Source: a virus (lineage: Duplodnaviria > Heunggongvirae > Uroviricota > Caudoviricetes). From it: 64,000 bases of DNA. Under the pieces are notes generated by a model. That model did no database searches. It was not told the DNA's origin and saw only the letters and a list, made by a program, of their open reading frames with translations. The DNA lies in the IMG/VR virus record IMGVR_UViG_2974574029_000001, positions 31,424-95,423 of that record. One strand, written 5' to 3'. Below, one piece after another: positions 1-64,000 of the stretch (positions within the stretch are counted from its first letter, which is position 1; the number at the start of each line of letters is the position of its first letter). The position numbers and the translations under genes are program-made.

Positions 1-91
1 GTGATCGCGGACGATCGCTCTCATTATCCAGAAATTCATAGCTCCTCCTCTTGAGTAGATACCCTGAGGATATATTACTATCCGGGAGGTG

Positions 92-448
92 TCAAGGCTC
101 TTTTCCAAAAAGAATACGATCATGACCAACAATGGCCTTCGTCTTTTCTTTCAAAGCAAAGCGCTTTGTCCAGTCAGCCATTTCCTGAATGTACCAACAA
201 GCCTCAGCCGCTGCACGAATATTTTCTACATATGCAAGGGCGCCTTGATAGCCACGAGAAACTCCTCCCGCCCATCGAATACCGGGACGCGTTGTATCAA
301 GATGCTCTAATGCCTTTTTAACATTTTCCACGAAAACTCCTTCACAAAAAGATCGACGGCAAAATCCAGGCCCCGGCGTAGCGAGTACTGGATTGAGGCG
401 GCGCGGCGCTTCGCGCCCATATGTTAACGCCATTCCAGCTTCACGCAA
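92..448 (-). CDS. hypothetical protein
   Basis: Complete 118-aa ORF; no recognisable motif. Confidence 0.35.
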   Translation of the reverse strand: MREAGMALTYGREAPRRLNPVLATPGPGFCRRSFCEGVFVENVKKALEHLDTTRPGIRWAGGVSRGYQGALAYVENIRAAAEACWYIQEMADWTKRFALKEKTKAIVGHDRILFGKEP

Positions 449-590
449 CCGTAGCCTTCGCCCTTACATTTTACCATCTGTCGAAGGGCCTCGTCAAAGC
501 TTCCACCCTGCCAGAACACGTAATATTTATACTCGCCCTCGTGGGCGTTTGTCCAGTATTGTACAGTAAAAGTGCTTCCCATATTAACTC

Positions 591-773
591 CTAATGATCG
601 CCAAAAATACGTAGAAGGGAGAGATTAGTCCAGAAGGCAAAGGCCATTCCAAACAGCAACATCCCGATGAACTCATGGGACTCGGTAGTTTGCACCAGCC
701 CGGTCCCCATCACAAAGGACATGAAAACACACCCCAGGGTTTTCCAGATTTCAATCATATAGAACCTTCCCAA
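591..773 (-). CDS. small hydrophobic/membrane protein
   Basis: 60-aa ORF with two hydrophobic stretches. Confidence 0.3.
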   Translation of the reverse strand: MGRFYMIEIWKTLGCVFMSFVMGTGLVQTTESHEFIGMLLFGMAFAFWTNLSLLRIFGDH

Positions 774-1000
774 ATCTCAAAGTTGTGGCCGAGACTGGGG
801 AGGACGTGCTCATTAATCTGAGTGCATCGATAGCCCTCTCCTCCAAACATGGTTCCCAAGCTGTAGACTATGTACAAGCTACCCTCCTTAGATAGGTAGA
901 TGTAAATGCCCTGTAACCACTTAGGGTCCCTGAAGTAAATTCCATTGCTCCGAGATTTCTTCAGAGCAGACTTTATCAAAACCAAATCATCGTAAATCAT
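755..1000 (-). CDS. hypothetical protein
   Basis: 81-aa ORF in the minus-strand gene series. Confidence 0.3.
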   Translation of the reverse strand: MIYDDLVLIKSALKKSRSNGIYFRDPKWLQGIYIYLSKEGSLYIVYSLGTMFGGEGYRCTQINEHVLPSLGHNFEIWEGSI

Positions 1001-1012
1001 ATTTTATCCTCA

Positions 1013-1369
1013 TTAAGGCTTGGAAGGAGGGGCTGGTGGTGGGCCTGGTCGCAACATCTTAGCAGAGACTGCGGAGATAATCTCTTCCCGTGTTGGATAG
1101 TAAATGCACTCATCCTCTTTTTCCTGGACGTGCTCTGCAATCTTTGCCATTGCACTTTCTTTCGTCAAAGAGGAATTCCAAATGGTTAGCCACAGGAACC
1201 CAAAGAATTTTTCCTGCACCCACCAACGGCCACCATGACATTTCAGCCTGAACTTATTCATCGTAAGAAATTCCCTTAACATAACGCCAAGTTTCCCGGT
1301 AATAGTCCAGCCACTTGGCAAGTTCACCTTCGTTGATACCAGATTTACATAAATACCATCCGTTGTCAA
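1013..1369 (-). CDS. hypothetical protein
   Basis: 118-aa ORF. Confidence 0.35.
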   Translation of the reverse strand: MTTDGIYVNLVSTKVNLPSGWTITGKLGVMLREFLTMNKFRLKCHGGRWWVQEKFFGFLWLTIWNSSLTKESAMAKIAEHVQEKEDECIYYPTREEIISAVSAKMLRPGPPPAPPSKP

Positions 1370-1399
1370 CGCTCATCCGACCGTAGATGCAGAATTTTT

Positions 1400-2491
1400 T
1401 CATTCCTTTTCACCTTTAGCAACTTTCAACATGTGGATCGTATTTTCCAAGTCCTTGCGTGCCTTACTATATAGATTCCTACCATGTTTATCAAGGAATT
1501 TCTCAAGATACTCAAGGGCCTTGAATTCAACAATCTTATCGATGGTTTCCGGGACTTTAAATTCAGACTTCAGCATCTGGTATGCTGCCTTCTTCACGGT
1601 GATCGGGGTTTTTCCCTGACCGATAGCCATTTCGGTAACCAATCGTTTTCTACTATCTGTCCACCCATCATTGATAGGGAATGCCTTATCTCCATTTTTC
1701 TGACGGAAAAACTCTACCGCATGGTCTTTTAGAGTTTCAGGCGCATAGCGGCGGTTGTAGAAGCTACACTCATCCTGATAGTCGAAGTGTTCAAGGTCGT
1801 CGTAGTGACCAACACCCAAATCTGCCAGCATCAAGACATCGTTAGACTGGGATAAGAGTCGGGTAGCGTTCCAACGAACTTCAAAGTCCTGTGCCTGATT
1901 TCGATCGCGGTCCAGTGTGAAAACCTCCGCCGGGAAATCGTAGTCGAATTTATAGTTACCCTTTACAGTGGTGACGTACAGGCCATTCACGTAGAGGCGG
2001 CAATCTTTGCCGTTCTTCTTAGCGTATGCCTTACCATAACCATCGGCTTCGACGACAACTTCTAAATCATCACGCGCCGGAGCGTAGTTGCGCTTAATTT
2101 GGGAGATGATATGATCAGGAACGCCCTTGATAAGGACGGAGACATGAGTGTCTTGACGATTATCGCAGACCCCTTCCTCGATATTGATAGTCAAAACCTT
2201 CTCGTCGAAGGCATCGTCCATCTCTAGGGTCGGTTTCCATACATCCTTACCGTTCCACATGGTTACATCTGCACCTTCACGTAGCAGGCACAGAAAGGCC
2301 AGCTTCATGCCCTCGCCATATTTACCAATCTTTGTCTCGTCGTCCTCTTTTGAGGTTTTACCGAGGAGCAGCGACTGAATTGGCAGTTTGCCACCATAGG
2401 AGTCAATGCAGATACTGTCTTTGATGAAGGTTACGTCGTGATCACCAGAGTCAATAGCATTCTGTATAAGCTCGCGAGCACCTTCCACCAT
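1400..2491 (-). CDS. GHKL-type (histidine-kinase/MutL/Hsp90-like) ATPase domain protein
   Basis: N-terminal ELIQNAIDSGD (Bergerat N-box-like) followed by IGKYGEGMKLAF glycine-rich box; 363 aa. Confidence 0.4.
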   Translation of the reverse strand: MVEGARELIQNAIDSGDHDVTFIKDSICIDSYGGKLPIQSLLLGKTSKEDDETKIGKYGEGMKLAFLCLLREGADVTMWNGKDVWKPTLEMDDAFDEKVLTINIEEGVCDNRQDTHVSVLIKGVPDHIISQIKRNYAPARDDLEVVVEADGYGKAYAKKNGKDCRLYVNGLYVTTVKGNYKFDYDFPAEVFTLDRDRNQAQDFEVRWNATRLLSQSNDVLMLADLGVGHYDDLEHFDYQDECSFYNRRYAPETLKDHAVEFFRQKNGDKAFPINDGWTDSRKRLVTEMAIGQGKTPITVKKAAYQMLKSEFKVPETIDKIVEFKALEYLEKFLDKHGRNLYSKARKDLENTIHMLKVAKGEKE

Positions 2492-2602
2492 GCCCAGTGT
2501 GAAACATAGGTTGGGGTGATTGTCAATTTTACGCTCTTCATAATCTCTCCTTTGAAGTTGTTTGTTCTTCCATTATGACAGAAAGAAAGGTAGTGTCAAT
2601 AC

Positions 2603-2869
2603 TTGATTTTCATTAAGAGAGTTCGTATACTTCTCATTGTGAGAAATTTAGAGGAGAAAAGCATGTCAGAGAAAGTTGAAGAGCAGTTCAAGTATAGGTT
2701 CAATGAAATTGTCCTGGTCGATGGTCAATTCGAGGCAACCATTCGGGATATTTACACCAGAACCATCCGTAAGGATGAGGATACCATTGAGGTCTATGTG
2801 TCTTATCGTCTTCACGAGAAAGATTGGTGGTGGCAGGAAATTTCACCAGAAAGGGTATCTAAATTATGA
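2603..2869 (+). CDS. hypothetical protein
   Basis: 88-aa ORF with RBS-like AGGAGAAAAGC before the ATG; first plus-strand gene after a short divergent region. Confidence 0.4.
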   Translation: MIFIKRVRILLIVRNLEEKSMSEKVEEQFKYRFNEIVLVDGQFEATIRDIYTRTIRKDEDTIEVYVSYRLHEKDWWWQEISPERVSKL

Positions 2870-3453
2870 TAGAAAGAGAAAGGTTGTTAGCAGTGTTGCA
2901 TTACAATGATAAGACAGGAATGTTTGTCTGGTTAAAGACCCTTTCTCGAAATGTAAAGGCAGGAACAATTGCGGGATACATAAATAAAGACGGGTACAGA
3001 GTTATAAAAATAGATGGCAGACTGTATTCCGCACACCGATTAGCGTGGTTATATATGAAAGGATATGTTCCACCTATGATTGACCACAGAAATAGGGTAA
3101 GGAGTGATAACTCATTCGAAAATCTCAGGTCTTCAGATAGCGAGAGGAATCAGCATAATACAGGATTGAAGAAGGGAGAAGTCCCTTACAAAGGTGTCAG
3201 CATAGATCCAAGGGGCGGTAAATATCAGGCAAAAATAAGGTATAAGGGAAAGAGGTATACCTTCTATGGGTTCACTGACCCAATTTTTGCAGCATTAGCA
3301 TATGATTATGCAACACTACTACTAAGGGACTCTCACGCTGAGACAAATGAGAGTTTAGGGCTTTGTGATTTTAAAACGATGACAGAGGCCGATAAGAAAG
3401 TGGTTATTGCTTTTGTAAAACAAAAACTTAACTTTGGAGATAAAAAATGCTAG
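2866..3453 (+). CDS. HNH homing endonuclease with AP2-type DNA-binding domain
   Basis: HRLAWLYMKG...IDHRNRVRSDN (HNH_3-like) plus YKGVSIDPRGGKYQAKIRYKGKRYTFYGF (AP2-like). Confidence 0.6.
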   Translation: MIERERLLAVLHYNDKTGMFVWLKTLSRNVKAGTIAGYINKDGYRVIKIDGRLYSAHRLAWLYMKGYVPPMIDHRNRVRSDNSFENLRSSDSERNQHNTGLKKGEVPYKGVSIDPRGGKYQAKIRYKGKRYTFYGFTDPIFAALAYDYATLLLRDSHAETNESLGLCDFKTMTEADKKVVIAFVKQKLNFGDKKC

Positions 3454-3743
3454 AATTAGAAGATAGTGGTATGCCTGATCGTAACGAGCCAGACCATAAG
3501 GTTTGTGTTGATTCCATTTGCCTGCTGTATGGGTTCTCGGAGGATAATATCCTTAACGGTAAACGTTGCCTTGTGCTGGAGAAGACCGTCCTCGGTGTAA
3601 ATGGATATTATCCTCGTAACGAATCTTGGTTTCTTTGCCACGTTGATGGACTTCCATATCTACATGATATCCGAGCTGATCACTTGATGCACCTGGATGA
3701 TTCAGATCATCTCGTGATAGAAAAGCTATCCAAAGGTCAATAA
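3447..3743 (+). CDS. hypothetical protein
   Basis: 98-aa ORF, ATGA overlap with the upstream gene. Confidence 0.4.
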   Translation: MLELEDSGMPDRNEPDHKVCVDSICLLYGFSEDNILNGKRCLVLEKTVLGVNGYYPRNESWFLCHVDGLPYLHDIRADHLMHLDDSDHLVIEKLSKGQ

Positions 3744-3773
3744 AAAAAAAACCCGGCACTCGCCGGGTTTCTT
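3742..3773. terminator. bidirectional rho-independent terminator
   Basis: A10-CCCGGC-ACTC-GCCGGG-TTTCTTC; the hairpin is flanked by an A-run and a T-run and lies between convergent genes. Confidence 0.6.
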
Positions 3774-4148
3774 CTATACATCTTTCAACCATTCATTCCT
3801 TTCGGTATAAATCATACGGTTTTTCTTCTTCCTGTTGAGGGTCGCAGGTATCACCTGGATATTATCACCACAGTTAAGGCCGGACACTTTAGTTGCCCTG
3901 AGCGGAAGCATGTGGTCTGGTTCCCACTTTATTCCAGTATCTTCACAGCGAACAGAACACAAGTGGTCAGCCTCATCTCTGACAAACTCATCCCACTCAC
4001 TATGGAGGGTAGCACGTTTCTCTGCTTCAATACGAGAAAGACGAATACGAAGTTGTTCTGCTTTACCTTCCGGTGTGGAACGTCGCTGACGATCAATCTC
4101 ACGACGCCGAGCGGCATACTGACGATAATACTCCTGACGATCTCTCAT
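3774..4148 (-). CDS. HNH endonuclease
   Basis: PDHMLPLRATKVSGLNCGDNIQVIPATLNRKKKN matches the DH..P....G...N.Q.....N..K HNH pattern. Confidence 0.5.
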   Translation of the reverse strand: MRDRQEYYRQYAARRREIDRQRRSTPEGKAEQLRIRLSRIEAEKRATLHSEWDEFVRDEADHLCSVRCEDTGIKWEPDHMLPLRATKVSGLNCGDNIQVIPATLNRKKKNRMIYTERNEWLKDV

Positions 4149-4160
4149 AAGAATCTCCTC

Positions 4161-4640
4161 TTAGTGCAAGGTCAGAAATACCGTCAACAGGCCGTAGAGA
4201 ACTGCCGCCAGAAGAAACCAGCGGTTATTGGGATTTCTGAACCAGTCTTTTACTCGGTATTTTACACCTAGCGTTTTCTTGTGTTCACTGATAATCCTAT
4301 CCAACGATCTATAGAGATCACGAATAGACGCCTCGAACCCTTCATAACTATCAAAGGCCTCTTCCAGATGTTCTGGATCAAGCTTCCCCATGTCGCCAAC
4401 ACGAAATGTGTAAGTTGTTGGCCTTATAGTGTTTGAACCTCTGGTAACGTCCAGACGACCAACTTTGATAGAAAAAAGGATGCCGTTTTTGGCATCCCTT
4501 ATGACGAGAACTCGTTCTTCTGTCACAGGCTCCCTTACGAGAGCGATGCAACCTTTTGAGTTTTCTATAAAACCCTTTTCCAGCAGAGTATGCCAGTGCT
4601 CTCGAAGGATAGGGTGTTCACGTACAATCTTTTGAAACAT
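4161..4640 (-). CDS. hypothetical protein with C-terminal transmembrane helix
   Basis: 159 aa; C-terminal WFLLAAVLYGLLTVFLTL. Confidence 0.35.
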   Translation of the reverse strand: MFQKIVREHPILREHWHTLLEKGFIENSKGCIALVREPVTEERVLVIRDAKNGILFSIKVGRLDVTRGSNTIRPTTYTFRVGDMGKLDPEHLEEAFDSYEGFEASIRDLYRSLDRIISEHKKTLGVKYRVKDWFRNPNNRWFLLAAVLYGLLTVFLTLH

Positions 4641-4712
4641 ACTAACCTCCTATCTTAATGATAGATCCATTTTATCATGAAAAACAGGGTTATCATATAA
4701 GATAGGGACGAT

Positions 4713-4943
4713 TCAGCACTTAAAACTGCACTTGGGACAAGGACAAGAGATGCCGTGGAAGCATAAACCCGTACCATCTTTTCTAACACCGGTGCCACCA
4801 CAATTCGGACAAGAGTCATGCAAGCACTTCACAGTTCCGGTATCACCTGAAGAAGGCCATACAACTCTCTCGATGCCTTGCTGGGCATAGTATCTTTCTC
4901 TCATAATCTTTGCCTGTTCTGGAGTGAGAAGACCATAACTCAT
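4713..4943 (-). CDS. Cys-rich zinc-ribbon-like small protein
   Basis: CPNCGGTG...CFHGISCPCPKC. Confidence 0.35.
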   Translation of the reverse strand: MSYGLLTPEQAKIMRERYYAQQGIERVVWPSSGDTGTVKCLHDSCPNCGGTGVRKDGTGLCFHGISCPCPKCSFKC

Positions 4944-5102
4944 ACTGTGTACCCCTTACATTGTAGCCAAACAAAGAAATCCTCCAACCAATCTTCCTGA
5001 TCTCTGGTGTCGGGCCAGTTCTCAGGCTCTTCGGAGAGATTCCTGTGCATTTTATATTCTGATTGCCATTCGGAAATCAGTTCTACCATTCTACCCATAA
5101 AC

Positions 5103-5333
5103 TCAAGCTGTCGCATTTCTTCTCCTCATAACATAGTGGATTAAGGCCCCGAAGGGCCATGCAAAACCAATGGCAAAGCAGATTTCAGACCAGTCCCGAT
5201 CTGTACGGGCTTTATAAATCTGCTTCAGGACTACGTCCTTTTCCATCTTTACTGAGTATACCACAGCAATTATCGCATATGCAACACCAAAAAGTCCTAC
5301 CAGAGCTTCAATCATCCCATCTTGCTCCAGCAC
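5103..5333 (-). CDS. small membrane protein
   Basis: 76 aa, two hydrophobic segments. Confidence 0.3.
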   Translation of the reverse strand: MLEQDGMIEALVGLFGVAYAIIAVVYSVKMEKDVVLKQIYKARTDRDWSEICFAIGFAWPFGALIHYVMRRRNATA

Positions 5334-6382
5334 ATGTCCTGAGCCGTCATGAGGACCCTTGCAAACAGGTCAAGATCCGCCATTTTAGGAAGCTGTGTTT
5401 TTTTGTACAAATCCTCACGGATATAGCGATCCTTCTCATCCGCCCATGAGAGTAGCTCATTAAGCGTCCACTTACCAGCCCTGATATCGAGAAGTTCCTG
5501 AGCATCAGGACGCTTCACGAGGACCTTCCCATCAGAAAGAATCTCTTCTGCCATACGCATCAGGCGTACAAGGTGCATCGCATGTTTGGTGTCATAACCA
5601 AAATCAACTTCGAGCTGGTGACGAACTTCGTTTCGGTTCTGTTTCCATGTCCAATAATTACGATGCTTCTCTTTGGCCTGTTTGTGCTCCTCTGCCAAGT
5701 ATTTGACAATAAAGACAGGCTTTCTCCGCTTGTCAGAGTCAGAGAGTTGCTGATAATCAACATGGCGAATTGAACCATCAGCATTGAACATTCCTGAGCT
5801 GCTGAAGTTTTCCATCACCCCGTATATATCGTTGCCATAAGGAACAAGGATACACATATCGTTGAGATTGCTCATTGCCTTCATGAAACGATCATGTTTA
5901 ATTGCCCCAGCAAGGAACTCGTTCTCACTATAGTTGTGAACTAAGCGGAAGAACTCCTTTTGCGTAGGCTTTTCTTCAGGCTGCGGATTGCTGATCCACT
6001 TATCGTGACCACGAATACGCTTCAACTGAGCCATCGCATACCCAGAGAAGGAGAACGCTACCTTACTGGTCAGTAGTGCTGGGGCAATTGTGCGAAGATA
6101 GTCATAAACTTCAGAGGTTTGCAGGATATCCTTATCATCGACAAACATCAGTTCGATAATGTTGGGGTTCATCTCTGCAAACAATTTCATGAAGTTTGTC
6201 AGCTCATAAATCTTCCCATCCTCTTCATCTTCCAGCGTCTGCTCTTTGGTCTTAAAGAACGGGGTGCGGATGAATTTAGGCGGCGCACAGAAGAGGCCCC
6301 GGATATCCACATCACTAGTTGGCAGGTTTGTGCCATAAGCGAGGCTACCTGAGTAGCATCGCATCACTTCAAACTTTTCCAT
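5312..6382 (-). CDS. pol-beta superfamily nucleotidyltransferase domain protein
   Basis: N-terminal GSLAYGTNLPTSDVDIRGLF (GS...G...SDxD nucleotidyltransferase signature); 356 aa. Confidence 0.45.
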   Translation of the reverse strand: MEKFEVMRCYSGSLAYGTNLPTSDVDIRGLFCAPPKFIRTPFFKTKEQTLEDEEDGKIYELTNFMKLFAEMNPNIIELMFVDDKDILQTSEVYDYLRTIAPALLTSKVAFSFSGYAMAQLKRIRGHDKWISNPQPEEKPTQKEFFRLVHNYSENEFLAGAIKHDRFMKAMSNLNDMCILVPYGNDIYGVMENFSSSGMFNADGSIRHVDYQQLSDSDKRRKPVFIVKYLAEEHKQAKEKHRNYWTWKQNRNEVRHQLEVDFGYDTKHAMHLVRLMRMAEEILSDGKVLVKRPDAQELLDIRAGKWTLNELLSWADEKDRYIREDLYKKTQLPKMADLDLFARVLMTAQDMCWSKMG

Positions 6383-6391
6383 TATCTCTCC

Positions 6392-6766
6392 TTATGAACA
6401 GACCAGATTACATGGTCGTTTTCTGTCCCAATAATTCAAGAGGTGTTGACATAGTTGTTTAGTCGGTAAACCTTCTTTGTTACTGGGAGCTTCATCCCGC
6501 AACCTGCGGATCTCCTCTAAGAGCAGGGTCACCTCATCAGGATACCAACCCGTAGGCTCATCCGCCTTGACCATGCAGATACCGGGTTTCCACTTAGACA
6601 AAGAGTAGCGGTCCTCATCATCTTCCCGGTTTGGGTATGCATCAACCAATACCTTAGCCATCTTACCACGGATCTCTTTTACAATGCCAGGCTTCAGCTC
6701 ATTATACCCGAAATAAATGTAAACAGAGTCACCTACCTTAAGTGTGTCACCACGAACATCGTTCAT
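6392..6766 (-). CDS. hypothetical protein
   Basis: 124-aa ORF. Confidence 0.35.
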   Translation of the reverse strand: MNDVRGDTLKVGDSVYIYFGYNELKPGIVKEIRGKMAKVLVDAYPNREDDEDRYSLSKWKPGICMVKADEPTGWYPDEVTLLLEEIRRLRDEAPSNKEGLPTKQLCQHLLNYWDRKRPCNLVCS

Positions 6767-6767
6767 A

Positions 6768-7259
6768 CTATTCTCCTTTCAGGCGGAAAGATTTGATCGT
6801 GGTGATCAGGTCTTTCTCTGTTTGGGTGTAGTTGTGGACCACATTGCCCAACTCGTCACGGTACTGGTTAGCAATCTGCGGCCCTACGAGTTGGCCTGGT
6901 CGGTATACGAGATCCGTAACTTCCATGTATTGTGGGTTGTACATATACTCCGGCAGCACAACAGCAACTGCTGTCATTGCCCCGTTGAGAGCATCTTGTT
7001 CCTCACAAAAAGAGGCCCACGGGTAAGTGCCACTGAGAATCCCCAATTTTGAACAAAGGTCCTGTAAGTTTGACTGGTAACCACCATTAAGAACGATCAT
7101 CGTCTTATCTCTATCCGCCCAGTCCCACAACAGGTTGCTGGCCTTGTTCCTACGCTGTGGGTAGTCTAAGAACACTTCTGTCATGGCATGAGCAGACTGA
7201 ATTCCGGCATGGATACCTGCAATATACTGATTTACTACGCAATACATGCGTGTCTTCAT
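6768..7259 (-). CDS. hypothetical protein
   Basis: 163-aa ORF. Confidence 0.35.
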   Translation of the reverse strand: MKTRMYCVVNQYIAGIHAGIQSAHAMTEVFLDYPQRRNKASNLLWDWADRDKTMIVLNGGYQSNLQDLCSKLGILSGTYPWASFCEEQDALNGAMTAVAVVLPEYMYNPQYMEVTDLVYRPGQLVGPQIANQYRDELGNVVHNYTQTEKDLITTIKSFRLKGE

Positions 7260-7612
7260 TTTTCTTTCCTTTCTTTCACAAATTTACCAAGAAGGAATGC
7301 CCCTAATGCTAAGATAGCAACCCCCGCAACAAGCACAAGAAAAGGGAGCAATAGCACACCTATTGCGATCATTACTGGAAGGAATAATCCGCACATAACC
7401 GCAAGGAAAGCTGGCAGGCCATACTTATCCCAGATGGTATCATCTTCTGCCCGGTAACTGATACCAATTCCCAGCCCAGCTAGGAGGCTGAACACGAACA
7501 TAAGCAAGAATGCGTAATTGAAAATAAATGCCCACACGGGGAGCACAACATCATCGATATAATTCATTTTTCTATCCTTTTTTGAAGAACTCTGTGTATT
7601 TAAACATAGCAC
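7256..7612 (-). CDS. integral membrane protein
   Basis: 118 aa, mostly hydrophobic with 3-4 predicted helices. Confidence 0.35.
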   Translation of the reverse strand: MLCLNTQSSSKKDRKMNYIDDVVLPVWAFIFNYAFLLMFVFSLLAGLGIGISYRAEDDTIWDKYGLPAFLAVMCGLFLPVMIAIGVLLLPFLVLVAGVAILALGAFLLGKFVKERKEK

Positions 7613-7781
7613 CCTTGTAGCTTGGATGCAAGCGATAATTACAACCTTTTTCGATACACCAGTCTGTGGCCTTGTTACGCAGGGCTACTAAACCGCACCA
7701 TGCACAAACTTGCTTCCCTGCATGTTTGTCCAGAAAGAAATGATGTTTCTCGTAGGTGTACTCTTCTTTGTCCTTAGACAT
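7572..7781 (-). CDS. Cys-rich small protein
   Basis: Likely starts at MSKDKEEY, internal to track ORF 7572..7856; CAWCG...CIEKGC. Confidence 0.3.
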   Translation of the reverse strand: MSKDKEEYTYEKHHFFLDKHAGKQVCAWCGLVALRNKATDWCIEKGCNYRLHPSYKGAMFKYTEFFKKG

Positions 7782-8232
7782 TGTTCTGCGCCTCCAGCCA
7801 ATCCCCAAGTTCATCTCTGGTCTGTTTGAAAGATTCAAGTTCAAGCAGTTTTTCATCTTTTTCCGTGAGCCTATCTGCTAGGTTGAAAAGTCTTGCCAAC
7901 GCATGGTTGAGCAGCGTTCTCTCAAACAGAGTAGCCCAAGAAATTCCTTTGAAGCTGATTGCGTGATCAGTCCCATACTCAGTTATATCGAAGATTTCCA
8001 CCTTCTCTATGCGGAAAGGAAGCTCTCCATTTTTCCACACAAGAAATTTCCTTTTCCCTTCATTTCTGGTCCTAAAGTTGTTCGCCTCTTTTTCCAAGAA
8101 CTTAAGGAATTCCCAAGCCGGGTAATCACATCTCGCCACAAGTCGAGCATACTCTGCCTTCGCGTCTATAGTATTCTTTGGAGAGCATCTTATCCACCAC
8201 AAGTTGAAATCTTCGTGACTTACAAGTTTCAT
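7774..8232 (-). CDS. hypothetical protein
   Basis: 152-aa ORF. Confidence 0.3.
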   Translation of the reverse strand: MKLVSHEDFNLWWIRCSPKNTIDAKAEYARLVARCDYPAWEFLKFLEKEANNFRTRNEGKRKFLVWKNGELPFRIEKVEIFDITEYGTDHAISFKGISWATLFERTLLNHALARLFNLADRLTEKDEKLLELESFKQTRDELGDWLEAQNNV

Positions 8233-9475
8233 GGTCTCTCCTTAAGAACATTACGGATTGCATCGATACGTGCAACACGGATCGCCTCACCGATCTCCTT
8301 ACCGCTTTTGCCTTTCTCTAGCATTGCGGAAGATACCGCCTTGCTGTCCGTATTTACAACCGCCTCGAAAGCATCAAGGAGAATTTTTCCTTGCGGGTAT
8401 TCCTTATCTGCGTGCGTGGCACCACGACCACGGGCATCGCAGAAACAAGCGTCTGCTAAGGAAAACACCTTGTCCTGTGTCTTCTGACTAGCCACGTTAC
8501 CTGCGGCTTCGAAAAGCTTCATCATGGAACGTGGCTTGATTCCTTTATTATTCCCACGGCCCAAAATGCAATGCACACGAGTATGGTGCTCTGTCACGTA
8601 CAGTGCAATATCCCTGAATTCGTTAGGAACTCGAATCCGACTGCACAGCGTCCGCACAGGATCAAGACCAGCCTCTTCATGACCGAGGAGATTACCGTAC
8701 TTACGGAAAGTGATCGCCTTTCCAAAGTCATGACACAGCACCGCAAATTTCACCTGAGGAGAGCAAAAGGTTTTATCGGCCTGTTGCAGACACATCAATG
8801 TATGAATGAAAGCGTCTCCTTCCGGGTGATGTTCTCTCGGCTGTTCTACTCCACGAAGGGCATCCAGTTCTGGAAGTTCGCCCATAATCGACATGTGGTA
8901 AGCATAGTTATGGAAGTTTTTGGAATTTAAAGCCTTTTCCATCTCTTTCCATTTACGCTCAGGACTAATCTCCGCAAGGCGGTGACGATTATTAAACATA
9001 AGTGTGTATGTTTTATGGTCAACAGACCAACTCTCCCCTAACTGTGCCTTAAGACGGAAAAGACGCAGAATACGCAGTGGGTCATCCATGAATGCTGACG
9101 TCGTATGACGAAGAGTCATGTTTGACAGGTCATGCATACCGTTGAACGGGTCAATGATAAACCCTGTCTCCATGTCTTTAGCCATCGCATTGATCGTAAG
9201 ATCACGACGAGACAAATCCTCTTCCAGCGTCACATCTGGCTGAAGAAAGTCTCAAAGCCAGTATGACCTTCACCAGTTTTGCGCTCAGTACGGGCCAGTG
9301 CGTATTCTTCTTTGGTTTCAGGATGCAAGTACACCGGGAAAGCAGCGCCAACCTGGGTGAAACCTTTTTCAATCATTTCTTCGTGCGTTGCACCCACAAC
9401 CACGTAGTCACGGTCATGAACTGGGCGACCCAGCAGACCATCACGAACAGCGCCACCTACCAGATATACTTTCAT
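8229..9475 (-). CDS. cca: tRNA nucleotidyltransferase (CCA-adding enzyme), reading frame interrupted near 9233-9250
   Basis: N-terminal fragment (9230..9475) [28 protein letters not shown]...[17 protein letters not shown]-terminal fragment (8229..9233) [17 protein letters not shown]...[11 protein letters not shown] plus an HD domain LCHDFGKA. Both match the bacterial Cca head and HD domain; the fragments meet at a 1-nt frame change. Confidence 0.7.
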
Positions 9476-9484
9476 CTTTTCTCC

Positions 9485-9751
9485 TTAGAAATTGTCTGTG
9501 TTGATGAAGTGTATACCGTTCTTCTTCAACAAGTCAACCTTTAATTTCCGTAAAAGAAGATCGTGGTCTTTTTTAATGGAAATAAGGGTATTCCTATGAC
9601 CATCTATCTCATGTGACGGCCTCACATGGAGGACCTTTTCGCGACTGTATGTGCCAGATGCCGTTTTCACATCAAAATTCTCTTGCAGATCACCCAAAAC
9701 AACAGTGTAATACGGATACAGATCATATTTCACAAATGCAGTTACTTTCAT
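9485..9751 (-). CDS. hypothetical protein
   Basis: 88-aa ORF. Confidence 0.3.
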   Translation of the reverse strand: MKVTAFVKYDLYPYYTVVLGDLQENFDVKTASGTYSREKVLHVRPSHEIDGHRNTLISIKKDHDLLLRKLKVDLLKKNGIHFINTDNF

Positions 9752-9755
9752 AGTA

Positions 9756-10040
9756 TCACCATATCACGTAAGTTTTATAAATTTGGTGAAGATTGTTTTT
9801 ATTCATGAAGATATCGTACTCTTCAAGACCATTTTCACCTTCAACGAAAAATGTAAACTGAACACTGTTCCAGCCGTTTCCATGCTCATTGAGAGTTATG
9901 GCTGTGCTGCTACGACCAATAGCAACTTCAAGCACAGAGAGAATTTCTTCCTCATCATGAGTTTTCAAAAACTCTTTTGCTCGTTTCTCATCATAAGGCC
10001 AACCCGCATTCGGGTTAGTAAGCTTTGCGTAAAGATTCAT
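9756..10040 (-). CDS. hypothetical protein
   Basis: 94-aa ORF. Confidence 0.3.
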   Translation of the reverse strand: MNLYAKLTNPNAGWPYDEKRAKEFLKTHDEEEILSVLEVAIGRSSTAITLNEHGNGWNSVQFTFFVEGENGLEEYDIFMNKNNLHQIYKTYVIW

Positions 10041-10345
10041 TCAGTAATCTCCAGCTCTTCTGCGGTATACACATCGTTACCTTCGTACACTGTACCACCA
10101 ATACGCACGACGAATGTACGATCAACAACCTTACCAAAGTGTAAAGTTCTTGATCCTCCGCCCGTGGTTAAGTAGACATCCCGACTAGTGCGTGCAGTCC
10201 CGCACAACTTATCCTCGGAATAAATAGCCATCTCTGTCCCAGCAGGTATTGCTACGACTGCTGTTACAATTTGTCCAACAGTAGAAGATGTTCCCACAAC
10301 TTCACTGCACAGATCTCTAACAACGGTATAGATTTTATTAATCAT
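10037..10345 (-). CDS. hypothetical protein
   Basis: 102-aa ORF. Confidence 0.3.
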   Translation of the reverse strand: MINKIYTVVRDLCSEVVGTSSTVGQIVTAVVAIPAGTEMAIYSEDKLCGTARTSRDVYLTTGGGSRTLHFGKVVDRTFVVRIGGTVYEGNDVYTAEELEITE

Positions 10346-10673
10346 TGTGTCTCCCCCAAGTATTCATATAAGAAACCAGATCCTTAAGTGAGCGTTTGTC
10401 GGATAGTGGATAAATACCATCTGAAGGGACGCCACCAGAAGCTAGCATTTTGTTCAATCGATTATACACGGCCTCAGGACGATTGCAACGTTTAATTTTC
10501 CATTGCTCCCCATCCGGGCTAAAATCTTTCTCTTCACAAGAAACATGGATCAGATCGCCCATGTACTCTTTGAATTTGATGGTGTGCATAGGACGGTGAT
10601 AAATGTAGAATTTCATAGCAATCTCCTCTGATACGAGAAGCATAATTGAAGCTGTGCAGGGAGTCAAGCACAA
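10338..10673 (-). CDS. hypothetical protein
   Basis: 111-aa ORF. Confidence 0.3.
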   Translation of the reverse strand: MCLTPCTASIMLLVSEEIAMKFYIYHRPMHTIKFKEYMGDLIHVSCEEKDFSPDGEQWKIKRCNRPEAVYNRLNKMLASGGVPSDGIYPLSDKRSLKDLVSYMNTWGRHND

Positions 10674-10675
10674 AA

Positions 10676-10700
10676 ACTAAAAAAACCCGCCGAAGCGGGT
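10676..10700 (-). terminator. rho-independent terminator (minus strand)
   Basis: Minus strand reads AAACCCGC-TTCG-GCGGGTTTTTTTAG directly downstream of the 10701 stop. Confidence 0.55.
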
Positions 10701-10979
10701 TTACCATGTAATATACAATCGTGCTCTAATGCCTTGCATAGAGGGTTCAACTTCTACGACATCAACCTCGAAACCTCCACCACGAAGATCAGCAATAATA
10801 TGAGGCAAATAATCAAGCAGGTGATCCGGCAGGTCTATCACCATCCCCATCCCCAAAAGTCCCTTCTTGGCACATTGGTGAATCCCCTCCACCATGTTGT
10901 CGTACAACTGGTTCATCTCGGGCGGGATTGCTGCGTTTGCGATTTCTGCGATCCCTCGCATCTTGCTTGCGGCACTCAT
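10701..10979 (-). CDS. hypothetical protein
   Basis: 92-aa ORF; overlaps the low-complexity tail of the upstream methyltransferase ORF. Confidence 0.35.
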   Translation of the reverse strand: MSAASKMRGIAEIANAAIPPEMNQLYDNMVEGIHQCAKKGLLGMGMVIDLPDHLLDYLPHIIADLRGGGFEVDVVEVEPSMQGIRARLYITW

Positions 10980-11496
10980 CGTCTTGTCCCTCCAAAAAAT
11001 AAAATGGCTTAAGATTCAGCCTGTTCTTTCGATCCCAGACAAAGTAAGCATACCCACTTCCGTCTGTTTTACCATCTTCAGTAAATGATGGTCTTTGAGA
11101 CAACACCATCAGACTGGTGATAGGATTCTCTTGCCACCATTCCCATCGCTTCATACTCTCAAGGAACCCTAACCGCAAAAGCATAATCACGACATCGGCA
11201 TCGTCAAGTGCTTTTGTCACAAACTCTTGGGCCAATGAATATGGCGGGTTGGTGATGATGCAATCCACATGATTTGGATAATAGGTGTTGAGATAATCCA
11301 CACCTTCACGAATTTCCCCCCAAGCTGAACCGAGAGGCATGTGATTATAGAACCTCCCAGACGCTCTACAAGGTTCCAGGTATGTCCATGAGGGGTTAAT
11401 AGGGATAACATCCAAAAGGGCCTGTACGGCCCATTCAGGAGTCTCATAGACGTCATAATCCCTACGTTCCCCCTTTTTCTTCAGGGGAGCACTCAT
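10813..11496 (-). CDS. N6-adenine DNA methyltransferase (NPPY motif)
   Basis: DCIITNPPYSLAQEF catalytic motif. The C-terminal ~55 aa are low-complexity and overlap the next ORF, so a frameshift is possible. Confidence 0.5.
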   Translation of the reverse strand: MSAPLKKKGERRDYDVYETPEWAVQALLDVIPINPSWTYLEPCRASGRFYNHMPLGSAWGEIREGVDYLNTYYPNHVDCIITNPPYSLAQEFVTKALDDADVVIMLLRLGFLESMKRWEWWQENPITSLMVLSQRPSFTEDGKTDGSGYAYFVWDRKNRLNLKPFYFLEGQDDECRKQDARDRRNRKRSNPARDEPVVRQHGGGDSPMCQEGTFGDGDGDRPAGSPA

Positions 11497-12422
11497 TACT
11501 CGGCATTCCCAAAGGTATCGATGATAACTTCACCTGCGGTCAGGAGAGCTTCGATTAGTGCTTGGCGATCACGAGAGGTAATCTCCAGTGCCTTTTCTTC
11601 TCCTTGTGCAATAGCCCCAACCTGTGACAGAATGCTTTGCAGCTCATCGATGTTGAAGATATCGAAATCAGAGGCCTTCAGGTTTCTCACATCCAACGAG
11701 AAAGTCTCACCATCGACATGTACCTTCAGGACAACACTGCGGTCAGGATCTCCAGTAACAGTGCCCTCTTTCTGGGTATCTTTCACACCAACAGGGGTTA
11801 CGATCGGATTTTTACCGGATTTCATCCTTTCGATATTTTTATCATCCAAAATCACTGCGCGAGTTCGTTTCGTGATCTCAACTTCATCCAGCCACACCTG
11901 CCCGCCACCTTTGATTGTGTTGATCTCCCCGTCGGTCAATACACCTTTGTAGAAATAATCGATTAAGCGATCGAAGTGTTGTTTATAGAACAGCACCTGG
12001 GTATAAATATTAGCCCCATCACCAAATGCCCCGCCCTGATAGTTATGGAACATAAATTCCGTCATTGGGGCGACAGTTCGCTCTTTAGAAGCCAGCCATA
12101 AGATTGTTCCAGCAGAACACACCTGCCCCTCTGCATGGGTTACTACGGTTGCTTGACTCTCACGCATCGCGCTCACATAAGCCATTGCGATATCAACACG
12201 CCCACCGTAAGTGTTTATGATTACACGCACCATATCGTCTGGGTTGGCTTGGCGAATTTGTTGTAATTTATTAAAATGGTCTTCCATATAATCCAAATCG
12301 TGAATATAGATTACATGCTCATGAGAGGGCATTGGATAGCAGAAAGAACCTTCCCCACCAAAACCACCGCCAAAGCCAAAGTAATTCTTTTTGTCGTTAT
12401 TCTGCATCTTGTGTCTCCCCAT
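11496..12422 (-). CDS. ClpP-like (S14 family) serine protease
   Basis: INTYGGRVDIAMAYVSAMRES...HAEGQVCSAGTILWLAS...MFHNYQGGAFG resembles the ClpP catalytic Ser/His region. Confidence 0.45.
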   Translation of the reverse strand: MGRHKMQNNDKKNYFGFGGGFGGEGSFCYPMPSHEHVIYIHDLDYMEDHFNKLQQIRQANPDDMVRVIINTYGGRVDIAMAYVSAMRESQATVVTHAEGQVCSAGTILWLASKERTVAPMTEFMFHNYQGGAFGDGANIYTQVLFYKQHFDRLIDYFYKGVLTDGEINTIKGGGQVWLDEVEITKRTRAVILDDKNIERMKSGKNPIVTPVGVKDTQKEGTVTGDPDRSVVLKVHVDGETFSLDVRNLKASDFDIFNIDELQSILSQVGAIAQGEEKALEITSRDRQALIEALLTAGEVIIDTFGNAE

Positions 12423-12891
12423 TCGCGTCTACAATCAGTTGTCGTAATGTGTATGCATTCCGTAACAACCAGTCTATATTGAACCCTGAATCATCATCCA
12501 CAAGGACTTGGTCGCTGTACTTAAAGCACAGGAGAACCCTCTTGGCGCGTTCTGAGGCTACTGCCGCCTGATGCAACAGCGTAAAGTGGTTAAGCTCTTC
12601 TTTGGTCAAACTCACGTACTGAGATTTCCCATCTAGGTAAATCAAATGTTCCAGCAGGTCACGACGATCCGGGAACATCCAAGAGGCATCCCGCTCGGCA
12701 GCGGAACGACTATAAATCATCCGGGTAAAGAACCCGTCATTCATTTTATAAAGTGATTCAGCCACAACCTTCAGATAGAGATTGTAATACTTTGTCACCT
12801 CGGACTCGAAAAATTCAGGCTCGACGACTCCACAATTCTTCAGTTCCATCAGTCTCCGATGGGAAAGAATCCCATGAATACTAACTGTCAT
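12397..12891 (-). CDS. hypothetical protein
   Basis: 164-aa ORF. Confidence 0.3.
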   Translation of the reverse strand: MTVSIHGILSHRRLMELKNCGVVEPEFFESEVTKYYNLYLKVVAESLYKMNDGFFTRMIYSRSAAERDASWMFPDRRDLLEHLIYLDGKSQYVSLTKEELNHFTLLHQAAVASERAKRVLLCFKYSDQVLVDDDSGFNIDWLLRNAYTLRQLIVDANGETQDAE

Positions 12892-12898
12892 ACTCCTC

Positions 12899-13210
12899 CT
12901 ATCGAGCTATAAGGTACTTAATACTTCCGTCTTTCTCACGGTGACCGATATCTACCACATAGTACGGTCCGAACTTGTCAACGTTCACCTTGTCACCGAC
13001 GAATAACTCTCTCTTACTTTGGTACTCAATGGATTCTAGGAAGTATCTGAATAAATCAGTATCATCTGTGTTACAGATGTTTTTCATCCCGCCATCCTTG
13101 TAAGTAATGAAAATAACCTTGTTGCTGATTTTACCAACTGCCCAGCCTTGACCATCTACCTTAACGAGACAATATGAGTCATTAAGCTTGTCGCGAAATC
13201 GGGATGCCAC
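12899..13210 (-). CDS. hypothetical protein
   Basis: 103-aa ORF. Confidence 0.3.
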   Translation of the reverse strand: MASRFRDKLNDSYCLVKVDGQGWAVGKISNKVIFITYKDGGMKNICNTDDTDLFRYFLESIEYQSKRELFVGDKVNVDKFGPYYVVDIGHREKDGSIKYLIAR

Positions 13211-13826
13211 GTTTTTCCTCCAAGGATCTCAAGAACCTCTCCAACAAGGCTAGTTTATCTGCTGTGTTCAGGTTAAGAACCCGAACGCCGTATTTTTTGG
13301 ACAAATTAACTGCGGTTGCAGTTCCGCCCTTAGGATTCCCGTTCCTATCTTCCTGGGCATAGTACAAACAAAATGCCGAAGGCCTTGGGTCAAGGACATT
13401 GGCCCCCAAAACCTGATGCACATTACGTGAATGGAGTGCAAAAGCACCCCTTTTTCTCTTAAGGGCTTCAAAATTAGGGTGGATTTCCTCTACCAATGCC
13501 TCTCGTACAGGTTTTTGGTCAGGAATCAAATAATCAAGATAATCTAATGGGTAGTCCCAGAAATCCCAGAGGTTATTATTGCCAGATGAAAATCCATCCC
13601 AAGGGATATAGATCTCCGCCAAATGTGTACGATACTCTTCTTCCTTTCCATTGTCAAGAGCTTCGTAGTATTTTTGCATTCCAACCTGGAATGCTTCATC
13701 TGCCCCTCCAGCTTTTCCACTTCTCAAGGTGAATCCGCACCTTGCAAGACGGAAACCAGCATCTTCCATGATGCTGATAACCTCAGGAGGGGTCTCCCTA
13801 GACCCCACGCCTGTATAATAAGCCAT
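13182..13826 (-). CDS. Rossmann-fold DprA/Smf (SLOG)-like nucleotide-binding protein
   Basis: MAYYTGVGSRETP...RSGKAGGADEAF pattern (GSR..P ... SGgA.GAD). Confidence 0.35.
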   Translation of the reverse strand: MAYYTGVGSRETPPEVISIMEDAGFRLARCGFTLRSGKAGGADEAFQVGMQKYYEALDNGKEEEYRTHLAEIYIPWDGFSSGNNNLWDFWDYPLDYLDYLIPDQKPVREALVEEIHPNFEALKRKRGAFALHSRNVHQVLGANVLDPRPSAFCLYYAQEDRNGNPKGGTATAVNLSKKYGVRVLNLNTADKLALLERFLRSLEEKRGIPISRQA

Positions 13827-13835
13827 ATTCCTCCT

Positions 13836-14624
13836 TTACGAAGCCAGTGGAGTATAGCGCCCCTCTGCACGGTCGGCGATTAACGCCTTGGCAATGTCAC
13901 GAACCATACCACCACGAACAATATCATCATCTGGGTTGTCGAAGTTTACAATACCAACACCTGCGATACCATTACGGCTCAGGAAATCTTCCACCCATTC
14001 CAGACCGGAGATACCGTGGATATCTTTCTGAGAGGCATCACCCATGACCACAAGGGTACAATTATCAGAGATACGAGTAATGATACTCAACATTTCCTCT
14101 GGGGTGCTCTGCTGGGCCTCGTCGATCAGGAGATAGCTTCTTTCATCGAATGAACGACCTCGAATACTTTCTAATTCCTGAACCTCGATACGACCATTGA
14201 GGCCGTCTTTAAGCGCGGTGTAGTAGGCACCGTCTCCCATACGTTTACGGATGGTATCTAACATGTTACGAACATACGGGAAGAGTTTTTCCAACGATGT
14301 TCCCGGTTTGAAGCCGGAGGTTTTACCCGTCTGTACGTAAGGACGAGCGACAATAATCTTGTCGAGTTCATTCTTACGGAGCAGATCAGCAGCGTAGGCA
14401 GATGCTAGGTAAGTTTTACCTGTACCGAAGATACCTTTTGCGATAACAATATTGCAAGTTTGCAACTTGTGGAGGTAATCTTGCTGCTTGTCATTCAGAG
14501 GATTCAGCGGTGGAGCGCTATTCCTTTCCTCATCGAATTTCGGGTGGTGCTTGGCTTGTCTCTCAGCACGTTGTTGTTGGCGAACGCTGAGTTTGGTTGC
14601 ACGAGCCTCTTTGCTTCTTCCCAT
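13836..14624 (-). CDS. phoH: PhoH-like ATPase
   Basis: Walker A GIFGTGKTYLASAYAA plus conserved PhoH C-terminal region; 262 aa. Confidence 0.75.
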   Translation of the reverse strand: MGRSKEARATKLSVRQQQRAERQAKHHPKFDEERNSAPPLNPLNDKQQDYLHKLQTCNIVIAKGIFGTGKTYLASAYAADLLRKNELDKIIVARPYVQTGKTSGFKPGTSLEKLFPYVRNMLDTIRKRMGDGAYYTALKDGLNGRIEVQELESIRGRSFDERSYLLIDEAQQSTPEEMLSIITRISDNCTLVVMGDASQKDIHGISGLEWVEDFLSRNGIAGVGIVNFDNPDDDIVRGGMVRDIAKALIADRAEGRYTPLAS

Positions 14625-14634
14625 GTGGTTCTCC

Positions 14635-15189
14635 TTAAGAGGTTAGAACAGATTTTGCCTTTTTGTAGTATGCAGTTCTTTCTGCGAGGTGGTTAGTCCC
14701 GCCGTTCACCAGCTTGGTGATTTTGGTGATATCATCAGCATCGCAAGCAGCGTTGATGTTTCTCATGTTCCAATACCAACCAGCGCTATCAACTGCATAT
14801 TTCGGCTGTTCAAGTAATTCAGGGTGATTGACGAGATCCAACCCTAAGGCTTTACCACAAGCTTTGTAGTTTGCAAGCCCGGTGACTTGGATCAGACCAC
14901 GTCCCTTGTACTTAGCTCCGTCACCATCCTTTTCTGGTGTATTGCCAAGTCGCTTTGCAATTGGTCCGGTATCATACTTATCAAAATATGCATTGTTTCC
15001 AAGTTCTCTGGTATACAGGAACTCTGCGGACTCCACCCCGATTTGGGAAAGGAATCCAGCAATGCGGTTGACAGTGTTAATACCACCCTTCTCAAACAAG
15101 TCGTTCAAAGGACCGATAAACTTGGCATTCCTGCCCGCCTTCGCGCCATTAGGAAAGATTTTGTTGAGTTGTTCCAGCGTAAGTTTCAA
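14635..15189 (-). CDS. endolysin, glycoside hydrolase family 19 (chitinase-like)
   Basis: YKGRGLIQVTGLANYKA matches the GH19 catalytic signature; AGFLSQIGVESAEF. Confidence 0.65.
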   Translation of the reverse strand: MKLTLEQLNKIFPNGAKAGRNAKFIGPLNDLFEKGGINTVNRIAGFLSQIGVESAEFLYTRELGNNAYFDKYDTGPIAKRLGNTPEKDGDGAKYKGRGLIQVTGLANYKACGKALGLDLVNHPELLEQPKYAVDSAGWYWNMRNINAACDADDITKITKLVNGGTNHLAERTAYYKKAKSVLTS

Positions 15190-15207
15190 AAGACCCCCTT
15201 TTTCAGG

Positions 15208-15588
15208 TTAGGCCTCTCCCACCGCCTCTTCAAAAGCCGTTTCGAGCTGGGAGGCTACCCCATGAATCTTGATCGTAATCTTCTCTTGGAAGATCGCGTA
15301 TCTCAGCTCTTCTTCGGTCAAAGCCTCTGCCAACAGGCCGACCAATTTATCAAATACTTTCTGTTGAACCTCTGTAGAGAGAGTTTTACGAAGGCGTTCT
15401 TTTTTATCCTTTATTTCCTTGGCAAAATAGACGTCTTTCTCTCCCTTCACCATGTTCTGGAGACTTTCAACCTGCGCCTGCAATCCGGTAGCAAAATCCC
15501 CGATCAGTCGGTCCCACACCAGAGAAACAAACTCCTTTGCCAGAGAAGGTCGTAAGTCAGTGGTTACAACTGCGGCCTTTTTTGACAT
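15208..15588 (-). CDS. hypothetical protein
   Basis: 126-aa ORF. Confidence 0.3.
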   Translation of the reverse strand: MSKKAAVVTTDLRPSLAKEFVSLVWDRLIGDFATGLQAQVESLQNMVKGEKDVYFAKEIKDKKERLRKTLSTEVQQKVFDKLVGLLAEALTEEELRYAIFQEKITIKIHGVASQLETAFEEAVGEA

Positions 15589-15591
15589 TAG

Positions 15592-15729
15592 TAACCCCCG
15601 CGAGCGGCAGCGTCTGCTGCAAGTTGCTGAAGTTCTTCATCAGAAGAGCGTTTATTCTTCGGCTTTTTGCCACGCAGTTCCAGAGCCAGTTCCTTGGTAT
15701 ATGCCTTACGCAGTGCTTTCTTACTCATT
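15592..15729 (-). CDS. small basic protein (45 aa), hand-called
   Basis: MSKKALRKAYTKELALELRGKKPKNKRSSDEELQQLAADAAARGGY. Below the 60-aa cutoff of the ORF track but fills the gap between flanking genes. Confidence 0.25.
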
Positions 15730-15807
15730 CGAATTCTCCTCTAAATTTCCTGCCGGACAGATTTCTCGGCAGGATTACATAAATCATACAGACAGAAAGT
15801 TGTTATG

Positions 15808-16080
15808 TCAACAGGATTTCATATGTTTTTTCACAAAAGCAATGAAGTCATCCGCGCCACCAATGTACTCCGTTGAGGAGTCAGTCTCACGGAAAATCTG
15901 CGGGACGGTGCGAGGGATAACCGGGGCGCATTGCTCTACCAGCCCTTCCTTGGTGTAATTCTTCCCGAGTGTCAGGTAGATATACTCGATCCCATTTGCA
16001 ATGGCAAACTCCTTCGCACGGACGCAGTGTGAGCAGTTATCCTTACCATAAATGGTGAAGGTGGAATTCTTCAGATTCAT
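15808..16080 (-). CDS. glutaredoxin/thioredoxin-like protein (NrdC/NrdH-like)
   Basis: 90 aa with a CSHC redox motif at the N-terminus and thioredoxin-fold spacing; immediately downstream of nrdB. Confidence 0.55.
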   Translation of the reverse strand: MNLKNSTFTIYGKDNCSHCVRAKEFAIANGIEYIYLTLGKNYTKEGLVEQCAPVIPRTVPQIFRETDSSTEYIGGADDFIAFVKKHMKSC

Positions 16081-16424
16081 TGTTTCTCCGATTCAAGAAG
16101 GAATGTGAATACTGGGATTTCTGATGTGTAGTCAACATCATACCCTTTAACTACCAAGTCCCCAACGAAACGCATTGATTCTGAGAGACTGCCAAGAACG
16201 GGATACTCTGCCTCAACCCTTGCAGGATGGCCTAGCGCCTGTTTAAGCTTTAATACCCAAGGGCTGGTAGCCTGTAAATAGATTTTAGCCTTAGCTACTC
16301 CGTGCAATCGACGGGAAATGGAAATTTTCATATCACTTGAGAAGCCTACCACACGCTCGCCTCCAAAAGTAACTACCAGCTTGGACGGATCGTATACTAC
16401 AGATTCAAAATTTGCGCTATCCAT
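16077..16424 (-). CDS. hypothetical protein
   Basis: 115-aa ORF between nrdB and the glutaredoxin-like gene. Confidence 0.3.
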   Translation of the reverse strand: MDSANFESVVYDPSKLVVTFGGERVVGFSSDMKISISRRLHGVAKAKIYLQATSPWVLKLKQALGHPARVEAEYPVLGSLSESMRFVGDLVVKGYDVDYTSEIPVFTFLLESEKQ

Positions 16425-16433
16425 TATTACTCC

Positions 16434-17522
16434 TTAAAAATCCCAGACTTCATCTTCAGCGTCATTGACTGTCGCATTAAGACGATAATCAGTGTTTGTT
16501 TGTTCCTGATTCGCATTCTGTTGCTTGGAAGGGTTCATCCAAACATCCATGAACGGGAGGGGATCACGTTTTGGTGCTACGAAATCTTTTTCAATGCCGT
16601 AGTAATCGTAGATCGGAGCACAGTTCCAGTCAGTCCAGTCTTTCAGCAACGGAGCGTTTAACCCGATGATCGCACGTCCTTCACTGAAGAGATAATCACC
16701 CCAACCATATTCATTAGTACGAACTTCATCAAGAATTGCTTTCAGCTCGTATTTGATTGCGATAAAACTGGCCTTCCATACCGGGTCTTTCAGAAGGATA
16801 TCGATAACTCCGAAATCCATCTTGGTATGCAGCATCTCATCCAACATAATTTTCTGCACTAGCTGCCCTACCTGGACAAACACACCCTGTTCTGCAAGGG
16901 CGAACGTACAGGCAAAGCTAGAGATGAATTCAATACCTTCCAGCCCCAACAGGGAGAACATCGCTCTCAGGATTCCTCGACGGATCTCTTCTTTGTCAAC
17001 AGAGTCCGGGTCAATACGGTATCGAGCACCGAGGATCTCTAATTCACGCATGAATTTGACAATGACTCCAGAGCGTTCAAGGACTGCCTGGTTGTTCTGA
17101 ATATCTTCAATGATCTGGCGAGAATTAGGCAGGCATTGACGAACGATATCAGAATACGTCAGAGCATGTAGGACTTCAATCTCCGATTGCTTCATCATCA
17201 TGGCAAACAGTTCACTATTCGTGATGAAGGGCGCAAAAAGGCAGATGATAGACTGTGCTGCAACGCTATCAGCTTCCCATTGCCACATCAGTGTCTGCAC
17301 CATAACGTCGTAAGTCGATTTGCTGCAAGTCGCAAAGTCTGTGATAGATTGGCTCAGTTCAACTTCATCTTCTGACCAGTCCTGTTCTTTCTGCTTCTTA
17401 TACAAATCAAACAGTTGCGGGTACTTCTTATTGATGGAGTCATACATCCCCATCTGTTGACCAAGGAACAGTGGATAGTCCCCAGTTTTATGTGCGGTAT
17501 TTTCTACGTTAAAAACTGCCAT
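16434..17522 (-). CDS. nrdB: ribonucleotide reductase class Ia beta subunit
   Basis: Ferritin-like di-iron R2 protein of 362 aa (ELFAMMMKQSEIEVLHALTYSDIV, MLDEMLHTKMDFG). Confidence 0.8.
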   Translation of the reverse strand: MAVFNVENTAHKTGDYPLFLGQQMGMYDSINKKYPQLFDLYKKQKEQDWSEDEVELSQSITDFATCSKSTYDVMVQTLMWQWEADSVAAQSIICLFAPFITNSELFAMMMKQSEIEVLHALTYSDIVRQCLPNSRQIIEDIQNNQAVLERSGVIVKFMRELEILGARYRIDPDSVDKEEIRRGILRAMFSLLGLEGIEFISSFACTFALAEQGVFVQVGQLVQKIMLDEMLHTKMDFGVIDILLKDPVWKASFIAIKYELKAILDEVRTNEYGWGDYLFSEGRAIIGLNAPLLKDWTDWNCAPIYDYYGIEKDFVAPKRDPLPFMDVWMNPSKQQNANQEQTNTDYRLNATVNDAEDEVWDF

Positions 17523-17530
17523 TTTCTCTC

Positions 17531-17553
17531 CTCAAAAACGGGGCCGAAGCCCC
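17531..17553 (-). terminator. rho-independent terminator (minus strand)
   Basis: Minus strand reads GGGGC-TTCG-GCCCC followed by GTTTTTGAG, downstream of the nrdA stop. Confidence 0.5.
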
Positions 17554-17559
17554 TACAAC

Positions 17560-19871
17560 TTATAAAGAACAACTTTCGCAATAAGGGTCTTCAGTATCCC
17601 CGGCAATAAATGGTGCAACAGCTCTTGTCTCTTCCTCAGCTTTTGCTTTAGCATGAAGTTCCTCAGTGAGGGAATCTCCAGCACCGACTTTAGAGTTCAG
17701 ATAATACCATGTCTTCATCCCCATCTTCGTGGCGCGGATCAGATATCCCAGTTGTTGTTTCATGGAAATCTTACCATCAGGCAACTGGGTATAGTCGATG
17801 TAAAGATCCGCACTAATTGCTTGCCCTGCGAACTTCTGAATGATTGCATAGATATCAATCAAGTCGTTCGTATCGATATCCCAAGCCGATGTGTAATATT
17901 CCTTCAGCTCTTCATACTCAGGCACGATAAACAGCACAGAGCCTTGAGGGGATTTCTTGAAGATCACATGGTCACGTACCGGATACAGGCCATTTGTTGT
18001 GTTGGTAGCCAATGATGAACTTTCGTTCGGCATATAAGCTTCCAGAACACTGTTACGGATACCACCATTTTCGATGATTTCCTGGCGCAAAGTTTCCCAG
18101 TCCTGCTTCAGGCTCGGATTCTTCACGACACTATCAACTGCCTTATTATAGGTATCGATAGGCAACCAACCCTGCGGTACTTAGTCTTATTCATCCACGG
18201 AGCAACACCACGCTCTTTAGCCAGTCGTAGACTTGCCTTATGCAGACTGAAGCTATGCAGTTCTGCCAGATCGTGAACCAACTGCTTGCTCTCAGGAGAA
18301 CCATACGCGACTTTGTGTTTCGCTATGTAATGAGCAAGGTTGGTCAAACCAACACCAATAGAACGGCGAGACTCGGCTGTGTACTTCATATTCTCATACG
18401 GATAGTCCATGATATCCATAACGTTGTCGATCATCAGGACGGTGTAGTAAGCAACATCCTCGTATTCTTCTTCGGAAACACGACCAGCAACCAGAGAGGC
18501 GATAAAGCACAATGCAACTTCACCATCATCGACAGCCGGGTTGAAAATATTACGCATATCTGTATACCCTTTTGTTGGCAGACAGATTTCTTGACACAAG
18601 TTAGATGAGTAAATTGTTTCAAGGAATGGCGTATGACGGTTCATTTCGTCAGGCCAGTAAACATAAAGACGACCAGTTTCTGCACGTTGAGTAATCAGCT
18701 CCATTGCCAGATCACGAGCCTTCACCCAAGTCTTTGGAATCTTCGTATCTGCTGCTACACGGGCAACCTCAGCATCAAACTCCTGCATTGTCATTCGGAA
18801 CATACCCTCATGCAACTGAGGGGCATCCTTATATGACACCAACATCCAGTCCAGATTCTTAGCTACGCGATTCATGAACGAGTGGTTGACACCAATCGAA
18901 TAGTCCATCGTATTGATACGTTTTGAGGTAACCGTCATCGGGTTACGCAGGCGCATCAGTTCTTCAACCTGCGGGTCTAGCGCAAGGAAAGACACCGTTG
19001 CAGAACCACCACGGGATTGTTGGCGATTTTCCTTAACACCAACATCAATTCCACGGTAATACGGGAGTTTACCCATATGTTTGATCGTATTGTCACGAAC
19101 ACCATCGCCGATAGAGCGGGATGACAGGTAATAACCGATCCCTGCCTGTGCTACCGTCATAGTGTACGCCACTTCACGAGCAACACCTATACTTTTAGCT
19201 GTATCGTCTGCTTTGATAATGCAACAGGATGCATATCCAGTTTTACCAGTACGCAGACCATTCAGGTACGGCGTTGGTGCATTGATTTTAAGATCAGAGA
19301 GATACCTATACAGTCTGATGACGTCATTCTTCCTACGGGATAATGGCATATTCTTCATAACAGCCATAGCAATACCCATGAACATCATCTGTGGGGATTC
19401 GAACAGGATATCATTGATGTTATCTTTGATACCATACTTATCCCGGAACTGTTTCAGAACCGCATACCCATAACTCAGGTCCTTACTGTGGTCAATGACT
19501 TGATCAAAGTTTAACAGCTCAGGTCCCGTATAGCCCATTTCTTCCCAGTACCCACGCATCACCATGTCCTGGTAAAACTCGGTAAGGCTTGGGATTTTCT
19601 TAAATCCACCAAAAGCTTCCTTGTAGATTTGTCCAATCAGGACGCGCCCAGCCATACGTGAATGGGCTTCGTCTTTACGACTCACACAGGCGTCGATCAA
19701 TGCCTGGTTAACTTCACGAGTGGTGCAGCCGTCATACAGTCGCTTATATGCATCCATTGAGATATACGACCAGTTACCATTACCGTCATCACCAAAGATA
19801 GCGGCCTTGTTTAGACGTTCTGGTTCAAATGGAACCACACTGCCATCACTCTTCACAACTGTATTGATCAA
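17560..19871 (-). CDS. nrdA: ribonucleotide reductase class Ia alpha subunit, frame interrupted near 18160-18170
   Basis: ORF 18123..19871 carries an ATP-cone at the N-terminus and the catalytic domain. ORF 17560..18165 (MPIDTYNKAV...) matches the NrdA C-terminus (E. coli GILPIDTYKK...). The fragments join across a 1-nt frame change (KTKYRR / VPQGWLPIDTY). Confidence 0.8.
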
Positions 19872-19880
19872 ACTTTCCCC

Positions 19881-20111
19881 TTATTTTTCATCGAATTGAG
19901 ACAGATAAGCATCTGCTTCGTCAACATCCTGATCTTCTTTGTCGTCTTGATCCGGTGCAACGATGTTAACTATTTTACCAGAAAACTCATCATAGTAAAC
20001 ATCATCGTACATCTTACTGTCATCGGTTAAATCATTAAAGTAGAGCCACCCAGCATAGTGATGTTTGTCATCGAAGCCTCGGTCTTTCCACTTGGTCTTT
20101 TCTTTACTCAT
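19881..20111 (-). CDS. small acidic protein
   Basis: 76 aa, Asp/Glu-rich. Confidence 0.3.
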   Translation of the reverse strand: MSKEKTKWKDRGFDDKHHYAGWLYFNDLTDDSKMYDDVYYDEFSGKIVNIVAPDQDDKEDQDVDEADAYLSQFDEK

Positions 20112-20587
20112 TCATCCTCCAGGCCAAAGATATTGCCCAGACGTGCTTCGGCTTCGCTGTCGAAAGTAATTTCAAATGCTTCTGGTCGGTCACCGCGCTT
20201 GGTGTACTTACGAGTATTAACCTTTTCAGTTACGGGGATGTCATAAGGTAGATCAAGAACGAATTCCATATCACGTCCTGAATAAACACCTACGTCAAGG
20301 ATCTCTACCCCATTATAGATATTTGCATACTTGTAATCCGGGCGCATATCTCCAACGAAAATCATTGTCTTACGATACGTTGAGGGCATATTTGCACATC
20401 GTACATTTTTATTTTGAAGCACTGTTACATGCTTCGGGTTCCCATCTTTATCGGTAACCTGAAAACCTAGTGCGTATAAGGCAGCGCGGAGGTCATTATC
20501 TTTCTGGACATCGAATCCTGGAACTGTTTTCAGAAAGTCAATGGTGACCGAAATATGTTGGGGTGGTTTGCGTTTCTCTTTACTCAT
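20108..20587 (-). CDS. hypothetical protein
   Basis: Start taken at MSKEKRKPPQ (GGAG RBS) rather than the track start at 20617. Confidence 0.35.
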   Translation of the reverse strand: MSKEKRKPPQHISVTIDFLKTVPGFDVQKDNDLRAALYALGFQVTDKDGNPKHVTVLQNKNVRCANMPSTYRKTMIFVGDMRPDYKYANIYNGVEILDVGVYSGRDMEFVLDLPYDIPVTEKVNTRKYTKRGDRPEAFEITFDSEAEARLGNIFGLEDE

Positions 20588-20642
20588 GTAATCTCCATTC
20601 TGCCTGACAAGGGGCAAAATCGCCCCTAATTAATATGCTTCT

Positions 20643-20671
20643 AAGATACGAATTAACGATATCTTTGTCAA
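20643..20671 (-). promoter_or_regulatory. sigma70-like promoter (minus strand)
   Basis: Minus strand: TTGACA - 17 nt - TATCTT upstream of the 20587 start. Confidence 0.3.
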
Positions 20672-21687
20672 CCTGAAATTGCATTGTCAGGCACTAACTG
20701 GCGATGTTGTCGCCACCCACGCAGGTTACCGGACCAGAGTTGCCCTTGACGATCTGCGTGTGTGATACCTTCTTCCCAAGAGCTTGGATCACGGGGAAAG
20801 TTAATATGCCCGATAGTTAAATAATCAGAGTTCTCAATTTCCCTGTATTCTGCCATAGGTGTAGCCTGATGTTCGAATGGAGAGGCATGAACCTTGTTAC
20901 CACTCACCAACTTCTCATAGATATCCAGAGCCTTTTCTTTGCTCGTATTCAGAACACGATAAGACACCTGAGCACAACAAGATGCGGAAATAGCCAAAGC
21001 CTCTTCTAGGGTCAGCATTACAGGCTTGTTCTCTTCGTCAAGAACGCAATAGCCTTCAAATACTGCACACTCTTTGTCATCGATATCTTCAAAGCCATAA
21101 ACGTGATCAACGTATGGTGTATGCCACTGTCCCGGTTCAAGAGGGTCTGGGATAGAATTATCGCTAGCCTCTTTCATTGCCTTAGCTAGTTCATAGATCG
21201 TCGGGTCAGCATCCTGGTCAACCCGCAGCCAGAAGAAATTATTCCAGTCTGTAGCGGTGACAACTGTCTTCATCCTTTGGTATGGTTCTAGGAGGCGGTT
21301 TGCAATCTGTTTGTGGTAACCAGCATTTGAGAAAGCCTCAGCAAAGATACAGGCAGATTGTCCAGCAGCTCGCCACGCCATTTCTGCGGTATTTACATAA
21401 GTGAGGCCATCCCATTCGTACATTACATAGGCCCCATGTTCACCAGCATCCTGCATCCCCGGCTGATTCTTTCCGAACTTAACTGGCATTGCGGGGTCAT
21501 TACGTACTTGGTCGATCATCTTATTGATCGGAATAGCACGACTGCTCATCGCATTCCGACTTAACAGTCGGTGAGTCATCAACTCACTGTGAATAATTCG
21601 TGGATATTCAAGCTCGAAAGTTGTGATCCGAGAACCAGAAGGTGAAATGCTGTCAGCTACAATTTTTACGGAAATCAAATTACTCAC
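20668..21687 (-). CDS. thyX: flavin-dependent thymidylate synthase (ThyX-like)
   Basis: THRLLSRNAMSSR fits the ThyX RHRx7SxR signature. Confidence 0.55.
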   Translation of the reverse strand: MSNLISVKIVADSISPSGSRITTFELEYPRIIHSELMTHRLLSRNAMSSRAIPINKMIDQVRNDPAMPVKFGKNQPGMQDAGEHGAYVMYEWDGLTYVNTAEMAWRAAGQSACIFAEAFSNAGYHKQIANRLLEPYQRMKTVVTATDWNNFFWLRVDQDADPTIYELAKAMKEASDNSIPDPLEPGQWHTPYVDHVYGFEDIDDKECAVFEGYCVLDEENKPVMLTLEEALAISASCCAQVSYRVLNTSKEKALDIYEKLVSGNKVHASPFEHQATPMAEYREIENSDYLTIGHINFPRDPSSWEEGITHADRQGQLWSGNLRGWRQHRQLVPDNAISG

Positions 21688-21997
21688 TCATTGCTCCTAA
21701 TTTCTCAATAATCTTGTCTTGGTTTTCAGCCATACGGGCGGCGACGGCAGTTTCAACTAACAGGTCAAGTTCAGCAAGACGGTCTTTGTATTTGATCTGG
21801 GGGGTAATAATCTCTTCCAGCTCGCGGAGAGAGAATAAGTTCAGATAGACGTCATCAAAAAGACCTTTATTAAAATCCGCATCAATACCCATGATATCCG
21901 CAGTTAGTCCTGTACCTGGGAACATACCTTCAATAACACGATTCACACGAGCCGTTGCTTGTGTACGGATGTGTTCCGCCATTTCATCCTTTGTCAT
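21680..21997 (-). CDS. hypothetical protein
   Basis: 105-aa ORF. Confidence 0.3.
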   Translation of the reverse strand: MTKDEMAEHIRTQATARVNRVIEGMFPGTGLTADIMGIDADFNKGLFDDVYLNLFSLRELEEIITPQIKYKDRLAELDLLVETAVAARMAENQDKIIEKLGAMSE

Positions 21998-22194
21998 TTT
22001 CCAACCCTCTTAATTTTGTAGTTAACATTTGGATCAAGGTCTGCCTTGAACACCAAGTAGCGGTTAAGCACATTCTTGCACATGTCGCTTGTCGCTTTGA
22101 ATGAGTACACGAAATTATCCTTCTCATCGAATACTTCGTACCACTTACCCTGACGGGCGATGAAATCACCGCCATCGCATCTATTCCTTTTCAT
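21994..22194 (-). CDS. hypothetical protein
   Basis: 66-aa ORF. Confidence 0.25.
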   Translation of the reverse strand: MKRNRCDGGDFIARQGKWYEVFDEKDNFVYSFKATSDMCKNVLNRYLVFKADLDPNVNYKIKRVGK

Positions 22195-22808
22195 CAGGAG
22201 AGGTCCAGAATAAAGTCCTGAATATGACTCCAGTCGGATGTCTCAAGGTCAATCGAGACTTTCAACTCCTCAGATTGGTCATACGGAGTCCAGAACTTAA
22301 TCTTAAGTACGTCATCTCCGAACTGATTCAGGAATTCATTGCGATCATCAATAATGACGTCAAGCTTAAGACCGGCTTTGTTCTTCGTCGCATAAAAACC
22401 ATGACCAGAACCCGGCTCAAGGCTGAAGAACTCTTCTGTCTCACGTTTCAAGAAGCGTACCTTAGACGAGAAGTGTCCCTTTTTGCAGTATGATACAAAT
22501 TGGTTGAAGTGACCAGCTTCAGCAAATGCGGCCACTGCTTCAACAGCGCTAGGGCGTGGTTTCAGCCTATCGTACAAATAAGGGTCTTCCCAGAACTCAT
22601 ACGGAGGTAATTGATTCACCTTCGCGGGTGGAAAATATTTAGAAAGATTATAGTAAGTCTTCCCCTGTGGGTTCGGGGGTGGCAAACTACAGTCCGCCTT
22701 AACGCCATACATCAGTTCCAACCAATGAAGCCAAGGAGTACCAGAATCTACAAAAGTTAGATCGACATCAATACCTATATTCATCGGTTTACGCATCATC
22801 TTCTCCAT
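22194..22808 (-). CDS. HAD-like 5-prime deoxyribonucleotidase (putative)
   Basis: NIGIDVDLTFVD resembles a HAD DxD nucleophile motif. Start uncertain; an internal Met was chosen to avoid overlap with the dNMP kinase gene. Confidence 0.3.
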   Translation of the reverse strand: MEKMMRKPMNIGIDVDLTFVDSGTPWLHWLELMYGVKADCSLPPPNPQGKTYYNLSKYFPPAKVNQLPPYEFWEDPYLYDRLKPRPSAVEAVAAFAEAGHFNQFVSYCKKGHFSSKVRFLKRETEEFFSLEPGSGHGFYATKNKAGLKLDVIIDDRNEFLNQFGDDVLKIKFWTPYDQSEELKVSIDLETSDWSHIQDFILDLS

Positions 22809-23394
22809 AGCTAATTGATCTAGCCCACTCAAGAATCTCTTCTGCACAGTCGATCATACCACCTTCTTTGTTATCGAAGTCACGTTCATGACCCCGGATA
22901 CCATCAAGGTATAACCAGTTACGACTGTCATTCCCCCAATCATAACCTTTTCGGTGGATACGTGCAAGGAAGAATTCACCACCAGTCGAGTATGCATAAT
23001 CGGACAACTCTTTGATTTCCTCAGCAAAGCCACCATCTGAGAATACAATCACCTCGTCATTTGCATAGGTCTGCTTCAACTTTTCCACAGCAGCTTTACC
23101 GAATGCTGACTTTCCGAACAATGGCTTGATTACCTTTTCTGAGCAATGGATCATCCACTGACGTGGCGACACATTCACACCATCAATCATCAGGTATAGG
23201 CTTGGAATCTCTTTATACCGACGGGTATACATTGCATCCCACAACTCACGGGAAATTCCCGCTGAACGAGTAGCAACCTCAAAAAGGAGTTCCTTTACCT
23301 CTTCGTGGTTGATGTTTGGGTTACCTTTACAAAGGTACGCAGAAATCTCATCTTTACCGCTCTGTGGGGGAGCATTCAGAACAATAATATCCAT
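22789..23394 (-). CDS. deoxynucleoside monophosphate kinase
   Basis: MDIIVLNAPPQSGKDE P-loop resembles T4 gp1 (MKLIFLSGVKRSGKDT). Confidence 0.5.
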   Translation of the reverse strand: MDIIVLNAPPQSGKDEISAYLCKGNPNINHEEVKELLFEVATRSAGISRELWDAMYTRRYKEIPSLYLMIDGVNVSPRQWMIHCSEKVIKPLFGKSAFGKAAVEKLKQTYANDEVIVFSDGGFAEEIKELSDYAYSTGGEFFLARIHRKGYDWGNDSRNWLYLDGIRGHERDFDNKEGGMIDCAEEILEWARSISYGEDDA

Positions 23395-23579
23395 TAGTAC
23401 CCCGTATACTGTTGAAGTGCATCAATGATGTCAAGACAAGCCCCTAACTTATTAAAGCTTTCTTCGTTATCCTCAATCTCTACAACAGCCTCGATCCTTA
23501 CACGTAAGGATTCGATCTGCTCTCGCAGCCAATCATCATCTGCGGCATCAGGAACTTTAACAACAATTTCTCTTCCCAT
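23394..23579 (-). CDS. small hypothetical protein
   Basis: 61 aa. Confidence 0.25.
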   Translation of the reverse strand: MGREIVVKVPDAADDDWLREQIESLRVRIEAVVEIEDNEESFNKLGACLDIIDALQQYTGY

Positions 23580-23608
23580 AGAACCTCCTTAGCAAAGGGC
23601 CGAAGCCC

Positions 23609-24463
23609 TTAAGTATTAAAGTTGTGAACAAGGATCTCTGTAGCTTTTGCCCCGAAGGTGTCTTTCGAGGATGCTGTGTACTTCACGTTGAACTCCTCGA
23701 AGCTAAACCCTGCAAAGATTTCTCTAAACATCTTATCATCCTTGTTGCAGAAAGCAATCTTATTCTTCTTGCTGTGTGCGATCAGGAACTCGGCCATTTC
23801 AAATTGCATAAGGTCGCTGAAGTTCTCACGTTTGTCGTACTGTGTATGGCTGGAGATGTACGGAGGGTCAGCAAAGACCAGTGAGTTGTCAGGAATAACA
23901 ACCTGCTCGTAGCTCCCGCAGAGAATCTCTGCCTTATCTACCATTGCCTTGAAATCTTCCATGCCTTTACGGTTATAAATTCCGGTCTTCTCGCCACCAT
24001 TGCCGAATGGCGTGTAATACAGACCGGAGCTGGACTTAGCTTGCCAGATGCCGTTGAAGTTTGTACACAATAGGAAGTATAGCATCGCAGAGCGATCGAG
24101 GACATCTATTTCGTAATACTCCTCGTGGAATTCTTCACGAACCTTGAGGTACATCGCTTTCCGGTTCTCTTTACCTTCGAGAGCCATGTAGGTTCGCTCA
24201 TAATAATCTACAAGGTCGATGAAAGAGGCATAGTCATGCTTGATGCCTGTGTAGATTCCAAAGATGTCTACGTTAATTTCATTCAGGATAATTCTTGCAT
24301 CGGGGTAGTTCTGGTGAATCCACACAGAAGTAGCTCCTGTTCCCCCGCATAAATCCACAAAGGTGTCGAACTGCAATCCCTTGAAGAAAGGCTCATACTT
24401 TGGAAACATCTTTCGCTTGCTTCCGGTCCATTTGAAAAGCGGATAAATACTTGTAATCAACAA
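23609..24463 (-). CDS. Dam-family DNA adenine methyltransferase
   Basis: FKWTGSKRKM (KWAGGK-like motif) and FADPPYISS (DPPY). Confidence 0.7.
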   Translation of the reverse strand: MLITSIYPLFKWTGSKRKMFPKYEPFFKGLQFDTFVDLCGGTGATSVWIHQNYPDARIILNEINVDIFGIYTGIKHDYASFIDLVDYYERTYMALEGKENRKAMYLKVREEFHEEYYEIDVLDRSAMLYFLLCTNFNGIWQAKSSSGLYYTPFGNGGEKTGIYNRKGMEDFKAMVDKAEILCGSYEQVVIPDNSLVFADPPYISSHTQYDKRENFSDLMQFEMAEFLIAHSKKNKIAFCNKDDKMFREIFAGFSFEEFNVKYTASSKDTFGAKATEILVHNFNT

Positions 24464-24504
24464 GCCCCCTAAGAAAGAGAAGAGGGGCTTACGCCCCTAT
24501 TTTT

Positions 24505-24738
24505 TTAGAATGTCATTTCACTGTTGAACAGGTCTCTCATCTTATCTGCCCCCGCTTGGCTATTGGAGACAGGTTTGCGATTAATCGGGACAAAGAGATT
24601 GCCACCAATTACCCGCATACCGTAATGATAAAGAAGCCCAGCCACAATGAAGATACGGTCTGCCGATGCTTTCGGGTTAAGGAATGAATAAGATCCTTGT
24701 TGCATTAGCAAGTTGTTCAGGTACGTTGTCACACACAT
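24505..24738 (-). CDS. hypothetical protein
   Basis: 77-aa ORF. Confidence 0.25.
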   Translation of the reverse strand: MCVTTYLNNLLMQQGSYSFLNPKASADRIFIVAGLLYHYGMRVIGGNLFVPINRKPVSNSQAGADKMRDLFNSEMTF

Positions 24739-25529
24739 CTCCCTGCGGAGTTAAGAGGTTTTGAGAACTGACCTGTAAGGATCTCATCAAAAAACCAGTC
24801 GATTCGGATGTAACTACTCTTACCACCCTTGGCACGAAGGGCGCGGTACGCTGCAAGGAATGGTGCGCTCTTAGACATAAAAGTTTTCGTTGTGCGTGGT
24901 TCAAAAGCATCGTAAAAAGCATTGATGTGCTCAACACCGAACGCCATTACCTTCTTAGAACGGAGTTCAACCTCAGTTTTACACGATTTCTTATCAACAG
25001 ACTTCACCATGCGGTTAAGTAGGGTTGAAAGACGCATAATACGACCTTCATCCACACCGCTCAAGTGAGCAGCAGACTGCATCGCATGACTGGATTTTTT
25101 AATTTGCCCGTTGCTGTCGAAAGTTTCGTACCACATTTCGATATCCAGTGGTGTCTTCATATCTTTTACACATACAACCAATGGATTCTTTCTTAGGTCG
25201 TTCACCATAGGGTGTCCCGACTCTACGGCACGTTGCCAGTAGCATTTACGGGTGTTTCCATCAACAACCAGAGCATCGCCAGGTTTGATTACCTCACCAC
25301 CTTCGTACTCAAAAGATTCTCCAGTATAAATGCCCACCGAAACAACACGGTGCTGAGGAAGAACATTCTCGAAATGATCAACCTGACCCTTATTAACACG
25401 ATCATCGTGGTTTCGCTGCACAACAGGCGTTTTGGTCAGGGTTAAGAAGTTATCAACGCTACATAAAGCCATGAACCCATCTGACGTGGCTGTGCCGGTT
25501 ATTGGTGTCAGGGTATCTTGAAATTTCAT
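24729..25529 (-). CDS. hypothetical protein
   Basis: 266-aa ORF. Confidence 0.35.
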   Translation of the reverse strand: MKFQDTLTPITGTATSDGFMALCSVDNFLTLTKTPVVQRNHDDRVNKGQVDHFENVLPQHRVVSVGIYTGESFEYEGGEVIKPGDALVVDGNTRKCYWQRAVESGHPMVNDLRKNPLVVCVKDMKTPLDIEMWYETFDSNGQIKKSSHAMQSAAHLSGVDEGRIMRLSTLLNRMVKSVDKKSCKTEVELRSKKVMAFGVEHINAFYDAFEPRTTKTFMSKSAPFLAAYRALRAKGGKSSYIRIDWFFDEILTGQFSKPLNSAGRCV

Positions 25530-25566
25530 AATTTCTCCTTTATATTGCTAACCGAGGTTTTGAGGA

Positions 25567-26028
25567 TTAGATTTCTGTTTTAGCTTTGAATACGGATTCT
25601 TTAACTCCGTGGCCCTCGTAAATTTTACCACGGAAATGGATTTTAAGTTTTCCGTTGCTGTCTTTCTTCAGTTTACCATCTTTCTTGATTTCCACAAGGG
25701 TTTTGTACAGTGCCTTGGTGTGGAAGATCGGTTCACGATGCAGGAAAAGGTCGCCCTTACCATTGTGCCGCTTGAAAAGCAGCGGAAATGTTTTCGGGTT
25801 CAGAGATCGGATTATATCCACCACAGATTCGGCAGAATACCCCATGTCTCTGAAGCGACCATTGCCCATGATAGAACCAAGAGTATGATAACCCACAGTA
25901 GAGGATTTCACATCATGGTTACGGTCATAGACCGATGAGAGGTCTTTAAGCATAAGCAGAAGACTTGCATCAGTTGCCGGGATGTTCTCAGTTGCTGAAA
26001 TGCAAAAGCCTGCGTATTTTACTGTCAT
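25567..26028 (-). CDS. hypothetical protein
   Basis: 153-aa ORF. Confidence 0.3.
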   Translation of the reverse strand: MTVKYAGFCISATENIPATDASLLLMLKDLSSVYDRNHDVKSSTVGYHTLGSIMGNGRFRDMGYSAESVVDIIRSLNPKTFPLLFKRHNGKGDLFLHREPIFHTKALYKTLVEIKKDGKLKKDSNGKLKIHFRGKIYEGHGVKESVFKAKTEI

Positions 26029-26130
26029 ACAGTCTCTCCCTTGGTAGTTTGTATTGTCTCGTGCAGTTTGCTCTCTGGCACACGAGACATTCTACTGTTT
26101 AATAAAGTCTTGTCAACACGTTTTTATTGC

Positions 26131-27072
26131 TTAAGACAAGATATTTGCCAGAAGCTGTTGCCGTTTATCCTTGGAGAGGATATTAACACGCCCACGGCGC
26201 TGTTGCCCGGTGACCTTATGGCGGTAGCGTTGGTATTTGCCAAGATTGGTGTAATGGAAACCATCCTCTACCCACTCGCTCATATCCAGAACATCATCAA
26301 CGTAAAGGTCGAAGTTAGGAAGACGAGGGTCCCACGGCATGAAGATTTCATACAACTCTTGGTTCGATAAAACGTCGAACTTGTTATACTCTTCCATTTC
26401 ATCCCAAGCCTCGGGGTTACCTTTCAAGCACTCATCCCACAGTAGGTGTCCTGGGAACTTGGTGTGCTTAGACTTCTTGTATTTCGTACACAGGCGATCG
26501 GTCAGATATTCCAGCTTGTTGGAGGTGAATCCAAACAGGGCTTTGGCGATAAGCATGGTATCGATAATACGGAAGGTTGATGGCTTATCCATTCCATTCA
26601 ATAGGAAACGAGCATTGACCTTCTTAATGTCGAACTTACGGACATTATGCCCAACAACAAAATCCGCTTCATCAAGCAAGTCCCACAGGTCTTGAAGGAT
26701 AGATGCATCACTTTCCTTATCGTAGTTATCACGGATATCGCGATAAATGACCTCGTCCTGGTCAGCCCATTTGGCTACGAAAGATAGCATGTACCAGTCA
26801 GAAACCATCTGGTTAAGCCCAATTCCATTCTGCCATAGACTCCAGAGATGCCCCTTCAGCGGTGCAGTCTCGATATCTAAGAACAGGATCTTAGCTTTCT
26901 TATAGTCCGATACTAAGGCCTTTGTTAAAGGCGTAGACTCTGCGCTATGACGCTTAAGAACCAAACGGATGTATGACTCTCTCGACTCTTTTCCAAGGAA
27001 TGTGCGAGCAATTTCACGGTTACTCATTCCGCTTTCATGAAGTTCTATAATCTTTTTATCTACAGGTAGCAT
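26131..27072 (-). CDS. DEDD/RNase H-fold exonuclease-like protein with N-terminal HTH
   Basis: ILFLDIETAP (Exo I DxE-like motif); the N-terminus HESGMSNREIARTF resembles an HTH. Confidence 0.4.
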   Translation of the reverse strand: MLPVDKKIIELHESGMSNREIARTFLGKESRESYIRLVLKRHSAESTPLTKALVSDYKKAKILFLDIETAPLKGHLWSLWQNGIGLNQMVSDWYMLSFVAKWADQDEVIYRDIRDNYDKESDASILQDLWDLLDEADFVVGHNVRKFDIKKVNARFLLNGMDKPSTFRIIDTMLIAKALFGFTSNKLEYLTDRLCTKYKKSKHTKFPGHLLWDECLKGNPEAWDEMEEYNKFDVLSNQELYEIFMPWDPRLPNFDLYVDDVLDMSEWVEDGFHYTNLGKYQRYRHKVTGQQRRGRVNILSKDKRQQLLANILS

Positions 27073-27275
27073 TACACCTCTCGGACGAATTCAATGATAT
27101 CATTCACAGCGAAATCTCTAAAGTCTTGTTTATCGAGATCATAACCTCTAATAAACCATTGAGAGTTCTTGTGATACTGGGTAGACCCATACCACATAAC
27201 GGGTTCTTCTACAGTACGATATCCGCACTTACCTCGCCAATTTCTGTAAAAGAATTTAAGTGGTTTCTTTGGCAT
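27072..27275 (-). CDS. hypothetical protein
   Basis: 67-aa ORF. Confidence 0.25.
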   Translation of the reverse strand: MPKKPLKFFYRNWRGKCGYRTVEEPVMWYGSTQYHKNSQWFIRGYDLDKQDFRDFAVNDIIEFVREV

Positions 27276-27750
27276 GTTTTTCCTCCGTCTGCTTGACGAA
27301 CTCTGTAAGGTATAGCAAGAGGCTGTCTTGTTTCTGAGTACCTTCGGGGATAATTATGCCAAGGTCCGCCTTAGCTCTTTCAATTATCTTCTCGTTGGTG
27401 CATCTTCTCAAAAACTTCAACATATCGTTCTTAAACCCGCCGTGAAGCGGATAGCCACTGAAGTCTTGCTCTAAGTAATCTGCCAAATTTCTAAGAGCGG
27501 TGGATAACGACGTCTGAGTATTCTCTGAAACGTACTTCATCCAAGCCTTCAGGACATATCCCTCAAAAGTATTCACGCACTGACTAAGGACACCTCTGCA
27601 TTTACCTTCGAAATGGTCATGATCCAAGCACGGCTTGCGAAGTGGCTCGCCGAGTATAGGATCTAACCCTTGCTGCTCCAGAATCAATTTGTTTCTGAAA
27701 GCAGCAATCTGCTTTGCATCTTTCACCCAAAGTTCCGGTGTTAATGGCAC
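27256..27750 (-). CDS. hypothetical protein
   Basis: 164-aa ORF. Confidence 0.3.
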   Translation of the reverse strand: MPLTPELWVKDAKQIAAFRNKLILEQQGLDPILGEPLRKPCLDHDHFEGKCRGVLSQCVNTFEGYVLKAWMKYVSENTQTSLSTALRNLADYLEQDFSGYPLHGGFKNDMLKFLRRCTNEKIIERAKADLGIIIPEGTQKQDSLLLYLTEFVKQTEEKHAKETT

Positions 27751-27794
27751 AACTACTGGCTTCTTCCTTGCTTTTGGTTTGGATGCTCGACTCT

Positions 27795-28417
27795 TTATTC
27801 TTTTCCTACGGATATATCCTCCAAGAACTTCTTCCCTATCAAATATGCATCTGCGTAGTCAGCCTTTCCGGCGGCAAGAGTCATTCCATCAAGCCAGCCA
27901 GGCATATCACAATCGACAGCCCTGATCATGTGTGACTTTTCCATCTTAACCTGACCTGTGGAGTATACCTTTTTCCCGGTCTTTTTGTCAACCTTTTCTT
28001 TAACAACTGTGCGCTCTGCTTCAGGCAAAAGTCCTCTGGCATAAGCTTCACAGAAGTAGGGGCGACAGTGTGGATATCTTCCCAATCCAGCCAATTTCTT
28101 CCAGAATTAACAAGGGCCAAAGCAATGCAATAAAATAGCCCAGCAAGATCCCGAGTAGCGCTACCAAGAGACCCAAGGCTTAATGCTTCCATTACGTAAG
28201 CACCAATGACACCCTGATCCTCACAAATATTGCATATTCTTTCGCAAATGTAATCAATCTGCTCATAGACAGTATTGAAATACATAACATCCTTGTTTTT
28301 CTTACCCTTGCTATTGTTGGAGCCTGTTCTGATCATTTCCCGGTAAACAGGCACTCCATCATCGAATATGACAACAGCACAATGGCTAAGACTCTGATCA
28401 ACCGACATCAGCTTCAT
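27795..28417 (-). CDS. RuvC-like Holliday junction resolvase, apparently frameshifted (two overlapping ORFs)
   Basis: ORF 27926..28417 starts MKLMSVDQSLSHCAVVIFDDG (RuvC-like N-terminal acidic motif). The overlapping ORF 27795..28094 carries KADYADAYLIGKKFL (RuvC C-terminal DaaDALA-like motif). Two frames overlap by about 170 nt. Confidence 0.4.
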
Positions 28418-28718
28418 CGGTTACCTCCGAGTCATTTTGGTCCTTGAAGACAACAAGCGAGAATTCTTGAGTGTCTAGCAAAACGCTTGTTAACATCAAC
28501 AGCTTCTCACCTTCTACCAGCTCGCAATCATCCAGAAGCAATACGGTGAATGCAACATTCGGATCAGCATAGTCATCAGTGAAAATCACATAGCAATCAT
28601 CACCAGACTCAACCATGCGCCACAATCCTGTGGCGACTAAGAATTTACCCTTGACGCTGGGAACAGCCAGCGCCTCAGCATCCCTCATAACTGCCTGCAT
28701 GATTAAGTTATCAATCAT
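28398..28718 (-). CDS. hypothetical acidic protein
   Basis: 106-aa ORF. Confidence 0.3.
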   Translation of the reverse strand: MIDNLIMQAVMRDAEALAVPSVKGKFLVATGLWRMVESGDDCYVIFTDDYADPNVAFTVLLLDDCELVEGEKLLMLTSVLLDTQEFSLVVFKDQNDSEVTDEADVG

Positions 28719-29860
28719 ATAACCCCCACACGGCGTAACTCGCTTGAAAGGGTTGTCTTATCATTTGCAGAACGTTTCATGTAGACCATCTGGAAGATGA
28801 TAGATGCCCACTGGCCTGCACTCATTTTCCGTTGTGTGCCGTCCCACGAAGTAAACTCAACACCGTTCGGGAACCAGGTTTTATACTGGTTAATGATCGC
28901 TTGCCACATGGATTTCTCATCCTGAAGGTGTCCGATCAGATTGAATGCCGCCGTATCACCGAAACGTCCAGCGATATCGAAACACTGGTAAGGCTTGATG
29001 TTATCTGAGCTGTCACCGCAAAGCATCTGGTAACCGAAGAACTTACGTCCCCATCCCTTGACCTTGTTACCTTCCATCCAGATTTCTCCCATCGAATCAT
29101 CGATCAACATAGGAATCGGGTGCTTCCATGTCTTCTCTTCTGAATCGCGCATGGTGTCGAAGATAAGCCCGGGGTTTCCTTTCTGGTCTTTATCAAACGA
29201 TGCCACGATGTAGTTGAACTTCCCGGTCTTCTGGTAATTCTCCCACCCCATATAGGCAAGAACAGACAGATAGTCATCTGCCTCAACACCATTAATCACC
29301 TTAGCGTTATACTTCCGGGTAACATAATCCCTTGTTTCCTGAAGAAGGAGTGGGCGTAATGTATCCTCACGGTTACCCTTATAACGTTCTGGAGCTGGGA
29401 GCATAAGACGGAAGTTACCCTCACCGCCGAGGACACCCATCCCCGTATTACTTTCCATCTCAAGGTGTTCAAAGATAGCATTAATCTTTGTCTTTAGGAT
29501 ATGAAGGCAGTTTTCTACAGGCTCAGGGGTTTGAATGTCCTCGATGAGGAAATCATCACGACCCCAAGGAGTAAACTCCCTGCCTTCAGCTTTTGCCTTC
29601 ACCTCCATATTGGCGTTCTGGTCTTTCAACCAACCACCCACCACCCTTTTGGTGGAACCCCAGAATTCTGTTCTGTTGCGGAAGATTTTAGTCCTGCCTG
29701 TTTTGATATGTGTTGCTTTTATCGTCCTCTTTTCGGCACCCGCCGCTGAAACAAAGCAGGTCTGATCCAAGTCCAAAGCCAAAACACAATCAGGTGTAAC
29801 TAAGGATTTCCAATCCTTGCAATACGGATAAGCCAACATTCCTCCTACTATAAACCACAA
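28715..29860 (-). CDS. hypothetical protein
   Basis: 381-aa ORF. Confidence 0.35.
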   Translation of the reverse strand: MWFIVGGMLAYPYCKDWKSLVTPDCVLALDLDQTCFVSAAGAEKRTIKATHIKTGRTKIFRNRTEFWGSTKRVVGGWLKDQNANMEVKAKAEGREFTPWGRDDFLIEDIQTPEPVENCLHILKTKINAIFEHLEMESNTGMGVLGGEGNFRLMLPAPERYKGNREDTLRPLLLQETRDYVTRKYNAKVINGVEADDYLSVLAYMGWENYQKTGKFNYIVASFDKDQKGNPGLIFDTMRDSEEKTWKHPIPMLIDDSMGEIWMEGNKVKGWGRKFFGYQMLCGDSSDNIKPYQCFDIAGRFGDTAAFNLIGHLQDEKSMWQAIINQYKTWFPNGVEFTSWDGTQRKMSAGQWASIIFQMVYMKRSANDKTTLSSELRRVGVI

Positions 29861-30168
29861 TTCTCGTGAAAATCATACTCTATCTCAGCAGCCTTACGTG
29901 CATTAATTGCAGAGTCCTTATCCTTGAAGTTACCGAGATGGACTAGCGTCCCATCAACTCCTATAGACGCCACCCAACAGTCGTCCCTTTTATGATAATG
30001 CACACCAGAAACACCTGATAGGTTGTTTTTCATCTTGGATTTGTTTTTACAATTGTCCTTTTTGGTTACCAAACGTAGATTCTCAAATCTGTTGTCCCAC
30101 CGCACATGGTTTATGTGGTCTATTTCAAATCCGGCAGGTATTTCTCCTTTATGGACCATCCAGGCCAC
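29848..30168 (-). CDS. HNH endonuclease with AP2 domain
   Basis: EIDHINHVRWDNRFENLRLV (HNH) plus GVHYHKRDDCWVASIGVDGTLVHLGNFKDKDSA (AP2). Confidence 0.55.
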   Translation of the reverse strand: MAWMVHKGEIPAGFEIDHINHVRWDNRFENLRLVTKKDNCKNKSKMKNNLSGVSGVHYHKRDDCWVASIGVDGTLVHLGNFKDKDSAINARKAAEIEYDFHENCGL

Positions 30169-30327
30169 CCTGTGTGCCAGGTCCTTTATGCCATTGGCAG
30201 AAACTGAGATGTACCTTTCTTGGTTTTGTAACCTGCTGGGGATCCAATTTTAGATCTTTTTCCAGACCTGATTTTCCACAAAAGTTCGCCAGTTGAGGGA
30301 TTGTAATCAAAATAACGCTTCCAATGG

Positions 30328-30816
30328 TCAATCATCTAAATACTCGTCCAAATACCGGACATCCAATTCCCACTTTTCGCGCTTGCTTCGTTCATGATAC
30401 AAATCAAACGCTTCCTTAACATATTTCTCTGCCACATGGCGACTCACTTCATTCACTCTCATAAAGTGACGAAGGGCAATTTCACCACGCCCACGGATCC
30501 CTGCCAAACCAATATGCTTGACTTCATGACAGGAAGGACATAGCGCGATTAGACCTATCAGAGTTATCTTACCGTCTCCGAAATTCCACCTCTCATGGCA
30601 TTCAACAGGGTGTTTTGTTCCTTTACCCCCGCAGATTTCACATCGATAATTGGCCTTCTCATAACACTTCTTTCTGACAACATCCCACTGGGCTTTTGGG
30701 AGGCGAGATCGGAGATTAGTAAACCACGCGGTCTTTGGAACCAGTTCAATCTCTAATTTCAAATCACCTCCACGTTGCAGCAACAACAATATCAATAGCT
30801 CGTTCCCAGCATTCAC
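30328..30816 (-). CDS. HNH endonuclease
   Basis: CEICGGKGTKHPVECHERWNF...ALCPSCHEVKH. Confidence 0.5.
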   Translation of the reverse strand: MNAGNELLILLLLQRGGDLKLEIELVPKTAWFTNLRSRLPKAQWDVVRKKCYEKANYRCEICGGKGTKHPVECHERWNFGDGKITLIGLIALCPSCHEVKHIGLAGIRGRGEIALRHFMRVNEVSRHVAEKYVKEAFDLYHERSKREKWELDVRYLDEYLDD

Positions 30817-31318
30817 CGAGAAGATTCAAACCACGCCAGTTGGCGGGGTCATCGATACGTGTGTCATATTCGTTTAACTTAACACCCCATATGGCATCAT
30901 AAGGGGAGGCCTCTACAAACTTACGCCCAGCATCCCGATGTCCAATAGCTGCTTCGAGAACAGACCTGTTGGCCTTCATTTTCAATACAAGACCTGAAGT
31001 CACAATATCCATTCTATTCTCTTCCCAGACGCTGTTGTCGAAACCTTTTACCTGACGACCAAGAGCTTTGGCTTCATTAGGGTTATCAACCGTAGCGATT
31101 CGAGAAGCAATTTCTTTGTCATCGAAGAGCATTGCCTTCTGGAACATCATGTAATGTTCTACAGTGAAAAACTCGTAACCACCACAACGAATAGGAATAA
31201 CCTGTCGGTAGTGATTACTGAACATATCCCGGTAAGTGAAGAAAAAGACGTATTTATCAGTTACTCGCATCATTGCCTCAATGAAATGTTTTCTTACTTG
31301 GACAAGAACCCGCGCCAT
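30764..31318 (-). CDS. NADAR (YbiA/DUF1768) domain protein
   Basis: FFTVEHYMMFQKAMLFDD ... ASPYDAIWGVKL ... NLLGECW follow the conserved NADAR pattern. Confidence 0.5.
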   Translation of the reverse strand: MARVLVQVRKHFIEAMMRVTDKYVFFFTYRDMFSNHYRQVIPIRCGGYEFFTVEHYMMFQKAMLFDDKEIASRIATVDNPNEAKALGRQVKGFDNSVWEENRMDIVTSGLVLKMKANRSVLEAAIGHRDAGRKFVEASPYDAIWGVKLNEYDTRIDDPANWRGLNLLGECWERAIDIVVAATWR

Positions 31319-31472
31319 CTTTTGTTACAGTCTCTGTTCGATGACCGTCGCTGTAGACGCAGACCTTAGAGCTTCCGTTGGTATACTCATCAACCAAATC
31401 AAGAGTGTTTACAGTTGCGAATACCGGAGAAGAGAGCAGCAATGCTGCGATAAGAATTTTTGTGCGGATCAT
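31278..31472 (-). CDS. small secreted protein with signal peptide
   Basis: Start at MIRTKILIAALLLSSPVFA (GGAG RBS); two Cys. Confidence 0.35.
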   Translation of the reverse strand: MIRTKILIAALLLSSPVFATVNTLDLVDEYTNGSSKVCVYSDGHRTETVTKDGAGSCPSKKTFH

Positions 31473-31535
31473 TGTGTATCTCCTTTTGTAAGTAGAGACC
31501 CGATGATAGTCTATCACCGGGCCTTTTGTCAACTC

Positions 31536-32426
31536 TTACTTACCTGCTGGTAAGGTAACGAATGGGGTCTGGGAACCACTGGTCATGTAGACTGGGGTCA
31601 CACCGTTCCACTTGTTGATCGCTTCCAGTTGCATAATTTCTGGGTTTTTTCGGAGAGAATCACCACGCAGTTGGATAGATTCTGCTTCGCCTTTTGCCAG
31701 TGCTACTTTAGCATCTGCTTCACCCTGAGCTTGCAGTCGCTTAGATTCAGCTTCACCGCGAGCGGCTTCGATCTGTTTCTGAGCTTCAGCCTTGGTCTGC
31801 TGGATTTCGTTTTCACGCAGCAGCGCTTTCTGAGTCGCTTCGATCTTAGCGTTGATGGACGCAGTTACCTGAGGAGGATAACCAAGGTCATCAGTGTAAG
31901 ACAGTTTCACAATAACGATACCTACCGGGTCAAGTTTCTGCTTCAGGGTCTTGGTCACTCGGTCTAGAAGCTGAGATTTGCCATCACCAGCCAGTGTACC
32001 AATGTCCATTGTACCCGCTTCCTTGATCAACGCATCAGAGATATTCTGACGAATGTTGACATCGGTAATCTCCTGGACGCCTTTACGGTAGGTCTGGAAG
32101 ATCTTGGTAACCTTAGAGCGGTCAACGTAATACTCAACACCGATCTTCGCAGTAACCGTCATAGAATCTTTGGTCTGGAAGTTAAACGGTTGTTCGTAGT
32201 TGTTCAACTGGTTGAACGTCGGGAACTGATAGATCTCTTCGTTCCAGGTTAACCAATACTTACCAACGCCCACTTCTTGCTGCTGAACGCCTTTCTCATC
32301 ACCATACAGGTCAACCTTAACACCCACATAACCCGCCGGAACAGTTGCACGTTCACAACCAGTCAGACCAATTGCACTCAGGGCGATCAGGCCAGCAAAT
32401 ACTACGCGTTTGATATTCTTAAGCAT
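31536..32426 (-). CDS. SPFH/band-7 family lipoprotein
   Basis: Lipobox IGLTGC after the signal peptide; prohibitin/HflC-like core followed by a coiled-coil QKALLRENEIQQTKAEAQKQIEAARGEAESKRLQAQ. Confidence 0.5.
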   Translation of the reverse strand: MLKNIKRVVFAGLIALSAIGLTGCERATVPAGYVGVKVDLYGDEKGVQQQEVGVGKYWLTWNEEIYQFPTFNQLNNYEQPFNFQTKDSMTVTAKIGVEYYVDRSKVTKIFQTYRKGVQEITDVNIRQNISDALIKEAGTMDIGTLAGDGKSQLLDRVTKTLKQKLDPVGIVIVKLSYTDDLGYPPQVTASINAKIEATQKALLRENEIQQTKAEAQKQIEAARGEAESKRLQAQGEADAKVALAKGEAESIQLRGDSLRKNPEIMQLEAINKWNGVTPVYMTSGSQTPFVTLPAGK

Positions 32427-32582
32427 TAGTTTGTTTCTCCTCTTTGATTTTATACTCAGTCTTTACGTTTTCATCAACGTGGTCATCTACGATTTTTGCA
32501 ACATAAGATGCCGCAGACTTACCTTTGGACTTTGCCAAGTGCTGCAACTTTTCCCAAGTTGCCGCCTTCAGATTTAGCAACA

Positions 32583-32783
32583 TTATCGATCTCCTTCAGC
32601 GCTTGTCTTCGGAATGAAGACCTTACGCAACCAGTACCATACGACAACCGGGGCAGTGAAGACTAAGGCAAACCCGCCAATAACACTGATTGTATCTTTG
32701 GCAGAAACCAGAGTTGGAACACCAAACCCGAATACGACGCAGATGAATACAAATAGGCCAACACCATTAAGGTAGTATTTCAT
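32583..32783 (-). CDS. small membrane protein
   Basis: 66 aa with two TM segments. Confidence 0.3.
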   Translation of the reverse strand: MKYYLNGVGLFVFICVVFGFGVPTLVSAKDTISVIGGFALVFTAPVVVWYWLRKVFIPKTSAEGDR

Positions 32784-33142
32784 TATTCAGTGTCCTCAGC
32801 ACCATCATCGGCTTCAGTCTGTGCAACATTTGGGGTTCCACGACCAAACAGAATATCTGCCTCGGTGAAGACTTCTTTTTCTGCCTCTAATGCAGCAGTT
32901 TTCTTTTCGGCTTCGAAGCGAACATCATACTCGCGCTTCACCAGACTATTGAAGAATTTTGGAGAGATATTATGCGTTTCTTTCTCCACAGAGCGAATAT
33001 CTTTGATCTGGTCTTTCAGATCAGCGATTTGACGCTGGAGATCAACCACTTCAGTTACGCTATCTTTTAGGCGTTTACGCTGAACCGGGTCAGACGGAAG
33101 AGAGGTGATCAGTTCGATTTTGATTTTTGGCATACGTGGCAT
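32783..33142 (-). CDS. coiled-coil protein
   Basis: 119-aa ORF. Confidence 0.3.
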   Translation of the reverse strand: MPRMPKIKIELITSLPSDPVQRKRLKDSVTEVVDLQRQIADLKDQIKDIRSVEKETHNISPKFFNSLVKREYDVRFEAEKKTAALEAEKEVFTEADILFGRGTPNVAQTEADDGAEDTE

Positions 33143-33204
33143 ATATTGCTCCTTTGTTTGGTTTAGTGTGGTCAGTATAACCGTTCAGTTTTATTTGTCA
33201 AGCT

Positions 33205-33489
33205 TCAATTGTCAATGCCGACAATTTTTCCGCCCATCCTCTCGATCTGGTTGACATGAGATACCAGTGTGCCGAGTGTGCATTCATAAGCGTATTTCTT
33301 TACGCCGCCCCAACGACGCTTCATCGTGAAGCGGATAACATGACGGGAAGATGCCCCGCGATTCATGATGGTCATTTTAAGGCGTTTAGCCAAGGCAATA
33401 ATTTCAGAATAATCAATATTTTCTTCCACTTCTTTCTCCTTTTTTCTTGATGGGGTCATTATACAGACCCCGATACGATTGTCAAACAA
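33205..33489 (-). CDS. hypothetical protein
   Basis: 94-aa ORF. Confidence 0.3.
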   Translation of the reverse strand: MFDNRIGVCIMTPSRKKEKEVEENIDYSEIIALAKRLKMTIMNRGASSRHVIRFTMKRRWGGVKKYAYECTLGTLVSHVNQIERMGGKIVGIDN

Positions 33490-34147
33490 TAATGTTTGGT
33501 TTTTTGAAAGTCCCGGGCTTCATGATTTTACCGCCTTTGTCGAAGAATACCACGCGGTCTTCTTGGCCCAAAACACCTTTAACAATACTGAAGTGAACAC
33601 CTTCATAACGACCATTGTTACGCTCCTCAATACAAGCACATTCTGCCTCAAGTGCCTCTACCAAGTCAAGATCTTTATGCAAAGACCGGACTTCGGTCAC
33701 AGTTGGGTATTTAGAATCGTTAGACTCCAGAACGCTACTCATGTTCTTATCCAATTGCATATCAAGACTAAACAGAAGAGCCGTGCTCAGTTTGAGCATT
33801 TCTTCATAATCTTCATTCGCAAAAGCATCAAAAGCTTTACCAGGAGAAAACTTAAGATCAGGATTATAGGTTAAGGATAGCGAATAGTTATTACTCAACC
33901 AATAAGCATACGACGCCACAACAAACAAGTCACACGCTCCATCAACAACTTCCTTACGGTCATTTTCGATTAATGCTGTAACGGTTTCTTGTAACTCCTC
34001 CCCTACAAACTCCCACTGCTTTTCCAATGGGGTAAATTCACCCTTTGCAGAGGCTGCGATAGAATTCCAATCTACAACATGTTTCGCATACTTAACAAGA
34101 GAGGTTGGGCGCAGCATAGCATTCAGAGTGTCATAAGCTTCTTTCAT
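33482..34147 (-). CDS. MazG-like nucleotide pyrophosphohydrolase (putative)
   Basis: FVGEELQETVTALIENDRKEVVDGACDLFVV resembles the EExxE...D MazG helix pair. Confidence 0.35.
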   Translation of the reverse strand: MKEAYDTLNAMLRPTSLVKYAKHVVDWNSIAASAKGEFTPLEKQWEFVGEELQETVTALIENDRKEVVDGACDLFVVASYAYWLSNNYSLSLTYNPDLKFSPGKAFDAFANEDYEEMLKLSTALLFSLDMQLDKNMSSVLESNDSKYPTVTEVRSLHKDLDLVEALEAECACIEERNNGRYEGVHFSIVKGVLGQEDRVVFFDKGGKIMKPGTFKKPNIIV

Positions 34148-34155
34148 TAAGTCTC

Positions 34156-34434
34156 CTAAATTGTTTTTTCAAAAACACCATCGATGGCGTATTTAATTTT
34201 TTCCCAAGTTTCTTTATCGAAACCTACCATACCACGCTGCTCATAGCCTTGGCGAGAACGGTTGTCATAATGAGCTAACTCATTGTAAGAAAGATTAACT
34301 GAACCGGGTAGGTCAGGATCTGGACGAATTGACCATCTATAGTTGTCGTTCATCGCAGAATCGTAGATATGCGCTTCAAAATCTACAGTATTTTCTTTAA
34401 TTTGATGCATCACCATCTCCTTGCGGTTGATCAC
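34156..34434 (-). CDS. hypothetical protein
   Basis: 92-aa ORF. Confidence 0.3.
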   Translation of the reverse strand: MINRKEMVMHQIKENTVDFEAHIYDSAMNDNYRWSIRPDPDLPGSVNLSYNELAHYDNRSRQGYEQRGMVGFDKETWEKIKYAIDGVFEKTI

Positions 34435-34747
34435 GACTGATACCTAAAGGTAGCCATGCCCCTGTCTTGCTTTTATACAGGCAGGTTGATTTGTACCATG
34501 AATAACTGGTCTCTGTATTCGCGGCCCAGCCGTCGAACTGACAAGTCATAGTATGCCATAATGGGGCAGTAAGGGCCAGCGTAACAAGGCCCATAACAAA
34601 TACCCAGATGACCAGCAGACGTTTAACCTTTCCAGCAACCCAGTCAAAGAAATCATCCAGCTTATCTTTTCGGAATCTGTAAGCGGCATAAATGCCGCCT
34701 CCTGTTACAAATGATGCGCCTAGTAGCGCTAGCCAATACCAGATCAT
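34397..34747 (-). CDS. membrane protein
   Basis: 116 aa with 3 hydrophobic helices. Confidence 0.3.
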   Translation of the reverse strand: MIWYWLALLGASFVTGGGIYAAYRFRKDKLDDFFDWVAGKVKRLLVIWVFVMGLVTLALTAPLWHTMTCQFDGWAANTETSYSWYKSTCLYKSKTGAWLPLGISRDQPQGDGDASN

Positions 34748-34762
34748 TTTACTGTGCCTTTG

Positions 34763-35077
34763 TTACGATAATTTGAGTATCAGGCGCACAGGGATTTGGG
34801 AACCATCGCCGAGAGACAGGATAACATCCTCCCCCATCGCACCAGTATTAGTTACGGTATAAACCTTTCCGCAAAACATGATCTCATCACCCTTACGGAT
34901 TGCTTTAGCTGGATAGTTTCCAGGTTCCCGATCAGTGTCTTCCAGAGGGTCATATGTTGCATGGAAAATTTCTGATTTGCAAGGATAGAATTCTCCAGCC
35001 ACCCCTTTAATTACATAATCCCCAGCAGAGGCTACAACCACCCCCTCTAGGTTTTTATCTCTACAGTACGACCACAA
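34763..35077 (-). CDS. hypothetical protein
   Basis: 104-aa ORF. Confidence 0.3.
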   Translation of the reverse strand: MWSYCRDKNLEGVVVASAGDYVIKGVAGEFYPCKSEIFHATYDPLEDTDREPGNYPAKAIRKGDEIMFCGKVYTVTNTGAMGEDVILSLGDGSQIPVRLILKLS

Positions 35078-35207
35078 TCACGAGTGTGGATTTCGGAATC
35101 CTTCCACACACCAGTTTCCATCCAATTATGGATCTGCCCTGCGCTGGTTGACGATCCGTCAAACTTATGTGCTTCAACCTCTACAGGTTTTTTACGATAA
35201 AATCCCA

Positions 35208-35744
35208 TTATATCTCCTTTGTCTGTCTATTGTTTTCTATATCTTCTAAAATCCTATTTGCTGCGTTTACAATGTATGCTCTAATTGGGTCATCATACCT
35301 TAAAGAAAGATTACATGCTGCCTGATATTTTCTATTTTGCCAAGCCTTATGAGCATCCATTGCTGTCTCATAGCTTCCAATATACTCTGTCTTAACAGAG
35401 TCCTTAATCTTTGCTGTATAAGGTTTTACACATTTACCGCTTTGCAAACCAACCCCGTGGGGCAAGTGAGAACCTCTACCGCCAATCGCTAAAAAAGAGT
35501 TAAGTTCTGAATCAATCAAAACACAAGTTTCTGGACTGTACAATTTGTTACCCCTGAACAAAAGGTCTTTATCAATAACCTGTGTTCCATCAAATCCAGA
35601 ACCTACTAACCAAGCCTTAAAGATAGAAAATGTTTTCCATTCTTCACAAACAGAGCATCCAATGTAGGAAGGGTTGTTTGCATGAAAGCTTTCAGAATAG
35701 CATCTTTTAAGGATGTCTTTCCATCTTGAGTAATAGACATCCAT
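35208..35744 (-). CDS. hypothetical protein
   Basis: 178-aa ORF. Confidence 0.3.
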   Translation of the reverse strand: MDVYYSRWKDILKRCYSESFHANNPSYIGCSVCEEWKTFSIFKAWLVGSGFDGTQVIDKDLLFRGNKLYSPETCVLIDSELNSFLAIGGRGSHLPHGVGLQSGKCVKPYTAKIKDSVKTEYIGSYETAMDAHKAWQNRKYQAACNLSLRYDDPIRAYIVNAANRILEDIENNRQTKEI

Positions 35745-35799
35745 GTTTCCATTTGAGTAGACTGGTGTAGAAGAATCATTTATACCGACATTATATACG

Positions 35800-37101
35800 C
35801 TAATAAGTAGGTTCCCATGTTAATGTATCTAGTTCACGAACGCTTTGACCGACAGGGAACTGAGGTACACCATCATCAGTTCTGGCCTGGAACGTGAAGT
35901 TAATAAACTTGTCCACCAGTAGCAGCATTCGTTCCTGAGAGCGCTCTGCGTGGGTTCCCTTCATTTTACAGTTGAATCGTGTTCCGTCCTGTTCTTCACA
36001 AAGCAGAACACCCTCGCCATTTTTGTCCTCTACAGAATCAAGGACTTTGGCCTCACCGTCCTGGAACAGCTTCCATTTCTGGAGATCAGAGGATCGTTGC
36101 CCGAATTCATAGACACCTTTGAAGTTTCGGATGATCGACCCTTCAAAACCTTGTTCCATGTATTTACCGATAGACCACTTAACTTCTCTCTCAGAAGTAA
36201 CAACGATACCAGCGATAACTTTTACCAATGGAACGTTGAGTTCGCACTCGACAGCATCAGTAACAGCCAGAAGGTCTTGGTGTCTGGTCTTATCGTGTTC
36301 CGTAGAATACCAAGGACTACCTGCATTCACAGGAATGTCGAAGATATGATATTCCAGGTCAAGACTTGAATAACCGCCATAACGATCAACATCTTTAACT
36401 GGTTCAATTGCGACGGAATAAACCTCACCATCATGATCTTTCCAGCTTTCTTCCCCATTGTCAACAGCTTTCTGATGACGCTTCAGGTCAGACTGATAAT
36501 CCTTTTCGATCTCATCTTCAATCTGCTCAGGTGTACGCCACTTCTTAGCAAGAGCAACAATTTTCTGTAGGCTAAGACCATGAATGTACAGCTCCCCATC
36601 AAATTTGTCAAACCCGGAATGTTCAGAAAGGGATCTGACCTGTTCAGACAACTCAGAATCAAGCGGTACAGGATACAGTTTGTTACCACGGCTATTGAAT
36701 TGTGGGAAGCCATCTGCATCAAGAGTAACCAGAGCACGTACACCATCTAGCTTAGGCTGCACGTATGCAGGATAAACTATTGATTTTGAACGTTTAATTG
36801 CGTCATGGGCCAGCATTGGGGAGAAGTTCTCTTCCTGCTCAAGCTTGCTTGTATCGTCACGATATCCAAGGCGAACCTGTTTCTCCCATTTGGAAACCGC
36901 CTCAGCCAATGCCTGCTGTTCTGCGGTGGTTTCGTTAGAACGTCCAACGTTCTTCGGTTCACAGGTGGTAACCTTTTGTTGCTTCTTACCACCAACCTTG
37001 CCAAACTCTACAACTACCTGATTACCAGCAATAAACACCTTCCAACACTGGAAAGAACCATCTTTATTAAGGGCGTACAGTGTACTGTTTACTTGTTGCA
37101 T
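35800..37101 (-). CDS. ATP-dependent DNA ligase
   Basis: Adenylation motif I YVQPKLDGVRALV (KxDGxR); 433 aa with an N-terminal extension. Confidence 0.65.
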   Translation of the reverse strand: MQQVNSTLYALNKDGSFQCWKVFIAGNQVVVEFGKVGGKKQQKVTTCEPKNVGRSNETTAEQQALAEAVSKWEKQVRLGYRDDTSKLEQEENFSPMLAHDAIKRSKSIVYPAYVQPKLDGVRALVTLDADGFPQFNSRGNKLYPVPLDSELSEQVRSLSEHSGFDKFDGELYIHGLSLQKIVALAKKWRTPEQIEDEIEKDYQSDLKRHQKAVDNGEESWKDHDGEVYSVAIEPVKDVDRYGGYSSLDLEYHIFDIPVNAGSPWYSTEHDKTRHQDLLAVTDAVECELNVPLVKVIAGIVVTSEREVKWSIGKYMEQGFEGSIIRNFKGVYEFGQRSSDLQKWKLFQDGEAKVLDSVEDKNGEGVLLCEEQDGTRFNCKMKGTHAERSQERMLLLVDKFINFTFQARTDDGVPQFPVGQSVRELDTLTWEPTY

Positions 37102-37877
37102 TATTTCTCCTTGCTTTGCAATGGTGTCTTACCTTCAAGGTGATTCTCAACCATCTTGATAAGGCCGGGATTATTAAAGGCATCAACAGCTCCGGTACGA
37201 TATACAAGAACACCCGCATTCTCATATATCATTTGTTCATCATACTTAATAGCAGGATTGACAACAACAACTTTAGTCCCCCGCACAACCGCAGGGAACA
37301 ACTCCCAGTTGAAGTTGATTACCGTGTTTGAGCAACCAACAACAATTACAAGATCTTGGTTTGTCAAGGACTCTAAGGTATCATACATAGGTCCATACGC
37401 CGGGGCATTTTCACCAAAGAAAATTACGTTTGGTTTACACCAATCATAATCATCAGGATCAATTTGGTCGTAACCAATATCGACAACCTTTATCTTCTTG
37501 GTGAAAGCATCTTTAATAAGGATCTCTTTCAGATAACCATGTATGTAAAGAGTATCTTCTTTATGGACACCAGCACGTTCCAGAAGGTCATCAACGTTAG
37601 TCGTCATGTTAACAACCTGCCCAGGATAACGTTTGTACCACTCAGCCACGCGAAGATGCGCCGCATTCGGATGTACCGTTGGTAACTCTGCACGACGCTT
37701 GTTATAAAACATGTGCGTTTTATGGTAGAAGTTACCACGGAAGGCGTGTATGTTACAAACCTCCTCAAGGTCGTATTCATCCCACAGAGCTTTACCGGAG
37801 TCAGTATCTGTACGGAATGTACGGACACCACTCTCGGCAGAGAAACCAGCGCCACTAATAACAATTAAACGCCTCAA
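37101..37877 (-). CDS. Sir2-family (sirtuin) NAD-dependent protein deacylase-like
   Basis: ISGAGFSAESGVRTFR (GAGISxxSGIxxFR), HPNAAHLRVAEW, NVDDLLERAGV...IHG. Confidence 0.6.
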   Translation of the reverse strand: MRRLIVISGAGFSAESGVRTFRTDTDSGKALWDEYDLEEVCNIHAFRGNFYHKTHMFYNKRRAELPTVHPNAAHLRVAEWYKRYPGQVVNMTTNVDDLLERAGVHKEDTLYIHGYLKEILIKDAFTKKIKVVDIGYDQIDPDDYDWCKPNVIFFGENAPAYGPMYDTLESLTNQDLVIVVGCSNTVINFNWELFPAVVRGTKVVVVNPAIKYDEQMIYENAGVLVYRTGAVDAFNNPGLIKMVENHLEGKTPLQSKEK

Positions 37878-37887
37878 TTATTTCCTC

Positions 37888-38292
37888 CTACTGTAATTTC
37901 AATGAGTTACGCAGACGACGCTCTTGAGCATCACGGGTTTCCTGCGGAACGCTGTGGACAGAATCATTGCCATGTCTGTTTTCAATGACCAAACTGAAAA
38001 CAGAATAACCAAACTCCTCAGCCATATCGATATAAGGTTGGATCTCCTTCAGGCTCGTATTTGTGTTAGAAACAATGATCCTATCAAAACCATAAGACAT
38101 TGCACCCCTGGCCTTTTCTTTGCACCATGCATGGGCTGCTGCCTGGTTTTCAGCTTTCCAGTTGTAGTCACCATTCTGGTAATGGTACGAGTCTGCCTCA
38201 CACACAGGCCACAACGAGTTTTCAGAAAGCGCATCTGCTACAGTTGACTTTCCTGCACCGGATACTCCACGAAGAATGTATAACTCTTTCAT
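37888..38292 (-). CDS. P-loop kinase, polynucleotide kinase (Pnk)-like
   Basis: MKELYILRGVSGAGKSTVADAL resembles the T4 Pnk kinase N-terminus. Confidence 0.4.
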   Translation of the reverse strand: MKELYILRGVSGAGKSTVADALSENSLWPVCEADSYHYQNGDYNWKAENQAAAHAWCKEKARGAMSYGFDRIIVSNTNTSLKEIQPYIDMAEEFGYSVFSLVIENRHGNDSVHSVPQETRDAQERRLRNSLKLQ

Positions 38293-38301
38293 TGCCTCTC
38301 C

Positions 38302-38646
38302 TCAGTAATTGTTTCTCAAGATCGTGATACGATACTTTAAGAAGCTCTCTTTTGCAAGCATGAACTTTTGTGCAGCAGAAGGATTAGACGTGTGGACATA
38401 AAGTTTAGCATCATGCACAGGAAGTTTCCCATACACAAGCTTCTCCTCCAAGGCCAACAAACAGTCATAACCTTCCTTTTCTGAATCTTCGCCCAAGTCA
38501 TTATCGAAATGCCACTCTGTGACATAACGATAGAACTTTGACCGATTATCAAGAAAGTCCATAAATTTCTGAGAGGTCTTGAACCACAACGCATCAGGAT
38601 ACCCGTAGTCTTTTGGATCTCTCAGATCATCAAGCCAGATGATCAC
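38302..38646 (-). CDS. hypothetical protein
   Basis: 114-aa ORF. Confidence 0.3.
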   Translation of the reverse strand: MIIWLDDLRDPKDYGYPDALWFKTSQKFMDFLDNRSKFYRYVTEWHFDNDLGEDSEKEGYDCLLALEEKLVYGKLPVHDAKLYVHTSNPSAAQKFMLAKESFLKYRITILRNNY

Positions 38647-39605
38647 TTTGTCACCCCAACATAAAAACGGCTACCACGGTCAAACATGTCTTCGATTGTA
38701 AAGTAATCTTCGACCACCTGACGGCGTTTTTGAGAATCCATCGCAGCCCACGTATCTTTAGAGTAATACTCACGGATATGATCCAGCAACTCATAATACT
38801 CTTCGTCAATACGCTGCTTGGCGTTCTGAGGGTTATCCCAGATCATGTCCCACTTGTTCTGGCTACCACGCATCAGGAACTTCTTCGCCAGGTAATGTGG
38901 AGACTTGATTTTCAGCAATAACTCATTGGTATCAACATCACGAACAACAAACCCTTCATGATTAACCGACTGAGAGGCCTTAACAACATCGCTGAATAGC
39001 ATATTATCCCAGCCAGCACGTTTCCAGCCATATCGATCTGCAACCTTATCAAGGTCCCATTCTGGGAGCATACCACCGCTCAAGTGGACACGGCAACCGA
39101 TCAGGTAAGCCCCAGCTTCTTCCGCAACAATGTGTGGGTCACTATCGTCACAGATTTCGAAGATAAGTGTGCATGGGCCAGCATTTTTCACGAAATAGTC
39201 CAGCATCCCGTCATGCATTGCTGAGGTGATCTTGTCTTTTGCCATTTGTGCAAATTCAGAGTCGAGTGTTCCGGTGGTAGATACAATCACCCCACCTTTG
39301 TAAACACTCATCGCTGCCATAAAGCCATTAACTTTACGAGGTACGCACACCAACTGGTCCTGTGGGACATCAGTTCCATTCTCGAAGTGGTTGAAAATCT
39401 TCGTGAAAGGCCAGATAACAACGTTGTCTTCTGCATCAACAACCATACCACGGCACTCTAACAGACGTGCGTCAGTATGCCACAGGTTATCCCAGAACAC
39501 ATTGTTCTTATACTTAAGCACAGACAGGCCCGCGAACGGGCCTTCGGTGTAAGTCTTTTTGGTTACCAGATTTTTAGCGACCAGATCGTCTACGTTGAAT
39601 TTCAT
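38643..39605 (-). CDS. RNA ligase-like nucleotidyltransferase (Rnl family)
   Basis: Motif I PRKVNGFMA (KxNG), motif IV HEGFVVRD (EGxV), motif V LKIKSPHY (KxK) in correct order and spacing. The separate DNA ligase at 35800 suggests this one is an RNA ligase. Confidence 0.45.
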   Translation of the reverse strand: MKFNVDDLVAKNLVTKKTYTEGPFAGLSVLKYKNNVFWDNLWHTDARLLECRGMVVDAEDNVVIWPFTKIFNHFENGTDVPQDQLVCVPRKVNGFMAAMSVYKGGVIVSTTGTLDSEFAQMAKDKITSAMHDGMLDYFVKNAGPCTLIFEICDDSDPHIVAEEAGAYLIGCRVHLSGGMLPEWDLDKVADRYGWKRAGWDNMLFSDVVKASQSVNHEGFVVRDVDTNELLLKIKSPHYLAKKFLMRGSQNKWDMIWDNPQNAKQRIDEEYYELLDHIREYYSKDTWAAMDSQKRRQVVEDYFTIEDMFDRGSRFYVGVTK

Positions 39606-39813
39606 TTTCTCTCCTCAATCTGAGACTTTTAAGTATTTTTAGCAGTTCTTTTTGTGCCAATTTCATTTCTTGATAGTCATCATAAATGCTCAGATCAAGC
39701 ATGTCAACATAATCTTCAAGCTCTGAGATTAAAAACGCGACATTACCCAATTGATCAAGATCTTTTTTCATAGCCTTCCGCCTGGTAATAGGTTGTATTG
39801 TACGGAGTTTCAA
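39574..39813 (-). CDS. hypothetical protein
   Basis: 79-aa ORF. Confidence 0.25.
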   Translation of the reverse strand: MKLRTIQPITRRKAMKKDLDQLGNVAFLISELEDYVDMLDLSIYDDYQEMKLAQKELLKILKSLRLRRENEIQRRRSGR

Positions 39814-40111
39814 TGCTGAAACTGACCTGGCAGAGTTCCTGAGCTAAAAATTTAGCAAGTTCAACCGCCATTTCAAGGATTTCATGCTCAGGACGCTCAA
39901 AACGAGGATACTGTATAATACGTACCGTCATACCTCGTTCAGAGCCGCCAGTATAGATGTAATCACACCAGGCTAGTTGCACACAAGCACCACGCATAGT
40001 CCATTGACGGAGCAATGGTCTTGCTGACTCCAGATCTCCAGCAATGTGGATCGTGGCATAAAAAGACTTAGATGTTTTCTTAGGTAAGAAATTACGTACT
40101 TTGTTGTGCAT
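39755..40111 (-). CDS. hypothetical protein
   Basis: 118-aa ORF. Confidence 0.3.
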   Translation of the reverse strand: MHNKVRNFLPKKTSKSFYATIHIAGDLESARPLLRQWTMRGACVQLAWCDYIYTGGSERGMTVRIIQYPRFERPEHEILEMAVELAKFLAQELCQVSFSIETPYNTTYYQAEGYEKRS

Positions 40112-40649
40112 GTATTTTCCTTACAATGTTGTGTATGAGGCTCTTGGAAACACCGTATTTTTTAGCCAAGGAAACCACCCCATGTGTTGATGATCCATAA
40201 ATATACTCATCCCTTATCTTTTCCTCAACCTCTGTAGAAAAAATAGTTTCTTTAGGCGTTGTTAATCCAAGTGAAAAGGCGTGTTCACTATTCTCTTTGG
40301 CAGTTACCCATTCGAGGTTATCCTTATGATTATTAAGCTTGTCACCGTCCTTATGATTAACAAAAGGAAGATTATCCGGATTTTCATGGAAGCAGATAGC
40401 AACACAGCGATGTACAAAATGTTTCGCAATGGTTCCATTCCTGCTCAAGAGCACACGTCTGTAACCATGAATGGAGGTCTCCCCGATTACTTCACATCCT
40501 TTCTTTATGTATCTAAAGTTTCCACTTTTAGAATAAATTGGTCGGGAATGTGAAAATAATCTACCATCATCTGTTACATAGTACAATCCTTCATATCCAG
40601 GTATGTCCTTAGTGACCATCTGCACTGTACTGCTCTTTTTCATCTGCAT
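40092..40649 (-). CDS. HNH homing endonuclease (NUMOD4 + HNH_3)
   Basis: YEGLYYVTDDGRLFS plus VNHKDGDKLNNHKDNLEWVTAKEN. Confidence 0.6.
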   Translation of the reverse strand: MQMKKSSTVQMVTKDIPGYEGLYYVTDDGRLFSHSRPIYSKSGNFRYIKKGCEVIGETSIHGYRRVLLSRNGTIAKHFVHRCVAICFHENPDNLPFVNHKDGDKLNNHKDNLEWVTAKENSEHAFSLGLTTPKETIFSTEVEEKIRDEYIYGSSTHGVVSLAKKYGVSKSLIHNIVRKIHAQQST

Positions 40650-41190
40650 ATTTATATGCCTCTTCTAGGGTCAAAGGTCTGCCCCATACATCCCAACCCA
40701 CATCCAAAATCTTCCCTTTTCCACCAACCAAACTTCCGTGGCAATGTCCATGAAGCATAACAGAACCATGATGGCACTTATCCCAAACCATCATCGGATA
40801 GTGACTCATAATAACAGTTCTCTTACCAGGAAGATCTACTCTTTTGTAATCAACAACTTCGTGACCGAATTCACGGAAGATACGTTTCGTATCTCGGTTG
40901 TCATGGTTTCCACCCACAAGGATGATCTTTCCGTTGATCTTTTCCAGGATGTCACGAACGCGAGGCTCCATATAACGACCATAAGCAATCACGAAGTCAC
41001 CAAGGTGTGCCACGACATCATCTGGTTTTACGTGCTTATTCCAGATTTCAATCATGCCTGCATTCATGGCATACAGACTTTCACGGTCTTCTTTTGGACC
41101 GTACAGGTCCTTGCGGAATTTATCACACGAGGGGAAACCAAGGATATTGGTGTGCCACCAGTGGGTATCTGACGTAACGTGGTCGATCAT
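40609..41190 (-). CDS. calcineurin-like metallophosphoesterase (Ser/Thr phosphatase-like)
   Basis: HLGDFV and GGNHDN metal-binding motifs, with a DxH at the N-terminus. Confidence 0.55.
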   Translation of the reverse strand: MIDHVTSDTHWWHTNILGFPSCDKFRKDLYGPKEDRESLYAMNAGMIEIWNKHVKPDDVVAHLGDFVIAYGRYMEPRVRDILEKINGKIILVGGNHDNRDTKRIFREFGHEVVDYKRVDLPGKRTVIMSHYPMMVWDKCHHGSVMLHGHCHGSLVGGKGKILDVGWDVWGRPLTLEEAYKYADEKEQYSADGH

Positions 41191-41483
41191 TTATTCTCCT
41201 GATTTCTTTTTTCCAGTTCTTCTTGAATGTGACATGAAACGTCACGTACTTCACCTTCTAAGTCGTGGAGCACAGGACGGAGTATATCACGGATAATCTG
41301 CCTCTGAGAAGGGGTTATCCTATTTGCCTTCATAGCCTCTCGCACACTTGGAAAGTAGCCGTGATGTTTTTCTGCTTTTCTTTCAACATTTTCTTTCTTC
41401 TGTTTAGTTTTGCAAGTCTGCTCATTTTTTCTTCCTCTTCGTAGTTTTCTTATACAGACCCAGTGCAGCATTTTCCTGAGCAC
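41187..41483 (-). CDS. basic hypothetical protein
   Basis: 98-aa ORF. Confidence 0.25.
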   Translation of the reverse strand: MLRKMLHWVCIRKLRRGRKNEQTCKTKQKKENVERKAEKHHGYFPSVREAMKANRITPSQRQIIRDILRPVLHDLEGEVRDVSCHIQEELEKRNQENK

Positions 41484-41706
41484 ATGTCAAGACGCTGGTT
41501 AATCCGCGACGATCAACCTCTGGCATGTTAAGCTCCCACCACCCCATCCAATAGATCTCATCTTTGGTTAGTGGATATGAATCAGGGTCTGCTTCCTGAT
41601 CATGAAGCCGCTGCAAGGCTTCTTTGATAACTGACACTTCCGTTGTGAACACAAACGCAGAGGTATCAAACTTTTCCTTGACAGGTTTTCTGATGTCTTT
41701 CTTCAT
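41422..41706 (-). CDS. hypothetical protein
   Basis: 94-aa ORF. Confidence 0.25.
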   Translation of the reverse strand: MKKDIRKPVKEKFDTSAFVFTTEVSVIKEALQRLHDQEADPDSYPLTKDEIYWMGWWELNMPEVDRRGLTSVLTCAQENAALGLYKKTTKRKKK

Positions 41707-41996
41707 TTCATATCCTTAGCTGGGTAGGCGAACAGAATCCCATCCGTGATCTTCTGGTAATGCTGCCACACAATAAGTTTCATGCACACCAAGTTAACGA
41801 TATGCCTATCACCATGAATGTAAACTGAAGCATCCATCCATGTCTTTCCCCAGTCTACCCGGCTATCTAAGTACAGTTTCACACCATACTTTTTCTCCAT
41901 AGACTCCATGATGTCTCTCAGAGCGAGATAAGCACCTTTATAGATGGAGTCATCACGGGTAATGCTCTTCATATCCAAAATAAGCCTCCATAACAC
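41703..41996 (-). CDS. hypothetical protein
   Basis: 97-aa ORF. Confidence 0.3.
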   Translation of the reverse strand: MLWRLILDMKSITRDDSIYKGAYLALRDIMESMEKKYGVKLYLDSRVDWGKTWMDASVYIHGDRHIVNLVCMKLIVWQHYQKITDGILFAYPAKDMK

Positions 41997-42089
41997 CTCT
42001 AAGAGCCTCTGGGAGGCCCTGTATTTAATTTAATATGGGTTGGTAACCCAAGTGTACCACCATACACTTAAAACGCCTTAGAATGCGTT

Positions 42090-42431
42090 CTATAGAGTTA
42101 TACGGATTTCGCTTAGATCCACTACAACATTGTTGTTCTCGATGTGTTCCACAGTCATGTCTTTTGCATATATTACACACACATTACGTCGAGCTAGTCT
42201 CGACTTTATTGAAGCATAGAAGTTATCGAAGACCTTGTCAACAGGTATACCATCTGGTAATACCACGCACACATTGTGGTCTTCACCACATTCATGATAC
42301 ACTTCACGTATCATCATCAACTTGGTATTCTCTTCATCGGTCTGCTCCGGTTTCCGTCGTGGCTTACCACAGACCATTTCACCGATAACTTTTGTTTCTT
42401 TACTTGAAAACATAACAATCTCCTTTAACAT
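42090..42431 (-). CDS. hypothetical protein (last minus-strand gene before the strand switch)
   Basis: 113-aa ORF. Confidence 0.3.
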   Translation of the reverse strand: MLKEIVMFSSKETKVIGEMVCGKPRRKPEQTDEENTKLMMIREVYHECGEDHNVCVVLPDGIPVDKVFDNFYASIKSRLARRNVCVIYAKDMTVEHIENNNVVVDLSEIRITL

Positions 42432-42636
42432 TACCTAGATTCTACACGTTAAAAATTTCATGTCAACACTTGACATCATCTTTTCTTCATACGATAATCC
42501 AACTTATCGAGTCACCGACTCTATGATATAGAGTATTTATACTCTGTAGTAAAAGATCTTGTTTTAGGTCTTATGTTTTATTGTTTTTAAAGATCATAAG
42601 TTAGTTTAAATGATAAGTTAGTATTGTATTCCTTTT

Positions 42637-42733
42637 CGGGAATAATTAGATATTCCTAATCGGGAATAATTAGAGTTGACAGTATTGGTTTAGTAGTGTA
42701 GCTTCTAGTTATACCTGCTTGGGAATAATTAGG
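42637..42733. repeat. three direct copies of GGGAATAATTAG(A/G), one forming a palindrome with TATTCC
   Basis: Copies at 42637, 42661 and 42719. An inverted partial copy TATTCCTAAT lies at 42651. Located in an AT-rich intergenic region between divergent gene blocks. Confidence 0.6.
42676..42704 (+). promoter_or_regulatory. candidate sigma70 promoter for the plus-strand block
   Basis: TTGACA (42676-81) - 17 nt - TAGCTT; weak -10 box. Confidence 0.25.
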
Positions 42734-42742
42734 AGATTGGTG

Positions 42743-43111
42743 GTGGAGATAAAGATTGGCGAGCACTCGGTTAAAGTACGTGACGGTTCATATGTCACAA
42801 TCCCTACCATGTGGCTTTTCGATGAAAACCTCTCCCCTCAAGATTTGCAAAGGCTCGTAAAGTTGTGGTGGAGGTATGATTACTTCAGAAACCTTAACCC
42901 AGAGGGTGGTGAAGAAGTCTTCTTTCCCTCGCAGAAGTCTTTGTGTCATCTGTTTGGGTTGAGTGAAAAATCACAACCGAAGGTTTCTGAGTTCCTCTCT
43001 AAAATGGAGAAGCTCGGTTACATTCGAAGAGTACGTTCTGGATTTAAGGATTCCTCTGGGAATGCGAAGCCAAGACATTACATCATTGTTAACAGAGGTA
43101 CAAATGCTTGA
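42743..43111 (+). CDS. winged-helix DNA-binding protein (first of tandem pair)
   Basis: LFGLSEKSQPKVSEFLSKMEKLGYIRRVRSG is wHTH-like. Start taken at GTG after AGGAGA rather than the track TTG at 42719. Confidence 0.4.
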   Translation: MEIKIGEHSVKVRDGSYVTIPTMWLFDENLSPQDLQRLVKLWWRYDYFRNLNPEGGEEVFFPSQKSLCHLFGLSEKSQPKVSEFLSKMEKLGYIRRVRSGFKDSSGNAKPRHYIIVNRGTNA

Positions 43112-43667
43112 AATTCTAAAATCAAAAGAACTAGGGGCATCTGAAAAGGTTATCGTCATGTTCATGGGTCTGAATGGTAATGGTGTATATACCTATCAAG
43201 ATTTTATGGACTTCACAGGGTTGAGTAGGGCAACTGTTGGCAGGTCTCTTTCAAAACTATATGATGATGGTTGGATCGATAAGAAAACTACCATCTCCCC
43301 GTCAGGTGCAGAAAGTATAGAGTACGTATTGCTACTGCAAAAGGCTTCTGTTGCTGAGAGACTGAACAGACCGTGCTTCGTATACGTGCAACGACTGACA
43401 GGCCCAGGCCTTACAGTAGGTAAGGTGGGAATCGCGTTTAATGTTTTTGAGAGAATGCGCCAACAAGGGAAAAGTAGTCTTTTCCGTCATGAGCTTGTTT
43501 ACTCAAGGTTGTTTGAGTGCTATGCTGATGCTTCAAACGTTGAGAAACAAGTTCTACGAGAACTTCCACAATTTATTTGTGAAAAGGATTGGTTACCAGA
43601 TGGTTACACCGAAACAATACATGTAGATGATATATTACGCGCTATAAAAATTATTGAGGAGAAATGA
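43104..43667 (+). CDS. winged-helix DNA-binding protein (second of tandem pair)
   Basis: DFMDFTGLSRATVGRSLSKLYDDGWIDKK is MarR/wHTH-like. Start at MLEILK, overlapping the upstream stop by 8 nt; the track N-terminal extension from 42963 reads as out-of-frame noise. Confidence 0.4.
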   Translation: MLEILKSKELGASEKVIVMFMGLNGNGVYTYQDFMDFTGLSRATVGRSLSKLYDDGWIDKKTTISPSGAESIEYVLLLQKASVAERLNRPCFVYVQRLTGPGLTVGKVGIAFNVFERMRQQGKSSLFRHELVYSRLFECYADASNVEKQVLRELPQFICEKDWLPDGYTETIHVDDILRAIKIIEEK

Positions 43668-43668
43668 A

Positions 43669-44469
43669 ATGAGTTTAGAACTTCGTCTGAACAAACTGGT
43701 AGTTCCTGTCGATCACTTTACGTTCAAAGGTGGTGAAGAACAGGTTAGAATCGATATGGGGCATACTCCGAAAGGTGGTATTGGTTTCGTTGATATCACT
43801 GCTAAAATCAAGAATTCCACCGATGTCATGGCGTTAGCTATGTTGGTGGATGCATGTTCTCGTCTGGAAGGACTGCATAACCATGCTGAGTTTACCCTGC
43901 ATCTGCCATACATCCCGTATGCACGTCAGGACCGTGTGATGAATCCGGGTGAAGCGTTATCCATCAAAGTTTTCGCAAATATCGTCAACTCTCTTGGGTT
44001 TGACAAGGTCATTGTCGATGATCCGCACAGCGATGTCTCCGCTGCGTTGCTTAACAACGTTAAAATTCGTGGTCAGGATGCTCTTATTGCGGAATTCCAT
44101 GAAGGTCTTGCCGGAAAAGATGTTGTTATCGTTGCCCCTGACGCCGGAGCACGTAAAAAAGCTCAGAAAGTTTCCGATCGTCTCCGCCTCCCTCTGGTAG
44201 AAGCTGGAAAAGTGCGCGACCTGAAGACAAATGAAATTACCGGGACTGCTGTTTTCGGTGATGTTGAAGGCCGCGAGTGTGTTATTGTCGATGATATCTG
44301 CGACGGCGGTCGCACATTCATCGCCCTGGCACAAGCATTGAAGGCAAAAGGAGCAAAACGTGTTATTCTTTACGTAACTCACGGTATCTTTTCCTTCGGT
44401 AAAGAAGTTATCTACGAAGGCGGCGTTGATGAAATCTACGCGTACCACGACTGGACCGAAAACTTTTAA
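43669..44469 (+). CDS. prs: ribose-phosphate pyrophosphokinase (PRPP synthetase)
   Basis: PRPP-binding loop VIVDDICDGGRTF, VIVAPDAGARKKAQ, HGIFS. Start at MSLELR after a GAGGAG RBS. Confidence 0.7.
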   Translation: MSLELRLNKLVVPVDHFTFKGGEEQVRIDMGHTPKGGIGFVDITAKIKNSTDVMALAMLVDACSRLEGLHNHAEFTLHLPYIPYARQDRVMNPGEALSIKVFANIVNSLGFDKVIVDDPHSDVSAALLNNVKIRGQDALIAEFHEGLAGKDVVIVAPDAGARKKAQKVSDRLRLPLVEAGKVRDLKTNEITGTAVFGDVEGRECVIVDDICDGGRTFIALAQALKAKGAKRVILYVTHGIFSFGKEVIYEGGVDEIYAYHDWTENF

Positions 44470-44530
44470 TTGACAAATGAATAAGTGGGCGTACAATCGC
44501 CCTATTAAACACACAAAGGAGAAACAAAAC

Positions 44531-46222
44531 ATGCTGCATAAAGAAAGCCCACTCGTATTCGCTGACTTTTACAAACCTTCACACATCTCCATGTATGACC
44601 GACGTTCTGAAATTGTTCAGGACAACATGACACCACGCAATGCAAAGCACTTCATTCACTTCGCTGATAACGACCAGCGTGTAATGATGGCTGGTCTGCA
44701 AGGTTTCATCAAATGGTTCCTGATCGACCTGTTCAACGAAAACTTTTTCAAAATGAAAAAGAAGGCGGCTATCGCACAGTACAAAGAAATTTGTGACCTG
44801 AGCATCGGTCCTGACATGGTTGAAACCTGGGGCTTTGAAAAGCTGCATGACCTTGGTTATCTGCCACTGGAAATCCGTTCGATTCCTGAAGGCACTCTGT
44901 CTCCGGTACAGGTTCCGCTGTTCACCATTCAGAACACGCACCCTGATTTTTACTGGTTGCCGAACTTCCTGGAAAGCGTGATCTCCGCAGAGACCTGGAA
45001 AACCATCACAACTGCAACTACCTTCTGGCAATATCGCAAGCTGTCTGAAAAATGGGCTGCGGAGACCTGTGATAACAACGCCCATGTTCCGTTCCAGAAC
45101 CACTGCTTCGCTTATCGCGGTGAATCTGGTACTCACGACGCAGCACAGAGCGAATTTGGTCAACTGATCAACTCAATGGGTACAGATACCATCCCTGCGA
45201 TTCTGTATGCGAACCGTTATTACAACATGAAAGGTAAGTTCGTTGCTGGTTCTATTCCTGCATCAGAACACAGCGTTGCAACCACGAATATCGGTTTTAT
45301 CGTTGGTCGCCTGAAAACGGAAAATCCTGATCTGTCTCTGGACGAATTGCGTTTCCTGGCTGAAGTTGAATTCCTGAAACGCTACATCACGGAAATTTTC
45401 CCGAAAGGTTTTGTTTCCTACGTAGCAGACAGCTATGACTTCTGGGCGATTATCACCCGTGCGGCACTGATTCTGAAAGAAGAGATCATGGCTCGTGACG
45501 GTCGTGTGGTGTTCCGTCCTGATTCTGGCATCCCTGAACACATCATTGCTGGGTATTATATCCTGCCTGGTGAATATAAAACCTGCTCAGACGCATTTGA
45601 TGAGCTTGAGCGATTTGAAGGTCCATATACTCCTGAAGTTGTGAATGTGCAGGGTACTTGGTTCACCATTGAATATAACGAGTTCTCAGATACAACGATT
45701 ACTCGTTCAGAACTTACAGACCATGAAGTCAAAGGTGCAATCCAGTGTCTGTGGGAAATCTTTGGTGGTGAAATTAACTCCAAAGGCTACAAAGTTCTGG
45801 ACACCCACGTTGGCCTGATCTACGGTGACTCTATCACCGTTGCTCGTGCAAAAGACATCTTTGAACGTCTGAAAGATCGTGGTTTTGCATCCAGTAACAT
45901 TGTGTTCGGTGTTGGTTCCTTTACCACTCAATACACAACCCGTGATTCACTTGGTATGGCTGTGAAAGCAACTGGCGCTGTGATTGATGGTCAGCAGATC
46001 ATGGTTGTCAAAGAACCGAAGACTGACCTCGGTAAGAAATCTGCAAAAGGTTTCCTGAAGGTTGTTCGTGATGAGAATGGCGAACTGAAACTGGTTGACA
46101 ATTGTCAGCTTGAAGAGGTACAGTCTGAAGATAATGAACTGCGTCGTGTGTTCTACAACGGAAAACTGATTGTCGATGAAGACCTGACAACAATTCGTGA
46201 ACGAGCTGCTGCTCAACTGTAA
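44531..46222 (+). CDS. nadV: nicotinamide phosphoribosyltransferase (NAMPT/NadV)
   Basis: 563 aa. Conserved NAMPT blocks: FADFYKPSH at the N-terminus, GSIPASEHSV and VRPDSG. Start at MLHKESP after a strong AAGGAGA RBS. Confidence 0.7.
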   Translation: MLHKESPLVFADFYKPSHISMYDRRSEIVQDNMTPRNAKHFIHFADNDQRVMMAGLQGFIKWFLIDLFNENFFKMKKKAAIAQYKEICDLSIGPDMVETWGFEKLHDLGYLPLEIRSIPEGTLSPVQVPLFTIQNTHPDFYWLPNFLESVISAETWKTITTATTFWQYRKLSEKWAAETCDNNAHVPFQNHCFAYRGESGTHDAAQSEFGQLINSMGTDTIPAILYANRYYNMKGKFVAGSIPASEHSVATTNIGFIVGRLKTENPDLSLDELRFLAEVEFLKRYITEIFPKGFVSYVADSYDFWAIITRAALILKEEIMARDGRVVFRPDSGIPEHIIAGYYILPGEYKTCSDAFDELERFEGPYTPEVVNVQGTWFTIEYNEFSDTTITRSELTDHEVKGAIQCLWEIFGGEINSKGYKVLDTHVGLIYGDSITVARAKDIFERLKDRGFASSNIVFGVGSFTTQYTTRDSLGMAVKATGAVIDGQQIMVVKEPKTDLGKKSAKGFLKVVRDENGELKLVDNCQLEEVQSEDNELRRVFYNGKLIVDEDLTTIRERAAAQL

Positions 46223-46230
46223 TTTTAACT

Positions 46231-46252
46231 AAGCCCCTTCGGGGGCTTTTCT
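46231..46252 (+). terminator. rho-independent terminator
   Basis: GCCCC-TTCG-GGGGC-TTTTCT immediately after the nadV stop. Confidence 0.6.
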
Positions 46253-46264
46253 GATAGGTACACT

Positions 46265-46552
46265 ATGGAAAATCCATGCAAGTGGCATGAAGTCCCGGTA
46301 CGTGATTGCCTGACATGTAATAATACACCAACAAATCAATATTATATTAAGGAGCCTAAAATGTTTGGACCAGTAATGATGGAATGCAAAGTTTGCAAGA
46401 AAGAAGTTGAAGCAGACCTAGAAGCTCATGGCCCCGGTGTTTGCATCATCTCTTTCGGTTGTGGTCACCAGATGAATGCGAGCAAGGATAAGACAATCTG
46501 GATAAATACCAATACCGGGAAAATCGATCTCGAAGAGGTAGAGGGTGCGTAA
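46265..46552 (+). CDS. Cys-rich zinc-finger-like protein
   Basis: CLTC...CKVCKK...CIISFGCGH. Confidence 0.35.
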   Translation: MENPCKWHEVPVRDCLTCNNTPTNQYYIKEPKMFGPVMMECKVCKKEVEADLEAHGPGVCIISFGCGHQMNASKDKTIWINTNTGKIDLEEVEGA

Positions 46553-46757
46553 TTTAGTATCAAAAAACGATTTTAACAGGGCATCTGTTCATGAAGACCA
46601 AAAGAAGTCTTGGGTTCCTGATATTGAGGAAAGTCTTGATGAATATTACGATGATGACTGCGAATGGGAGACCGATGATGAGTTCATAGAGCGTATCAGA
46701 GCACTTTCCATATCCGAATACCGTCGTGGTGTCAATGACTCAGGCATCATGGATTGA
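46545..46757 (+). CDS. small acidic protein
   Basis: 70-aa ORF. Confidence 0.3.
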   Translation: MRNLVSKNDFNRASVHEDQKKSWVPDIEESLDEYYDDDCEWETDDEFIERIRALSISEYRRGVNDSGIMD

Positions 46758-46831
46758 CAAAAAAGGTGTCCGCTGGTAAGATTAAGTTATCAAAATAACT
46801 TGACTCTTAACAACTTACACGGTAGGACACT

Positions 46832-47077
46832 ATGTTTAAACTAAAACTCGTTTATAAATCTGATAACGGAGAGTATATTGAACACGAATCGAATCATAGG
46901 GAACTGGATGAAGCCACTGATGAAGCGGATGAGATCGCTTTTTCTACAACTGGTTTTGGAATTGAAGCCTGGAAATACGTTGCCTCCTTCGGTGAGGAAG
47001 GTGGATTGTACTATTTCTACCCCAATGATGAAGACCTCACAATCAAATACGCTCTCCGAATCTTCCGAACAGTTTAA
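46832..47077 (+). CDS. hypothetical protein
   Basis: 81-aa ORF. Confidence 0.3.
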   Translation: MFKLKLVYKSDNGEYIEHESNHRELDEATDEADEIAFSTTGFGIEAWKYVASFGEEGGLYYFYPNDEDLTIKYALRIFRTV

Positions 47078-47141
47078 GAATCGCAAACAACGCCGTGCTG
47101 AAGCGGCAATCAATCGTTCAAAACGAAAAGGAGCAAAACGA

Positions 47142-47261
47142 TGAAAGATGAATTTGACGGCTTTATTGGTTACGGTGAAGGAATTCGTCAGACTGAAGAT
47201 GTAGATTTTTTCGTTGGTTTCGGAGAGGGGATTTCTTCTGATGAGCGACCAGATCTCTAAT
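47142..47261 (+). CDS. small ORF (39 aa), hand-called
   Basis: AAAGGAGCAAAACG before the ATG; MKDEFDGFIGYGEGIRQTEDVDFFVGFGEGISSDERPDL. Confidence 0.2.
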
Positions 47262-47441
47262 TCTAATCACTGCATTGTATTCTCTGAAAGGGACTGGCCC
47301 AGTGAAAGCCTGCGTGGGATGTACTATCACAGGTCTTGCATTAGCTGTGGTAAGGAATACATAGGCCCTAAAAGAGAAATTTTCTGTTTTATTTGCGAGA
47401 ATAGTAAAAAAGACGTTGACAATGAAACAGGCAATCTATAA
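47241..47441 (+). CDS. zinc-ribbon small protein
   Basis: Start at MSDQIS after GGAGAGGGG; HC...CISC...CFIC. Confidence 0.3.
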   Translation: MSDQISNSNHCIVFSERDWPSESLRGMYYHRSCISCGKEYIGPKREIFCFICENSKKDVDNETGNL

Positions 47442-47465
47442 TATCTACCACATCAACAGTACAAC

Positions 47466-47538
47466 CGTTCAGTAGCTTAGTTGGTAGAGCATGTTCTTCA
47501 TACGGATAAGGTCAGTGGTTCAAGTCCACTCTGAACGA
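47466..47538 (+). tRNA. tRNA-Met (anticodon CAT)
   Basis: Acceptor CGTTCAG/CTGAACG, T-arm AGTGG-TTCAAGT-CCACT, anticodon loop TTCATAC; no encoded CCA. Confidence 0.75.
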
Positions 47539-47541
47539 TAA

Positions 47542-47619
47542 GGCCCTCAAGCTCATAAGGTATGAGCAATCGACTCATAATCGAGAGGTAGGTAGGTTCG
47601 AATCCTCCGGGGGTCACCA
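47542..47619 (+). tRNA. tRNA with CAT anticodon (Ile2/fMet-type), atypical
   Basis: Acceptor GGCCCTC/GGGGGTC (2 G-U pairs), D-arm GCTC/GAGC, loop CTCATAA, TTCGAAT T-loop, encoded CCA. One mismatch each in the anticodon and T stems. Confidence 0.45.
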
Positions 47620-47712
47620 ATTAAAAAATGTTGACGAGGATAATTGATTGAGTTAATATCCTCATGAACATAAACGGGAGAAATTCCCAAATAAAATGCA
47701 AAGGAGAAAATT

Positions 47713-48024
47713 ATGACTAAGAAAAATTCTACTAAGAAAGTATCTGCTATTGACGCTATCAAACAGCCTTTCCAGTTTGAGTCAAAGTCTACTCAGACGC
47801 ATTCTGCTCCGCATGATGTACGTCTGGGTGGTGTAGAGAAGACTGTTTCGGTATTTGATCGCCGTAAGGGTGAATACAAGTCAGAAACCCGCATTGAGGG
47901 TGGTCAGATTATCTCTGCATCTTACCGTGTTCGCACAGGTAAGACAAAACGTGAACGTGCTGGTAAAGTGAAGGAAGCTAAGGTTATTGAAACCGTAGCT
48001 CCAAATGGTAAGAAGAAAAAATAA
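47713..48024 (+). CDS. basic Lys-rich hypothetical protein inside the tRNA cluster
   Basis: 103 aa; AAGGAGAAAATT before the ATG. Confidence 0.4.
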   Translation: MTKKNSTKKVSAIDAIKQPFQFESKSTQTHSAPHDVRLGGVEKTVSVFDRRKGEYKSETRIEGGQIISASYRVRTGKTKRERAGKVKEAKVIETVAPNGKKKK

Positions 48025-48088
48025 TTCCTCCGGCATGGGGAACAATGACGATTCCGTGAAACGTCTTTAAAAACACGGATCTTATTTC

Positions 48089-48163
48089 GGGGTATTAACT
48101 CAGTGGTAGAGTAGCCGACTCTTAATCGGTTTGTCGAAGGTTCGAATCCTTCATGCCCCACCA
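48089..48163 (+). tRNA. tRNA-Lys (anticodon CTT)
   Basis: Clean cloverleaf: GGGGTAT/ATGCCCC, loop CTCTTAA, GAAGG-TTCGAAT-CCTTC, encoded CCA. Confidence 0.75.
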
Positions 48164-48165
48164 AA

Positions 48166-48270
48166 TTTGAAATGAGAGAGATACGGGTTCGACTCCCGTT
48201 CTTGCTGGCCCGGCTCGCGTAGTGGCACAGGGCGATAGCTTAAATGGACGAAAGTGCTCTCGTTTCAAAT
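48166..48270 (+). ncRNA. structured RNA element (13-14 bp closing stem around a T-arm-like hairpin)
   Basis: TTTGAAATGAGAG (48166-78) pairs with CTCTCGTTTCAAA (48257-69). Inside lie ACGGG-TTCGACT-CCCGT and a GGCCCGGC hairpin. Confidence 0.3.
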
Positions 48271-48291
48271 CGGAACCAAAAGGAGAACAAA

Positions 48292-48480
48292 ATGTTAGGG
48301 TCATTATTACGTATGGCTGGCGATATTGTTGGTACTGCTGTTGTTGTCACTGCAACTGTTGCAGAACCTTTTGTAGATGTAGCCGCAGAAGTTCTTGACG
48401 CCGCTGATGAGATGATTGTATCTCCTACCGCAGACGTCGTTGGTGAAGTTTGCGACTCCATTAAGGACGTTGTACGATGA
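48292..48480 (+). CDS. small hydrophobic/acidic protein
   Basis: Start at MLGSLLRMAGDIVG after AAAAGGAGAA. Confidence 0.35.
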   Translation: MLGSLLRMAGDIVGTAVVVTATVAEPFVDVAAEVLDAADEMIVSPTADVVGEVCDSIKDVVR

Positions 48481-48614
48481 GTGGCGGTGTTATCTTTATC
48501 ATCATGTCAGTGATCTCTTTCCTGCTTGTTCTTTGGTATTATTGGTCATGGTTTGAAAACAACCCTACCATCGAAGAAATAGTCAAAGATTCGCTTGACA
48601 AACACAATCTGTAA
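48477..48614 (+). CDS. small single-pass membrane protein (45 aa), hand-called
   Basis: ATGA overlap with upstream ORF; MSGGVIFIIMSVISFLLVLWYYWSWFENNPTIEEIVKDSLDKHNL. Confidence 0.3.
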   Translation: MSGGVIFIIMSVISFLLVLWYYWSWFENNPTIEEIVKDSLDKHNL

Positions 48615-48655
48615 GTGTAGTATTTAAAACCTAATTTAACGCAAAGGAGAACTTA

Positions 48656-49267
48656 ATGACTGATTCTAAAACTGTAATTTCCGTAACTGAACGTGCCACT
48701 AAAGCAGTAACCACTGCCGCTACTGGTCTGACTAAGGTAGTCGCTGAACTGCAATCTCTGGCAGAAGGGTCTGAACAGATCAGCCAGGAAATTCAGTTTA
48801 AGCAGCAGGAACTGGGACAAATTGAAGTTCAGTTCAACGAAAAACTGGCTGAAGAAAAATCCAAGCTGAAGATCAAAGTTCTGGAAAACGAAGATTCCGT
48901 TCTTAACTCTATCCTGAAAGCTCGCGGCCTTGTAGCTGTAGAACCGGGTGTTGTTGACGAACTTCGTGCAGAGCTGGCTACCTCTCAGCAGAACAATGCT
49001 GAAGCTGTAGAAAGCGCAGTTGCCGACGTTAAACGTAGTGCTGCAATTGAACTGAATGCGGTTAAGGCAAATCTGGAGTCTGCTCACAAGGTTGCAATTG
49101 CAGAACTTACTGCGAACAGCAAGGCTAAGGATGACCGTATTGCAATGCTGACTGAGCAGCTTGAAGCAGCGCGTGGCGATCTGAAGGCTGAACGCGAAAC
49201 CCGTCTGGAAATCGCAAAAGCGGACGCTAACCGCCAAGGCGTAGTTGTCAATACTGGCAAAAACTAA
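48656..49267 (+). CDS. coiled-coil protein (paralog A)
   Basis: 203 aa, Ala/Glu/Lys-rich heptads; GCAAAGGAGAA RBS context shared with the next gene. Confidence 0.45.
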   Translation: MTDSKTVISVTERATKAVTTAATGLTKVVAELQSLAEGSEQISQEIQFKQQELGQIEVQFNEKLAEEKSKLKIKVLENEDSVLNSILKARGLVAVEPGVVDELRAELATSQQNNAEAVESAVADVKRSAAIELNAVKANLESAHKVAIAELTANSKAKDDRIAMLTEQLEAARGDLKAERETRLEIAKADANRQGVVVNTGKN

Positions 49268-49275
49268 TACGTAGT

Positions 49276-49301
49276 GCCGACATGGATGTCGGCTAATTTT
49301 T
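49276..49301 (+). terminator. rho-independent terminator
   Basis: GCCGACA-TGGA-TGTCGGC followed by TAATTTTT. Confidence 0.55.
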
Positions 49302-49344
49302 GAAGTTCATTAAAATTTAAAATTTATTGCAAAGGAGAATATTT

Positions 49345-49992
49345 ATGACTACCAAGATTTCTGTGACTCGTGCTCTGGCAACTCTTTCTAAGATCGAAGA
49401 CAAGATCACGAAACGCATTAACACCCTGGAAACCATCCACGTTGCTCGCGGTGAAGGTGACCGTAAGGCAATCCCAGGTTCTCTGGCTTCTGTATCTGCT
49501 TTCGAAAGCGCAGCGGTTTCTGACTTCCAAGGTCTTGTTGACTTGATGAAAGTTCGTGATGAACTGAAAGCTGCGGTAGTACAGTCCAACGCAGTTACCA
49601 AGGTAACTGTCGGTGGTGTTGAGATGACTGTCGCTCAGGCTATCGAGCGCAAGCGTACAATCGTCTTTAATGAGCAACTGCTTGCTAAACTGATTGCTCA
49701 GTACAATCATGGCAAGATTCTCCTTAAGAAAGAGAATAGCGATTTTGAGATGAAGCTGGAACAGGCTCGCGCACCTTACATCAGTCGTGATAAGGCACCT
49801 GATCCAGAGCAGATCAAGACCGTTGAAGCTCCGGTCCGTCTGATGGGTACTCCGAGCATCGTTGATCCGCTTAATTTGGCAGTTCGCATTCGTTCTCTGG
49901 AAGCAGAGATTGAAGACTTTAAGTCTAACGTTGACTTTGTTCTTTCCGAGTCAAATGCACGGACTGAAGTAGAGATTGAAGGATCAATCTAA
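49345..49992 (+). CDS. coiled-coil protein (paralog B)
   Basis: Start at MTTKISV after GCAAAGGAGAATATTT; similar N-terminus and composition to 48656..49267. Confidence 0.45.
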   Translation: MTTKISVTRALATLSKIEDKITKRINTLETIHVARGEGDRKAIPGSLASVSAFESAAVSDFQGLVDLMKVRDELKAAVVQSNAVTKVTVGGVEMTVAQAIERKRTIVFNEQLLAKLIAQYNHGKILLKKENSDFEMKLEQARAPYISRDKAPDPEQIKTVEAPVRLMGTPSIVDPLNLAVRIRSLEAEIEDFKSNVDFVLSESNARTEVEIEGSI

Positions 49993-50382
49993 AATATCTT
50001 CAGGAATTCTTGATTAACCTCTTGTAATTCCTGCGGATAGCTGGTAAAGTTTTTAAATGCTGTTTTTGGTTAGCGAAGTCAGAAACATCTTGCCTCTACC
50101 GGGGCCGGAGGTTAAACTGCTCCGAACATAATCATATAGGATGATACTTAAACGTATGTTTCCGCAGACCATACATCTGCCGAAATTGTCGAATCGCGAA
50201 TTCGAAAGACTTCAAAATTCAACACTCAAAGATTATCGTTCAAAGCTTAATGTTTAAACTTGAAACTTCTAAACCGTAAAGTTAAAATTTCTTTGATTAC
50301 TTAAATCCTGGATATAGGATCTTAGCTCACAAGATATGGCTAACTGACTCCTCCAGGCTGTTAATCGGAAACAGTATGCTTC

Positions 50383-50457
50383 GCTCTCATCGTATAATGG
50401 CTATTACAGCGGCTTTGTAACCCGTTAATCTCTGTTCGATTCAGTGTGGGAGCACCA
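50383..50457 (+). tRNA. tRNA-like, possible tRNA-Thr (anticodon TGT), degenerate
   Basis: Acceptor GCTCTCA/TGGGAGC (one G-U), loop TTTGTAA, TTCGATT T-loop, CCA. One mismatch each in the D, anticodon and T stems. Abuts the HNH start codon. Confidence 0.3.
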
Positions 50458-50850
50458 ATGTTTATTTGTCTTTGTTGCAAAAAAGAATGTAAAATAAAGA
50501 AAAACACCTTATCTAAATATTGTTCTAATAAGTGCCAGAGAGATTACGAATACAAGGCTAGGGTCGAGTCTTGGCTGAGAGGGGAATATCTTGGATACAC
50601 GGGGAAGACAGCTCAAATAGCAAACTTCGTGAGAAGATACCTCTTAGAGACAAGAGGAGAGAAATGTGAGTCTTGTGGTTGGAGTAAACGACATCCGGTA
50701 GACGGGGCTATTCTTCTTGAGATTGACCATATTGATGGGGATGCTAGGAACTGTGAGCCTTCTAATCTTAAGATACTTTGTCCTAACTGCCACGCTATGA
50801 CACCTACATTTAGGGCAAGAAACAAGATATCCAGTAGGATAAGAAAATAA
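50458..50850 (+). CDS. HNH endonuclease
   Basis: CESCGWSKRHPVDGAILLEIDHIDGDARNCEPSNLKILCPNCHAM. ATG directly follows the CCA of the tRNA-like element. Confidence 0.55.
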   Translation: MFICLCCKKECKIKKNTLSKYCSNKCQRDYEYKARVESWLRGEYLGYTGKTAQIANFVRRYLLETRGEKCESCGWSKRHPVDGAILLEIDHIDGDARNCEPSNLKILCPNCHAMTPTFRARNKISSRIRK

Positions 50851-51146
50851 CCAATGCCGGGTAAGCGGTTTGTCAACTGCGGGGTCCCTCCAGACCTGAA
50901 AAATACGCCAAAAATAATAGTACGGCTAAATACATAGGTGGTTAGATTCCACCACCCGGCTCCAAATCTATTTTGCGAGGTTCTGAAACACTTAAAATCT
51001 CCTGCATCTAATGGGATGTGATCTCTGTGTCAGCTCTTATATCAAGTTGATGAAAGGGATGGCGTAGGCTCTGCTTCGCAAGCAGGGGCGCTTCGGGGAG
51101 ACAACGGCGGTTGTCATGACATCGGAACTTCACAAAATAGATTTCT

Positions 51147-51235
51147 GCGGGATTGGTGGTATTGGCAGTACACACGAGGCTTAAGACTTCGTAGGCCTCT
51201 TGGCCTTGAGGGTTCGAATCCCTCATCCCGCACCA
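51147..51235 (+). tRNA. tRNA-Leu (anticodon TAA)
   Basis: GCGGGAT/ATCCCGC, loop CTTAAGA, long variable arm AGGCC-TCTT-GGCCT, GAGGG-TTCGAAT-CCCTC, CCA. Confidence 0.75.
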
Positions 51236-51312
51236 GAATTATGGGGTACTTAACCGATAACACTCCCGGCTTCCAACGCGTGGGGGAGTGCGGAGAGTCC
51301 CCGCCAAATACA

Positions 51313-51388
<76 letters not shown>

Positions 51389-51393
51389 AAAAA

Positions 51394-51467
51394 GCGCGGT
51401 TGCTGGAGTGGTAACAGCTTTCTCTGCAAAAGAAATGTCAGGTGTTCGATTCGCCTACCGTGCTCCA
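51394..51467 (+). tRNA. tRNA-Cys (anticodon GCA)
   Basis: GCGCGGT/ACCGTGC, D-stem GCTG/CAGC, anticodon stem TTTCT/AGAAA, loop CTGCAAA, AGGTG-TTCGATT-CGCCT, CCA. Confidence 0.65.
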
Positions 51468-51552
51468 AGTTGTTGAATATTTTTATAAAAAATGATAAAA
51501 TAGCCCTTGACAGATAAATTTAAATCTGATAACATTAATAAGTGGGGTTATT

Positions 51553-51903
51553 ATGGCAGTAAAACAACAACTTACAAAGCGTCGTAGAGGAAAAGGTAGA
51601 CCTCTTAAAGAAGAGTCTAATGCTATTCAGCTTGAGAAGAATATCCTTGACCTTAAGACCAATATGATTGCTATGATTCCTGATGCTCATAAAGTGCTAA
51701 AAGACCTTATGACAAGTGCCACAACAAAGGACAATATCAGGGAAAATATTGCTCGATTTGTAATTGAGAAAGGTGAACAAATGCTTTCTGATTACTTCGA
51801 TGAAGAGAATGAAGAAGCTGAAACAACTAATGTTGATGATAAGAAATCTACTCCTATGAGTAAGCCATTCACAACAGATATTGTTCAGTTCAAACAAGGT
51901 TAA
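51553..51903 (+). CDS. hypothetical protein inside the tRNA cluster
   Basis: 116 aa with a basic N-terminus and acidic C-terminus. Confidence 0.35.
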   Translation: MAVKQQLTKRRRGKGRPLKEESNAIQLEKNILDLKTNMIAMIPDAHKVLKDLMTSATTKDNIRENIARFVIEKGEQMLSDYFDEENEEAETTNVDDKKSTPMSKPFTTDIVQFKQG

Positions 51904-51905
51904 AT

Positions 51906-51992
51906 GCGTCGTTAGACCGTAGGGGTAGCGGGACAGACTGTAAATCTGTTGCTCAAAAGGCTCGGGTAGTTCGACTCTATCACGGCGCACCA
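51906..51992 (+). tRNA. tRNA-Tyr (anticodon GTA)
   Basis: GCGTCGT/ACGGCGC, anticodon stem ACAGA/TCTGT, loop CTGTAAA, long variable arm, GGTAG-TTCGACT-CTATC, CCA; 87 nt. Confidence 0.7.
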
Positions 51993-51998
51993 ATTAAT

Positions 51999-52073
51999 GG
52001 GAGTATAGTTCAGCGGTAGAACGCTCGACCGATAATCGAGAGGTCTCTGGTTCGATCCCAGATACTCCCACCA
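51999..52073 (+). tRNA. tRNA-Ile (anticodon GAT)
   Basis: GGGAGTA/TACTCCC, GTTC-AGCGGTA-GAAC, loop CCGATAA, TCTGG-TTCGATC-CCAGA, CCA. Confidence 0.8.
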
Positions 52074-52082
52074 ATATAACTA

Positions 52083-52157
52083 GAGGCCGTAGTATAGCGG
52101 GAATTATGACTGGCTTCCACCCAGTAGATGAGAGTTCAATTCTCTCCGGTCTCTCCA
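52083..52157 (+). tRNA. tRNA-Gly (anticodon TCC)
   Basis: GAGGCCG/CGGTCTC, ACTGG-CTTCCAC-CCAGT, GAGAG-TTCAATT-CTCTC, CCA. Confidence 0.75.
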
Positions 52158-52172
52158 ACTTCAAGAGGCTCC

Positions 52173-52691
52173 ATGAAAGAGTTGTGGAAAGATGTTGAAG
52201 GATATGAGGAATTCTTCATGATAAGCAATCTTGGAAACCTCTATAGTAAAAGAAGTTTTAGGTGTCTTAAACTGAGTACGTTGCCCTCTGGATATGTGCA
52301 ACACACTACGAGGATTGGTGGTAGAGGCGGCAGATATGTTGCATTTCGTATACACCGTCTTGTGGCAAAAGCTTTTATCAGTAATCCTGAAGGGAAGCCA
52401 GAGGTTAATCATAAAAATGGCAACAAAAGTGATAATAGGGTAAGTAATCTTGAATGGGTAACCCCATCTGAAAATGTTCGTCATGCTTTCGATACAGGTT
52501 TATCAAAAGCCAGAAGTGGTATTTACAATAGTAGAAGTAAACTTTCCATCTCTCAAGTTGAAGAGATAAGAGAAAGAAGACTACAAGGTGAAACATGCAG
52601 GTCTCTTGCTGAAGAGTTTTGTGTTCACCATATGCAGATTTCGAGAATCTGTAGGGGAGTCTCTTACAAAACAAATGCTCCTATCGGCTAA
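52173..52691 (+). CDS. HNH homing endonuclease (NUMOD4 + HNH_3)
   Basis: MKELWKDVEGYEEFFMISNLGNLYS and VNHKNGNKSDNRVSNLEWVTPSEN. Start at the internal ATG 16 nt after the tRNA-Gly CCA. Confidence 0.6.
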   Translation: MKELWKDVEGYEEFFMISNLGNLYSKRSFRCLKLSTLPSGYVQHTTRIGGRGGRYVAFRIHRLVAKAFISNPEGKPEVNHKNGNKSDNRVSNLEWVTPSENVRHAFDTGLSKARSGIYNSRSKLSISQVEEIRERRLQGETCRSLAEEFCVHHMQISRICRGVSYKTNAPIG

Positions 52692-52752
52692 ATGGACAGG
52701 CCGTCATACTTTCAATCTGGAAATCCGAGTTCGATCCTCGGTGGGAGTGCCA
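52677..52752 (+). tRNA. tRNA-like remnant (acceptor stem + T-arm + CCA, no convincing D/anticodon arms)
   Basis: GCTCCTA (inside the HNH 3-prime end) pairs with TGGGAGT. CCGAG-TTCGATC-CTCGG T-arm and CCA present. 76 nt, but the internal region does not fold as a cloverleaf. Confidence 0.25.
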
Positions 52753-52758
52753 AATAAT

Positions 52759-52862
52759 GGGTATCTAAGGCGAATTGGAAAACGCCCGGTGAAGTGGGTG
52801 CGCACCTTGTAGCTCACTGGCATACTTGCTGAGGTTCGTTCGAATCGGACTGATGCCCACCA
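52759..52862 (+). tRNA. over-long (104 nt) tRNA-like gene
   Basis: Perfect 7-bp acceptor pairing GGGTATC/GATGCCC, D-arm-like GGCG-N10-CGCC, T-arm GTTCG-TTCGAAT-CGGAC, discriminator A and CCA. Roughly 30 nt of extra internal sequence; no anticodon assignable. Confidence 0.25.
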
Positions 52863-52874
52863 AACAATGTGCGG

Positions 52875-52949
52875 GTAACTTAATTGCTCCGGGAGCAAGC
52901 TGGTCTCCAAAGCCAGTCGTAAGGGGTTCGACTCCTCACCTTCATGCCA
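52875..52949 (+). tRNA. tRNA-like with Trp-type anticodon arm (CCA anticodon) but unpaired acceptor
   Basis: D-arm TTGC-TCCGGGA-GCAA, anticodon arm CTGGT-CTCCAAA-GCCAG, T-arm AGGGG-TTCGACT-CCTCA and terminal GCCA all lie at canonical spacing. The 5-prime and 3-prime ends do not base-pair. Confidence 0.25.
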
Positions 52950-53104
52950 GATAATGGGGGCGACCGGATGTTGAAAATGACTATGATCTACCGCTGCAAC
53001 GGGAAATCTTGTCGGTCATAAGTAAGCATGGCGGCAACAAAATAAGCTGAGGATTGCAGTCCGATACTTAGCCTGGCTCGGTTTCAGGCGCCCTCACCGA
53101 TTGT

Positions 53105-53180
53105 AGGGAGATGGTGTAATTGGTTAGCACACGGGTCTTTGAAATCCGTAGTTCAGGTTCAAGTCCTGATCTCCCTGCCA
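53105..53180 (+). tRNA. tRNA-Gln (anticodon TTG)
   Basis: AGGGAGA/TCTCCCT, GTGT-AATTGGTTA-GCAC, CGGGT-CTTTGAA-ATCCG, TCAGG-TTCAAGT-CCTGA, CCA. Confidence 0.75.
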
Positions 53181-53372
53181 AGTTTTAGTGTTTTCTTTTG
53201 AGAATACTCATGCGTGGCCTAAGCATTTATCAGATGATGTTCAACCTGTGACGTTGAGGAAGTGGGAGCGATACCCACAGGTCACCCCAAATTGCAGATA
53301 CGTGAACATCTCTAACTTCCCCTTAATTGGTTCTAGTCGAGATTTTCGTTTATACGTTATCTGCCGCGATTT

Positions 53373-53464
53373 GGTGGAATGGTCGAGAGGTTTAAGACAG
53401 CATCTTGGAAAGATGTCGGCCCCTTAACAGGGGTCCGTAGGTTCGAATCCTACTTCCACCGCCA
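53373..53464 (+). tRNA. tRNA-Ser (anticodon GGA)
   Basis: GGTGGAA/TTCCACC, GCATC-TTGGAAA-GATGT, long variable arm GGCCCC-TTAACA-GGGGTC, GTAGG-TTCGAAT-CCTAC, CCA; 92 nt. Confidence 0.7.
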
Positions 53465-53479
53465 CTTTATGGAGGGTTC

Positions 53480-53638
53480 ATGCAGAAGCTATTGCGTTGT
53501 AAGAAAGTGTTTGGTCGTTGCAAACTCCACGGAAGTAACTGTGGTGTTGCTGAAGAGATTCAATCTATTCCGATCACTCGCGCAAAAGAGAAAATGGATC
53601 TTCGTAAAGAGATTAAAGAACAATTGGAAGATTGGTGA
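53480..53638 (+). CDS. small Cys-containing protein (52 aa), hand-called
   Basis: GGAGGG RBS; MQKLLRCKKVFGRCKLHGSNCGVAEE... The stop overlaps the start of the next tRNA. Confidence 0.3.
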   Translation: MQKLLRCKKVFGRCKLHGSNCGVAEEIQSIPITRAKEKMDLRKEIKEQLEDW

Positions 53639-53711
53639 AATGGTAGCCACAGCGGTTTGCTAAACCGCCATCCGAAAGGGTGTGCAAGTTCAACCCTTGC
53701 ATCTTCCGCCA
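53626..53711 (+). tRNA. tRNA-Ser (anticodon GCT)
   Basis: GGAAGAT/ATCTTCC, GCGGT-TTGCTAA-ACCGC, long variable arm, GCAAG-TTCAACC-CTTGC, CCA. Confidence 0.7.
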
Positions 53712-53735
53712 AAACAACAAGGAGGAACAAATCGA

Positions 53736-54182
53736 ATGGCGACGAAAACTGTTTTGAAAACAGCCGAGCATGATGAGTGCCTTGGGAGTTCAACTCTCCC
53801 TTCCTCCGCCAAATATTGCAATGGGTGCGCAACAACGTATCCAATAAGCGAGTTCTACACGATAGGTAAGTACAAAGACAAAATGAAATATAAACCTTTG
53901 TGCAAACGTTGTGAGAATAAACGCAGAAAAGAAAGGAATCTTGAGATAATCAAGGAAGTGTTTGGAGAAAATCTCTGCTGCTCATCTTGTGGATATGACA
54001 AGTGCTTTGCTGCTCTTGACTTCCATCATGTAGATGCAGAATCGAAAGACTTCAATATCGCTAAGATGCTACTTGGGACGCCAGCAAAAGAGAAGCTGGC
54101 AGCAGAATTGAAGAAGTGTATGATTCTTTGTGCGAATTGTCACAGGGAGCACCACGCAGAAGAAAGATTATCGGATAGGTAG
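53736..54182 (+). CDS. HNH endonuclease
   Basis: Start at MATKTVLK after AAGGAGGAAC; Cys-rich CNGC...CKRC...CSSCGYDKC and ILCANCHREHH. Confidence 0.55.
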   Translation: MATKTVLKTAEHDECLGSSTLPSSAKYCNGCATTYPISEFYTIGKYKDKMKYKPLCKRCENKRRKERNLEIIKEVFGENLCCSSCGYDKCFAALDFHHVDAESKDFNIAKMLLGTPAKEKLAAELKKCMILCANCHREHHAEERLSDR

Positions 54183-54248
54183 CCGAGCGGTCAGGCATTC
54201 GCCTTTTAAGCGAAGAGACGATGGGTTCAAATCCCTCCCTTCCCACCA
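54173..54248 (+). tRNA. tRNA-like, degenerate (Ser/Leu-type D-loop; TTT in anticodon position)
   Basis: GCCGAGCGGTCAGGC D-loop typical of type II tRNAs. TTCGC-CTTTTAA-GCGAA anticodon arm, GGG-TTCAAAT-CCC, CCA. The acceptor (5/7 pairs) and T-stem (3/5) pair poorly. Confidence 0.3.
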
Positions 54249-54372
54249 AATTAAATTAGTTAAAATAATTCTTGCAAAAAGTTGTTTTGACTGATAAAGT
54301 AAATACTCGATAGGGGTAAAGAGACGGCACTCTCCCTGTGACGCTGAAAGATGCAGGCCGACGAACACAAAT

Positions 54373-54457
54373 GACGAGCTGGTTCATTGGTAGAACGGCG
54401 GACTGTTAATCCGCGAGCATTAGCTCTATGTAGGTTCAATTCCTACGCTCGTCGCCA
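54373..54457 (+). tRNA. tRNA-Asn (anticodon GTT) with an unusual extended variable arm
   Basis: Perfect acceptor GACGAGC/GCTCGTC, GTTC-ATTGGTA-GAAC, GCGGA-CTGTTAA-TCCGC, 15-nt variable arm containing GAGC-ATTA-GCTC, GTAGG-TTCAATT-CCTAC, CCA. Confidence 0.6.
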
Positions 54458-54464
54458 ACTTTAT

Positions 54465-54541
54465 GGGGCCGTGACTGACAAGGTAATGGTGCCGCACTGT
54501 CGATGCGGAAAATGAGGGTTCGATCCCCTTCGGTCCCGCCA
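54465..54541 (+). tRNA. tRNA-Asp (anticodon GTC)
   Basis: GGGGCCG/CGGTCCC, CCGCA-CTGTCGA-TGCGG, GAGGG-TTCGATC-CCCTT, CCA. Confidence 0.7.
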
Positions 54542-54682
54542 ATTTGATATGTTGATGTAAATTGCAGGAATGCACTCAAAATGAGTTCGGCATATCAAAC
54601 CAATTGTACCCGAAATGGGCTTGATATTAGCTAGCCAGCGATACCAGTTGCAGTATCTGGGATAATTAAAATTCTGCACCTT

Positions 54683-54760
54683 CGGAGCGTAGCGCAGTCT
54701 GGTCAGCGTGGGTGCCTTGGATGCACTGGGTCGCAGGTTCGAATCCTGCCGCTCCGACCA
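54683..54760 (+). tRNA. tRNA-Pro (anticodon TGG)
   Basis: CGGAGCG/CGCTCCG, GGTGC-CTTGGAT-GCACT, GCAGG-TTCGAAT-CCTGC, CCA. Confidence 0.75.
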
Positions 54761-54766
54761 CTTTTA

Positions 54767-54842
54767 GCAGGTATAGTTCAACTGGACAGAGCATCAGTTT
54801 ACGAAGCTGAGAATCGGGGTTCGAATCCCTGTACTTGCACCA
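54767..54842 (+). tRNA. tRNA-Arg (anticodon ACG)
   Basis: GCAGGTA/TACTTGC, TCAGT-TTACGAA-GCTGA, CGGGG-TTCGAAT-CCCTG, CCA. Confidence 0.7.
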
Positions 54843-54846
54843 ACAT

Positions 54847-54922
54847 GGGGCTGTAGTTTATTTGGATAAAATCACAGGCTTGCACCTTGTAGAACTGAGT
54901 TCGATTCTCAGTGGCTCCACCA
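54847..54922 (+). tRNA. tRNA-Ala (anticodon TGC)
   Basis: GGGGCTG/TGGCTCC (G-U rich), ACAGG-CTTGCAC-CTTGT, CTGAG-TTCGATT-CTCAG, CCA. Confidence 0.65.
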
Positions 54923-55025
54923 AAAGAAGGCTGAGATTTCTTCGTGACCTCAGCGTTAAATAGTCCTCAAGCATCATTTCGGTGGTGAGCTTCTCGGGTA
55001 GCGCCCGGTTAATGAGGCAATATAC

Positions 55026-55112
55026 GGGCAAGTGGCGGAATTGGTAGACGCACTGGATTTAGGTTCCAGCGCCCATCGTGGTGTGAGAGTTCGAGTCTCT
55101 CCTTGCCCACCA
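55026..55112 (+). tRNA. tRNA-Leu (anticodon TAG)
   Basis: GGGCAAG/CTTGCCC, GCG-GAATTGGTAGA-CGC, CTGGA-TTTAGGT-TCCAG, long variable arm, GAGAG-TTCGAGT-CTCTC, CCA. Confidence 0.75.
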
Positions 55113-55209
55113 TAAAGAATAGTCAGACTCTGGTTGAATGTGAGTAGGGTTGAGTAGGCGTACTCAATGTGGATTCCGATACTGGAGTCACGCGAGTTTC
55201 TGACTATCT

Positions 55210-55285
55210 GGGGTTGTAGCTCAGTTGGTAGAGCACCTGATTGAAGATCAGGGTGTCGGTGGTTCGAGTCCACCCGGCCCCACCA
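55210..55285 (+). tRNA. tRNA-Phe (anticodon GAA)
   Basis: GGGGTTG/CGGCCCC, GCTC-AGTTGGTA-GAGC, CCTGA-TTGAAGA-TCAGG, GGTGG-TTCGAGT-CCACC, CCA. Confidence 0.8.
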
Positions 55286-55498
55286 AACAATGTCCTTTGG
55301 GAAGCGTAACTGCCTTATGGCTCGTGGCAAGACTCAGGGGTGTTTTTGACAACACCGAGGGCACCTTTCAATTGCGTGGTAGTGAAATGGATATATAGAT
55401 CACGCTGGCCTCATAAGCCGGAAATTGCTTGTTCAACTCAAGCTCACGCATCCAAATTCTAATAACAATAAATTATTATATCTCCTCTCCTTTGCCTC

Positions 55499-55526
55499 GC
55501 CCCGCTCTTGCGGGGCTTTTCTTTTT
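55499..55526 (+). terminator. rho-independent terminator closing the tRNA cluster
   Basis: GCCCCGC-TCTT-GCGGGGC followed by TTTTCTTTTTCT. Confidence 0.65.
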
Positions 55527-55565
55527 CTGGTACACTCTAAAAGTAACTTACTAAAGGAGACCAGA

Positions 55566-55715
55566 ATGATCCACACTTACGATAAAAATGAACACCTTCG
55601 AGAATACCGCCTGCTTAAAAGCTTCTTTGCTGATGATATCTATCATATCCTCCGTAGTCTTGATGTGATGATCGCCGGAGGTCCATCACCGCCCTCTTTA
55701 CCAACCGAGAAGTGA
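55566..55715 (+). CDS. small protein (49 aa)
   Basis: AAAGGAGACCAGA before the ATG; MIHTYDKNEHLREYRLLKSFFADDIYHILRSLDVMIAGGPSPPSLPTEK. Confidence 0.35.
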   Translation: MIHTYDKNEHLREYRLLKSFFADDIYHILRSLDVMIAGGPSPPSLPTEK

Positions 55716-57022
55716 ATGATCTTGACCTGTACTTTCGTTCATGGGACGACATGGAGATCTTCATTACCTATATGATGGATATAGAACTTCGGAAAGGAGA
55801 GCATGACCTTACCACCAAAACTATGGGGTATAATGAACAGAAGCGTGTTTATCGTGATTTCTTCACCTTGGACAATGGGAAGGATGTGTGGGAAGCGCGT
55901 ACTCCCCGATTGAAAGTTCTTTCTCACCGAGTCTCCAAAGAGGAAGTTTCTCAAATGGAAGACGAGTTTGTAAAAGATTGTCCTTTTGAGTTGTCAAATC
56001 TCTCAGAGTCAACTTGGAGCGGTATTAGAAAATTACTTGATGACCGGAAGAAGAAGGTTTCAAGTGTCCGGCAGATTGGCATGACAGACAAGAGCGTTAT
56101 GTTCTCAGAAGGATCTAATCCTGTGATGCAGTGTATTGCTTTCTCTGTGTTTGACAATGCAGAGGAGGTCTTTGATAAGTTCGACTACACGATCAATATG
56201 GGGGCATTCTATTTTGGTGATGAGACGTGGGTTTTTGACAGTCGCTTTCTTAAACACGCCGCACAGAAAGTATTAGTGCTCAACCCGGCTACTGACTATC
56301 CAATTATCAGTATGCTCCGCGCTTCTAAATATGAAGCACGTGGGTATACAATCTCCCGTCGTGAGATAATGAAGTTAGGTGTTGCAGCCGCAGGACTTAA
56401 AATGGAAAGCTGGGAAGATGCTAAAAAGCATCTGAGCGGTATGTATGGGACCAATGTTGAAGAACTCTTTGATACAAAAGAACCGTTTTCATTTGAGAAA
56501 TTATTTGATAAACTGGATAACGCAGGGGATATTGCTATCAGTACGATTGCGACTATCACCGACAAACGAGAAGGCCAACGTCGTTTCAATCTTGAAGCGA
56601 AAGATATCTTTAATGTTTTCCAGCGCCTTCGTAAAAACACCGATCGCCAGTATTTCAAGGAATTCTGGGCAGTATCTAGTGCTGCACATTTTTACATGAT
56701 GCAAGCTCATACCGAGAAACACGTATTCGGTCTGAACAGCAACAGCATCGATAATCCAAAAATGTTGGATAAGATTAGGATTTATTTTGATCTTGATGCT
56801 GCCAAAGAGAGATACGAACTCTTGCGTAAAGATGGGGTGAAAGGAAGTTTTCACGTAGAGGAGATTGAGCCTGGAGCTTGCCTCTTTAAGGTTGACGTGG
56901 AAGACCCGCTTGTCCTTGAATACGAGAGTGATGGTAGAGTATCTGTAAACCGAGAAGATAAAGTGCCTCGAAATAAAGTGACCATTGTTGAATTATTAGA
57001 TTGTGATGGGGATCTCTCATGA
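55712..57022 (+). CDS. hypothetical protein (436 aa)
   Basis: Long ORF with a GTG start overlapping the upstream stop (GTGA). Its frame is open for about 14 codons upstream, so a frameshift fusion with 55566..55715 is possible. Confidence 0.4.
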   Translation: MNDLDLYFRSWDDMEIFITYMMDIELRKGEHDLTTKTMGYNEQKRVYRDFFTLDNGKDVWEARTPRLKVLSHRVSKEEVSQMEDEFVKDCPFELSNLSESTWSGIRKLLDDRKKKVSSVRQIGMTDKSVMFSEGSNPVMQCIAFSVFDNAEEVFDKFDYTINMGAFYFGDETWVFDSRFLKHAAQKVLVLNPATDYPIISMLRASKYEARGYTISRREIMKLGVAAAGLKMESWEDAKKHLSGMYGTNVEELFDTKEPFSFEKLFDKLDNAGDIAISTIATITDKREGQRRFNLEAKDIFNVFQRLRKNTDRQYFKEFWAVSSAAHFYMMQAHTEKHVFGLNSNSIDNPKMLDKIRIYFDLDAAKERYELLRKDGVKGSFHVEEIEPGACLFKVDVEDPLVLEYESDGRVSVNREDKVPRNKVTIVELLDCDGDLS

Positions 57023-57423
57023 TAGATTTTATCAGTGTGGTTTGGACCTTTATCAAGGGACATACCAAGCTGGTTATCATTGCTGTCCTTTCCCTGGCGC
57101 TCCTGTGGGGCGCTTTTGAAGTTAAGTGGTGGTATGATGACCAAATACAGCAGGCCTATAGCCGTGGAGTTAATGATACGGATAACAAATGGGATCTGCA
57201 AATGAGAAACAACAAAGATGCAAATCAAGATTTTAAAAATGGGCAGCAAGACTTTTCGGATGAACTAAGTCGTCAGCTTGCAGAAGAGAAAGCTAAGAAT
57301 GAACTGCTTAGGTCTCGCCTCGATGAAAAACAAGAGGCATATAACAAATCTGAAGCAGGTAAAAAGTTTGGGCTGGATAACGACTTTGTTGATATCTATA
57401 ATGAAAGCTTGGGGGTTAAATGA
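57019..57423 (+). CDS. i-spanin-like protein (N-terminal TM helix + coiled-coil)
   Basis: VWTFIKGHTKLVIIAVLSLALLWGAF TM helix, then a charged helical region; overlaps the downstream lipoprotein start (TAAATGA). Confidence 0.4.
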   Translation: MIDFISVVWTFIKGHTKLVIIAVLSLALLWGAFEVKWWYDDQIQQAYSRGVNDTDNKWDLQMRNNKDANQDFKNGQQDFSDELSRQLAEEKAKNELLRSRLDEKQEAYNKSEAGKKFGLDNDFVDIYNESLGVK

Positions 57424-57710
57424 GAAAGAGTTTGCTTGCCATATTCCTCTCTGTAATCATGCTGGTTGGATGCGAGTCTCCACAGAAGGTAGTTCCAGTG
57501 GTTGAGAAGTTTAATCCATCTGAGGTGCTTTCTAAGCCCCCTTCTCACGCGATGATCCCACCTTCCGACCCAACACCACTCCCCTATGGTGCTGATAACG
57601 CTAAAAACAGCGCTATTGTTAAGAAAAATAATCTTGAAGCAGCGGATACACGTAGCAAATTGCTCATCCTTCAAGCATACATTCGTAACATATTTACACC
57701 TCAAAAGTAA
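57420..57710 (+). CDS. o-spanin-like outer-membrane lipoprotein
   Basis: Signal peptide with lipobox IMLVGC; Pro-rich 96-aa protein. Confidence 0.45.
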   Translation: MRKSLLAIFLSVIMLVGCESPQKVVPVVEKFNPSEVLSKPPSHAMIPPSDPTPLPYGADNAKNSAIVKKNNLEAADTRSKLLILQAYIRNIFTPQK

Positions 57711-57715
57711 TTGAC

Positions 57716-57749
57716 AAGGCCCTTATTTCGTGATAAGGGCTTTATTTTT
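57716..57749 (+). terminator. rho-independent terminator
   Basis: GGCCCTTAT-TTCGTG-ATAAGGGC followed by TTTATTTTTA. Confidence 0.55.
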
Positions 57750-57799
57750 ATGATCTTTCGTGGTAAAATCCTCCTATAGCATATAATAATGGAGGTCCT

Positions 57800-59299
57800 T
57801 TGAGTACCACTTTCGGACCCGCCAGCCCTAAGCAAAAAATGATCCTGGAAAATAAGGCGCAAATCCTGATCATTGGGGGCGCTGCGGGATCAGGTAAGTC
57901 TTACCTGTTACAACTTATGCCTTTAGCCTTAATAGATGACCCTCGATCAAACTGTATCATGTTCCGAAGACTTACACCGCAGATTGTCGGTGCAGGCGGT
58001 CTGTATGAAACAGCTCGCGGGATCTATAGTGAATTATCACCAGAGTGGAAACCTCGCTTCCGAGAAAAAGACCTGAAGGCTATTTTCCCTTCGGGTGCTA
58101 AAGTTAAATGGTCCCACATGGAATATGAGAAAGATAAACTTTCTCACCAGGGTCTTCAGTATACTTTTGTAGGGTTTGATGAAGGAACACAGTTTGAATG
58201 GACGCAGATCGAATATCTGATGTCTCGTTTACGTTCCGAATCTAAATACCCAAGTCGTATGGTTATCTCCTGTAACCCCGATCCAGACCATAAGATTAAA
58301 GAGTTGATCGATTGGTATCTCGACGAAGATGGATATCCTATCCCAGAACGTGATGGGGTTATCCGCTGGTTCATCCGTCGTGATGGTGATTTCGTTTGGG
58401 GTGACAGTGCAGAAGAATTGATTGAACGATACTGGGATGGTGAAGATATTCATAAGAAGCCTAAACCGCTCTCTTTCTCATTCATTAGTGCAACAATTTT
58501 CGATAACCCGCCAATGCTGGAAAACAACCCGGATTACCTTGCATTCCTTGAAGGTCTTCCTGAAGTTGAAAAAGCACAGCTGTTGTATGGTAACTGGAAG
58601 GTTCGCCCAGAAGGTGCAAACTATTTCCAAAGGTCTTTTTTGAAAGAAGTTGCGGCGCTTCCTTTAGGCTGCACGTCTGTAAGACCATACGACAAGGCGG
58701 GGACTGAACGCTCTACAGGTAACAAGTTCCCTGACTTTACTGCATCCGTCAAGGTGAGTAAAGATACCGAGGGGTTCTATTATCTTTCTGGTGATTACCA
58801 CCCTGATTTTGTTGATGATGGTACTTATTCTACCGGGACGCAAGGCCGTTTCTGTAAGAAGGCTGGAGAACGGGATGCAATTATCAAAAAACAAGCAGAA
58901 CATGATGGTGACGATGTGACGATTATTTTCTCAGTTGACCCCGGTCAGGCTGGTATAAGCGAATTCCTCACCAGTTCAAGAGCATTGCTCGCTGACGGTT
59001 ATGTGGTTGAGAAGGACCCTACACCAGGTAACAAGTCGAAACTTACTCGATTCGCACCCTTTGCCCAGCTTGCACAGCAAGGCTTTGTTCGTATTGTTCG
59101 TAGTAGTTTTGACGCAAAGACATATGAAGCCCTCATGAATGAACTTGAGAAATTTAATGGCGAGCGAAGCACCGTGTCCCGTAAGGACGACTGGGTTGAC
59201 GCCATCTCTTCAGGTATTAACTTCCTGGAGAAAACGGAGATCATCAGACCTGTCGTAATCCCAAGGATTGTTGCTCCGACTATGTATACACGATTATAA
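57800..59299 (+). CDS. terminase large subunit
   Basis: Walker A ILIIGGAAGSGKSY near the N-terminus and VGFDEGTQF Walker B-like; 499 aa followed by a portal-like gene. Confidence 0.7.
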   Translation: MSTTFGPASPKQKMILENKAQILIIGGAAGSGKSYLLQLMPLALIDDPRSNCIMFRRLTPQIVGAGGLYETARGIYSELSPEWKPRFREKDLKAIFPSGAKVKWSHMEYEKDKLSHQGLQYTFVGFDEGTQFEWTQIEYLMSRLRSESKYPSRMVISCNPDPDHKIKELIDWYLDEDGYPIPERDGVIRWFIRRDGDFVWGDSAEELIERYWDGEDIHKKPKPLSFSFISATIFDNPPMLENNPDYLAFLEGLPEVEKAQLLYGNWKVRPEGANYFQRSFLKEVAALPLGCTSVRPYDKAGTERSTGNKFPDFTASVKVSKDTEGFYYLSGDYHPDFVDDGTYSTGTQGRFCKKAGERDAIIKKQAEHDGDDVTIIFSVDPGQAGISEFLTSSRALLADGYVVEKDPTPGNKSKLTRFAPFAQLAQQGFVRIVRSSFDAKTYEALMNELEKFNGERSTVSRKDDWVDAISSGINFLEKTEIIRPVVIPRIVAPTMYTRL

Positions 59300-59314
59300 T
59301 AGAGGGGATGACTC

Positions 59315-60862
59315 GTGTCAAATCGCAGAAACAGAAAAAGAAAGAATGCGGTGGCAAAAGCCGGTAATGAAAACCTTGCTGTGAGTCGTGTCCGTACTGG
59401 AGAGCTGGGTAGTGGAGCATTGTCTCAGATTCGTGCTGAATCTGAGATTATGAAGGTTGAAGAACTCCGCTGGCCCATGTTCCTCGCAACAGTGGATTCC
59501 ATGAAGCAAGACCATACTGTTGCCACAGCGCTGGATACGAAATATGTTTTTGTCACCAAGGCTTTCAATGATTTTAAAATTCTTTTCAACCGAGATAGTG
59601 AAGAGTCTAAAAAAGCGGCAGATTTCGTCGAGTATGCTCTGAAGAATCTTGCTAACCAACAGACGCTTCGCGATGTGGCGAGAAGTGCTGCGACATTTAA
59701 CGAGTATGGTTTCTCTGTATTCGAAAAGGTCTACAGAACAGAATCCGCGCCATCTAAGTACGCAGGCTATATGACGATCGACAAAATTGCTTTCCGTCCT
59801 CAGTCAAGCCTCTCTCGTACAAAACCTTTTGTCTTCAGCGATGATGGAAGGACAATCACGGGTGTTTATCAAAGCGCACTGGCTTTTGCTAATTTTCAGA
59901 ACGGGATGAACCAGATTGCTGGGGCTATGAGTCTCGTCACAAATCTGTCAGGAAGTGCGGATGAGAAATTCATCCCTGTGAATAAGTTGATGATAATGTC
60001 TCTTGGTGGGACAGAATCAAACCCTACAGGTGTATCACCTCTTGTTGGTTGTTACCGTGCGTTCCGTGAAAAAATCCTGATCGAAAACCTTGAAGTTATA
60101 GGGGCATCTAAGGACCTCGGTGGTATCATTGAATTAAAGATCCCTTCTTCAATTCTGAATAAGGCGTCTATGGACCCGAGATCACCTGAAGCAGATATGG
60201 TTCGTGGTCTGATGGCTGACGCTGCAAACGCACATTCAGGTGAACAATCTTACTTCATCTTACCTTCAGATATGAATGATAAGGGCGGTGAGCAGTATAA
60301 GATGACCCTTAAGGGAATCGATGGGGTTGGTAAACAGTATAGTACCAAGGACCTAATACAAGAGCGTAAGAAGGCGATCTTGGACAGATTTGGTGCGGGA
60401 TTCATCAACTTAGGTAATGATGGTCAAGGGTCTTACAACCTCTCAGAATCAAAACAAACAATCCACGGGCATTTTGTTCAACGAGATATCGATATTATTT
60501 GTGAATCATTCAACAAGAACTTGATTCCTCAACTACTCGCTCTTAATAATATCCGTTTGTCTGATGAAGACATGCCGAGGCTTAAGCCTGGAGCTATCCA
60601 GGAAGTTGATATGGAAAGCTTCTCCAAATTTGTTCAGAGAATTGGTGCTGTTGGTTATCTGCCGAAGACACCTACAGTTATCAACAAGATCCTTGAGGTT
60701 GGTGGGTTTGATGAAGAGATTCCTGAAAACACATCTCAAGAGGAACTACTCAAGATCCTTGGGGAAGATACCAGTCGCTCCGGTGATGGAATGAAGCAAG
60801 GTACTTCTGGTAATGGGACGTCTAAAGTAAGAGATAATTCTGTCTCTAACTTGGATAACTAA
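59315..60862 (+). CDS. portal protein (putative)
   Basis: 515-aa ORF immediately after the terminase; basic N-terminus. Called on position and size; no diagnostic motif. Confidence 0.45.
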   Translation: MSNRRNRKRKNAVAKAGNENLAVSRVRTGELGSGALSQIRAESEIMKVEELRWPMFLATVDSMKQDHTVATALDTKYVFVTKAFNDFKILFNRDSEESKKAADFVEYALKNLANQQTLRDVARSAATFNEYGFSVFEKVYRTESAPSKYAGYMTIDKIAFRPQSSLSRTKPFVFSDDGRTITGVYQSALAFANFQNGMNQIAGAMSLVTNLSGSADEKFIPVNKLMIMSLGGTESNPTGVSPLVGCYRAFREKILIENLEVIGASKDLGGIIELKIPSSILNKASMDPRSPEADMVRGLMADAANAHSGEQSYFILPSDMNDKGGEQYKMTLKGIDGVGKQYSTKDLIQERKKAILDRFGAGFINLGNDGQGSYNLSESKQTIHGHFVQRDIDIICESFNKNLIPQLLALNNIRLSDEDMPRLKPGAIQEVDMESFSKFVQRIGAVGYLPKTPTVINKILEVGGFDEEIPENTSQEELLKILGEDTSRSGDGMKQGTSGNGTSKVRDNSVSNLDN

Positions 60863-60926
60863 GCAACTCACTGAAATAACTTGCAAAAGAAAATAAACGG
60901 TGTTAAAATAACTATCAACGGGGAAA

Positions 60927-61556
60927 ATGATGAAATACTCAAGTATTGCTGACCTTCCTGCATCAGTATCGAATCTGTCTCTCATTCAGAAGAGCAAGGT
61001 GCTGGTTCTCGCAAATGGCCTGATTGATTCAGGCCTATCTCCTGAAGCCGCTATTGAGAAAGCATCTAAAGATGTACTCCATGTAGGGCTGAAGAAGACA
61101 GCAATTCAAAAGAATGCCAAGCCTGTATCTGTTGTCAAAGATGCTGGAGAACAAATGATTTCTTACGAAGTCATTTATGAACCAAACACCAGGGATGCCC
61201 ACGGTGAATGGATGTCTCCAGAGACAATCATCAAAGGTAAGGAAAGTTTCGATGCTGCGCGAGCGGCTGGTCTTGTTAAAGAGAACCTGTTCCACATTGT
61301 CGAGACTGATGCCTTTACCATCGAGAAGACTTGGATTCAAGAAGAGTTCGATGTCGTGGTTATCGGTAGCGAGCAAATCATTAAAGCTGGCACCTGGGTA
61401 GCTAAGGTTAAATACAATGATCCTGAACTGTGGCTCTTGAAAAAGGCCAACGCTGTCGGTGGACTGAGCATTCAATGCTCTGGCTACACAGACAAGGAGA
61501 CTGGTGAAATCACCGGACTCGATTTCGGGATTGAGATTGCCGAGGAAAACGAATGA
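60927..61556 (+). CDS. head maturation protease or head-assembly protein (putative)
   Basis: 209 aa located between portal and scaffold-like genes; size matches T5-type prohead protease. No catalytic motif recognised. Confidence 0.25.
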   Translation: MMKYSSIADLPASVSNLSLIQKSKVLVLANGLIDSGLSPEAAIEKASKDVLHVGLKKTAIQKNAKPVSVVKDAGEQMISYEVIYEPNTRDAHGEWMSPETIIKGKESFDAARAAGLVKENLFHIVETDAFTIEKTWIQEEFDVVVIGSEQIIKAGTWVAKVKYNDPELWLLKKANAVGGLSIQCSGYTDKETGEITGLDFGIEIAEENE

Positions 61557-62551
61557 GCGCACTCGTAGTCAAGGCCAAAACTATTAAGGATAAGGGTATC
61601 GCACTCTGCCACGAGAGTCAAGGTTATTCTGCAAATATGCGTCCGGTTAGTCTTCTAATGAAGTCTGACCTCGCACCTGAACAGATTACCAAAGACGTGG
61701 TTAAGGCACTTCGCCAAGTTACTGTCGATATGAGCTTTGAAGAATTCCTTCGTCGCTTCTTCGATATGTGGAGTAGTGATGCTGAACTCCTTGCCAAACT
61801 TTTGGGCTTCGAAACAGAACTGGAAAACGCTGCTGCTGAAAATCCTGATGATGAATGGCTGCAACGTTGGAATGATGATAACCAAGAATGGTTAGAATCG
61901 AAGATGGAGTCCATCTCTATCGCCAAAGCTGCAAATGCAGGTGAAGAGCTGGACCTTGTGAAGCAATATGAACTAATCAAACTCCAACAGATGTTTGAGA
62001 AGGGTGTTGCAGAGCACGGTGTCATTTTTGATGCCAAAGACACTCAGGAGACTGAGGTCATCAAGGGCGCTGTTAAACCAGACGTACCTGTTCAAAATAC
62101 AATTGAAAACAAGGAGACCTCTGTGTCCGATACTGTTACTGATGTAACCAAATCTCAGGAATACCTGGACCTGGTTAAAAAGCTTGAAGAAGCTAATGCA
62201 AAAAATGCCCAAGCAGAACTGATTATCAAGGCTGCTGTTGAAGCAGAAAAGAAAAATGCTCTTACAAAGGCCAAAGGTTTTACTTTTGCCGCTGAAGAAG
62301 ACCATGAATCTCTTGCTGACTTCATCATTGAAAAAGCTAACGCCCCAGTGGTAGCTCTTCTGGAAAAAGCCCAAGCTCGTATTAGCGAACTGGAAACAGA
62401 AGTCGAAACTGTGAAGAAAGAGTTCGGTACTCAGGAAAATGGTATCAACCAAGAGGTTGTTACTGGAGACCTAGCTAAGTCCGCCGAAGATGTTCTTAAA
62501 GCTAACGTGCAGAAAGCTCTAGAAGCTGCTCGCGCGCGCCAAACTGCCTAA
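61553..62551 (+). CDS. acidic coiled-coil protein (scaffold-like)
   Basis: 332 aa, Glu/Ala/Lys-rich helical repeats, located in the head module. Confidence 0.35.
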   Translation: MSALVVKAKTIKDKGIALCHESQGYSANMRPVSLLMKSDLAPEQITKDVVKALRQVTVDMSFEEFLRRFFDMWSSDAELLAKLLGFETELENAAAENPDDEWLQRWNDDNQEWLESKMESISIAKAANAGEELDLVKQYELIKLQQMFEKGVAEHGVIFDAKDTQETEVIKGAVKPDVPVQNTIENKETSVSDTVTDVTKSQEYLDLVKKLEEANAKNAQAELIIKAAVEAEKKNALTKAKGFTFAAEEDHESLADFIIEKANAPVVALLEKAQARISELETEVETVKKEFGTQENGINQEVVTGDLAKSAEDVLKANVQKALEAARARQTA

Positions 62552-62570
62552 TATCGAGGAGATAATATAA

Positions 62571-62993
62571 ATGGCTAATCCGATTCAAGGGTACTACTCT
62601 GACATCGTCCTGGGTAAAGTTGACTCTTCTGACCAGGGATACAGCTTCCTGGAAATGGAAATCACTTATGCCGCAGGTATGAAAGCTGGTATGATCGTCA
62701 AAGCAGACGGTACACTTGCTGCAACTGCTGACGCTGCTAACGCCTTTGGTGTAATTACCGACCGCGACCTGGTGACCTCTTCCTACACCATGCCACGTCC
62801 TTTCGTAGTTGGTCAGAAATACAATTTCGTGGTTGCTGTTCGTGGTCTGACCCTGAACAAATCCAAACTGTTCTTCGCTGACGGTACTACTGCTATCAAC
62901 GCTGCCGCTATCGCTGCTCTTGAGGCCAAAGGCCTGAAGATCACTGATAAATATTACGACGGTTCCGTTGAGATCCCAGTAACGTCTATCTAA
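62571..62993 (+). CDS. head-associated protein (decoration/minor head protein candidate)
   Basis: 140 aa, Ala/Gly-rich, strong RBS; lies directly upstream of the capsid-like gene. Confidence 0.3.
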   Translation: MANPIQGYYSDIVLGKVDSSDQGYSFLEMEITYAAGMKAGMIVKADGTLAATADAANAFGVITDRDLVTSSYTMPRPFVVGQKYNFVVAVRGLTLNKSKLFFADGTTAINAAAIAALEAKGLKITDKYYDGSVEIPVTSI

Positions 62994-63014
62994 TCTACAC
63001 CAAGGAGAAATACA

Positions 63015-64000
63015 ATGGCAGTAGTACGCACTAATGACTTCCAGATCGTCGATCTAGGCGCAACTCTGGAAATCGTACCTCGTCAGTATCGAATGATCAC
63101 CAATATGAACCTCTTCGAGGCTTATCATGGTGTCACCACTATCGCTCAGATTGAGCGTGTTGATGAAATGGTTACTGACTTCCCGGCACGCCGTCGTCAG
63201 GGTGAACGTAACTATGTTGGTACTGAAAAGGCCCAACTGAAAAACTTCAACATTCCGTTCTTCCCGCTGGATCGCCAGATCACTGCGGCAGATGTACAGA
63301 ACTTCCGTAAGTATTTCACTGCGGACGCTCCTAAGTCTGTACAGGACGTTGTTGCTCGTGTAGTTCGTCGTATCCGCATCTCTCATGAACAACTGAAAGA
63401 GAAAGCCATGCTTCAGGCTATCATGGGTAAATCTTGGTCCCCGCAGGACCCAACTGCTCAGTACAACTACTTTACTGAATGGGGTGTTACTCAGGAAGTT
63501 GTAAACGTAGACTTTACTGACGTTGCAATTGACCCGTCTGACCTGATCGAAAACGATGGTCGTGCGTTCATCATCGACAACGCTGGTGACAACGGAAACA
63601 ACTACGACATCGTAGTTCTGGCTTCTCGTAAATGGTTCTCTGCTTTCGTAGGTCACCCGCTGATCACGAACGCATACCAATACTACAGTTCCACTCAAGA
63701 ACCGCTGCGCCGTCGTCTTGGTGACGGACAAGAGAACGCTAACAACCGTTCCTTCGTTCACAAGAACGTTCTGTACATCGAAGATATCTCCGGCTACATC
63801 CCGGACGGTGAAGCTTACATGCTGCCACGCGGTATCGACAACATGTTCCAGATCCACTACGCGCCAGCAGACGATGTTCGTGAAGCGAACACTCCGGCAC
63901 AAGAACTGTACCTGTGGTACAAATCTTCTGCTTACCTGCGTGAAGAGAAGGTTGAATCTGAAACCTCCTTCCTGACAGTTAACTGCCGCCCAGAGCTGGT
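63015..64000 (+). CDS. major capsid protein (putative), truncated at the window end
   Basis: AAGGAGAAATACA before the ATG. Open reading frame continues to the last base (328+ aa, MAVVRTNDFQIVDLGATLEIVP...). Position after protease and scaffold-like genes and high-expression-like codon usage support the call. Confidence 0.45.
   Translation, partial: MAVVRTNDFQIVDLGATLEIVPRQYRMITNMNLFEAYHGVTTIAQIERVDEMVTDFPARRRQGERNYVGTEKAQLKNFNIPFFPLDRQITAADVQNFRKYFTADAPKSVQDVVARVVRRIRISHEQLKEKAMLQAIMGKSWSPQDPTAQYNYFTEWGVTQEVVNVDFTDVAIDPSDLIENDGRAFIIDNAGDNGNNYDIVVLASRKWFSAFVGHPLITNAYQYYSSTQEPLRRRLGDGQENANNRSFVHKNVLYIEDISGYIPDGEAYMLPRGIDNMFQIHYAPADDVREANTPAQELYLWYKSSAYLREEKVESETSFLTVNCRPEL

Follow-up and report, generated by a model that had tools for sequence, protein, structure and literature searches.

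The split cca gene in the deposited genome of Raoultella phage Ro1 is probably the product of an uncorrected single-base undercall

In the public record of Raoultella phage Ro1, the gene for a predicted CCA-adding enzyme appears as two open reading frames (ORFs) in different frames. This raises the question of whether the phage carries a broken gene, a gene that is read by recoding, or an intact gene that was deposited with an error. The window analyzed here, a stretch of 64,000 nucleotides, corresponds to bases 31424-95423 of MG250486.1 on the same strand (RefSeq copy NC_048682.1), and megablast of window positions 8100-9600 returned a 100% match to MG250486.1 and NC_048682.1. Ro1 has a genome of 145.8 kb, is assigned to Mydovirus in the subfamily Vequintavirinae, and is the exemplar of the species Mydovirus Ro1. 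Literature searches for Ro1 and for MG250486 found no account of how Ro1 was sequenced, and one on Ion Torrent homopolymer frameshifts in phage genomes yielded nothing of direct use. The locus and its two ORFs, in positions of the window, are as follows.

8229..9475, minus strand: whole cca locus, predicted class II CCA-adding enzyme / tRNA nucleotidyltransferase with a C-terminal HD domain.
9230..9475, minus strand: N-terminal fragment ORF of 81 aa (GenBank Ro1_00084), which starts MKVYLVGG.
8229..9233, minus strand: C-terminal fragment ORF of 334 aa (GenBank Ro1_00083).

Together, the 81-aa and 334-aa ORFs span a CCA-adding enzyme from end to end, and the split is already public, with Ro1_00084 and Ro1_00083 entered in GenBank as two separate "tRNA nucleotidyltransferase" CDS. 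Ro1_00084 carries motif A (GGAVRD...DRD), and Ro1_00083 holds the remainder of the head domain with the RRD motif, the DDPLRILR motif, the RNA-binding region, and the HD domain. The break separates motif A from the RRD motif, cutting through the catalytic head domain instead of falling at a domain border. The ORFs are in different frames and share 4 nt, the TGA stop of the first lying at 9230-9232 and the GTG of the second at 9231-9233. The first-pass annotation had matched both pieces to bacterial Cca, had placed them in different frames with a 4-nt overlap, and had read LQPDVTLEE in the alternate frame at the point where the first ORF stops. Profile searches, ORF coordinates, and translation, respectively, confirmed these three observations, the LQPDVTLEE sequence being found just upstream of the first stop. 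The counterpart of this sequence in E. coli Cca is AAPDVTLED.

The profile matches were divided between the two ORFs. In Pfam, PolyA_pol positions 1-37 were matched by the 81-aa ORF, and positions 86-126 by the 334-aa ORF along with PolyA_pol_RNAbd and HD; in the intact BIS47 orthologue, PolyA_pol positions 1-126 were covered (75.8 bits). The HD match was marginal, yet above the cut-off of 22, both in the Ro1 334-aa fragment (23.8 bits) and in the BIS47 orthologue (23.3 bits). NCBIfam NF008137 (multifunctional CCA addition/repair protein) was divided in the same manner, with positions 1-79 in the 81-aa ORF and positions 82-406 in the 334-aa ORF. Addition of one C generated a 415-aa ORF that scored 426.8 bits against NF008137 (positions 1-406 of 409). 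This score is below the equivalog cut-off of 451, which makes the restored protein a family homologue that takes no equivalog-level name and indicates that it belongs to a diverged phage lineage. Motif A aligned with GGAVRDLLLGRPIGDVD of the Bacillus CCA-adding enzyme (1MIV), and the RRD and [E/D]DxxR motifs aligned with the matching segments of 1MIV; the roles assigned to RRD and to the nucleotide-selecting [E/D]DxxR follow published CCA-enzyme structures. The BIS47 orthologue also matched PHROG 2244, tRNA nucleotidyltransferase (8e-151). Genes for tRNA nucleotidyltransferases are regularly present in Vequintavirinae genomes (PMC8879037), as they were among the megablast matches obtained here. 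By homology only, Ro1 cca is predicted to encode a phage class II CCA-adding and repair enzyme with an HD phosphohydrolase domain, and there is nothing unusual about the gene except for the missing base.

The cca locus was compared across six Mydovirus phages (BIS47, KP12, KPP-1, KB57, Mydo, and AV124). Megablast with window positions 8100-9600 returned 57 matching phage records, 35 of which covered at least 80% of the query. The 1.5-kb cca region of Ro1 shared 98.1% nucleotide identity with that of BIS47, and the gene is found at the equivalent place in the two syntenic genomes. The lesion was assigned to one site.

9238..9239: one-base deletion in a 3-base homopolymer of cca, GG on the plus strand where the six relatives have GGG.

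In the mRNA sense, Ro1 has CC where the relatives have CCC, within the codons AGC CCR that encode Ser80-Pro81, and the aligned sequence is TTCAG-CCAGATG in Ro1 versus TTCAGCCCRGATG in BIS47, KP12, KPP-1, KB57, Mydo, and AV124. The missing C was the single length difference in the cca alignment of Ro1 with the six relatives (1247 nt in Ro1 versus 1248 nt in BIS47, KP12, KPP-1, and KB57), and in all six relatives cca was a single ORF, 415 or 418 aa long. The first-pass annotation had attributed the frame change to a single-nucleotide indel and had pointed to related phage cca genes for comparison; both the missing C and the six uninterrupted genes agree with that proposal. Loss of one C from the Ser80-Pro81 CCC gives the Ro1 record two CDS where BIS47 has one. 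Among the matches listed (40 of 57), only the two Ro1 records had two tRNA-nucleotidyltransferase CDS under the match. The deletion accounts for the final two residues of Ro1_00084 (QM) and its TGA stop, which are read out of frame, and the GTG "start" of Ro1_00083 is Val83 of the intact protein. A pattern scan of IMG/VR for the deleted allele, TTCTTCAGCCRGATGTRAC, revealed no independent occurrence, and the scan with the intact pattern identified three contigs. The single TTCTTCAGCCRGATGTRAC match (L013) was rejected as a chance match in an unrelated major-capsid-like ORF.

We consider it probable that the cca break is an uncorrected homopolymer undercall, made during base calling or assembly, in the deposited record; the technical cause is one that we infer. 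Under such an error, the real phage would possess one intact 415-aa cca gene, and one C of the CCC in AGC CCA (Ser-Pro) would have been undercalled, shifting the frame. The first 79 codons would then run into QM and a stop, the other 334 codons would appear as a separate ORF, and the same type of error would be repeated across the record. The intact enzyme, with a function assigned by homology only, would serve a phage with 21 tRNA genes.

A different reading treats the split as functional, in that a programmed -1 frameshift would join the two frames, or termination-reinitiation at AUGUGA would yield two polypeptides that reassemble. The ATGTGA overlap of the stop and the GTG has the geometry of translationally coupled genes, and the sequence would in principle permit a single tRNA-Phe at ACU UUC to move from UUC onto UUU. 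Any ribosomal -1 shift must fall within a short stretch that surrounds the lesion.

9229..9253, minus strand: 25-nt stretch where any ribosomal -1 shift must fall, TGAGACTTTCTTCAGCCAGATGTGA.

This stretch, however, lacked both an X XXY YYZ heptamer and any run of at least four identical bases. When the 123 nt at 9140-9262, which span the site and the sequence downstream of it, were folded, the minimum free energy was -35.6 kcal/mol versus a shuffle mean of -30.7, a difference that was not significant (z = -1.29; 27 of 200 shuffles folded equally well). No Shine-Dalgarno-like sequence was identified upstream of the Ro1_00083 GTG, which is GTA in KP12, KB57, Mydo, and AV124, and the position of the break inside the catalytic head domain, rather than at a domain boundary, likewise argues against a functional arrangement. 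Since cca was continuous in six of six aligned relatives and no other listed match had two CDS, the split arrangement is not conserved. Recoding was rejected on the basis that there was no heptamer, no significant fold, and no conservation of the break among relatives, and a functional arrangement is very improbable. We attach similarly little credence to the possibility that the CC allele is real and the enzyme nevertheless active, whether by reassembly of a 9-kDa motif-A fragment with a 38-kDa fragment or by a low rate of non-canonical -1 slippage at ACU UUC.

The location of the cca lesion in a homopolymer would also fit a phase-variable on/off switch that operates through a hypermutable tract, and phase-variable poly-G tracts have been described in Campylobacter phage genes (PMC8540345). 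No length variation at the CCC site, however, was observed among the six aligned relatives. Known contingency tracts are much longer than 3 bases, and phase variation of cca was rejected because the run affected comprises only 3; we regard such a switch as scarcely credible. Considered jointly, the recoding, split-enzyme, and phase-variation readings are highly improbable.

The restored cca frame was examined for signs of decay on either side of the break. Residues 1-81 of the restored protein showed 0 non-synonymous codon differences relative to BIS47 or KPP-1 and were identical to those of BIS47, and residues 82-415 differed from BIS47 at 9 codons, 8 of them synonymous and 1 non-synonymous. 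The substitutions in cca that were private to Ro1 relative to the six relatives numbered 3, all synonymous. In a three-way alignment with BIS47 and KB57, the Ro1-private cca codons were 5 synonymous and 0 non-synonymous, and all were downstream of the break. The restored gene contained no further stops or indels. As the private changes were synonymous and no further damage was present, purifying selection has acted on the frame past the break along virtually the entire Ro1 branch.

These results are relevant to the main rival to a homopolymer undercall, namely a genuine and very recent frameshift, in which the Ro1 stock would truly carry CC and cca would be a fresh pseudogene, lost without cost. 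The deposited sequence does contain the deletion, and the CCA end is already encoded in 20 of the window's 21 tRNA genes, such that the enzyme would act only in repair. Enterobacterial hosts possess a Cca of their own, and large lytic phages can often do without their accessory metabolic genes under laboratory conditions. Since the cca gene is probably dispensable, Ro1 would tolerate its genuine loss.

The first-pass annotation had also reported that the pattern recurs in nrdA and in a RuvC-like gene, and had taken this recurrence as a pointer to systematic indel error or widespread gene decay. One-base deletions were indeed present at 18176 and 28046, together with others across the window. 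The whole window was compared with its counterparts of 60-64 kb in BIS47 and KB57. By tblastn of the ORFs of these relatives against the window, frame switches were detected in cca, nrdA, and the homologues of BIS47_111, BIS47_91, and BIS47_56, and nucleotide alignments added two broken genes, the RuvC-like resolvase and the BIS47_80 homologue. The cca and nrdA deletions were missed by a strict three-way screen and were established by direct inspection of the alignments. In total, nine one-base deletions were private to Ro1, including that in cca; eight of the nine were in CDS, and seven genes were broken (cca and six others). The eight deletions outside cca are as follows.

18176..18177: GG versus GGG in BIS47; nrdA, split into Ro1_00102 and Ro1_00101.
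24741..24743: CCC versus CCCC in BIS47; a 341-aa hypothetical gene, split into Ro1_00113 and Ro1_00112.
28046: C versus CC in BIS47 and KB57; RuvC-like resolvase gene, shortened.
34783..34784: GG versus GGG; first deletion in the BIS47_91 homologue, split into Ro1_00133 and Ro1_00134.
35049..35051: AGG versus GGGG; second deletion in the BIS47_91 homologue (Ro1_00133/134).
41342: G versus GG; Ro1_00145, a chimeric ORF relative to BIS47_80.
53368: A versus AA; the ninth deletion, outside CDS, 4 nt upstream of a tRNA-Ser gene.
55683: one base fewer; homologue of BIS47_56 (485 aa), split into Ro1_00186 and Ro1_00187.

Five of these eight deletions were in G/C runs, one was in AA, one came with a substitution next to it (GGGG to AGG), and the last, at 55683, was in no clean homopolymer, the neighbouring bases differing as well. 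The genes hit by the seven deletions in CDS were each intact in BIS47, and in KB57 where the gene was present. Polarity for genes other than cca was set mainly by these two relatives, and at 24741 by BIS47 only, because KB57 lacks the gene. The GenBank annotation shows the resulting CDS pairs or truncations; for instance, the RuvC-like Ro1_00118 is 492 nt in length versus 615 nt for BIS47_106. Among the matches listed for nrdA (30 of 56), two nrdA CDS under the match were found only in Ro1.

The direction and placement of the deletions were also informative. Relatives' ORFs were broken in Ro1 at 8-9 junctions per comparison by tblastn, and in the reverse direction Ro1 ORFs were broken in a relative 2 times per comparison, in every case in ORFs of 104-129 aa. 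The coding density is 86.5%, and the proportion of private deletions in CDS (8/9) matched it, which suggests that the deletions were unfiltered by selection. Among private insertions of 1-4 nt, by comparison, one of five touched a CDS, at a stop codon (Fisher p = 0.023).

Private codons downstream of the other breaks, read in the restored frame, were then compared with those of intact genes. Synonymous to non-synonymous counts were 11:1 in nrdA, 2:0 in the BIS47_111 homologue, 9:3 in the RuvC-like gene, and 4:1 in the BIS47_91 homologue, ratios close to the 333:59 observed in twelve intact control genes. An old pseudogene, or decay of long standing, was ruled out by the private changes past the breaks, which were synonymous in cca and mostly synonymous in the other genes.

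These results weigh against a genuine recent frameshift in cca. Nine one-base deletions, eight in CDS, would have had to arise independently within 64 kb, all of them recently, given that in-frame stops are absent and that downstream changes are dominated by synonymous ones. Seven genes, intact in every relative examined, would have been hit almost simultaneously. The nrdA gene would have been inactivated while its partner nrdB, which adjoins it and is intact, was under strong constraint (private codons 35 synonymous and 1 non-synonymous). The deleted cca allele was, in addition, absent from other viral contigs in the IMG/VR scan. A recent loss of cca is therefore unlikely, even as the most serious alternative to an undercall.

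Deletions that run in one direction, lie mostly in short homopolymers, are indifferent to coding, and split seven conserved genes that are otherwise undamaged form a pattern characteristic of systematic errors in base calling or consensus. Systematic indel error is favored because eight further private deletions accompany that in cca and because the nine, eight of which lie in CDS, show the distribution expected of events that selection never acted on. Counting against error are the shortness of the affected runs, at 2-4 bases, and the deletion at 55683, which has no clean run around it. Errors on flow-based platforms are most frequent in longer runs, and real mutations likewise favour homopolymers. 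The first-pass annotation had left sequencing error, a pseudogene, and a recoding site side by side as explanations. Of these, systematic indel error is the one now preferred, recoding failed on its testable features, and a pseudogene in the sense of long-standing decay is excluded. The split of cca is most probably not a biological feature.

For users of MG250486.1 and NC_048682.1, these findings constitute a data-quality flag, as one-base deletions appear to number at least nine in this 64 kb of the record, with eight in CDS. The genes fragmented in the record are cca, nrdA, the RuvC-like resolvase, and four hypothetical genes, and surveys of pangenomes, pseudogenes, or recoding that draw on the Ro1 record would yield false split genes. 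Should the cca deletion be real, it would show only that a phage in which almost every tRNA gene encodes CCA can lose its CCA-repair enzyme, which would be unsurprising.

The Ro1 cca locus can be compared with several known systems. It resembles genes that use programmed -1 frameshifting, such as dnaX, those of IS elements, and phage tail-chaperone genes, in that overlapping 0 and -1 frames encode one protein; unlike those genes, it lacks a slippery heptamer, a stimulatory structure, and a conserved break. The likeness to frameshifts caused by homopolymer error in flow-based and early nanopore data is broader, as the lesions are single-base, recurrent, and all deletions, and split conserved genes. 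Ro1 differs from typical records of that kind in the shortness of the runs (2-4 bases) and in the one lesion outside a clean run. With bacterial Cca (NF008137 / PRK10885, as in E. coli), the Ro1 gene has in common the class II nucleotidyltransferase with an HD domain and the PolyA_pol and PolyA_pol_RNAbd domains, whereas its ORF is interrupted in the deposited record, its product belongs to a lower-scoring phage lineage, and its activity is a predicted one. The closest counterparts are the Mydovirus tRNA nucleotidyltransferases of BIS47 (ARB12644.1), KB57 (ALM02539.1), KPP-1 (QKE60584.1), and KP12 (UNI73618.1), which are the same gene as Ro1 cca.

Apart from the deletion in cca, which encodes the CCA-adding enzyme, comparison of the window with the related phages BIS47 and KB57 identified eight one-base deletions private to the Ro1 record, most of them in short G/C runs. 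Seven of the eight disrupt genes, six in number without cca, and all six are unbroken in BIS47, as they are in KB57 wherever KB57 carries the gene.

18176, 24741, 28046, 34783, 35049, 41342 and 55683: gene-breaking deletions, affecting nrdA, Ro1_00112/113, the RuvC-like gene Ro1_00118, Ro1_00133/134, Ro1_00145 and Ro1_00186/187
53368: eighth private deletion, 4 nt upstream of tRNA-Ser(gga)

The KB57 record was found to contain private one-base deletions of its own, likewise in short runs (KB57 loci L010/L011), at the following window equivalents.

636, 1093, 47542 and 18170-18177: KB57 deletion sites, the last in nrdA

KB57 lacks a net 3 nt at the nrdA site, precisely where Ro1 lacks 1 nt. Further records of the genus that includes Ro1 and KB57 may therefore be affected by homopolymer-length problems.

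Larger presence/absence differences within this group of phages were also observed.

~7256: ~230 nt missing from Ro1 and present in BIS47 and KB57, matching a small ORF annotated at that place in both
23612-26131: ~2.5 kb shared by Ro1 and BIS47, including a DpnIIA-type methylase gene, and missing from KB57
40114: 175-nt insertion private to Ro1

The 3' CCA is gene-encoded in 20 of the 21 genes of the Ro1 tRNA cluster.

47466-55285: tRNA gene cluster, 21 genes
47466-47538: tRNA-Met(cat) call, the one gene lacking an encoded CCA

This call is preceded by an 8-nt insertion specific to Ro1, and the KB57 annotation places the corresponding tRNA on the other strand. The call may represent a pseudo-tRNA or a wrongly called tRNA.

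Located immediately upstream of cca in Proteus phage Mydo is an inserted HNH endonuclease gene (Mydo locus L006, 627-1139). Mydo and AV124 (cca at AV124 locus L007, 452-1708) share a cca 5' end that is 3 codons longer and much more diverged: across codons 1-81 they show 33-34 synonymous and 10 non-synonymous differences, compared with 8-9 synonymous differences in KB57 and KP12. The upstream HNH gene in Mydo, together with this longer, diverged 5' end, suggests mosaicism associated with a homing endonuclease.

Follow-up and report, generated by a model that had tools for sequence, protein, structure and literature searches.

Gene content of the locus

The stretch of DNA analysed here (64,000 nt in length, hereafter the window) originates from Raoultella phage Ro1 (Vequintavirinae, genus Mydovirus). 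A preliminary description of the sequence placed genes for a kinase, a ligase and a metallophosphoesterase within 3.3 kb, and all three lie exactly where it put them, on the minus strand. It overlooked a cREC gene within the same 3.3 kb, where a homing endonuclease gene and two small ORFs also lie, as well as genes for Sir2, MazG and RlaP proteins elsewhere in the window. The relevant features are:

40609-41190, minus strand: metallophosphoesterase, aq_1665-type (Metallophos, Metallophos_2, PHROG 547)
40092-40649, minus strand: HNH/NUMOD4 homing endonuclease (Pfam HNH_3, NUMOD4; PHROG 59)
39755-40111, minus strand: 118-aa ORF with a SAM-lyase-like predicted fold (AlphaFold2 and Foldseek)
39574-39771, minus strand: 65-aa ORF with no assigned function (annotated CDS; PHROG 32298)
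38643-39605, minus strand: Rnl1-type ATP-dependent RNA ligase (PF09511)
38302-38646, minus strand: cREC (cyclic-phosphate-processing receiver-like) domain protein (PF20274)
37888-38292, minus strand: polynucleotide 5'-kinase-like P-loop kinase, stand-alone (AAA_33)
37101-37877, minus strand: Sir2-family protein, CobB-like (PF02146)
35800-37101, minus strand: ATP-dependent DNA ligase (DNA_ligase_A_M and DNA_ligase_OB_2)
33482-34147, minus strand: MazG-like nucleotide pyrophosphohydrolase (Pfam PRA-PH)
5312-6382, minus strand: RlaP (RNA-ligase-associated Pol-beta) nucleotidyltransferase (PF10127)
8229-9475, minus strand: CCA-adding enzyme gene, frameshifted (PolyA_pol head domain split over two CDSs)
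43669-46222, plus strand: PRPP-synthetase-like and NadV/Nampt-like gene pair (Pfam)
47466-55451, plus strand: tRNA gene cluster, 21-23 genes (ARAGORN, Rfam)

The genes for the RNA ligase, cREC, kinase, Sir2 and DNA ligase overlap or lie no more than 11 bases apart. The phosphoesterase gene is separated from the ligase gene by three inserted genes, which counts against a joint function in repair. The first of these, the homing endonuclease gene, is a mobile element and no working part of a repair set; none of 80 related loci has a homologue of it between phosphoesterase and ligase, and in two of them a different HNH-type ORF occupies this position. Coverage of the region in phage 4MG is only 71%. 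The 118-aa ORF gave no match in a Pfam search, but its AlphaFold2 model (pLDDT 93) has as best PDB matches in Foldseek a phage SAM lyase (6ZM9; E = 2.1e-5, TMq 0.62) and a SAM-AMP lyase (9GAD). It is confined to the closest relatives of Ro1 (L002-L006) and, going by the modelled fold, is probably a separate anti-defence gene. The 65-aa ORF is found in 4 of the 80 loci, and PHROG 32298 matches residues 15-79 of a longer ORF.

The ligase, kinase and phosphoesterase

Profile searches gave matches far beyond chance for all three genes and agree with the families first proposed for them: RNA_lig_T4_1 (1.5e-12), AAA_33 (3.5e-11) and Metallophos (1.6e-5) in Pfam, with PHROGs values of 7e-66, 5.9e-55 and 8.6e-51, respectively. 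The ligase (320 aa) carries the motifs KVNG at K91, EGFVV at E217 and KIKS at K232, and scores 48.3 bits against PF09511 (cut-off 28.3). The motif I lysine, on which the preliminary description had made this assignment depend, is intact: K91-x-N-G is invariant in 25/25 sequences, and in a profile alignment K91 falls opposite K99 of T4 Rnl1. Motifs III, IV and V are kept, as are the equivalents of the Rnl1-specific R54, K75 and F77, so that R52, K69, F71, K91, E150, E217-G218 and K232/K234 are aligned to T4 Rnl1 catalytic motifs. T4 Rnl1 (2C5U, 1.2e-10) is the only solved structure matched by the ligase profile. Among structures compared with the AlphaFold2 model (pLDDT 90), T4 Rnl1 and fungal Trl1 ligase domains come first and DNA ligases last. 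Judged by its sequence, the protein is a T4 Rnl1-type RNA ligase and the predicted sealing enzyme. The neighbouring gene previously read as a separate ATP-dependent DNA ligase does carry DNA_ligase_A_M and OB_2 domains (Pfam).

In the 134-aa kinase, with the P-loop GVSGAGKST, residues K15, T17, D34, N76-T77 and E104 are invariant and R106 nearly so. The preliminary description would have been refuted by a grouping with dNMP or adenylate kinases instead of Pnk, but the best solved matches are Pnkp1 (3.3e-7), CthPnkp (2e-5) and T4 Pnk (6e-5). Matches of the profile to gluconate-type kinases (3.6e-4 and 5.3e-3) and to adenylate and deoxynucleoside kinases (E>0.01) are weak, and those to adenylate and gluconate kinases are confined to its P-loop end. 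D34 aligns with the Asp following the P-loop in Pnkp1 and CthPnkp, presumably the catalytic general base. An arginine corresponding to T4 Pnk R38 is absent from the alignment, where H37 or an aromatic residue occurs instead, and this weighs against end healing. Overall, the conserved residues point to a polynucleotide 5'-kinase-like enzyme with a proposed role in healing 5' ends.

All five metallophosphoesterase motifs are present and invariant across 32 sequences of the phosphoesterase (D8-x-H10, G64-D65, G94-N95-H96, H130, G148-H149-x-H151); within its 193 aa, GDFV lies at G64-D65 and GNHDN at G94-N98. Its best solved relative is 1XM7 (aq_1665; 2.9e-24), and assignment to the lambda-phosphatase type of Pnkp was rejected on this ground. 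Since the aq_1665 subfamily is uncharacterised, activity on RNA ends is an assumption; the subfamily is also found in many phages that carry no ligase, for example those of Staphylococcus, Enterococcus and Bacillus. The protein is proposed as a candidate 3'-end healer, converting a 2',3'-cyclic or 3'-phosphate to a 3'-OH.

Linkage, distribution and gene fusions

Linkage was examined in 80 IMG/VR viral loci with a relative of the ligase, which fall into 44 clusters when the ligases are grouped at 70% identity. The kinase gene is present in 75 of these loci, in 70 of them no more than 1.5 kb from the ligase, and the phosphoesterase lies beside the ligase in 65 loci (38 of the 44 clusters). Median gaps to the ligase are 0 bp and 118 bp, respectively, and the strand is shared in 75/76 and 64/65 cases, while the order of the three genes differs among lineages. 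Unbiased clustering of neighbouring ORFs recovered the phosphoesterase in these 38/44 clusters, the next family reaching only 19/44. Kinase and ligase are fused in 12 of the 80 loci (one fusion confirmed by Pfam). Among cellular genomes, Cardiobacteriaceae have a kinase-ligase fusion with the phosphoesterase directly downstream, and Leptolyngbyaceae cyanobacteria encode kinase, Metallophos and ligase as one polypeptide. Across 50,697 phage genomes, the counts of kinase and ligase per genus are almost identical. The conserved adjacency, this shared distribution and the fusions thus argue that the three genes act together as a split Pnkp. The triad forms a widespread core, to which cREC and the sirtuin are lineage-restricted additions. 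The 80 loci reduce to only 10 single-linkage clusters at 50% ligase identity, and shared descent rather than selection could account for much of the synteny, a consideration against functional coupling.

tRNA-related genes

The tRNA cluster is large, as first described, but the count of about 24 is corrected to 23, of which 21 were predicted by ARAGORN and two by Rfam only (47542-47616 and 55373-55451). It includes tRNA-Lys(CUU), tRNA-Lys(UUU), tRNA-Tyr and tRNA-Thr, and tRNA genes occur within 10 kb of the ligase in 42/60 related loci. The cca gene noted earlier is indeed present, though not as an intact single gene: a 1-base frameshift divides it into two annotated CDSs, while relatives carry a single CDS of 1248 bp. 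Its disruption in the Ro1 record detracts from a repair function. Near cca lies the gene for RlaP (PF10127, 9e-14); according to a preprint (PMC12776372), RlaP extends the 3' ends of cut tRNA by 1-2 nucleotides in vitro. The presence of RlaP and cca in the same genome as the ligase provides a context for tRNA repair.

Comparison with known repair systems

The bacterial Pnkp/Hen1 systems, such as Clostridium thermocellum Pnkp, combine the same three activities with a metallophosphoesterase as 3' healer, and it is Pnkp1 and CthPnkp that provide the closest solved relatives of the Ro1 kinase. In Pnkp1-Rnl-Hen1 of Capnocytophaga gingivalis (PDB 4XRP) the ligase is on a separate polypeptide, as in Ro1 (PMC4411300), and cyanobacterial relatives of the Ro1 ligase lie within a Pnkp-like kinase-Metallophos-ligase protein. 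The split Pnkp/Hen1-type set envisaged in the preliminary description is borne out by adjacency, by kinase and ligase distribution and by fusions, but not in two respects: the esterase is of the aq_1665 rather than the lambda-phosphatase type, and the window has no annotated Hen1 methyltransferase. The Ro1 set also differs in consisting of three separate small proteins and in being phage-borne rather than cellular.

In phage T4, Pnkp and Rnl1 (gp63) repair tRNA and counter the PrrC anticodon nuclease. Both sets are phage-encoded, with a Rnl1-family ligase that has the same catalytic residues, a Pnk-like kinase with an aligned Asp after the P-loop, and a predicted chemistry of 5' phosphorylation, 3' dephosphorylation and then ATP-dependent sealing. 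In T4, however, kinase and 3' phosphatase form one protein, the latter as a HAD domain, whereas Ro1 has a stand-alone kinase and a separate candidate binuclear metallophosphoesterase. The Ro1 ligase is shorter than T4 Rnl1 (320 vs 374 aa), only the nucleotidyltransferase domain aligning by sequence, and Ro1 has additional cREC and Sir2 genes. T4 Rnl1 also has a ligase-independent role in tail-fibre attachment, which tells against reading its homologues solely as repair enzymes.

On the strength of the observed family assignments, intact catalytic residues, linkage, shared genus distribution and fusions, we regard the locus as a likely phage heal-and-seal pathway for RNA, most likely tRNA, with each activity on its own polypeptide. 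The three gene products most likely mend cut tRNAs together during infection. The 134-aa kinase would phosphorylate the 5'-OH, the metallophosphoesterase would remove the 2',3'-cyclic or 3'-phosphate to leave a 3'-OH, and the ligase, self-adenylylated on K91, would seal the break. Where 3' nucleotides have been lost, RlaP and the CCA-adding enzyme, whose genes lie in another part of the genome, could restore them, and the tRNAs encoded by the phage may serve as replacements. In Vequintavirinae the core has gained cREC, and the sirtuin adjoins it. We infer the substrates and the order of these steps, as well as a counter-defence role and its targets. The repair gene set does exist, but genome analysis had predicted it before: a computational study of 2022 reported this neighbourhood from Escherichia phage V5 and Proteus phage Mydo.

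cREC, the sirtuin and a possible NAD+-dependent route

That earlier work (Iyer, Burroughs, Anantharaman and Aravind 2022, Viruses 14:1977) predicted a sirtuin-centred phage RNA-repair neighbourhood, type 2 of which, with V5 and Mydo as prototypes, has the same gene content as Ro1: sirtuin, T4-like tRNA ligase, cREC, nucleotide kinase, MazG and calcineurin-like phosphoesterase. There the main route would be yeast-like and NAD+-dependent. cREC would open the 2',3'-cyclic phosphate and leave a 2'-phosphate, the kinase would phosphorylate the 5' end, the Rnl1/Trl1-like ligase would seal, and the sirtuin, proposed as an NAD+-dependent 2'-phosphate remover, would act like Tpt1/KptA in transferring the 2'-phosphate to NAD+; phosphoesterase, MazG and NADAR would process the ADP-ribose by-products (Iyer et al. 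2022).

The Ro1 genes suit this scheme in several ways. Ligase, cREC, kinase and Sir2 are contiguous, and rV5 has ligase, cREC, Sir2 and MazG together in a single co-directional block. The cREC gene (PF20274, cREC_REC, 6.9e-18), situated between ligase and kinase, has a start overlapping the ligase stop by 4 bases, and its D6, D7, D48, D50 and N88-P89 are invariant. The Sir2 gene (PF02146, 2.2e-22; best PDB match CobB 1S5P, 5.3e-19) abuts the kinase gene directly downstream. Its product has a single cysteine where the CobB cysteine cluster aligns, and so lacks the zinc-binding cysteines, but the motifs GAGxSxESG, TTNVDDLLERAG and HG, including the catalytic His and the NAD-binding motifs, are invariant in 11 sequences. 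The MazG-like gene (PRA-PH, 4.5e-5), annotated as a nucleotide pyrophosphohydrolase, is found in 12/80 loci and was named in the published neighbourhood (Viruses 14:1977); NADAR and NAD+ reconstitution genes are nearby. The ligase model fits T4 Rnl1 no better than it fits the ligase domains of fungal Trl1 (TMq 0.65), a modelled resemblance to fungal and plant Trl1 plus Tpt1 splicing, which likewise employs a kinase, a cyclic-phosphate esterase activity (here predicted) and an NAD+-using enzyme. Unlike that pathway, Ro1 has neither a 2H cyclic phosphodiesterase nor Tpt1/KptA, for which cREC and Sir2 would be non-homologous substitutes (a prediction of Iyer et al. 2022).

The wider distribution, however, makes this an unlikely main route. 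cREC occurs in only 11/80 ligase loci (always on the ligase strand) and Sir2 in only 10/80, with cREC lacking Sir2 in L008, L009, L035 and L056 and Sir2 lacking cREC in L010-L012. Sir2 is known from 977 phage genomes, many without the ligase; T5-like phages commonly carry homologues with 51-62% identity, and for Salmonella phages there are 289 Sir2 records against 14 for the ligase. By sequence, the ligase profile matches T4 Rnl1 and not Trl1, and the cREC and sirtuin activities are literature predictions (Iyer et al. 2022), cREC being probably an accessory 2',3'-cyclic phosphodiesterase. In contrast to the sirtuin-centred view, in which the phosphoesterase is occasional, phosphoesterase and kinase are here near-universal partners of the ligase, and sirtuin and cREC are limited to a minority of lineages.

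The DNA ligase and other neighbours

Mammalian PNKP and T4 Pnkp can heal DNA ends, and the kinase and phosphoesterase might likewise treat nicks with 3'-phosphate and 5'-OH for the adjacent ATP-dependent DNA ligase, in replication, recombination or repair. In 43/80 loci a co-directional DNA ligase gene is found no more than 10 kb from the RNA ligase (directly after Sir2 in Ro1), DNA-metabolism genes are abundant in the region, and the phosphoesterase has a weak match to the ligase-associated PdeM family (NCBIfam, 5e-4, far below cut-off). Nevertheless, tight adjacency and fusions involve the RNA ligase (median gaps of 0-118 bp vs 1754 bp for the DNA ligase), only 16/44 ligase clusters have a DNA ligase close to the module, and the cellular fusions join kinase and phosphoesterase to a Rnl1-type domain. 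DNA-end healing is very improbable, and the DNA ligase is a frequent neighbour outside the RNA-repair core.

Less probable still is an accessory or anti-defence island whose genes work independently of one another. Phosphoesterase, cREC, Sir2, MazG and NADAR would then break down or recycle immune signals derived from nucleotides, or the products of NAD+ breakdown, and the Rnl1 homologue would act otherwise, for example in tail-fibre attachment as T4 gp63. The SAM-lyase-like ORF within the cluster and a phosphoesterase family wider than the ligase family would fit, but kinase-ligase and kinase-phosphoesterase-ligase fusions and the near-identical kinase and ligase distribution are left unexplained, and retention of every ligase catalytic residue favours enzymatic use. 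NadV, Prs, Macro and NadM-Nudix genes are recurrent neighbours that also suit an island, and phage accessory enzymes adjoining NARP1 can process ADP-ribose phosphates (Macro-domain Adpp). The PRPP-synthetase-like and NadV/Nampt-like pair of Ro1 represents such NARP1-type NAD+ reconstitution genes. Of 51 full-flank loci, 24 have Prs and 32 have NadV within 10 kb of the ligase, and the pair adjoins the repair module in PaoP5, Vibrio phage Dax and E. coli phage alia.

Gene order of the minus-strand block

Raoultella phage Ro1 (NC_048682; genus Mydovirus, Vequintavirinae) matches the region at 100% identity; subtracting 31423 from a record position gives the window position, and RefSeq already carries the names 'RNA ligase', 'phosphoesterase', 'ATPase' and 'Sir2 (NAD-dependent deacetylase)' here. 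A preliminary description of the sequence had reported a kinase, a ligase and a phosphoesterase at 37888-41190 as an RNA-repair set divided among separate genes. Every motif quoted in it was found in the three proteins; the observation is confirmed and its interpretation is supported by the current study.

Minus-strand genes of Ro1, in order of transcription
40609-41190, minus strand, metallophosphoesterase
40092-40649, minus strand, HNH/NUMOD4 homing endonuclease
39755-40111, minus strand, 118-aa ORF
39574-39771, minus strand, 65-aa ORF
38643-39605, minus strand, RNA ligase
38302-38646, minus strand, cREC_REC domain protein
37888-38292, minus strand, P-loop kinase
37101-37877, minus strand, Sir2
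35800-37101, minus strand, ATP-dependent DNA ligase
33482-34147, minus strand, MazG-like pyrophosphohydrolase

Between neighbouring genes from RNA ligase through DNA ligase there is either an overlap or a gap of no more than 11 bases. The HNH gene is an insertion of homing-endonuclease type. A divergent promoter-like pair at 42439-42498, recognised by consensus matches only, marks the point where both the coding strand and the sign of the GC skew switch; counts from the promoter and terminator scans were near shuffled expectation (30 vs 22.1 and 10 vs 6.9 expected, respectively).

RNA ligase

The ligase matches Pfam PF09511 (RNA_lig_T4_1; 48.3 bits, cut-off 28.3, E=1.5e-12) and PHROG 562 (7e-66). 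A single-sequence search of the PDB gave zero matches and a homologue profile was required, for which T4 Rnl1 was the sole match among solved structures (2C5U and 9DO4, E about 1e-10). Across 25 aligned homologues (49-78% identity to the window protein), R52, K69, F71, K91, N93, G94, E150, E217, G218, K232 and K234 are invariant. Motif I is K91-V-N-G, and motifs III, IV and V are represented by E150, E217-G218 and K232-x-K234; K91, E150, E217-G218 and K232/K234 pair with the 2C5U segments KEDG, FEF, EGY and KIK, the residues of which we take to be K99, E159, E227-G228 and K240/K242 of T4 Rnl1. The lysine nucleophile proposed for this protein is thus borne out by K91, which is conserved in all 25 sequences and aligned with KEDG. 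Motif I has N instead of D in its third position, which differs between RNA ligases. Upstream of motif I, R52 and K69/F71 pair with the 2C5U segments cRG and KfF, and presumably are equivalent to R54, K75 and F77, essential residues specific to T4 Rnl1 (Shuman-laboratory mutagenesis).

An AlphaFold2 model of the ligase (pLDDT 90.2) has T4 Rnl1 as its nearest Foldseek neighbour (E=1.9e-13), followed by fungal Trl1 ligase domains (TMq 0.65), archaeal Rnl3, Naegleria Rnl and T4 Rnl2, with DNA ligases at the bottom of the structural ranking. The C-terminal domain did not align in sequence with T4 Rnl1 when the profile was compared with 2C5U. In the model, residues 236-307 form helices, and the Foldseek alignments to T4 Rnl1 and Trl1 spanned the entire protein, with a high rmsd (9-14 A to Rnl1). 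From the conserved motifs, the protein is assigned to the Rnl1-type RNA ligases (PF09511; T4 RnlA/gp63 family) and predicted to seal 5'-phosphate/3'-OH RNA ends in an ATP-dependent manner.

P-loop kinase

A single-sequence PDB search gave only P-loop noise for the kinase, and here too a homologue profile was required; NCBIfam offered no useful model for kinase, cREC, ligase or the small ORFs. Among solved structures the profile best matched Pnkp1 of the Pnkp1-Rnl-Hen1 complex (3.3e-7), the CthPnkp kinase domain (2e-5) and T4 Pnk (6e-5 to 1e-4), and the kinase also matched PHROG 505, polynucleotide kinase (5e-9). Matches to glucokinase (3.6e-4), NRK1 (1.4e-3), gluconate kinase (5.3e-3) and adenylate kinases (E>0.01) were weaker and confined to the P-loop end, and deoxynucleoside kinase was a weak match (0.018). 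By profile E-values the protein therefore groups with polynucleotide kinases rather than with dNMP or adenylate kinases, in agreement with the Pnk-like character first ascribed to it.

The P-loop reads G9-V-S-G-A-G-K15-S-T17 and, with A33-D34, is invariant or nearly so. Across the 27 aligned sequences, G12, G14, K15 and T17 of the P-loop, A33-D34, N76-T77, E104 and H113 are invariant and R106 nearly so. D34 pairs with the Asp following the P-loop in Pnkp1 (of RDD) and CthPnkp (of SSD), which we take to be the catalytic general base of these enzymes and of T4 Pnk. The Ro1 kinase differs from T4 Pnk in lacking the arginine equivalent to R38: the position three residues past D34, which we assume to be the counterpart, is H, F, Y or W and never R. 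The near-invariant R106 (ENRHG segment) pairs with an Arg in the CthPnkp lid and is a candidate counterpart of the lid Arg R126 of T4 Pnk. Compared by sequence, the kinase is nearer the polynucleotide kinases than the kinases of nucleotides or sugars, and 5'-kinase activity is predicted.

Phosphoesterase and comparison with Pnkp/Hen1

All five metallophosphoesterase motifs (DxH, GD, GNH[DE], H, GHxH) are invariant in 32 aligned sequences (29-71% identity), the residues being D8, H10, G64, D65, G94, N95, H96, H130, G148, H149 and H151. The nearest solved relative is the uncharacterised aq_1665 protein of Aquifex (1XM7, 2.9e-24), with GpdQ and MJ0936 far behind, and no lambda-phosphatase or Pnkp was matched by the profile among solved structures. 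The enzyme is therefore not of the lambda-phosphatase type found in bacterial Pnkp.

Ro1 thus differs from bacterial Pnkp/Hen1 systems in its esterase, which is of the aq_1665 type, and in having three separate genes, whereas the bacterial kinase, phosphoesterase and ligase lie on one polypeptide. RefSeq annotation of the whole window includes no Hen1 2'-O-methyltransferase.

Linkage of the three genes in phages and cellular genomes

Linkage was assessed in 80 IMG/VR loci encoding a relative of the ligase (37-92% identity), which form 44 clusters at 70% and 10 single-linkage clusters at 50%. Their six-frame ORFs were searched with HMMs from the window proteins, and kinase counts were taken from a clean HMM (alignment A2) built without full-length kinase-ligase fusions. 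The kinase is present in 75 of the 80 loci; in 70 it lies no more than 1.5 kb from the ligase, and in 12 the two share an ORF. One such fusion, at 9527-10825 of ligase locus L062, was confirmed by Pfam to carry AAA_33 and RNA_lig_T4_1. The phosphoesterase is present in 65 of the 80; its gap to the ligase has a median of 118 bp, and in 64 of the 65 the two genes share a strand. Both phosphoesterase-ligase-kinase and kinase-ligase-phosphoesterase orders occur, and in rV5 kinase and phosphoesterase form a divergent pair opposite ligase-cREC-Sir2-MazG. When every ORF lying up to 5 kb from the ligase was clustered without bias, the phosphoesterase was the top family (38 of the 44 ligase clusters), followed by NadV (19), DNA ligase (16) and Prs (14); the rest reached no more than 8.

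Among 50,697 phage genomes, the numbers of ligase and kinase records per host genus are almost equal.

Ligase and kinase records by host genus
Escherichia, ligase 199, kinase 198
Pseudomonas, ligase 175, kinase 173
Klebsiella, ligase 36, kinase 36
Acinetobacter, ligase 24, kinase 24
Salmonella, ligase 14, kinase 14
Aeromonas, ligase 13, kinase 13

With 1212 records, among them phages of Staphylococcus, Enterococcus and Bacillus, the phosphoesterase family extends further, but it matches the ligase counts in shared genera.

Cellular relatives carry the same activities in joined form, which is evidence of the Rosetta-stone kind. The closest, in Leptolyngbyaceae cyanobacteria (29-31% identity to the ligase), lie within single proteins of ~710 aa comprising AAA_33 (20-156), a lambda-phosphatase-like Metallophos domain (185-357) and RNA_lig_T4_1 (451-643). 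The phage-type phosphoesterase HMM does not match this Metallophos domain. In Leptolyngbya sp. PCC 7375 the trifunctional gene (locus L111, 6780-8918) has RtcB 1.6 kb downstream. About 25 other Leptolyngbyaceae loci, all chromosomal, encode such a protein, and no Hen1 lies adjacent. Cardiobacteriaceae and Pasteurellaceae have, in ordinary chromosomal context, a kinase-ligase fusion of 493 aa with an aq_1665-type phosphoesterase immediately downstream. Three architectures, seen in phages and cellular relatives, therefore link the same three activities, and no other evidence speaks more strongly for regarding the phage genes as a 'split Pnkp'.

The best-supported reading of the core is a heal-and-seal pathway of the T4/Pnkp kind carried by three separate proteins, and we consider it probable. 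Healing of DNA ends by kinase and phosphoesterase, and the presence of the genes as unrelated tenants of an island, are weaker explanations, because the fusions and the distribution bind kinase and phosphoesterase to an RNA ligase.

cREC protein, sirtuin and a possible NAD+-dependent route

The gene between ligase and kinase, missed in the preliminary description, encodes a cREC (cyclic-phosphate-processing receiver-like) domain (PF20274; 6.9e-18, 65.6 bits, cut-off 27), in which the acidic pocket D6-D7, D48, D50 and N88-P89 is invariant in 8 sequences. Aravind and colleagues named the domain and predicted that it resolves cyclic phosphates of the 2',3' or ADP-ribose kind; the sirtuin has been proposed to remove 2'-phosphates as KptA does (PMC9503650, section 3.7.3). 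The Sir2 protein is CobB-like (PF02146; best match CobB, 5.3e-19) and has GAGxSxESG, TTNVDDLLERAG and HG as invariant motifs. It keeps its catalytic His and the motifs for NAD binding, and the Cys4 zinc module of CobB is missing, with one Cys in the aligned region.

The type 2 sirtuin-centred RNA-repair neighbourhood predicted for phages (Iyer et al. 2022) is present in full in Ro1: sirtuin, T4-like ligase, cREC, kinase, MazG and calcineurin-like esterase share one strand within 33482-41190. Since this neighbourhood has been published, the finding is not new as a prediction; both the concept and the exact neighbourhood were already in the literature.

A yeast-like, NAD+-dependent route is possible in Vequintavirinae, though not general. 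Among the 80 ligase loci, cREC occurs in 11, Sir2 in 10 and MazG in 12, all in enterobacterial large-myovirus lineages, and cREC without Sir2 and Sir2 without cREC are both found. Sir2 homologues of 51-62% identity abound in T5-like phages, where the sirtuin's nearest relatives beyond the genus (about 60%) are found as well, and Salmonella phages have 289 Sir2 records vs 14 of the ligase. In its complete form the route would use the sirtuin in place of Tpt1/KptA and cREC in place of the 2H cyclic phosphodiesterase, both as non-homologous substitutes, completing yeast-type tRNA ligation by moving the 2'-phosphate of the intermediate onto NAD+, with ADP-ribose by-products recycled by neighbouring NARP1-type (NAD+ reconstitution), NADAR and MazG enzymes. 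This we regard as improbable; if true, it would join RNA repair and NAD+ reconstitution metabolically as one counter-defence unit. Under the T4/Pnkp-like reading, cREC would probably act as an auxiliary cyclic phosphodiesterase beside the core.

Possible relation to tRNA-targeting defences

To our knowledge, phage RNA repair has been proven experimentally only in T4, and a literature search found no experimental test of the present module or of any of its proteins. The three genes occur in more than 600 sequenced phage genomes, from phages of Escherichia, Pseudomonas, Vibrio, Klebsiella, Acinetobacter and Aeromonas, many of them therapy candidates. If active, they would be a common means of phage escape from tRNA-targeting immunity, with an effect on host range; bacterial defences that cut tRNA are listed in a preprint as PrrC, RloC, PARIS, retron-Septu, Cas13 and OLD. 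The Ro1 case is ordinary in kind, combining a known paradigm with a published prediction. As concept and neighbourhood are already in the literature, its value lies in experimental follow-up and not in discovery, and the Ro1 module offers simple single-domain enzymes for probing cREC domains and this sirtuin clade.

Neighbouring genes

An additional RNA-repair component lies beyond the block described here. RlaP, an RNA-ligase-associated Pol-beta nucleotidyltransferase (PF10127, 9e-14; 5312-6382, minus strand), carries only the annotation 'nucleotidyltransferase' and has cca at a distance of 2 kb. In vitro, RlaP extends the 3' ends of cleaved tRNAs by one or two nucleotides, and it has been proposed to restore nucleotides lost to RloC-type nucleases (PMC12776372). 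The cca gene for the CCA-adding enzyme (8229-9475, minus strand) is broken into two CDSs (81 aa and 334 aa) by a 1-base deletion at the junction 'AGCCAGATGTGACG', and is a single CDS of 1248 bp in the close relatives BIS47, KPP-1 and KpS8; either the split in Ro1 arose in sequencing, or its cca is a true pseudogene.

A NARP1-type pair, PRPP-synthetase (Prs)-like and NadV-like (43669-46222, plus strand), flanks the module in Ro1, as also in PaoP5, Vibrio phage Dax, phage alia and about half of the loci. Such neighbours recur across unrelated phage families (Vequintavirinae, Stephanstirmvirinae, Pakpunavirus, Demerecviridae; also ligase loci L083, L084 and L085), and Macro and NadM-Nudix genes are further recurrent neighbours. 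The proximity may mean that these genes share an accessory island, or else that they are functionally linked. The phosphoesterase was also considered as the 'phage phosphatase' extending NARP1 against aRES, and this was dropped as that enzyme (Adpp) is a Macro-domain protein. A NADAR protein (PF08719, 3e-34; 30764-31270, minus strand) belongs to the same minus-strand block, and is near the module in the five closest relatives only.

The 118-aa ORF (39755-40111, minus strand) has no Pfam match and gave a model with pLDDT 93. Its best PDB matches are the phage SAM lyase Svi3-3 (6ZM9, E=2e-5) and a CRISPR-associated SAM-AMP lyase (9GAD); H22, G25, G41, C43-V44, Y53-T-G-G56, E58, Y68, R70 and Q95 vary little or not at all. 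BFVD returned uncharacterised relatives only, and in phage alia the gene that precedes the phosphoesterase showed no similarity to the ORF. From these structural matches the ORF probably represents an unrelated anti-defence gene. Its homologues in PBECO4 and in one other phage lie near 2H-SAK/CCA/Nudix or NadR-like/PnuC genes.

The window has 21-23 tRNA genes, and in 42 of 60 related loci tRNA clusters are found no further than 10 kb from the ligase. Two tRNA-like elements (47542-47616 and 55373-55451, plus strand), uncalled by ARAGORN and unannotated in RefSeq, reach the Rfam gathering score (42.3 and 48.7 bits). Three viral loci (L045, L060 and L062), which include the kinase-ligase fusion lineage, have a predicted tmRNA gene no more than 10 kb from the ligase, and suppressor-like tRNAs with CUA or UUA anticodons are present in several loci.

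Follow-up and report, generated by a model that had tools for sequence, protein, structure and literature searches.

What do two adjacent, co-oriented plus-strand genes of Raoultella phage Ro1 achieve, when GenBank names their products a ribose-phosphate pyrophosphokinase (gp151, MG250486_00151) and a nicotinamide phosphoribosyltransferase (gp152, MG250486_00152)? The window, the 64,000-nucleotide stretch analyzed here, is 100% identical to the Ro1 record MG250486.1 (Vequintavirinae, Mydovirus), with window coordinates equal to record coordinates minus 31423. The initial annotation placed a Prs-like gene (ORF1) and a NAMPT-like gene (ORF2) here, and the open reading frames and the Pfam, PHROG, and NCBIfam matches bear it out. 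It also proposed that Prs makes PRPP, that NadV converts this to NMN, that an NMN adenylyltransferase (NMNAT) finishes the route, and that the pair rebuilds NAD+ against NAD-depleting defenses. Our results indicate that the locus is very probably an operon of two genes, adps-namat, encoding NARP1 (NAD+ reconstitution pathway 1). NAD+ reconstitution against such defenses is thereby retained as the most likely role, by homology to tested NARP1 systems, while the proposed chemistry is not: it was refuted for the homologous operon by Osterman et al., and the Ro1 genes carry Adps and Namat signatures.

NARP1 was described in 2024, and structures of both of its enzymes appeared in 2026 (Namat, PMC12774641; ICP1 Adps, PMC13586617). 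Osterman et al. (2024; bioRxiv 10.1101/2024.02.11.579819) themselves began from a Pfam-based Prs/NAMPT expectation, which they then refuted for this operon type. Specifically, the “Prs” of Bas63 and SPbetaL1 is Adps, which turns ADP-ribose (ADPR) plus ATP into ADPR-PP, and the “NAMPT” is Namat, which converts ADPR-PP and nicotinamide to NAD+ with no need for an NMN adenylyltransferase. Purified SPbetaL1 “Prs” gave no product from the expected Prs-type substrate and ATP and instead pyrophosphorylated ADPR, the “NAMPT” favored ADPR-PP and yielded NAD+ directly, and infected cells accumulated ADPR-PP. The Ro1 genes are in the tables of that study: Supplementary Table 1 gives MG250486_00151 as “Namat within 10 genes = Yes”, and Supplementary Table 2 gives MG250486_00152 as “Adps-associated” (bioRxiv 10.1101/2024.02.11.579819). 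The sequences in these tables match Ro1 ORF1 and ORF2. Our literature search on gp151 and gp152 found no paper studying either protein. The pair is almost certainly already known as NARP1, and its annotation outdated.

What is observed in Ro1 is the presence of both genes, their family and clade membership, diagnostic motifs, adjacency, and this earlier NARP1 listing (Table 1). The two genes are separated by 61 nt from the adps stop to the namat start, with adps directly upstream on the same strand, and a nucleotide-level search found the pair in 72 related phage records. Minus-strand ORFs overlap both genes (e.g., 43957-44532 and 44579-45163); these were judged spurious because the plus-strand homology is very strong.

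Table 1. Features of the adps-namat locus and other genes considered in Ro1 (window coordinates unless the record is named)
Feature	Position	Strand	Basis or remark
NADAR protein	30764-31318	-	PF08719, 119 bits
Sir2 family protein (CobB-like sirtuin)	37101-37877	-	PF02146, 80 bits
Candidate divergent leftward promoter	42466-42439	-	Paired with the 42470..42498 candidate
Candidate sigma-70-like promoter, TTGACA-17-GATAAT	42470..42498	+	11/12, consensus scan; heads the rightward block holding the operon
Ro1_00149, wHTH protein	42743-43111	+	Upstream neighbor
Ro1_00150, wHTH protein, GIY-YIG/MUG113-like C-terminus	43104-43667	+	Upstream neighbor
adps, predicted ADP-ribose pyrophosphokinase (Adps), PRPS-like, 266 aa	43669..44469	+	Family/clade, motifs, Osterman et al. 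listing
PP loop DDICDGGRTF, aa 208-217	44290..44319	+	ATP-donor site in Adps; identical in Bas63; PMC13586617
Candidate sigma-70-like promoter, TTGACA-16-TACAAT	44470..44497	+	11/12, pattern match; within the 61-nt adps-namat spacer
namat, predicted nicotinamide ADP-ribose transferase (Namat), Nampt-like, 563 aa	44531..46222	+	Profiles, clade, motifs, Osterman et al. listing
Selectivity-clamp loop (SCL), N37-A38-K39-H40-F41	44639..44653	+	Rule from PMC12774641
Selectivity-clamp helix (SCH), GSFTTQYTTRD, aa 462-472	45914..45946	+	Alignment to SPbetaL1 Namat
Candidate intrinsic terminator, 7-bp GC-rich stem, UUCG loop	46231..46248 (to 46253 with tail)	+	Hairpin, -12.6 kcal/mol
Adpp-like Macro protein gene	record 5578-6012, outside the window		Operon ~69 kb away
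NadR-like gene	record 128.65-129.75 kb		Deposited sequence frameshifted past the TNGH motif

The first product belongs to the PRPS-like family at large and sits apart from true Prs within it. Its ATG is preceded by a GAGGAG ribosome-binding site, and Pribosyltran_N, Pribosyltran, Pribosyl_synth, and PHROG 619 (E=2e-95) all match. TIGR01251 is the sole Prs model passed, at a generic level (166.6 bits; cutoff 113); the product scores below cutoff in all of the narrower, equivalog or PRK-level subfamily NCBIfam Prs models (e.g., 136 vs 297 and 124 vs 296 bits). In a small neighbor-joining (not maximum-likelihood) tree of 24 sequences, including six bona fide Prs and three characterized Adps, the split between Prs and phage Adps-like proteins was recovered in 200/200 bootstraps; Ro1 fell on the side of Bas63, SPbetaL1, and ICP1. 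BLASTP scores were 156 bits to Bas63 Adps, 145 to ICP1 Adps, 97 to E. coli Prs, and 94 to SPbetaL1 Adps. Ro1 Adps is about equally similar to SPbetaL1 Adps and E. coli Prs, and what supports its assignment is clade topology, motifs, and context, not raw similarity. A PDB sequence search returned canonical PRPS matches only, the ICP1 Adps entries lying outside the set searched.

The motifs point the same way. The loop that the initial annotation had read as PRPP-binding was located as the PP loop of Adps; it is DDICDGAASF in ICP1 and DDMIDTGGT(L/I) in canonical Prs, and Ro1 carries CDGGRT in place of the DTGGT ribose-5-phosphate loop. Catalytic residues are in place: K181 aligns with the catalytic beta-hairpin lysine of ICP1 (K185) and SPbetaL1 (K162), and R86, H120, D158, D208, and D209 are conserved. 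A defining Adps signature is loss of the PRPS alpha11-alpha12 C-terminal filament/regulatory module (PMC13586617). After the THG motif, 30 residues follow in Ro1 vs 67-78 in the six Prs, and the protein, as judged from its sequence, lacks this module. Of the ICP1 adenine contacts F18/R87/F92, Ro1 keeps F19 and R86, as does E. coli Prs, and F92 is replaced by M91, likewise in Bas63 and Aeromonas phage 65. Scoring below the equivalog-level models, with neither a DTGGT loop nor a full C-terminus, gp151 was rejected as a canonical Prs.

The second product is of NAMPT type. The longest frame spans 44477-46222 and encodes 581 aa; the 563-aa length given initially is upheld by the ATG at 44531, which a strong AAGGAG site precedes by 8 nt and which GenBank also uses as the start. 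Together with the Prs-side profiles, the suggested profile check was borne out by Pfam NAPRTase (7.6e-28), and PHROG 448 (1.8e-196) and NF006629 (481 bits; cutoff 405) match as well. The NCBIfam name of NF006629, “nicotinate PRTase”, is a label only. All 32 PDB sequence matches are NAMPT-type (NAMPT or Namat) and none is PncB, which speaks against the NAPRTase/PncB (Preiss-Handler) reading that the initial annotation had held open. The best solved-structure match is SPbetaL1 Namat (9W5X/9W5W, 415.7 bits), followed at a distance by Xcc Nampt (187) and human NAMPT (~161).

Namat and Nampt structures are nearly superimposable, with an RMSD of about 1 A (PMC12774641), and the features that tell them apart are found in the clamp. 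In the SCH, the residues of SPbetaL1 Namat that stack on adenine, F392 and Y396, are both conserved, as F464 and Y468 (positions 3 and 7); position 5, usually aromatic though without contact, is threonine (T466) in Ro1 and Y394 in SPbetaL1. This motif is missing from five Nmnat-linked phage Nampts, Xcc Nampt, and 9KE8, and the first six of these have GGG/GGA/GGQ-LLQ at its position. A literature search on PDB 9KE8/9KEO, a close Nampt-like match without the clamp aromatics, found no paper. In the SCL, the third residue is R, K, or Y, and, where it is K or Y, the fourth residue stacks (PMC12774641). The Ro1 pattern is K-H, compared with K-W in Bas63, K-Y in ICP1, and K-H in Cody, and the residue predicted to stack is a His, not a Trp, Tyr, or Arg. 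Ligand-contact residues of SPbetaL1 Namat align with D12, Y14, F193, R196, D219, A244, H247, R329, D331, G432, and D433 of Ro1, and the Nampt-like catalytic core is intact, with both its catalytic His and its counterpart of Arg306 present. A small neighbor-joining (not maximum-likelihood) tree of 11 sequences separated Adps-linked from Nmnat-linked proteins in 200/200 bootstraps and placed Ro1 among the former.

Among named systems, Bas63 (Escherichia phage JohannRWettstein, genes 79-80) provides a close parallel, sharing the order adps to namat with a short gap, an identical PP loop, an SCL lysine followed by an aromatic residue, and Namat insertions at the same two positions. The two phages are from different families (Bas63 is a Felixounavirus), and their proteins are 42% (Adps) and 40% (Namat) identical; Bas63 Adps is longer (293 vs 266 aa), and Bas63 has Tyr at SCH position 5 and Trp as the fourth SCL residue where Ro1 has Thr and His. 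The biochemically characterized SPbetaL1 pair shares with Ro1 the Namat catalytic core and adenine-stacking F and Y, and, together with ICP1, the Adps catalytic Lys, acceptor-site Arg/His/Asp, and truncated C-terminus. However, SPbetaL1 Adps, at only 33% identity to that of Ro1, has DDLSSFGGTF as its PP loop, and SPbetaL1 Namat lacks the two Ro1 insertions and stacks with Arg40. Vibrio phage ICP1 Adps has the DDICDG PP loop in common with Ro1, whereas its F92 is Met in Ro1. In all four phages, adps lies directly upstream of namat.

The alternative that survives best, though improbable, is that the pair consists of a genuine PRPP synthetase (gp151) and a genuine Nampt/NadV (gp152), making NMN from ribose-5-phosphate, ATP, and nicotinamide in a NARP2-like salvage finished by host NadD/NadR or a phage NadR-like enzyme. 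NARP2 (KVP40-type Nampt with NadM/Nudix Nmnat) and canonical Prs/Nampt salvage do share with Ro1 homologous PRPS-like/Nampt-like folds, the goal of restoring NAD+, and the nicotinamide substrate, and the Pfam, NCBIfam, and PHROG names are those of Prs and NAMPT. Further, in vitro, Namat enzymes still act as Nampts when given PRPP, so some NMN formation may, by analogy, occur in Ro1. Against this stand the SPbetaL1 substrate results, the operation of a homologous operon independently of host pncC and nadR, and the Adps-side placement, missing C-terminal module, and missing DTGGT loop of gp151. The adenine clamp of gp152 is absent from Nmnat-linked Nampts, and NARP2 Nampts have GGG-LLQ in place of an aromatic clamp and a short SCL-equivalent loop. 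In true NARP2 phages, Nmnat lies directly upstream of nampt, where Ro1 has adps. Neither a GxFxP(H/T)xGH motif scan nor tblastn with a NadR-like query found an NMNAT in the window, as the initial annotation had noted; the NARP1 pathway itself needs none, which accounts for its absence there. With its clamp and its separation from the Nmnat-linked Nampts, Ro1 was rejected as NARP2. The suggestion that a gene elsewhere supplies the last step holds insofar as mydoviruses encode a NadR-like NMNAT/RNK, intact in phage KNP2 (362 aa) and recognizable in the Ro1 record; the deposited Ro1 copy is frameshifted, and NARP1 would not call on it.

It is highly improbable that the pair is a diverged, NARP1-like one with altered substrate specificity, for example, for another ADPR derivative. 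Relative to SPbetaL1 Namat, Ro1 has T466 for Y394, K39-H40 for R40, and insertions at aa 254-277 and 342-401. Yet, Bas63 Namat, which is NARP1-active in vivo, has its insertions at the same positions, the SCL K-H also occurs in the Namat of Vibrio phage Cody, whose Adps-Adpp-Namat layout is that of the functional Gary operon (a likeness drawn from the layout and from the two Adpp proteins, 98% identical), and SCH positions 3 and 7 are conserved. Equally little credence is due to a housekeeping role without specific anti-defense function, in which the pair lifts PRPP and pyridine nucleotides for phage nucleotide synthesis and NAD-dependent enzymes such as Sir2: the genome carries many nucleotide-metabolism genes (RNR, thymidylate synthase, MazG-like proteins, ligases) and encodes an NAD-consuming CobB-like sirtuin, but the Adps clade is nearly all phage-borne and 97% Namat-linked, NARP1 deletion in Bas63 or Fado specifically sensitizes to SIR2-HerA or DSR2, ADPR-PP is seen only with the defense system present, and the DNA ligase adjoining the Ro1 Sir2 gene is ATP-dependent, not NAD-dependent.

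Under the NARP1 reading, homology to the Bas63, SPbetaL1, and ICP1 enzymes, all tested, lets us infer the activities of gp151 and gp152 and their anti-defense phenotype as follows. NAD-depleting defenses (SIR2-HerA/Nezha, DSR1/2, type I Thoeris, SEFIR, and similar) would split NAD+ into ADP-ribose and nicotinamide. Adps would take beta,gamma-pyrophosphate from ATP and attach it at position 1'' of the distal ribose in ADPR, giving ADPR-PP and AMP, and Namat would let nicotinamide displace pyrophosphate from ADPR-PP, giving NAD+ in one step. Such a route would require neither PRPP, NMN, nor an NMN adenylyltransferase.

The operon may be transcribed early, along with the two upstream wHTH genes, starting in the region of divergent promoter candidates around 42.45 kb. 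The promoter candidates are consensus matches only, from a scan whose total of sites was not above shuffled expectation. The stop codon of Ro1_00150 (TGA, 43665-43667) ends one base ahead of the adps ATG at 43669, and both wHTH genes are probably cotranscribed with adps; they are not core NARP1 parts. The Pfam family “wHTH-PRTase_assc” matches the upstream gene weakly, below cutoff, and a literature search on the origin of this family found no paper. Of the “clean” terminator described initially, the hairpin stands, and an intrinsic terminator 3' of namat is plausible from its predicted fold, but “clean” does not describe it: the tail, UUCUGAU, is a short U-tract, the z-score is only -1.9, and a consensus scan did not flag the hairpin. 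No riboswitch or structured RNA of the NAD+ or PRPP classes was found near the operon, with Rfam at E<=1 over 42000-47600 giving tRNA only. Pfam searches of operon-neighboring ORFs returned nothing relevant. For aRad1-type inhibitors, considered for the small downstream genes, their paper gives no positional rule.

Other NAD/ADP-ribose genes in Ro1 lie apart from the operon. The Sir2 and NADAR proteins that the initial annotation had tied to an NAD theme were both confirmed; they are encoded on the opposite strand, 5.8 and 12.4 kb from the operon and in separate gene clusters, and only the shared theme connects them with it. The “nucleotide pyrophosphohydrolase” at 33482-34147 was rejected as a Nudix protein, being MazG/PRA-PH-like. 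Motif scans and tblastn found no PnuC or Macro genes in the window; a PnuC/NadR-like pair is carried outside it. In NARP1-AP (Adps-Adpp-Namat, with Adpp a Macro-domain ADPR-1''-phosphate phosphatase; bioRxiv 10.64898/2026.01.28.702374), the Adps/Namat core is as in Ro1, and Adpp lies <=2 genes from the pair. In Ro1, no Macro domain occurs in the two upstream and three downstream neighbors, an Adpp tblastn against the window was empty, and the homologue that Ro1 does encode is unlinked, so the operon was rejected as NARP1-AP. This Macro protein is 40% identical to Vibrio phage Cody Adpp, which is in turn 98% identical to the tested Gary Adpp. Its family occurs in 2709 phage records, far more than carry NARP1, and a link between Macro and NARP1 is therefore not specific.

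These dispersed genes raise the possibility, tentative and on balance doubtful, that Ro1-type mydoviruses possess a multibranch NAD+ rescue network instead of a lone NARP1. First, the unlinked Adpp-family Macro phosphatase could feed NARP1 in trans, giving NARP1-AP function and resistance to aRES-type defenses without operon linkage. Second, the PnuC/NadR-like pair could form a NARP3-like branch and might also capture NMN from the residual Nampt activity of Namat. Finally, the phage sirtuin and NADAR might add NAD+/ADPR turnover. If such a network is real, operon-based censuses undercount extended pathways.

The discovery value of these results is small, given that NARP1 has been known since 2024 and the Ro1 genes were already in the original tables; their practical use is corrective. 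In GenBank, RefSeq, Pfam, PHROG, and NCBIfam, the pair still goes by the names Prs and NAMPT, labels that lead to inference of the wrong pathway, from PRPP to NMN to a missing NMNAT. The Adps/Namat reading instead predicts that Ro1 and ~70 related Klebsiella, Salmonella, Cronobacter, and Enterobacter phages would resist SIR2-, TIR-, and SEFIR-type NAD+ depletion, a predicted resistance that bears on the choice of therapeutic phages against Klebsiella and Raoultella.

Raoultella phage Ro1 (MG250486.1 / NC_048682.1; Vequintavirinae, Mydovirus; window position = record position - 31423) matches the 2.7-kb region at 100% identity, and the gene pair in it constitutes a typical NARP1 operon that was catalogued previously and carries outdated database annotation. 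Both adjoining plus-strand genes of the initial annotation were found as described, with the ATG of the Prs-like ORF1 lying one base past the TGA of the preceding gene. ORF1 matched Pribosyltran_N, Pribosyltran, and Pribosyl_synth in Pfam and PHROG 619 (E=2e-95); it passed the generic TIGR01251 model (166.6 bits, cutoff 113) and fell far below cutoff in all of the narrower NCBIfam Prs models (equivalog or PRK-level subfamily). The NAMPT-like ORF2 matched NAPRTase in Pfam, PHROG 448 (1.8e-196), and NF006629 (481 bits, cutoff 405). On the possibility, raised in the initial annotation, that this 563-aa protein is instead a PncB, all 32 of its PDB sequence matches were NAMPT-type (PncB, 0/32).

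Coordinates of features in and around the Ro1 operon (window positions unless marked as record positions)
Feature	Position	Strand	Remarks
ORF1 (adps)	43669-44469	+	266 aa; ATG with GAGGAG ribosome-binding site upstream
ORF2 (namat)	start 44531	+	563 aa, as GenBank annotates; most likely start an ATG preceded by AAGGAG
Candidate terminator hairpin	46231-46248	+	GC-rich, UUCG loop, -12.6 kcal/mol, short U-rich tail
Sigma-70-like promoter candidate	42470-42498	+	near-consensus pattern match; divergent region between leftward and rightward gene blocks
Sigma-70-like promoter candidate	44470-44497	+	TTGACA-16-TACAAT, near-consensus pattern match; 61-nt adps-namat spacer
NADAR protein	30764-31318	-	confirmed; PF08719 119 bits, TIGR02464 123.5 bits
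ATP-dependent DNA ligase	35800-37101	-	Sir2 cluster
Sir2 protein	37101-37877	-	confirmed
AAA_33 P-loop kinase	37888-38292	-	Sir2 cluster
cREC_REC cyclic-phosphate-processing domain protein	38302-38646	-	Sir2 cluster
T4 Rnl1-like RNA ligase	38643-39605	-	Sir2 cluster
HNH/NUMOD4 endonuclease		-	Sir2 cluster, within 35800-41190
Metallophosphoesterase	40609-41190	-	Sir2 cluster
PnuC-like transporter and NadR-like NMNAT/ribosylnicotinamide kinase	record 126781-129750	-	outside window
Macro-domain 'phosphatase'	record 5578-6012	-	outside window; 144 aa, PHROG 335

The kind of system is settled by published work. Osterman et al. started from the Pfam reading, in which prs and nampt yield NMN that host NMNAT converts to NAD+, and refuted it for such an operon. 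Specifically, ADPR-pyrophosphate (ADPR-PP) built up only in infected cells with the defense system; the purified SPbetaL1 'Prs' gave no product from the expected Prs-type substrate and ATP, and it pyrophosphorylated ADP-ribose (ADPR); the 'Nampt' formed NAD+ from ADPR-PP and nicotinamide, and, when PRPP and ADPR-PP were both offered, it consumed ADPR-PP only. That study introduced the names Adps and Namat for the enzymes and NARP1 for the pathway and detected the pathway in 4.3% of the phage genomes it examined (859 genomes); its supplementary tables contain both Ro1 genes, MG250486_00151, labeled Raoultella phage Ro1 with 'Namat within 10 genes: Yes', and MG250486_00152, labeled 'Adps-associated' (bioRxiv 10.1101/2024.02.11.579819). 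Both ORFs in the window are identical to these table sequences, so the Ro1 pair is an already catalogued NARP1 instance.

ORF1 was compared with the experimentally characterized Adps of Bas63, SPbetaL1, and ICP1 and with E. coli Prs, to which we added 13 Adps-like proteins (12 phage, one bacterial) and five actinobacterial Prs from Osterman Supplementary Table 1. BLASTP similarity by itself was not decisive in separating Adps from Prs (Bas63 156 bits, ICP1 145, SPbetaL1 94, E. coli Prs 97). A neighbor-joining tree (269 columns) placed the six Prs apart from every Adps-like protein (200/200 bootstraps), and in it Ro1 fell among Gram-negative phage Adps, adjoining Salmonella phage PVPSE1. The loop DDICDGGRTF, which the initial annotation had correctly pointed out (aa 208-217, nt 44290-44319), is the ATP-donor site and matches the Bas63 loop exactly; it reads DDICDGAASF in ICP1, whereas Prs has DDMIDTGGT. 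Ro1 also retains the catalytic hairpin lysine (K181, equivalent to ICP1 K185 and SPbetaL1 K162), along with R86, H120, D158, D208, and D209. Only 30 residues follow the THG motif, compared with 67-78 in Prs; hence, Ro1 Adps is without the alpha11-alpha12 module, whose loss is a defining signature of Adps according to the ICP1 Adps structure paper (PMC13586617), and the diagnostic features of that paper were found in the Ro1 protein at the sequence level. ICP1 F92, which contacts the ADPR adenine, is Met in both Ro1 and Bas63.

The best solved-structure match of Ro1 Namat was 9W5X/9W5W (415.7 bits), confirmed to be SPbetaL1 Namat, against 187 bits for Xcc Nampt and about 161 bits for human NAMPT. 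The 'selectivity clamp' of Namat was defined in the structure paper, its second part being a variable loop, the SCL, that contributes a further stacking residue (PMC12774641). In Ro1, the clamp motif is GSFTTQYTTRD (aa 462-472), in which F464 and Y468 align with SPbetaL1 F392 and Y396 and the sole atypical site is position 5 (Thr), a non-contact position. Its SCL, N-A-K39-H40-F41, fits the pattern of Lys followed by an aromatic residue (Bas63 K-W, ICP1 K-Y, Vibrio phage Cody K-H). In contrast, the five 'Nmnat-associated' phage Nampts of Osterman's table (Matisse, LucasX, RSP15, phiN3, and BUCT608), four of which have an Nmnat gene directly upstream of nampt, all carry GGG/GGA/GGQ-LLQ at the clamp motif and short SCL-equivalent loops, and Xcc Nampt has GGALLQKVDRD. 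Adps-linked and Nmnat-linked proteins separated in 200/200 bootstraps (neighbor-joining tree, 11 proteins), with Ro1 on the Adps-linked side, and its catalytic core is intact (D12, Y14, F193, R196, D219, H247, R329, and D331).

This clade and motif evidence, together with the published genetics, contradicts the route of the initial annotation, in which a true Prs supplies PRPP and NadV forms NMN, as the main function; as a side reaction, such a route keeps a low probability, given that Namat forms NMN from PRPP in vitro and that mydoviruses encode a NadR-like NMNAT. A variant of NARP1 with altered specificity is unlikely because the unusual Ro1 features also occur in functional homologues; for example, its two Namat insertions relative to SPbetaL1 (aa 254-277, 45290-45361, and aa 342-401, 45554-45733) lie at the same positions as those of Bas63 Namat, an enzyme that is functional in vivo. 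A pure housekeeping role for the pair is at odds with the finding that deleting NARP1 from Bas63 or Fado has defense-specific effects.

Both genes, their order and spacing, clade membership, and diagnostic residues are directly observed in Ro1, and, by homology to the tested enzymes, the pair would undo NAD+ cleavage by SIR2-, TIR-, and SEFIR-type NADases. The earlier proposal of NAD+-based anti-defense was therefore correct in spirit, but its biochemical model is superseded by Adps and Namat, whose chemistry regenerates NAD+ directly and thereby explains why no NMN adenylyltransferase lies beside the pair. Indeed, the window contains neither a GxFxP(H/T)xGH motif nor a tblastn match to a NadR-like query, in agreement with the initial annotation. 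Its suggestion that such a gene might lie elsewhere was also borne out, although the NadR-like gene outside the window, intact at 362 aa in Klebsiella phage KNP2, has by comparison lost 1 nt right after the GKFAPLTNGH motif in Ro1 and is split there, which points to a pseudogene or to an error in sequencing. Four small genes, including those for DUF4326 and 'phage tudor' proteins, separate it from the PnuC gene; the two correspond to the components of NARP3, a pathway described recently (PMC13464706).

Near-consensus promoter patterns suggest that the pair is probably transcribed from the divergent region through two wHTH genes (42743-43667), and the candidate in the spacer hints at additional, independent transcription of namat. 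The stop codon of Ro1_00150, the upstream gene, lies one base ahead of the adps ATG, a spacing at which both genes may be coupled in translation. Downstream, the hairpin with its U-rich tail is a plausible terminator, but not the 'clean' one first described, since its z-score is -1.9 and a consensus scan gave no flag. Rfam families were absent from the operon region, except for a tRNA.

Several further features surround the operon. Ro1_00150 (43104-43667; PHROG 25806) combines a wHTH domain with a GIY-YIG/MUG113-like C-terminus, its C-terminal half resembling 'endonuclease' PHROG 681, and has a weak, sub-threshold match to Pfam PF24409 'wHTH-PRTase associated' (19.5 bits). Directly ahead of the DnaD-like/'replication initiation'-like wHTH gene (42743-43111), the divergent intergenic region holds repeats (42593-42733), namely, a 13-nt repeat in two copies (42593-42622) and three copies of the 24-nt direct repeat TATTCCTTTTCGGGAATAATTAGA (42627-42650, 42651-42674, and 42710-42733), that could be iterons or operator sites. 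Just past the hairpin, a small Cys-rich ORF (46265-46552; 46361-46552 in GenBank) with several CxxC-like pairs matches solely PHROGs of unknown function, and a large phage tRNA cluster (47466-55300; 21 tRNAs in RefSeq) begins on the same strand about 1.2 kb past the operon.

The Sir2 and NADAR proteins, previously suggested to extend an NAD/ADP-ribose theme, were both confirmed, but their genes are not linked to the operon. Sir2 is CobB-like (closest structural relative, E. coli CobB 1S5P), with the zinc cysteines absent, and sits in a leftward, minus-strand cluster (35800-41190) reminiscent of RNA or DNA end repair. GenBank labels the NADAR protein 'GTP cyclohydrolase II' and gives it a start that makes it shorter (30764-31270); RefSeq lists it as a NADAR family protein. 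The Ro1 Macro-domain protein is 40% identical (E=4e-33) to Adpp of Vibrio phage Cody, encoded by the middle gene of an Adps-Adpp-Namat operon; the Cody protein in turn shares 98% identity with the characterized ADPR-1''-P phosphatase of phage Gary. The Macro gene is not linked to the NARP1 operon of Ro1, and, because the family is present in 2709 phage records, the association is non-specific.

The value of the locus is an annotation lesson, in that the database labels of the pair are out of date. Beyond this, Ro1-type phages might, as a modest possibility, pool several routes of NAD+ rescue encoded at dispersed loci.
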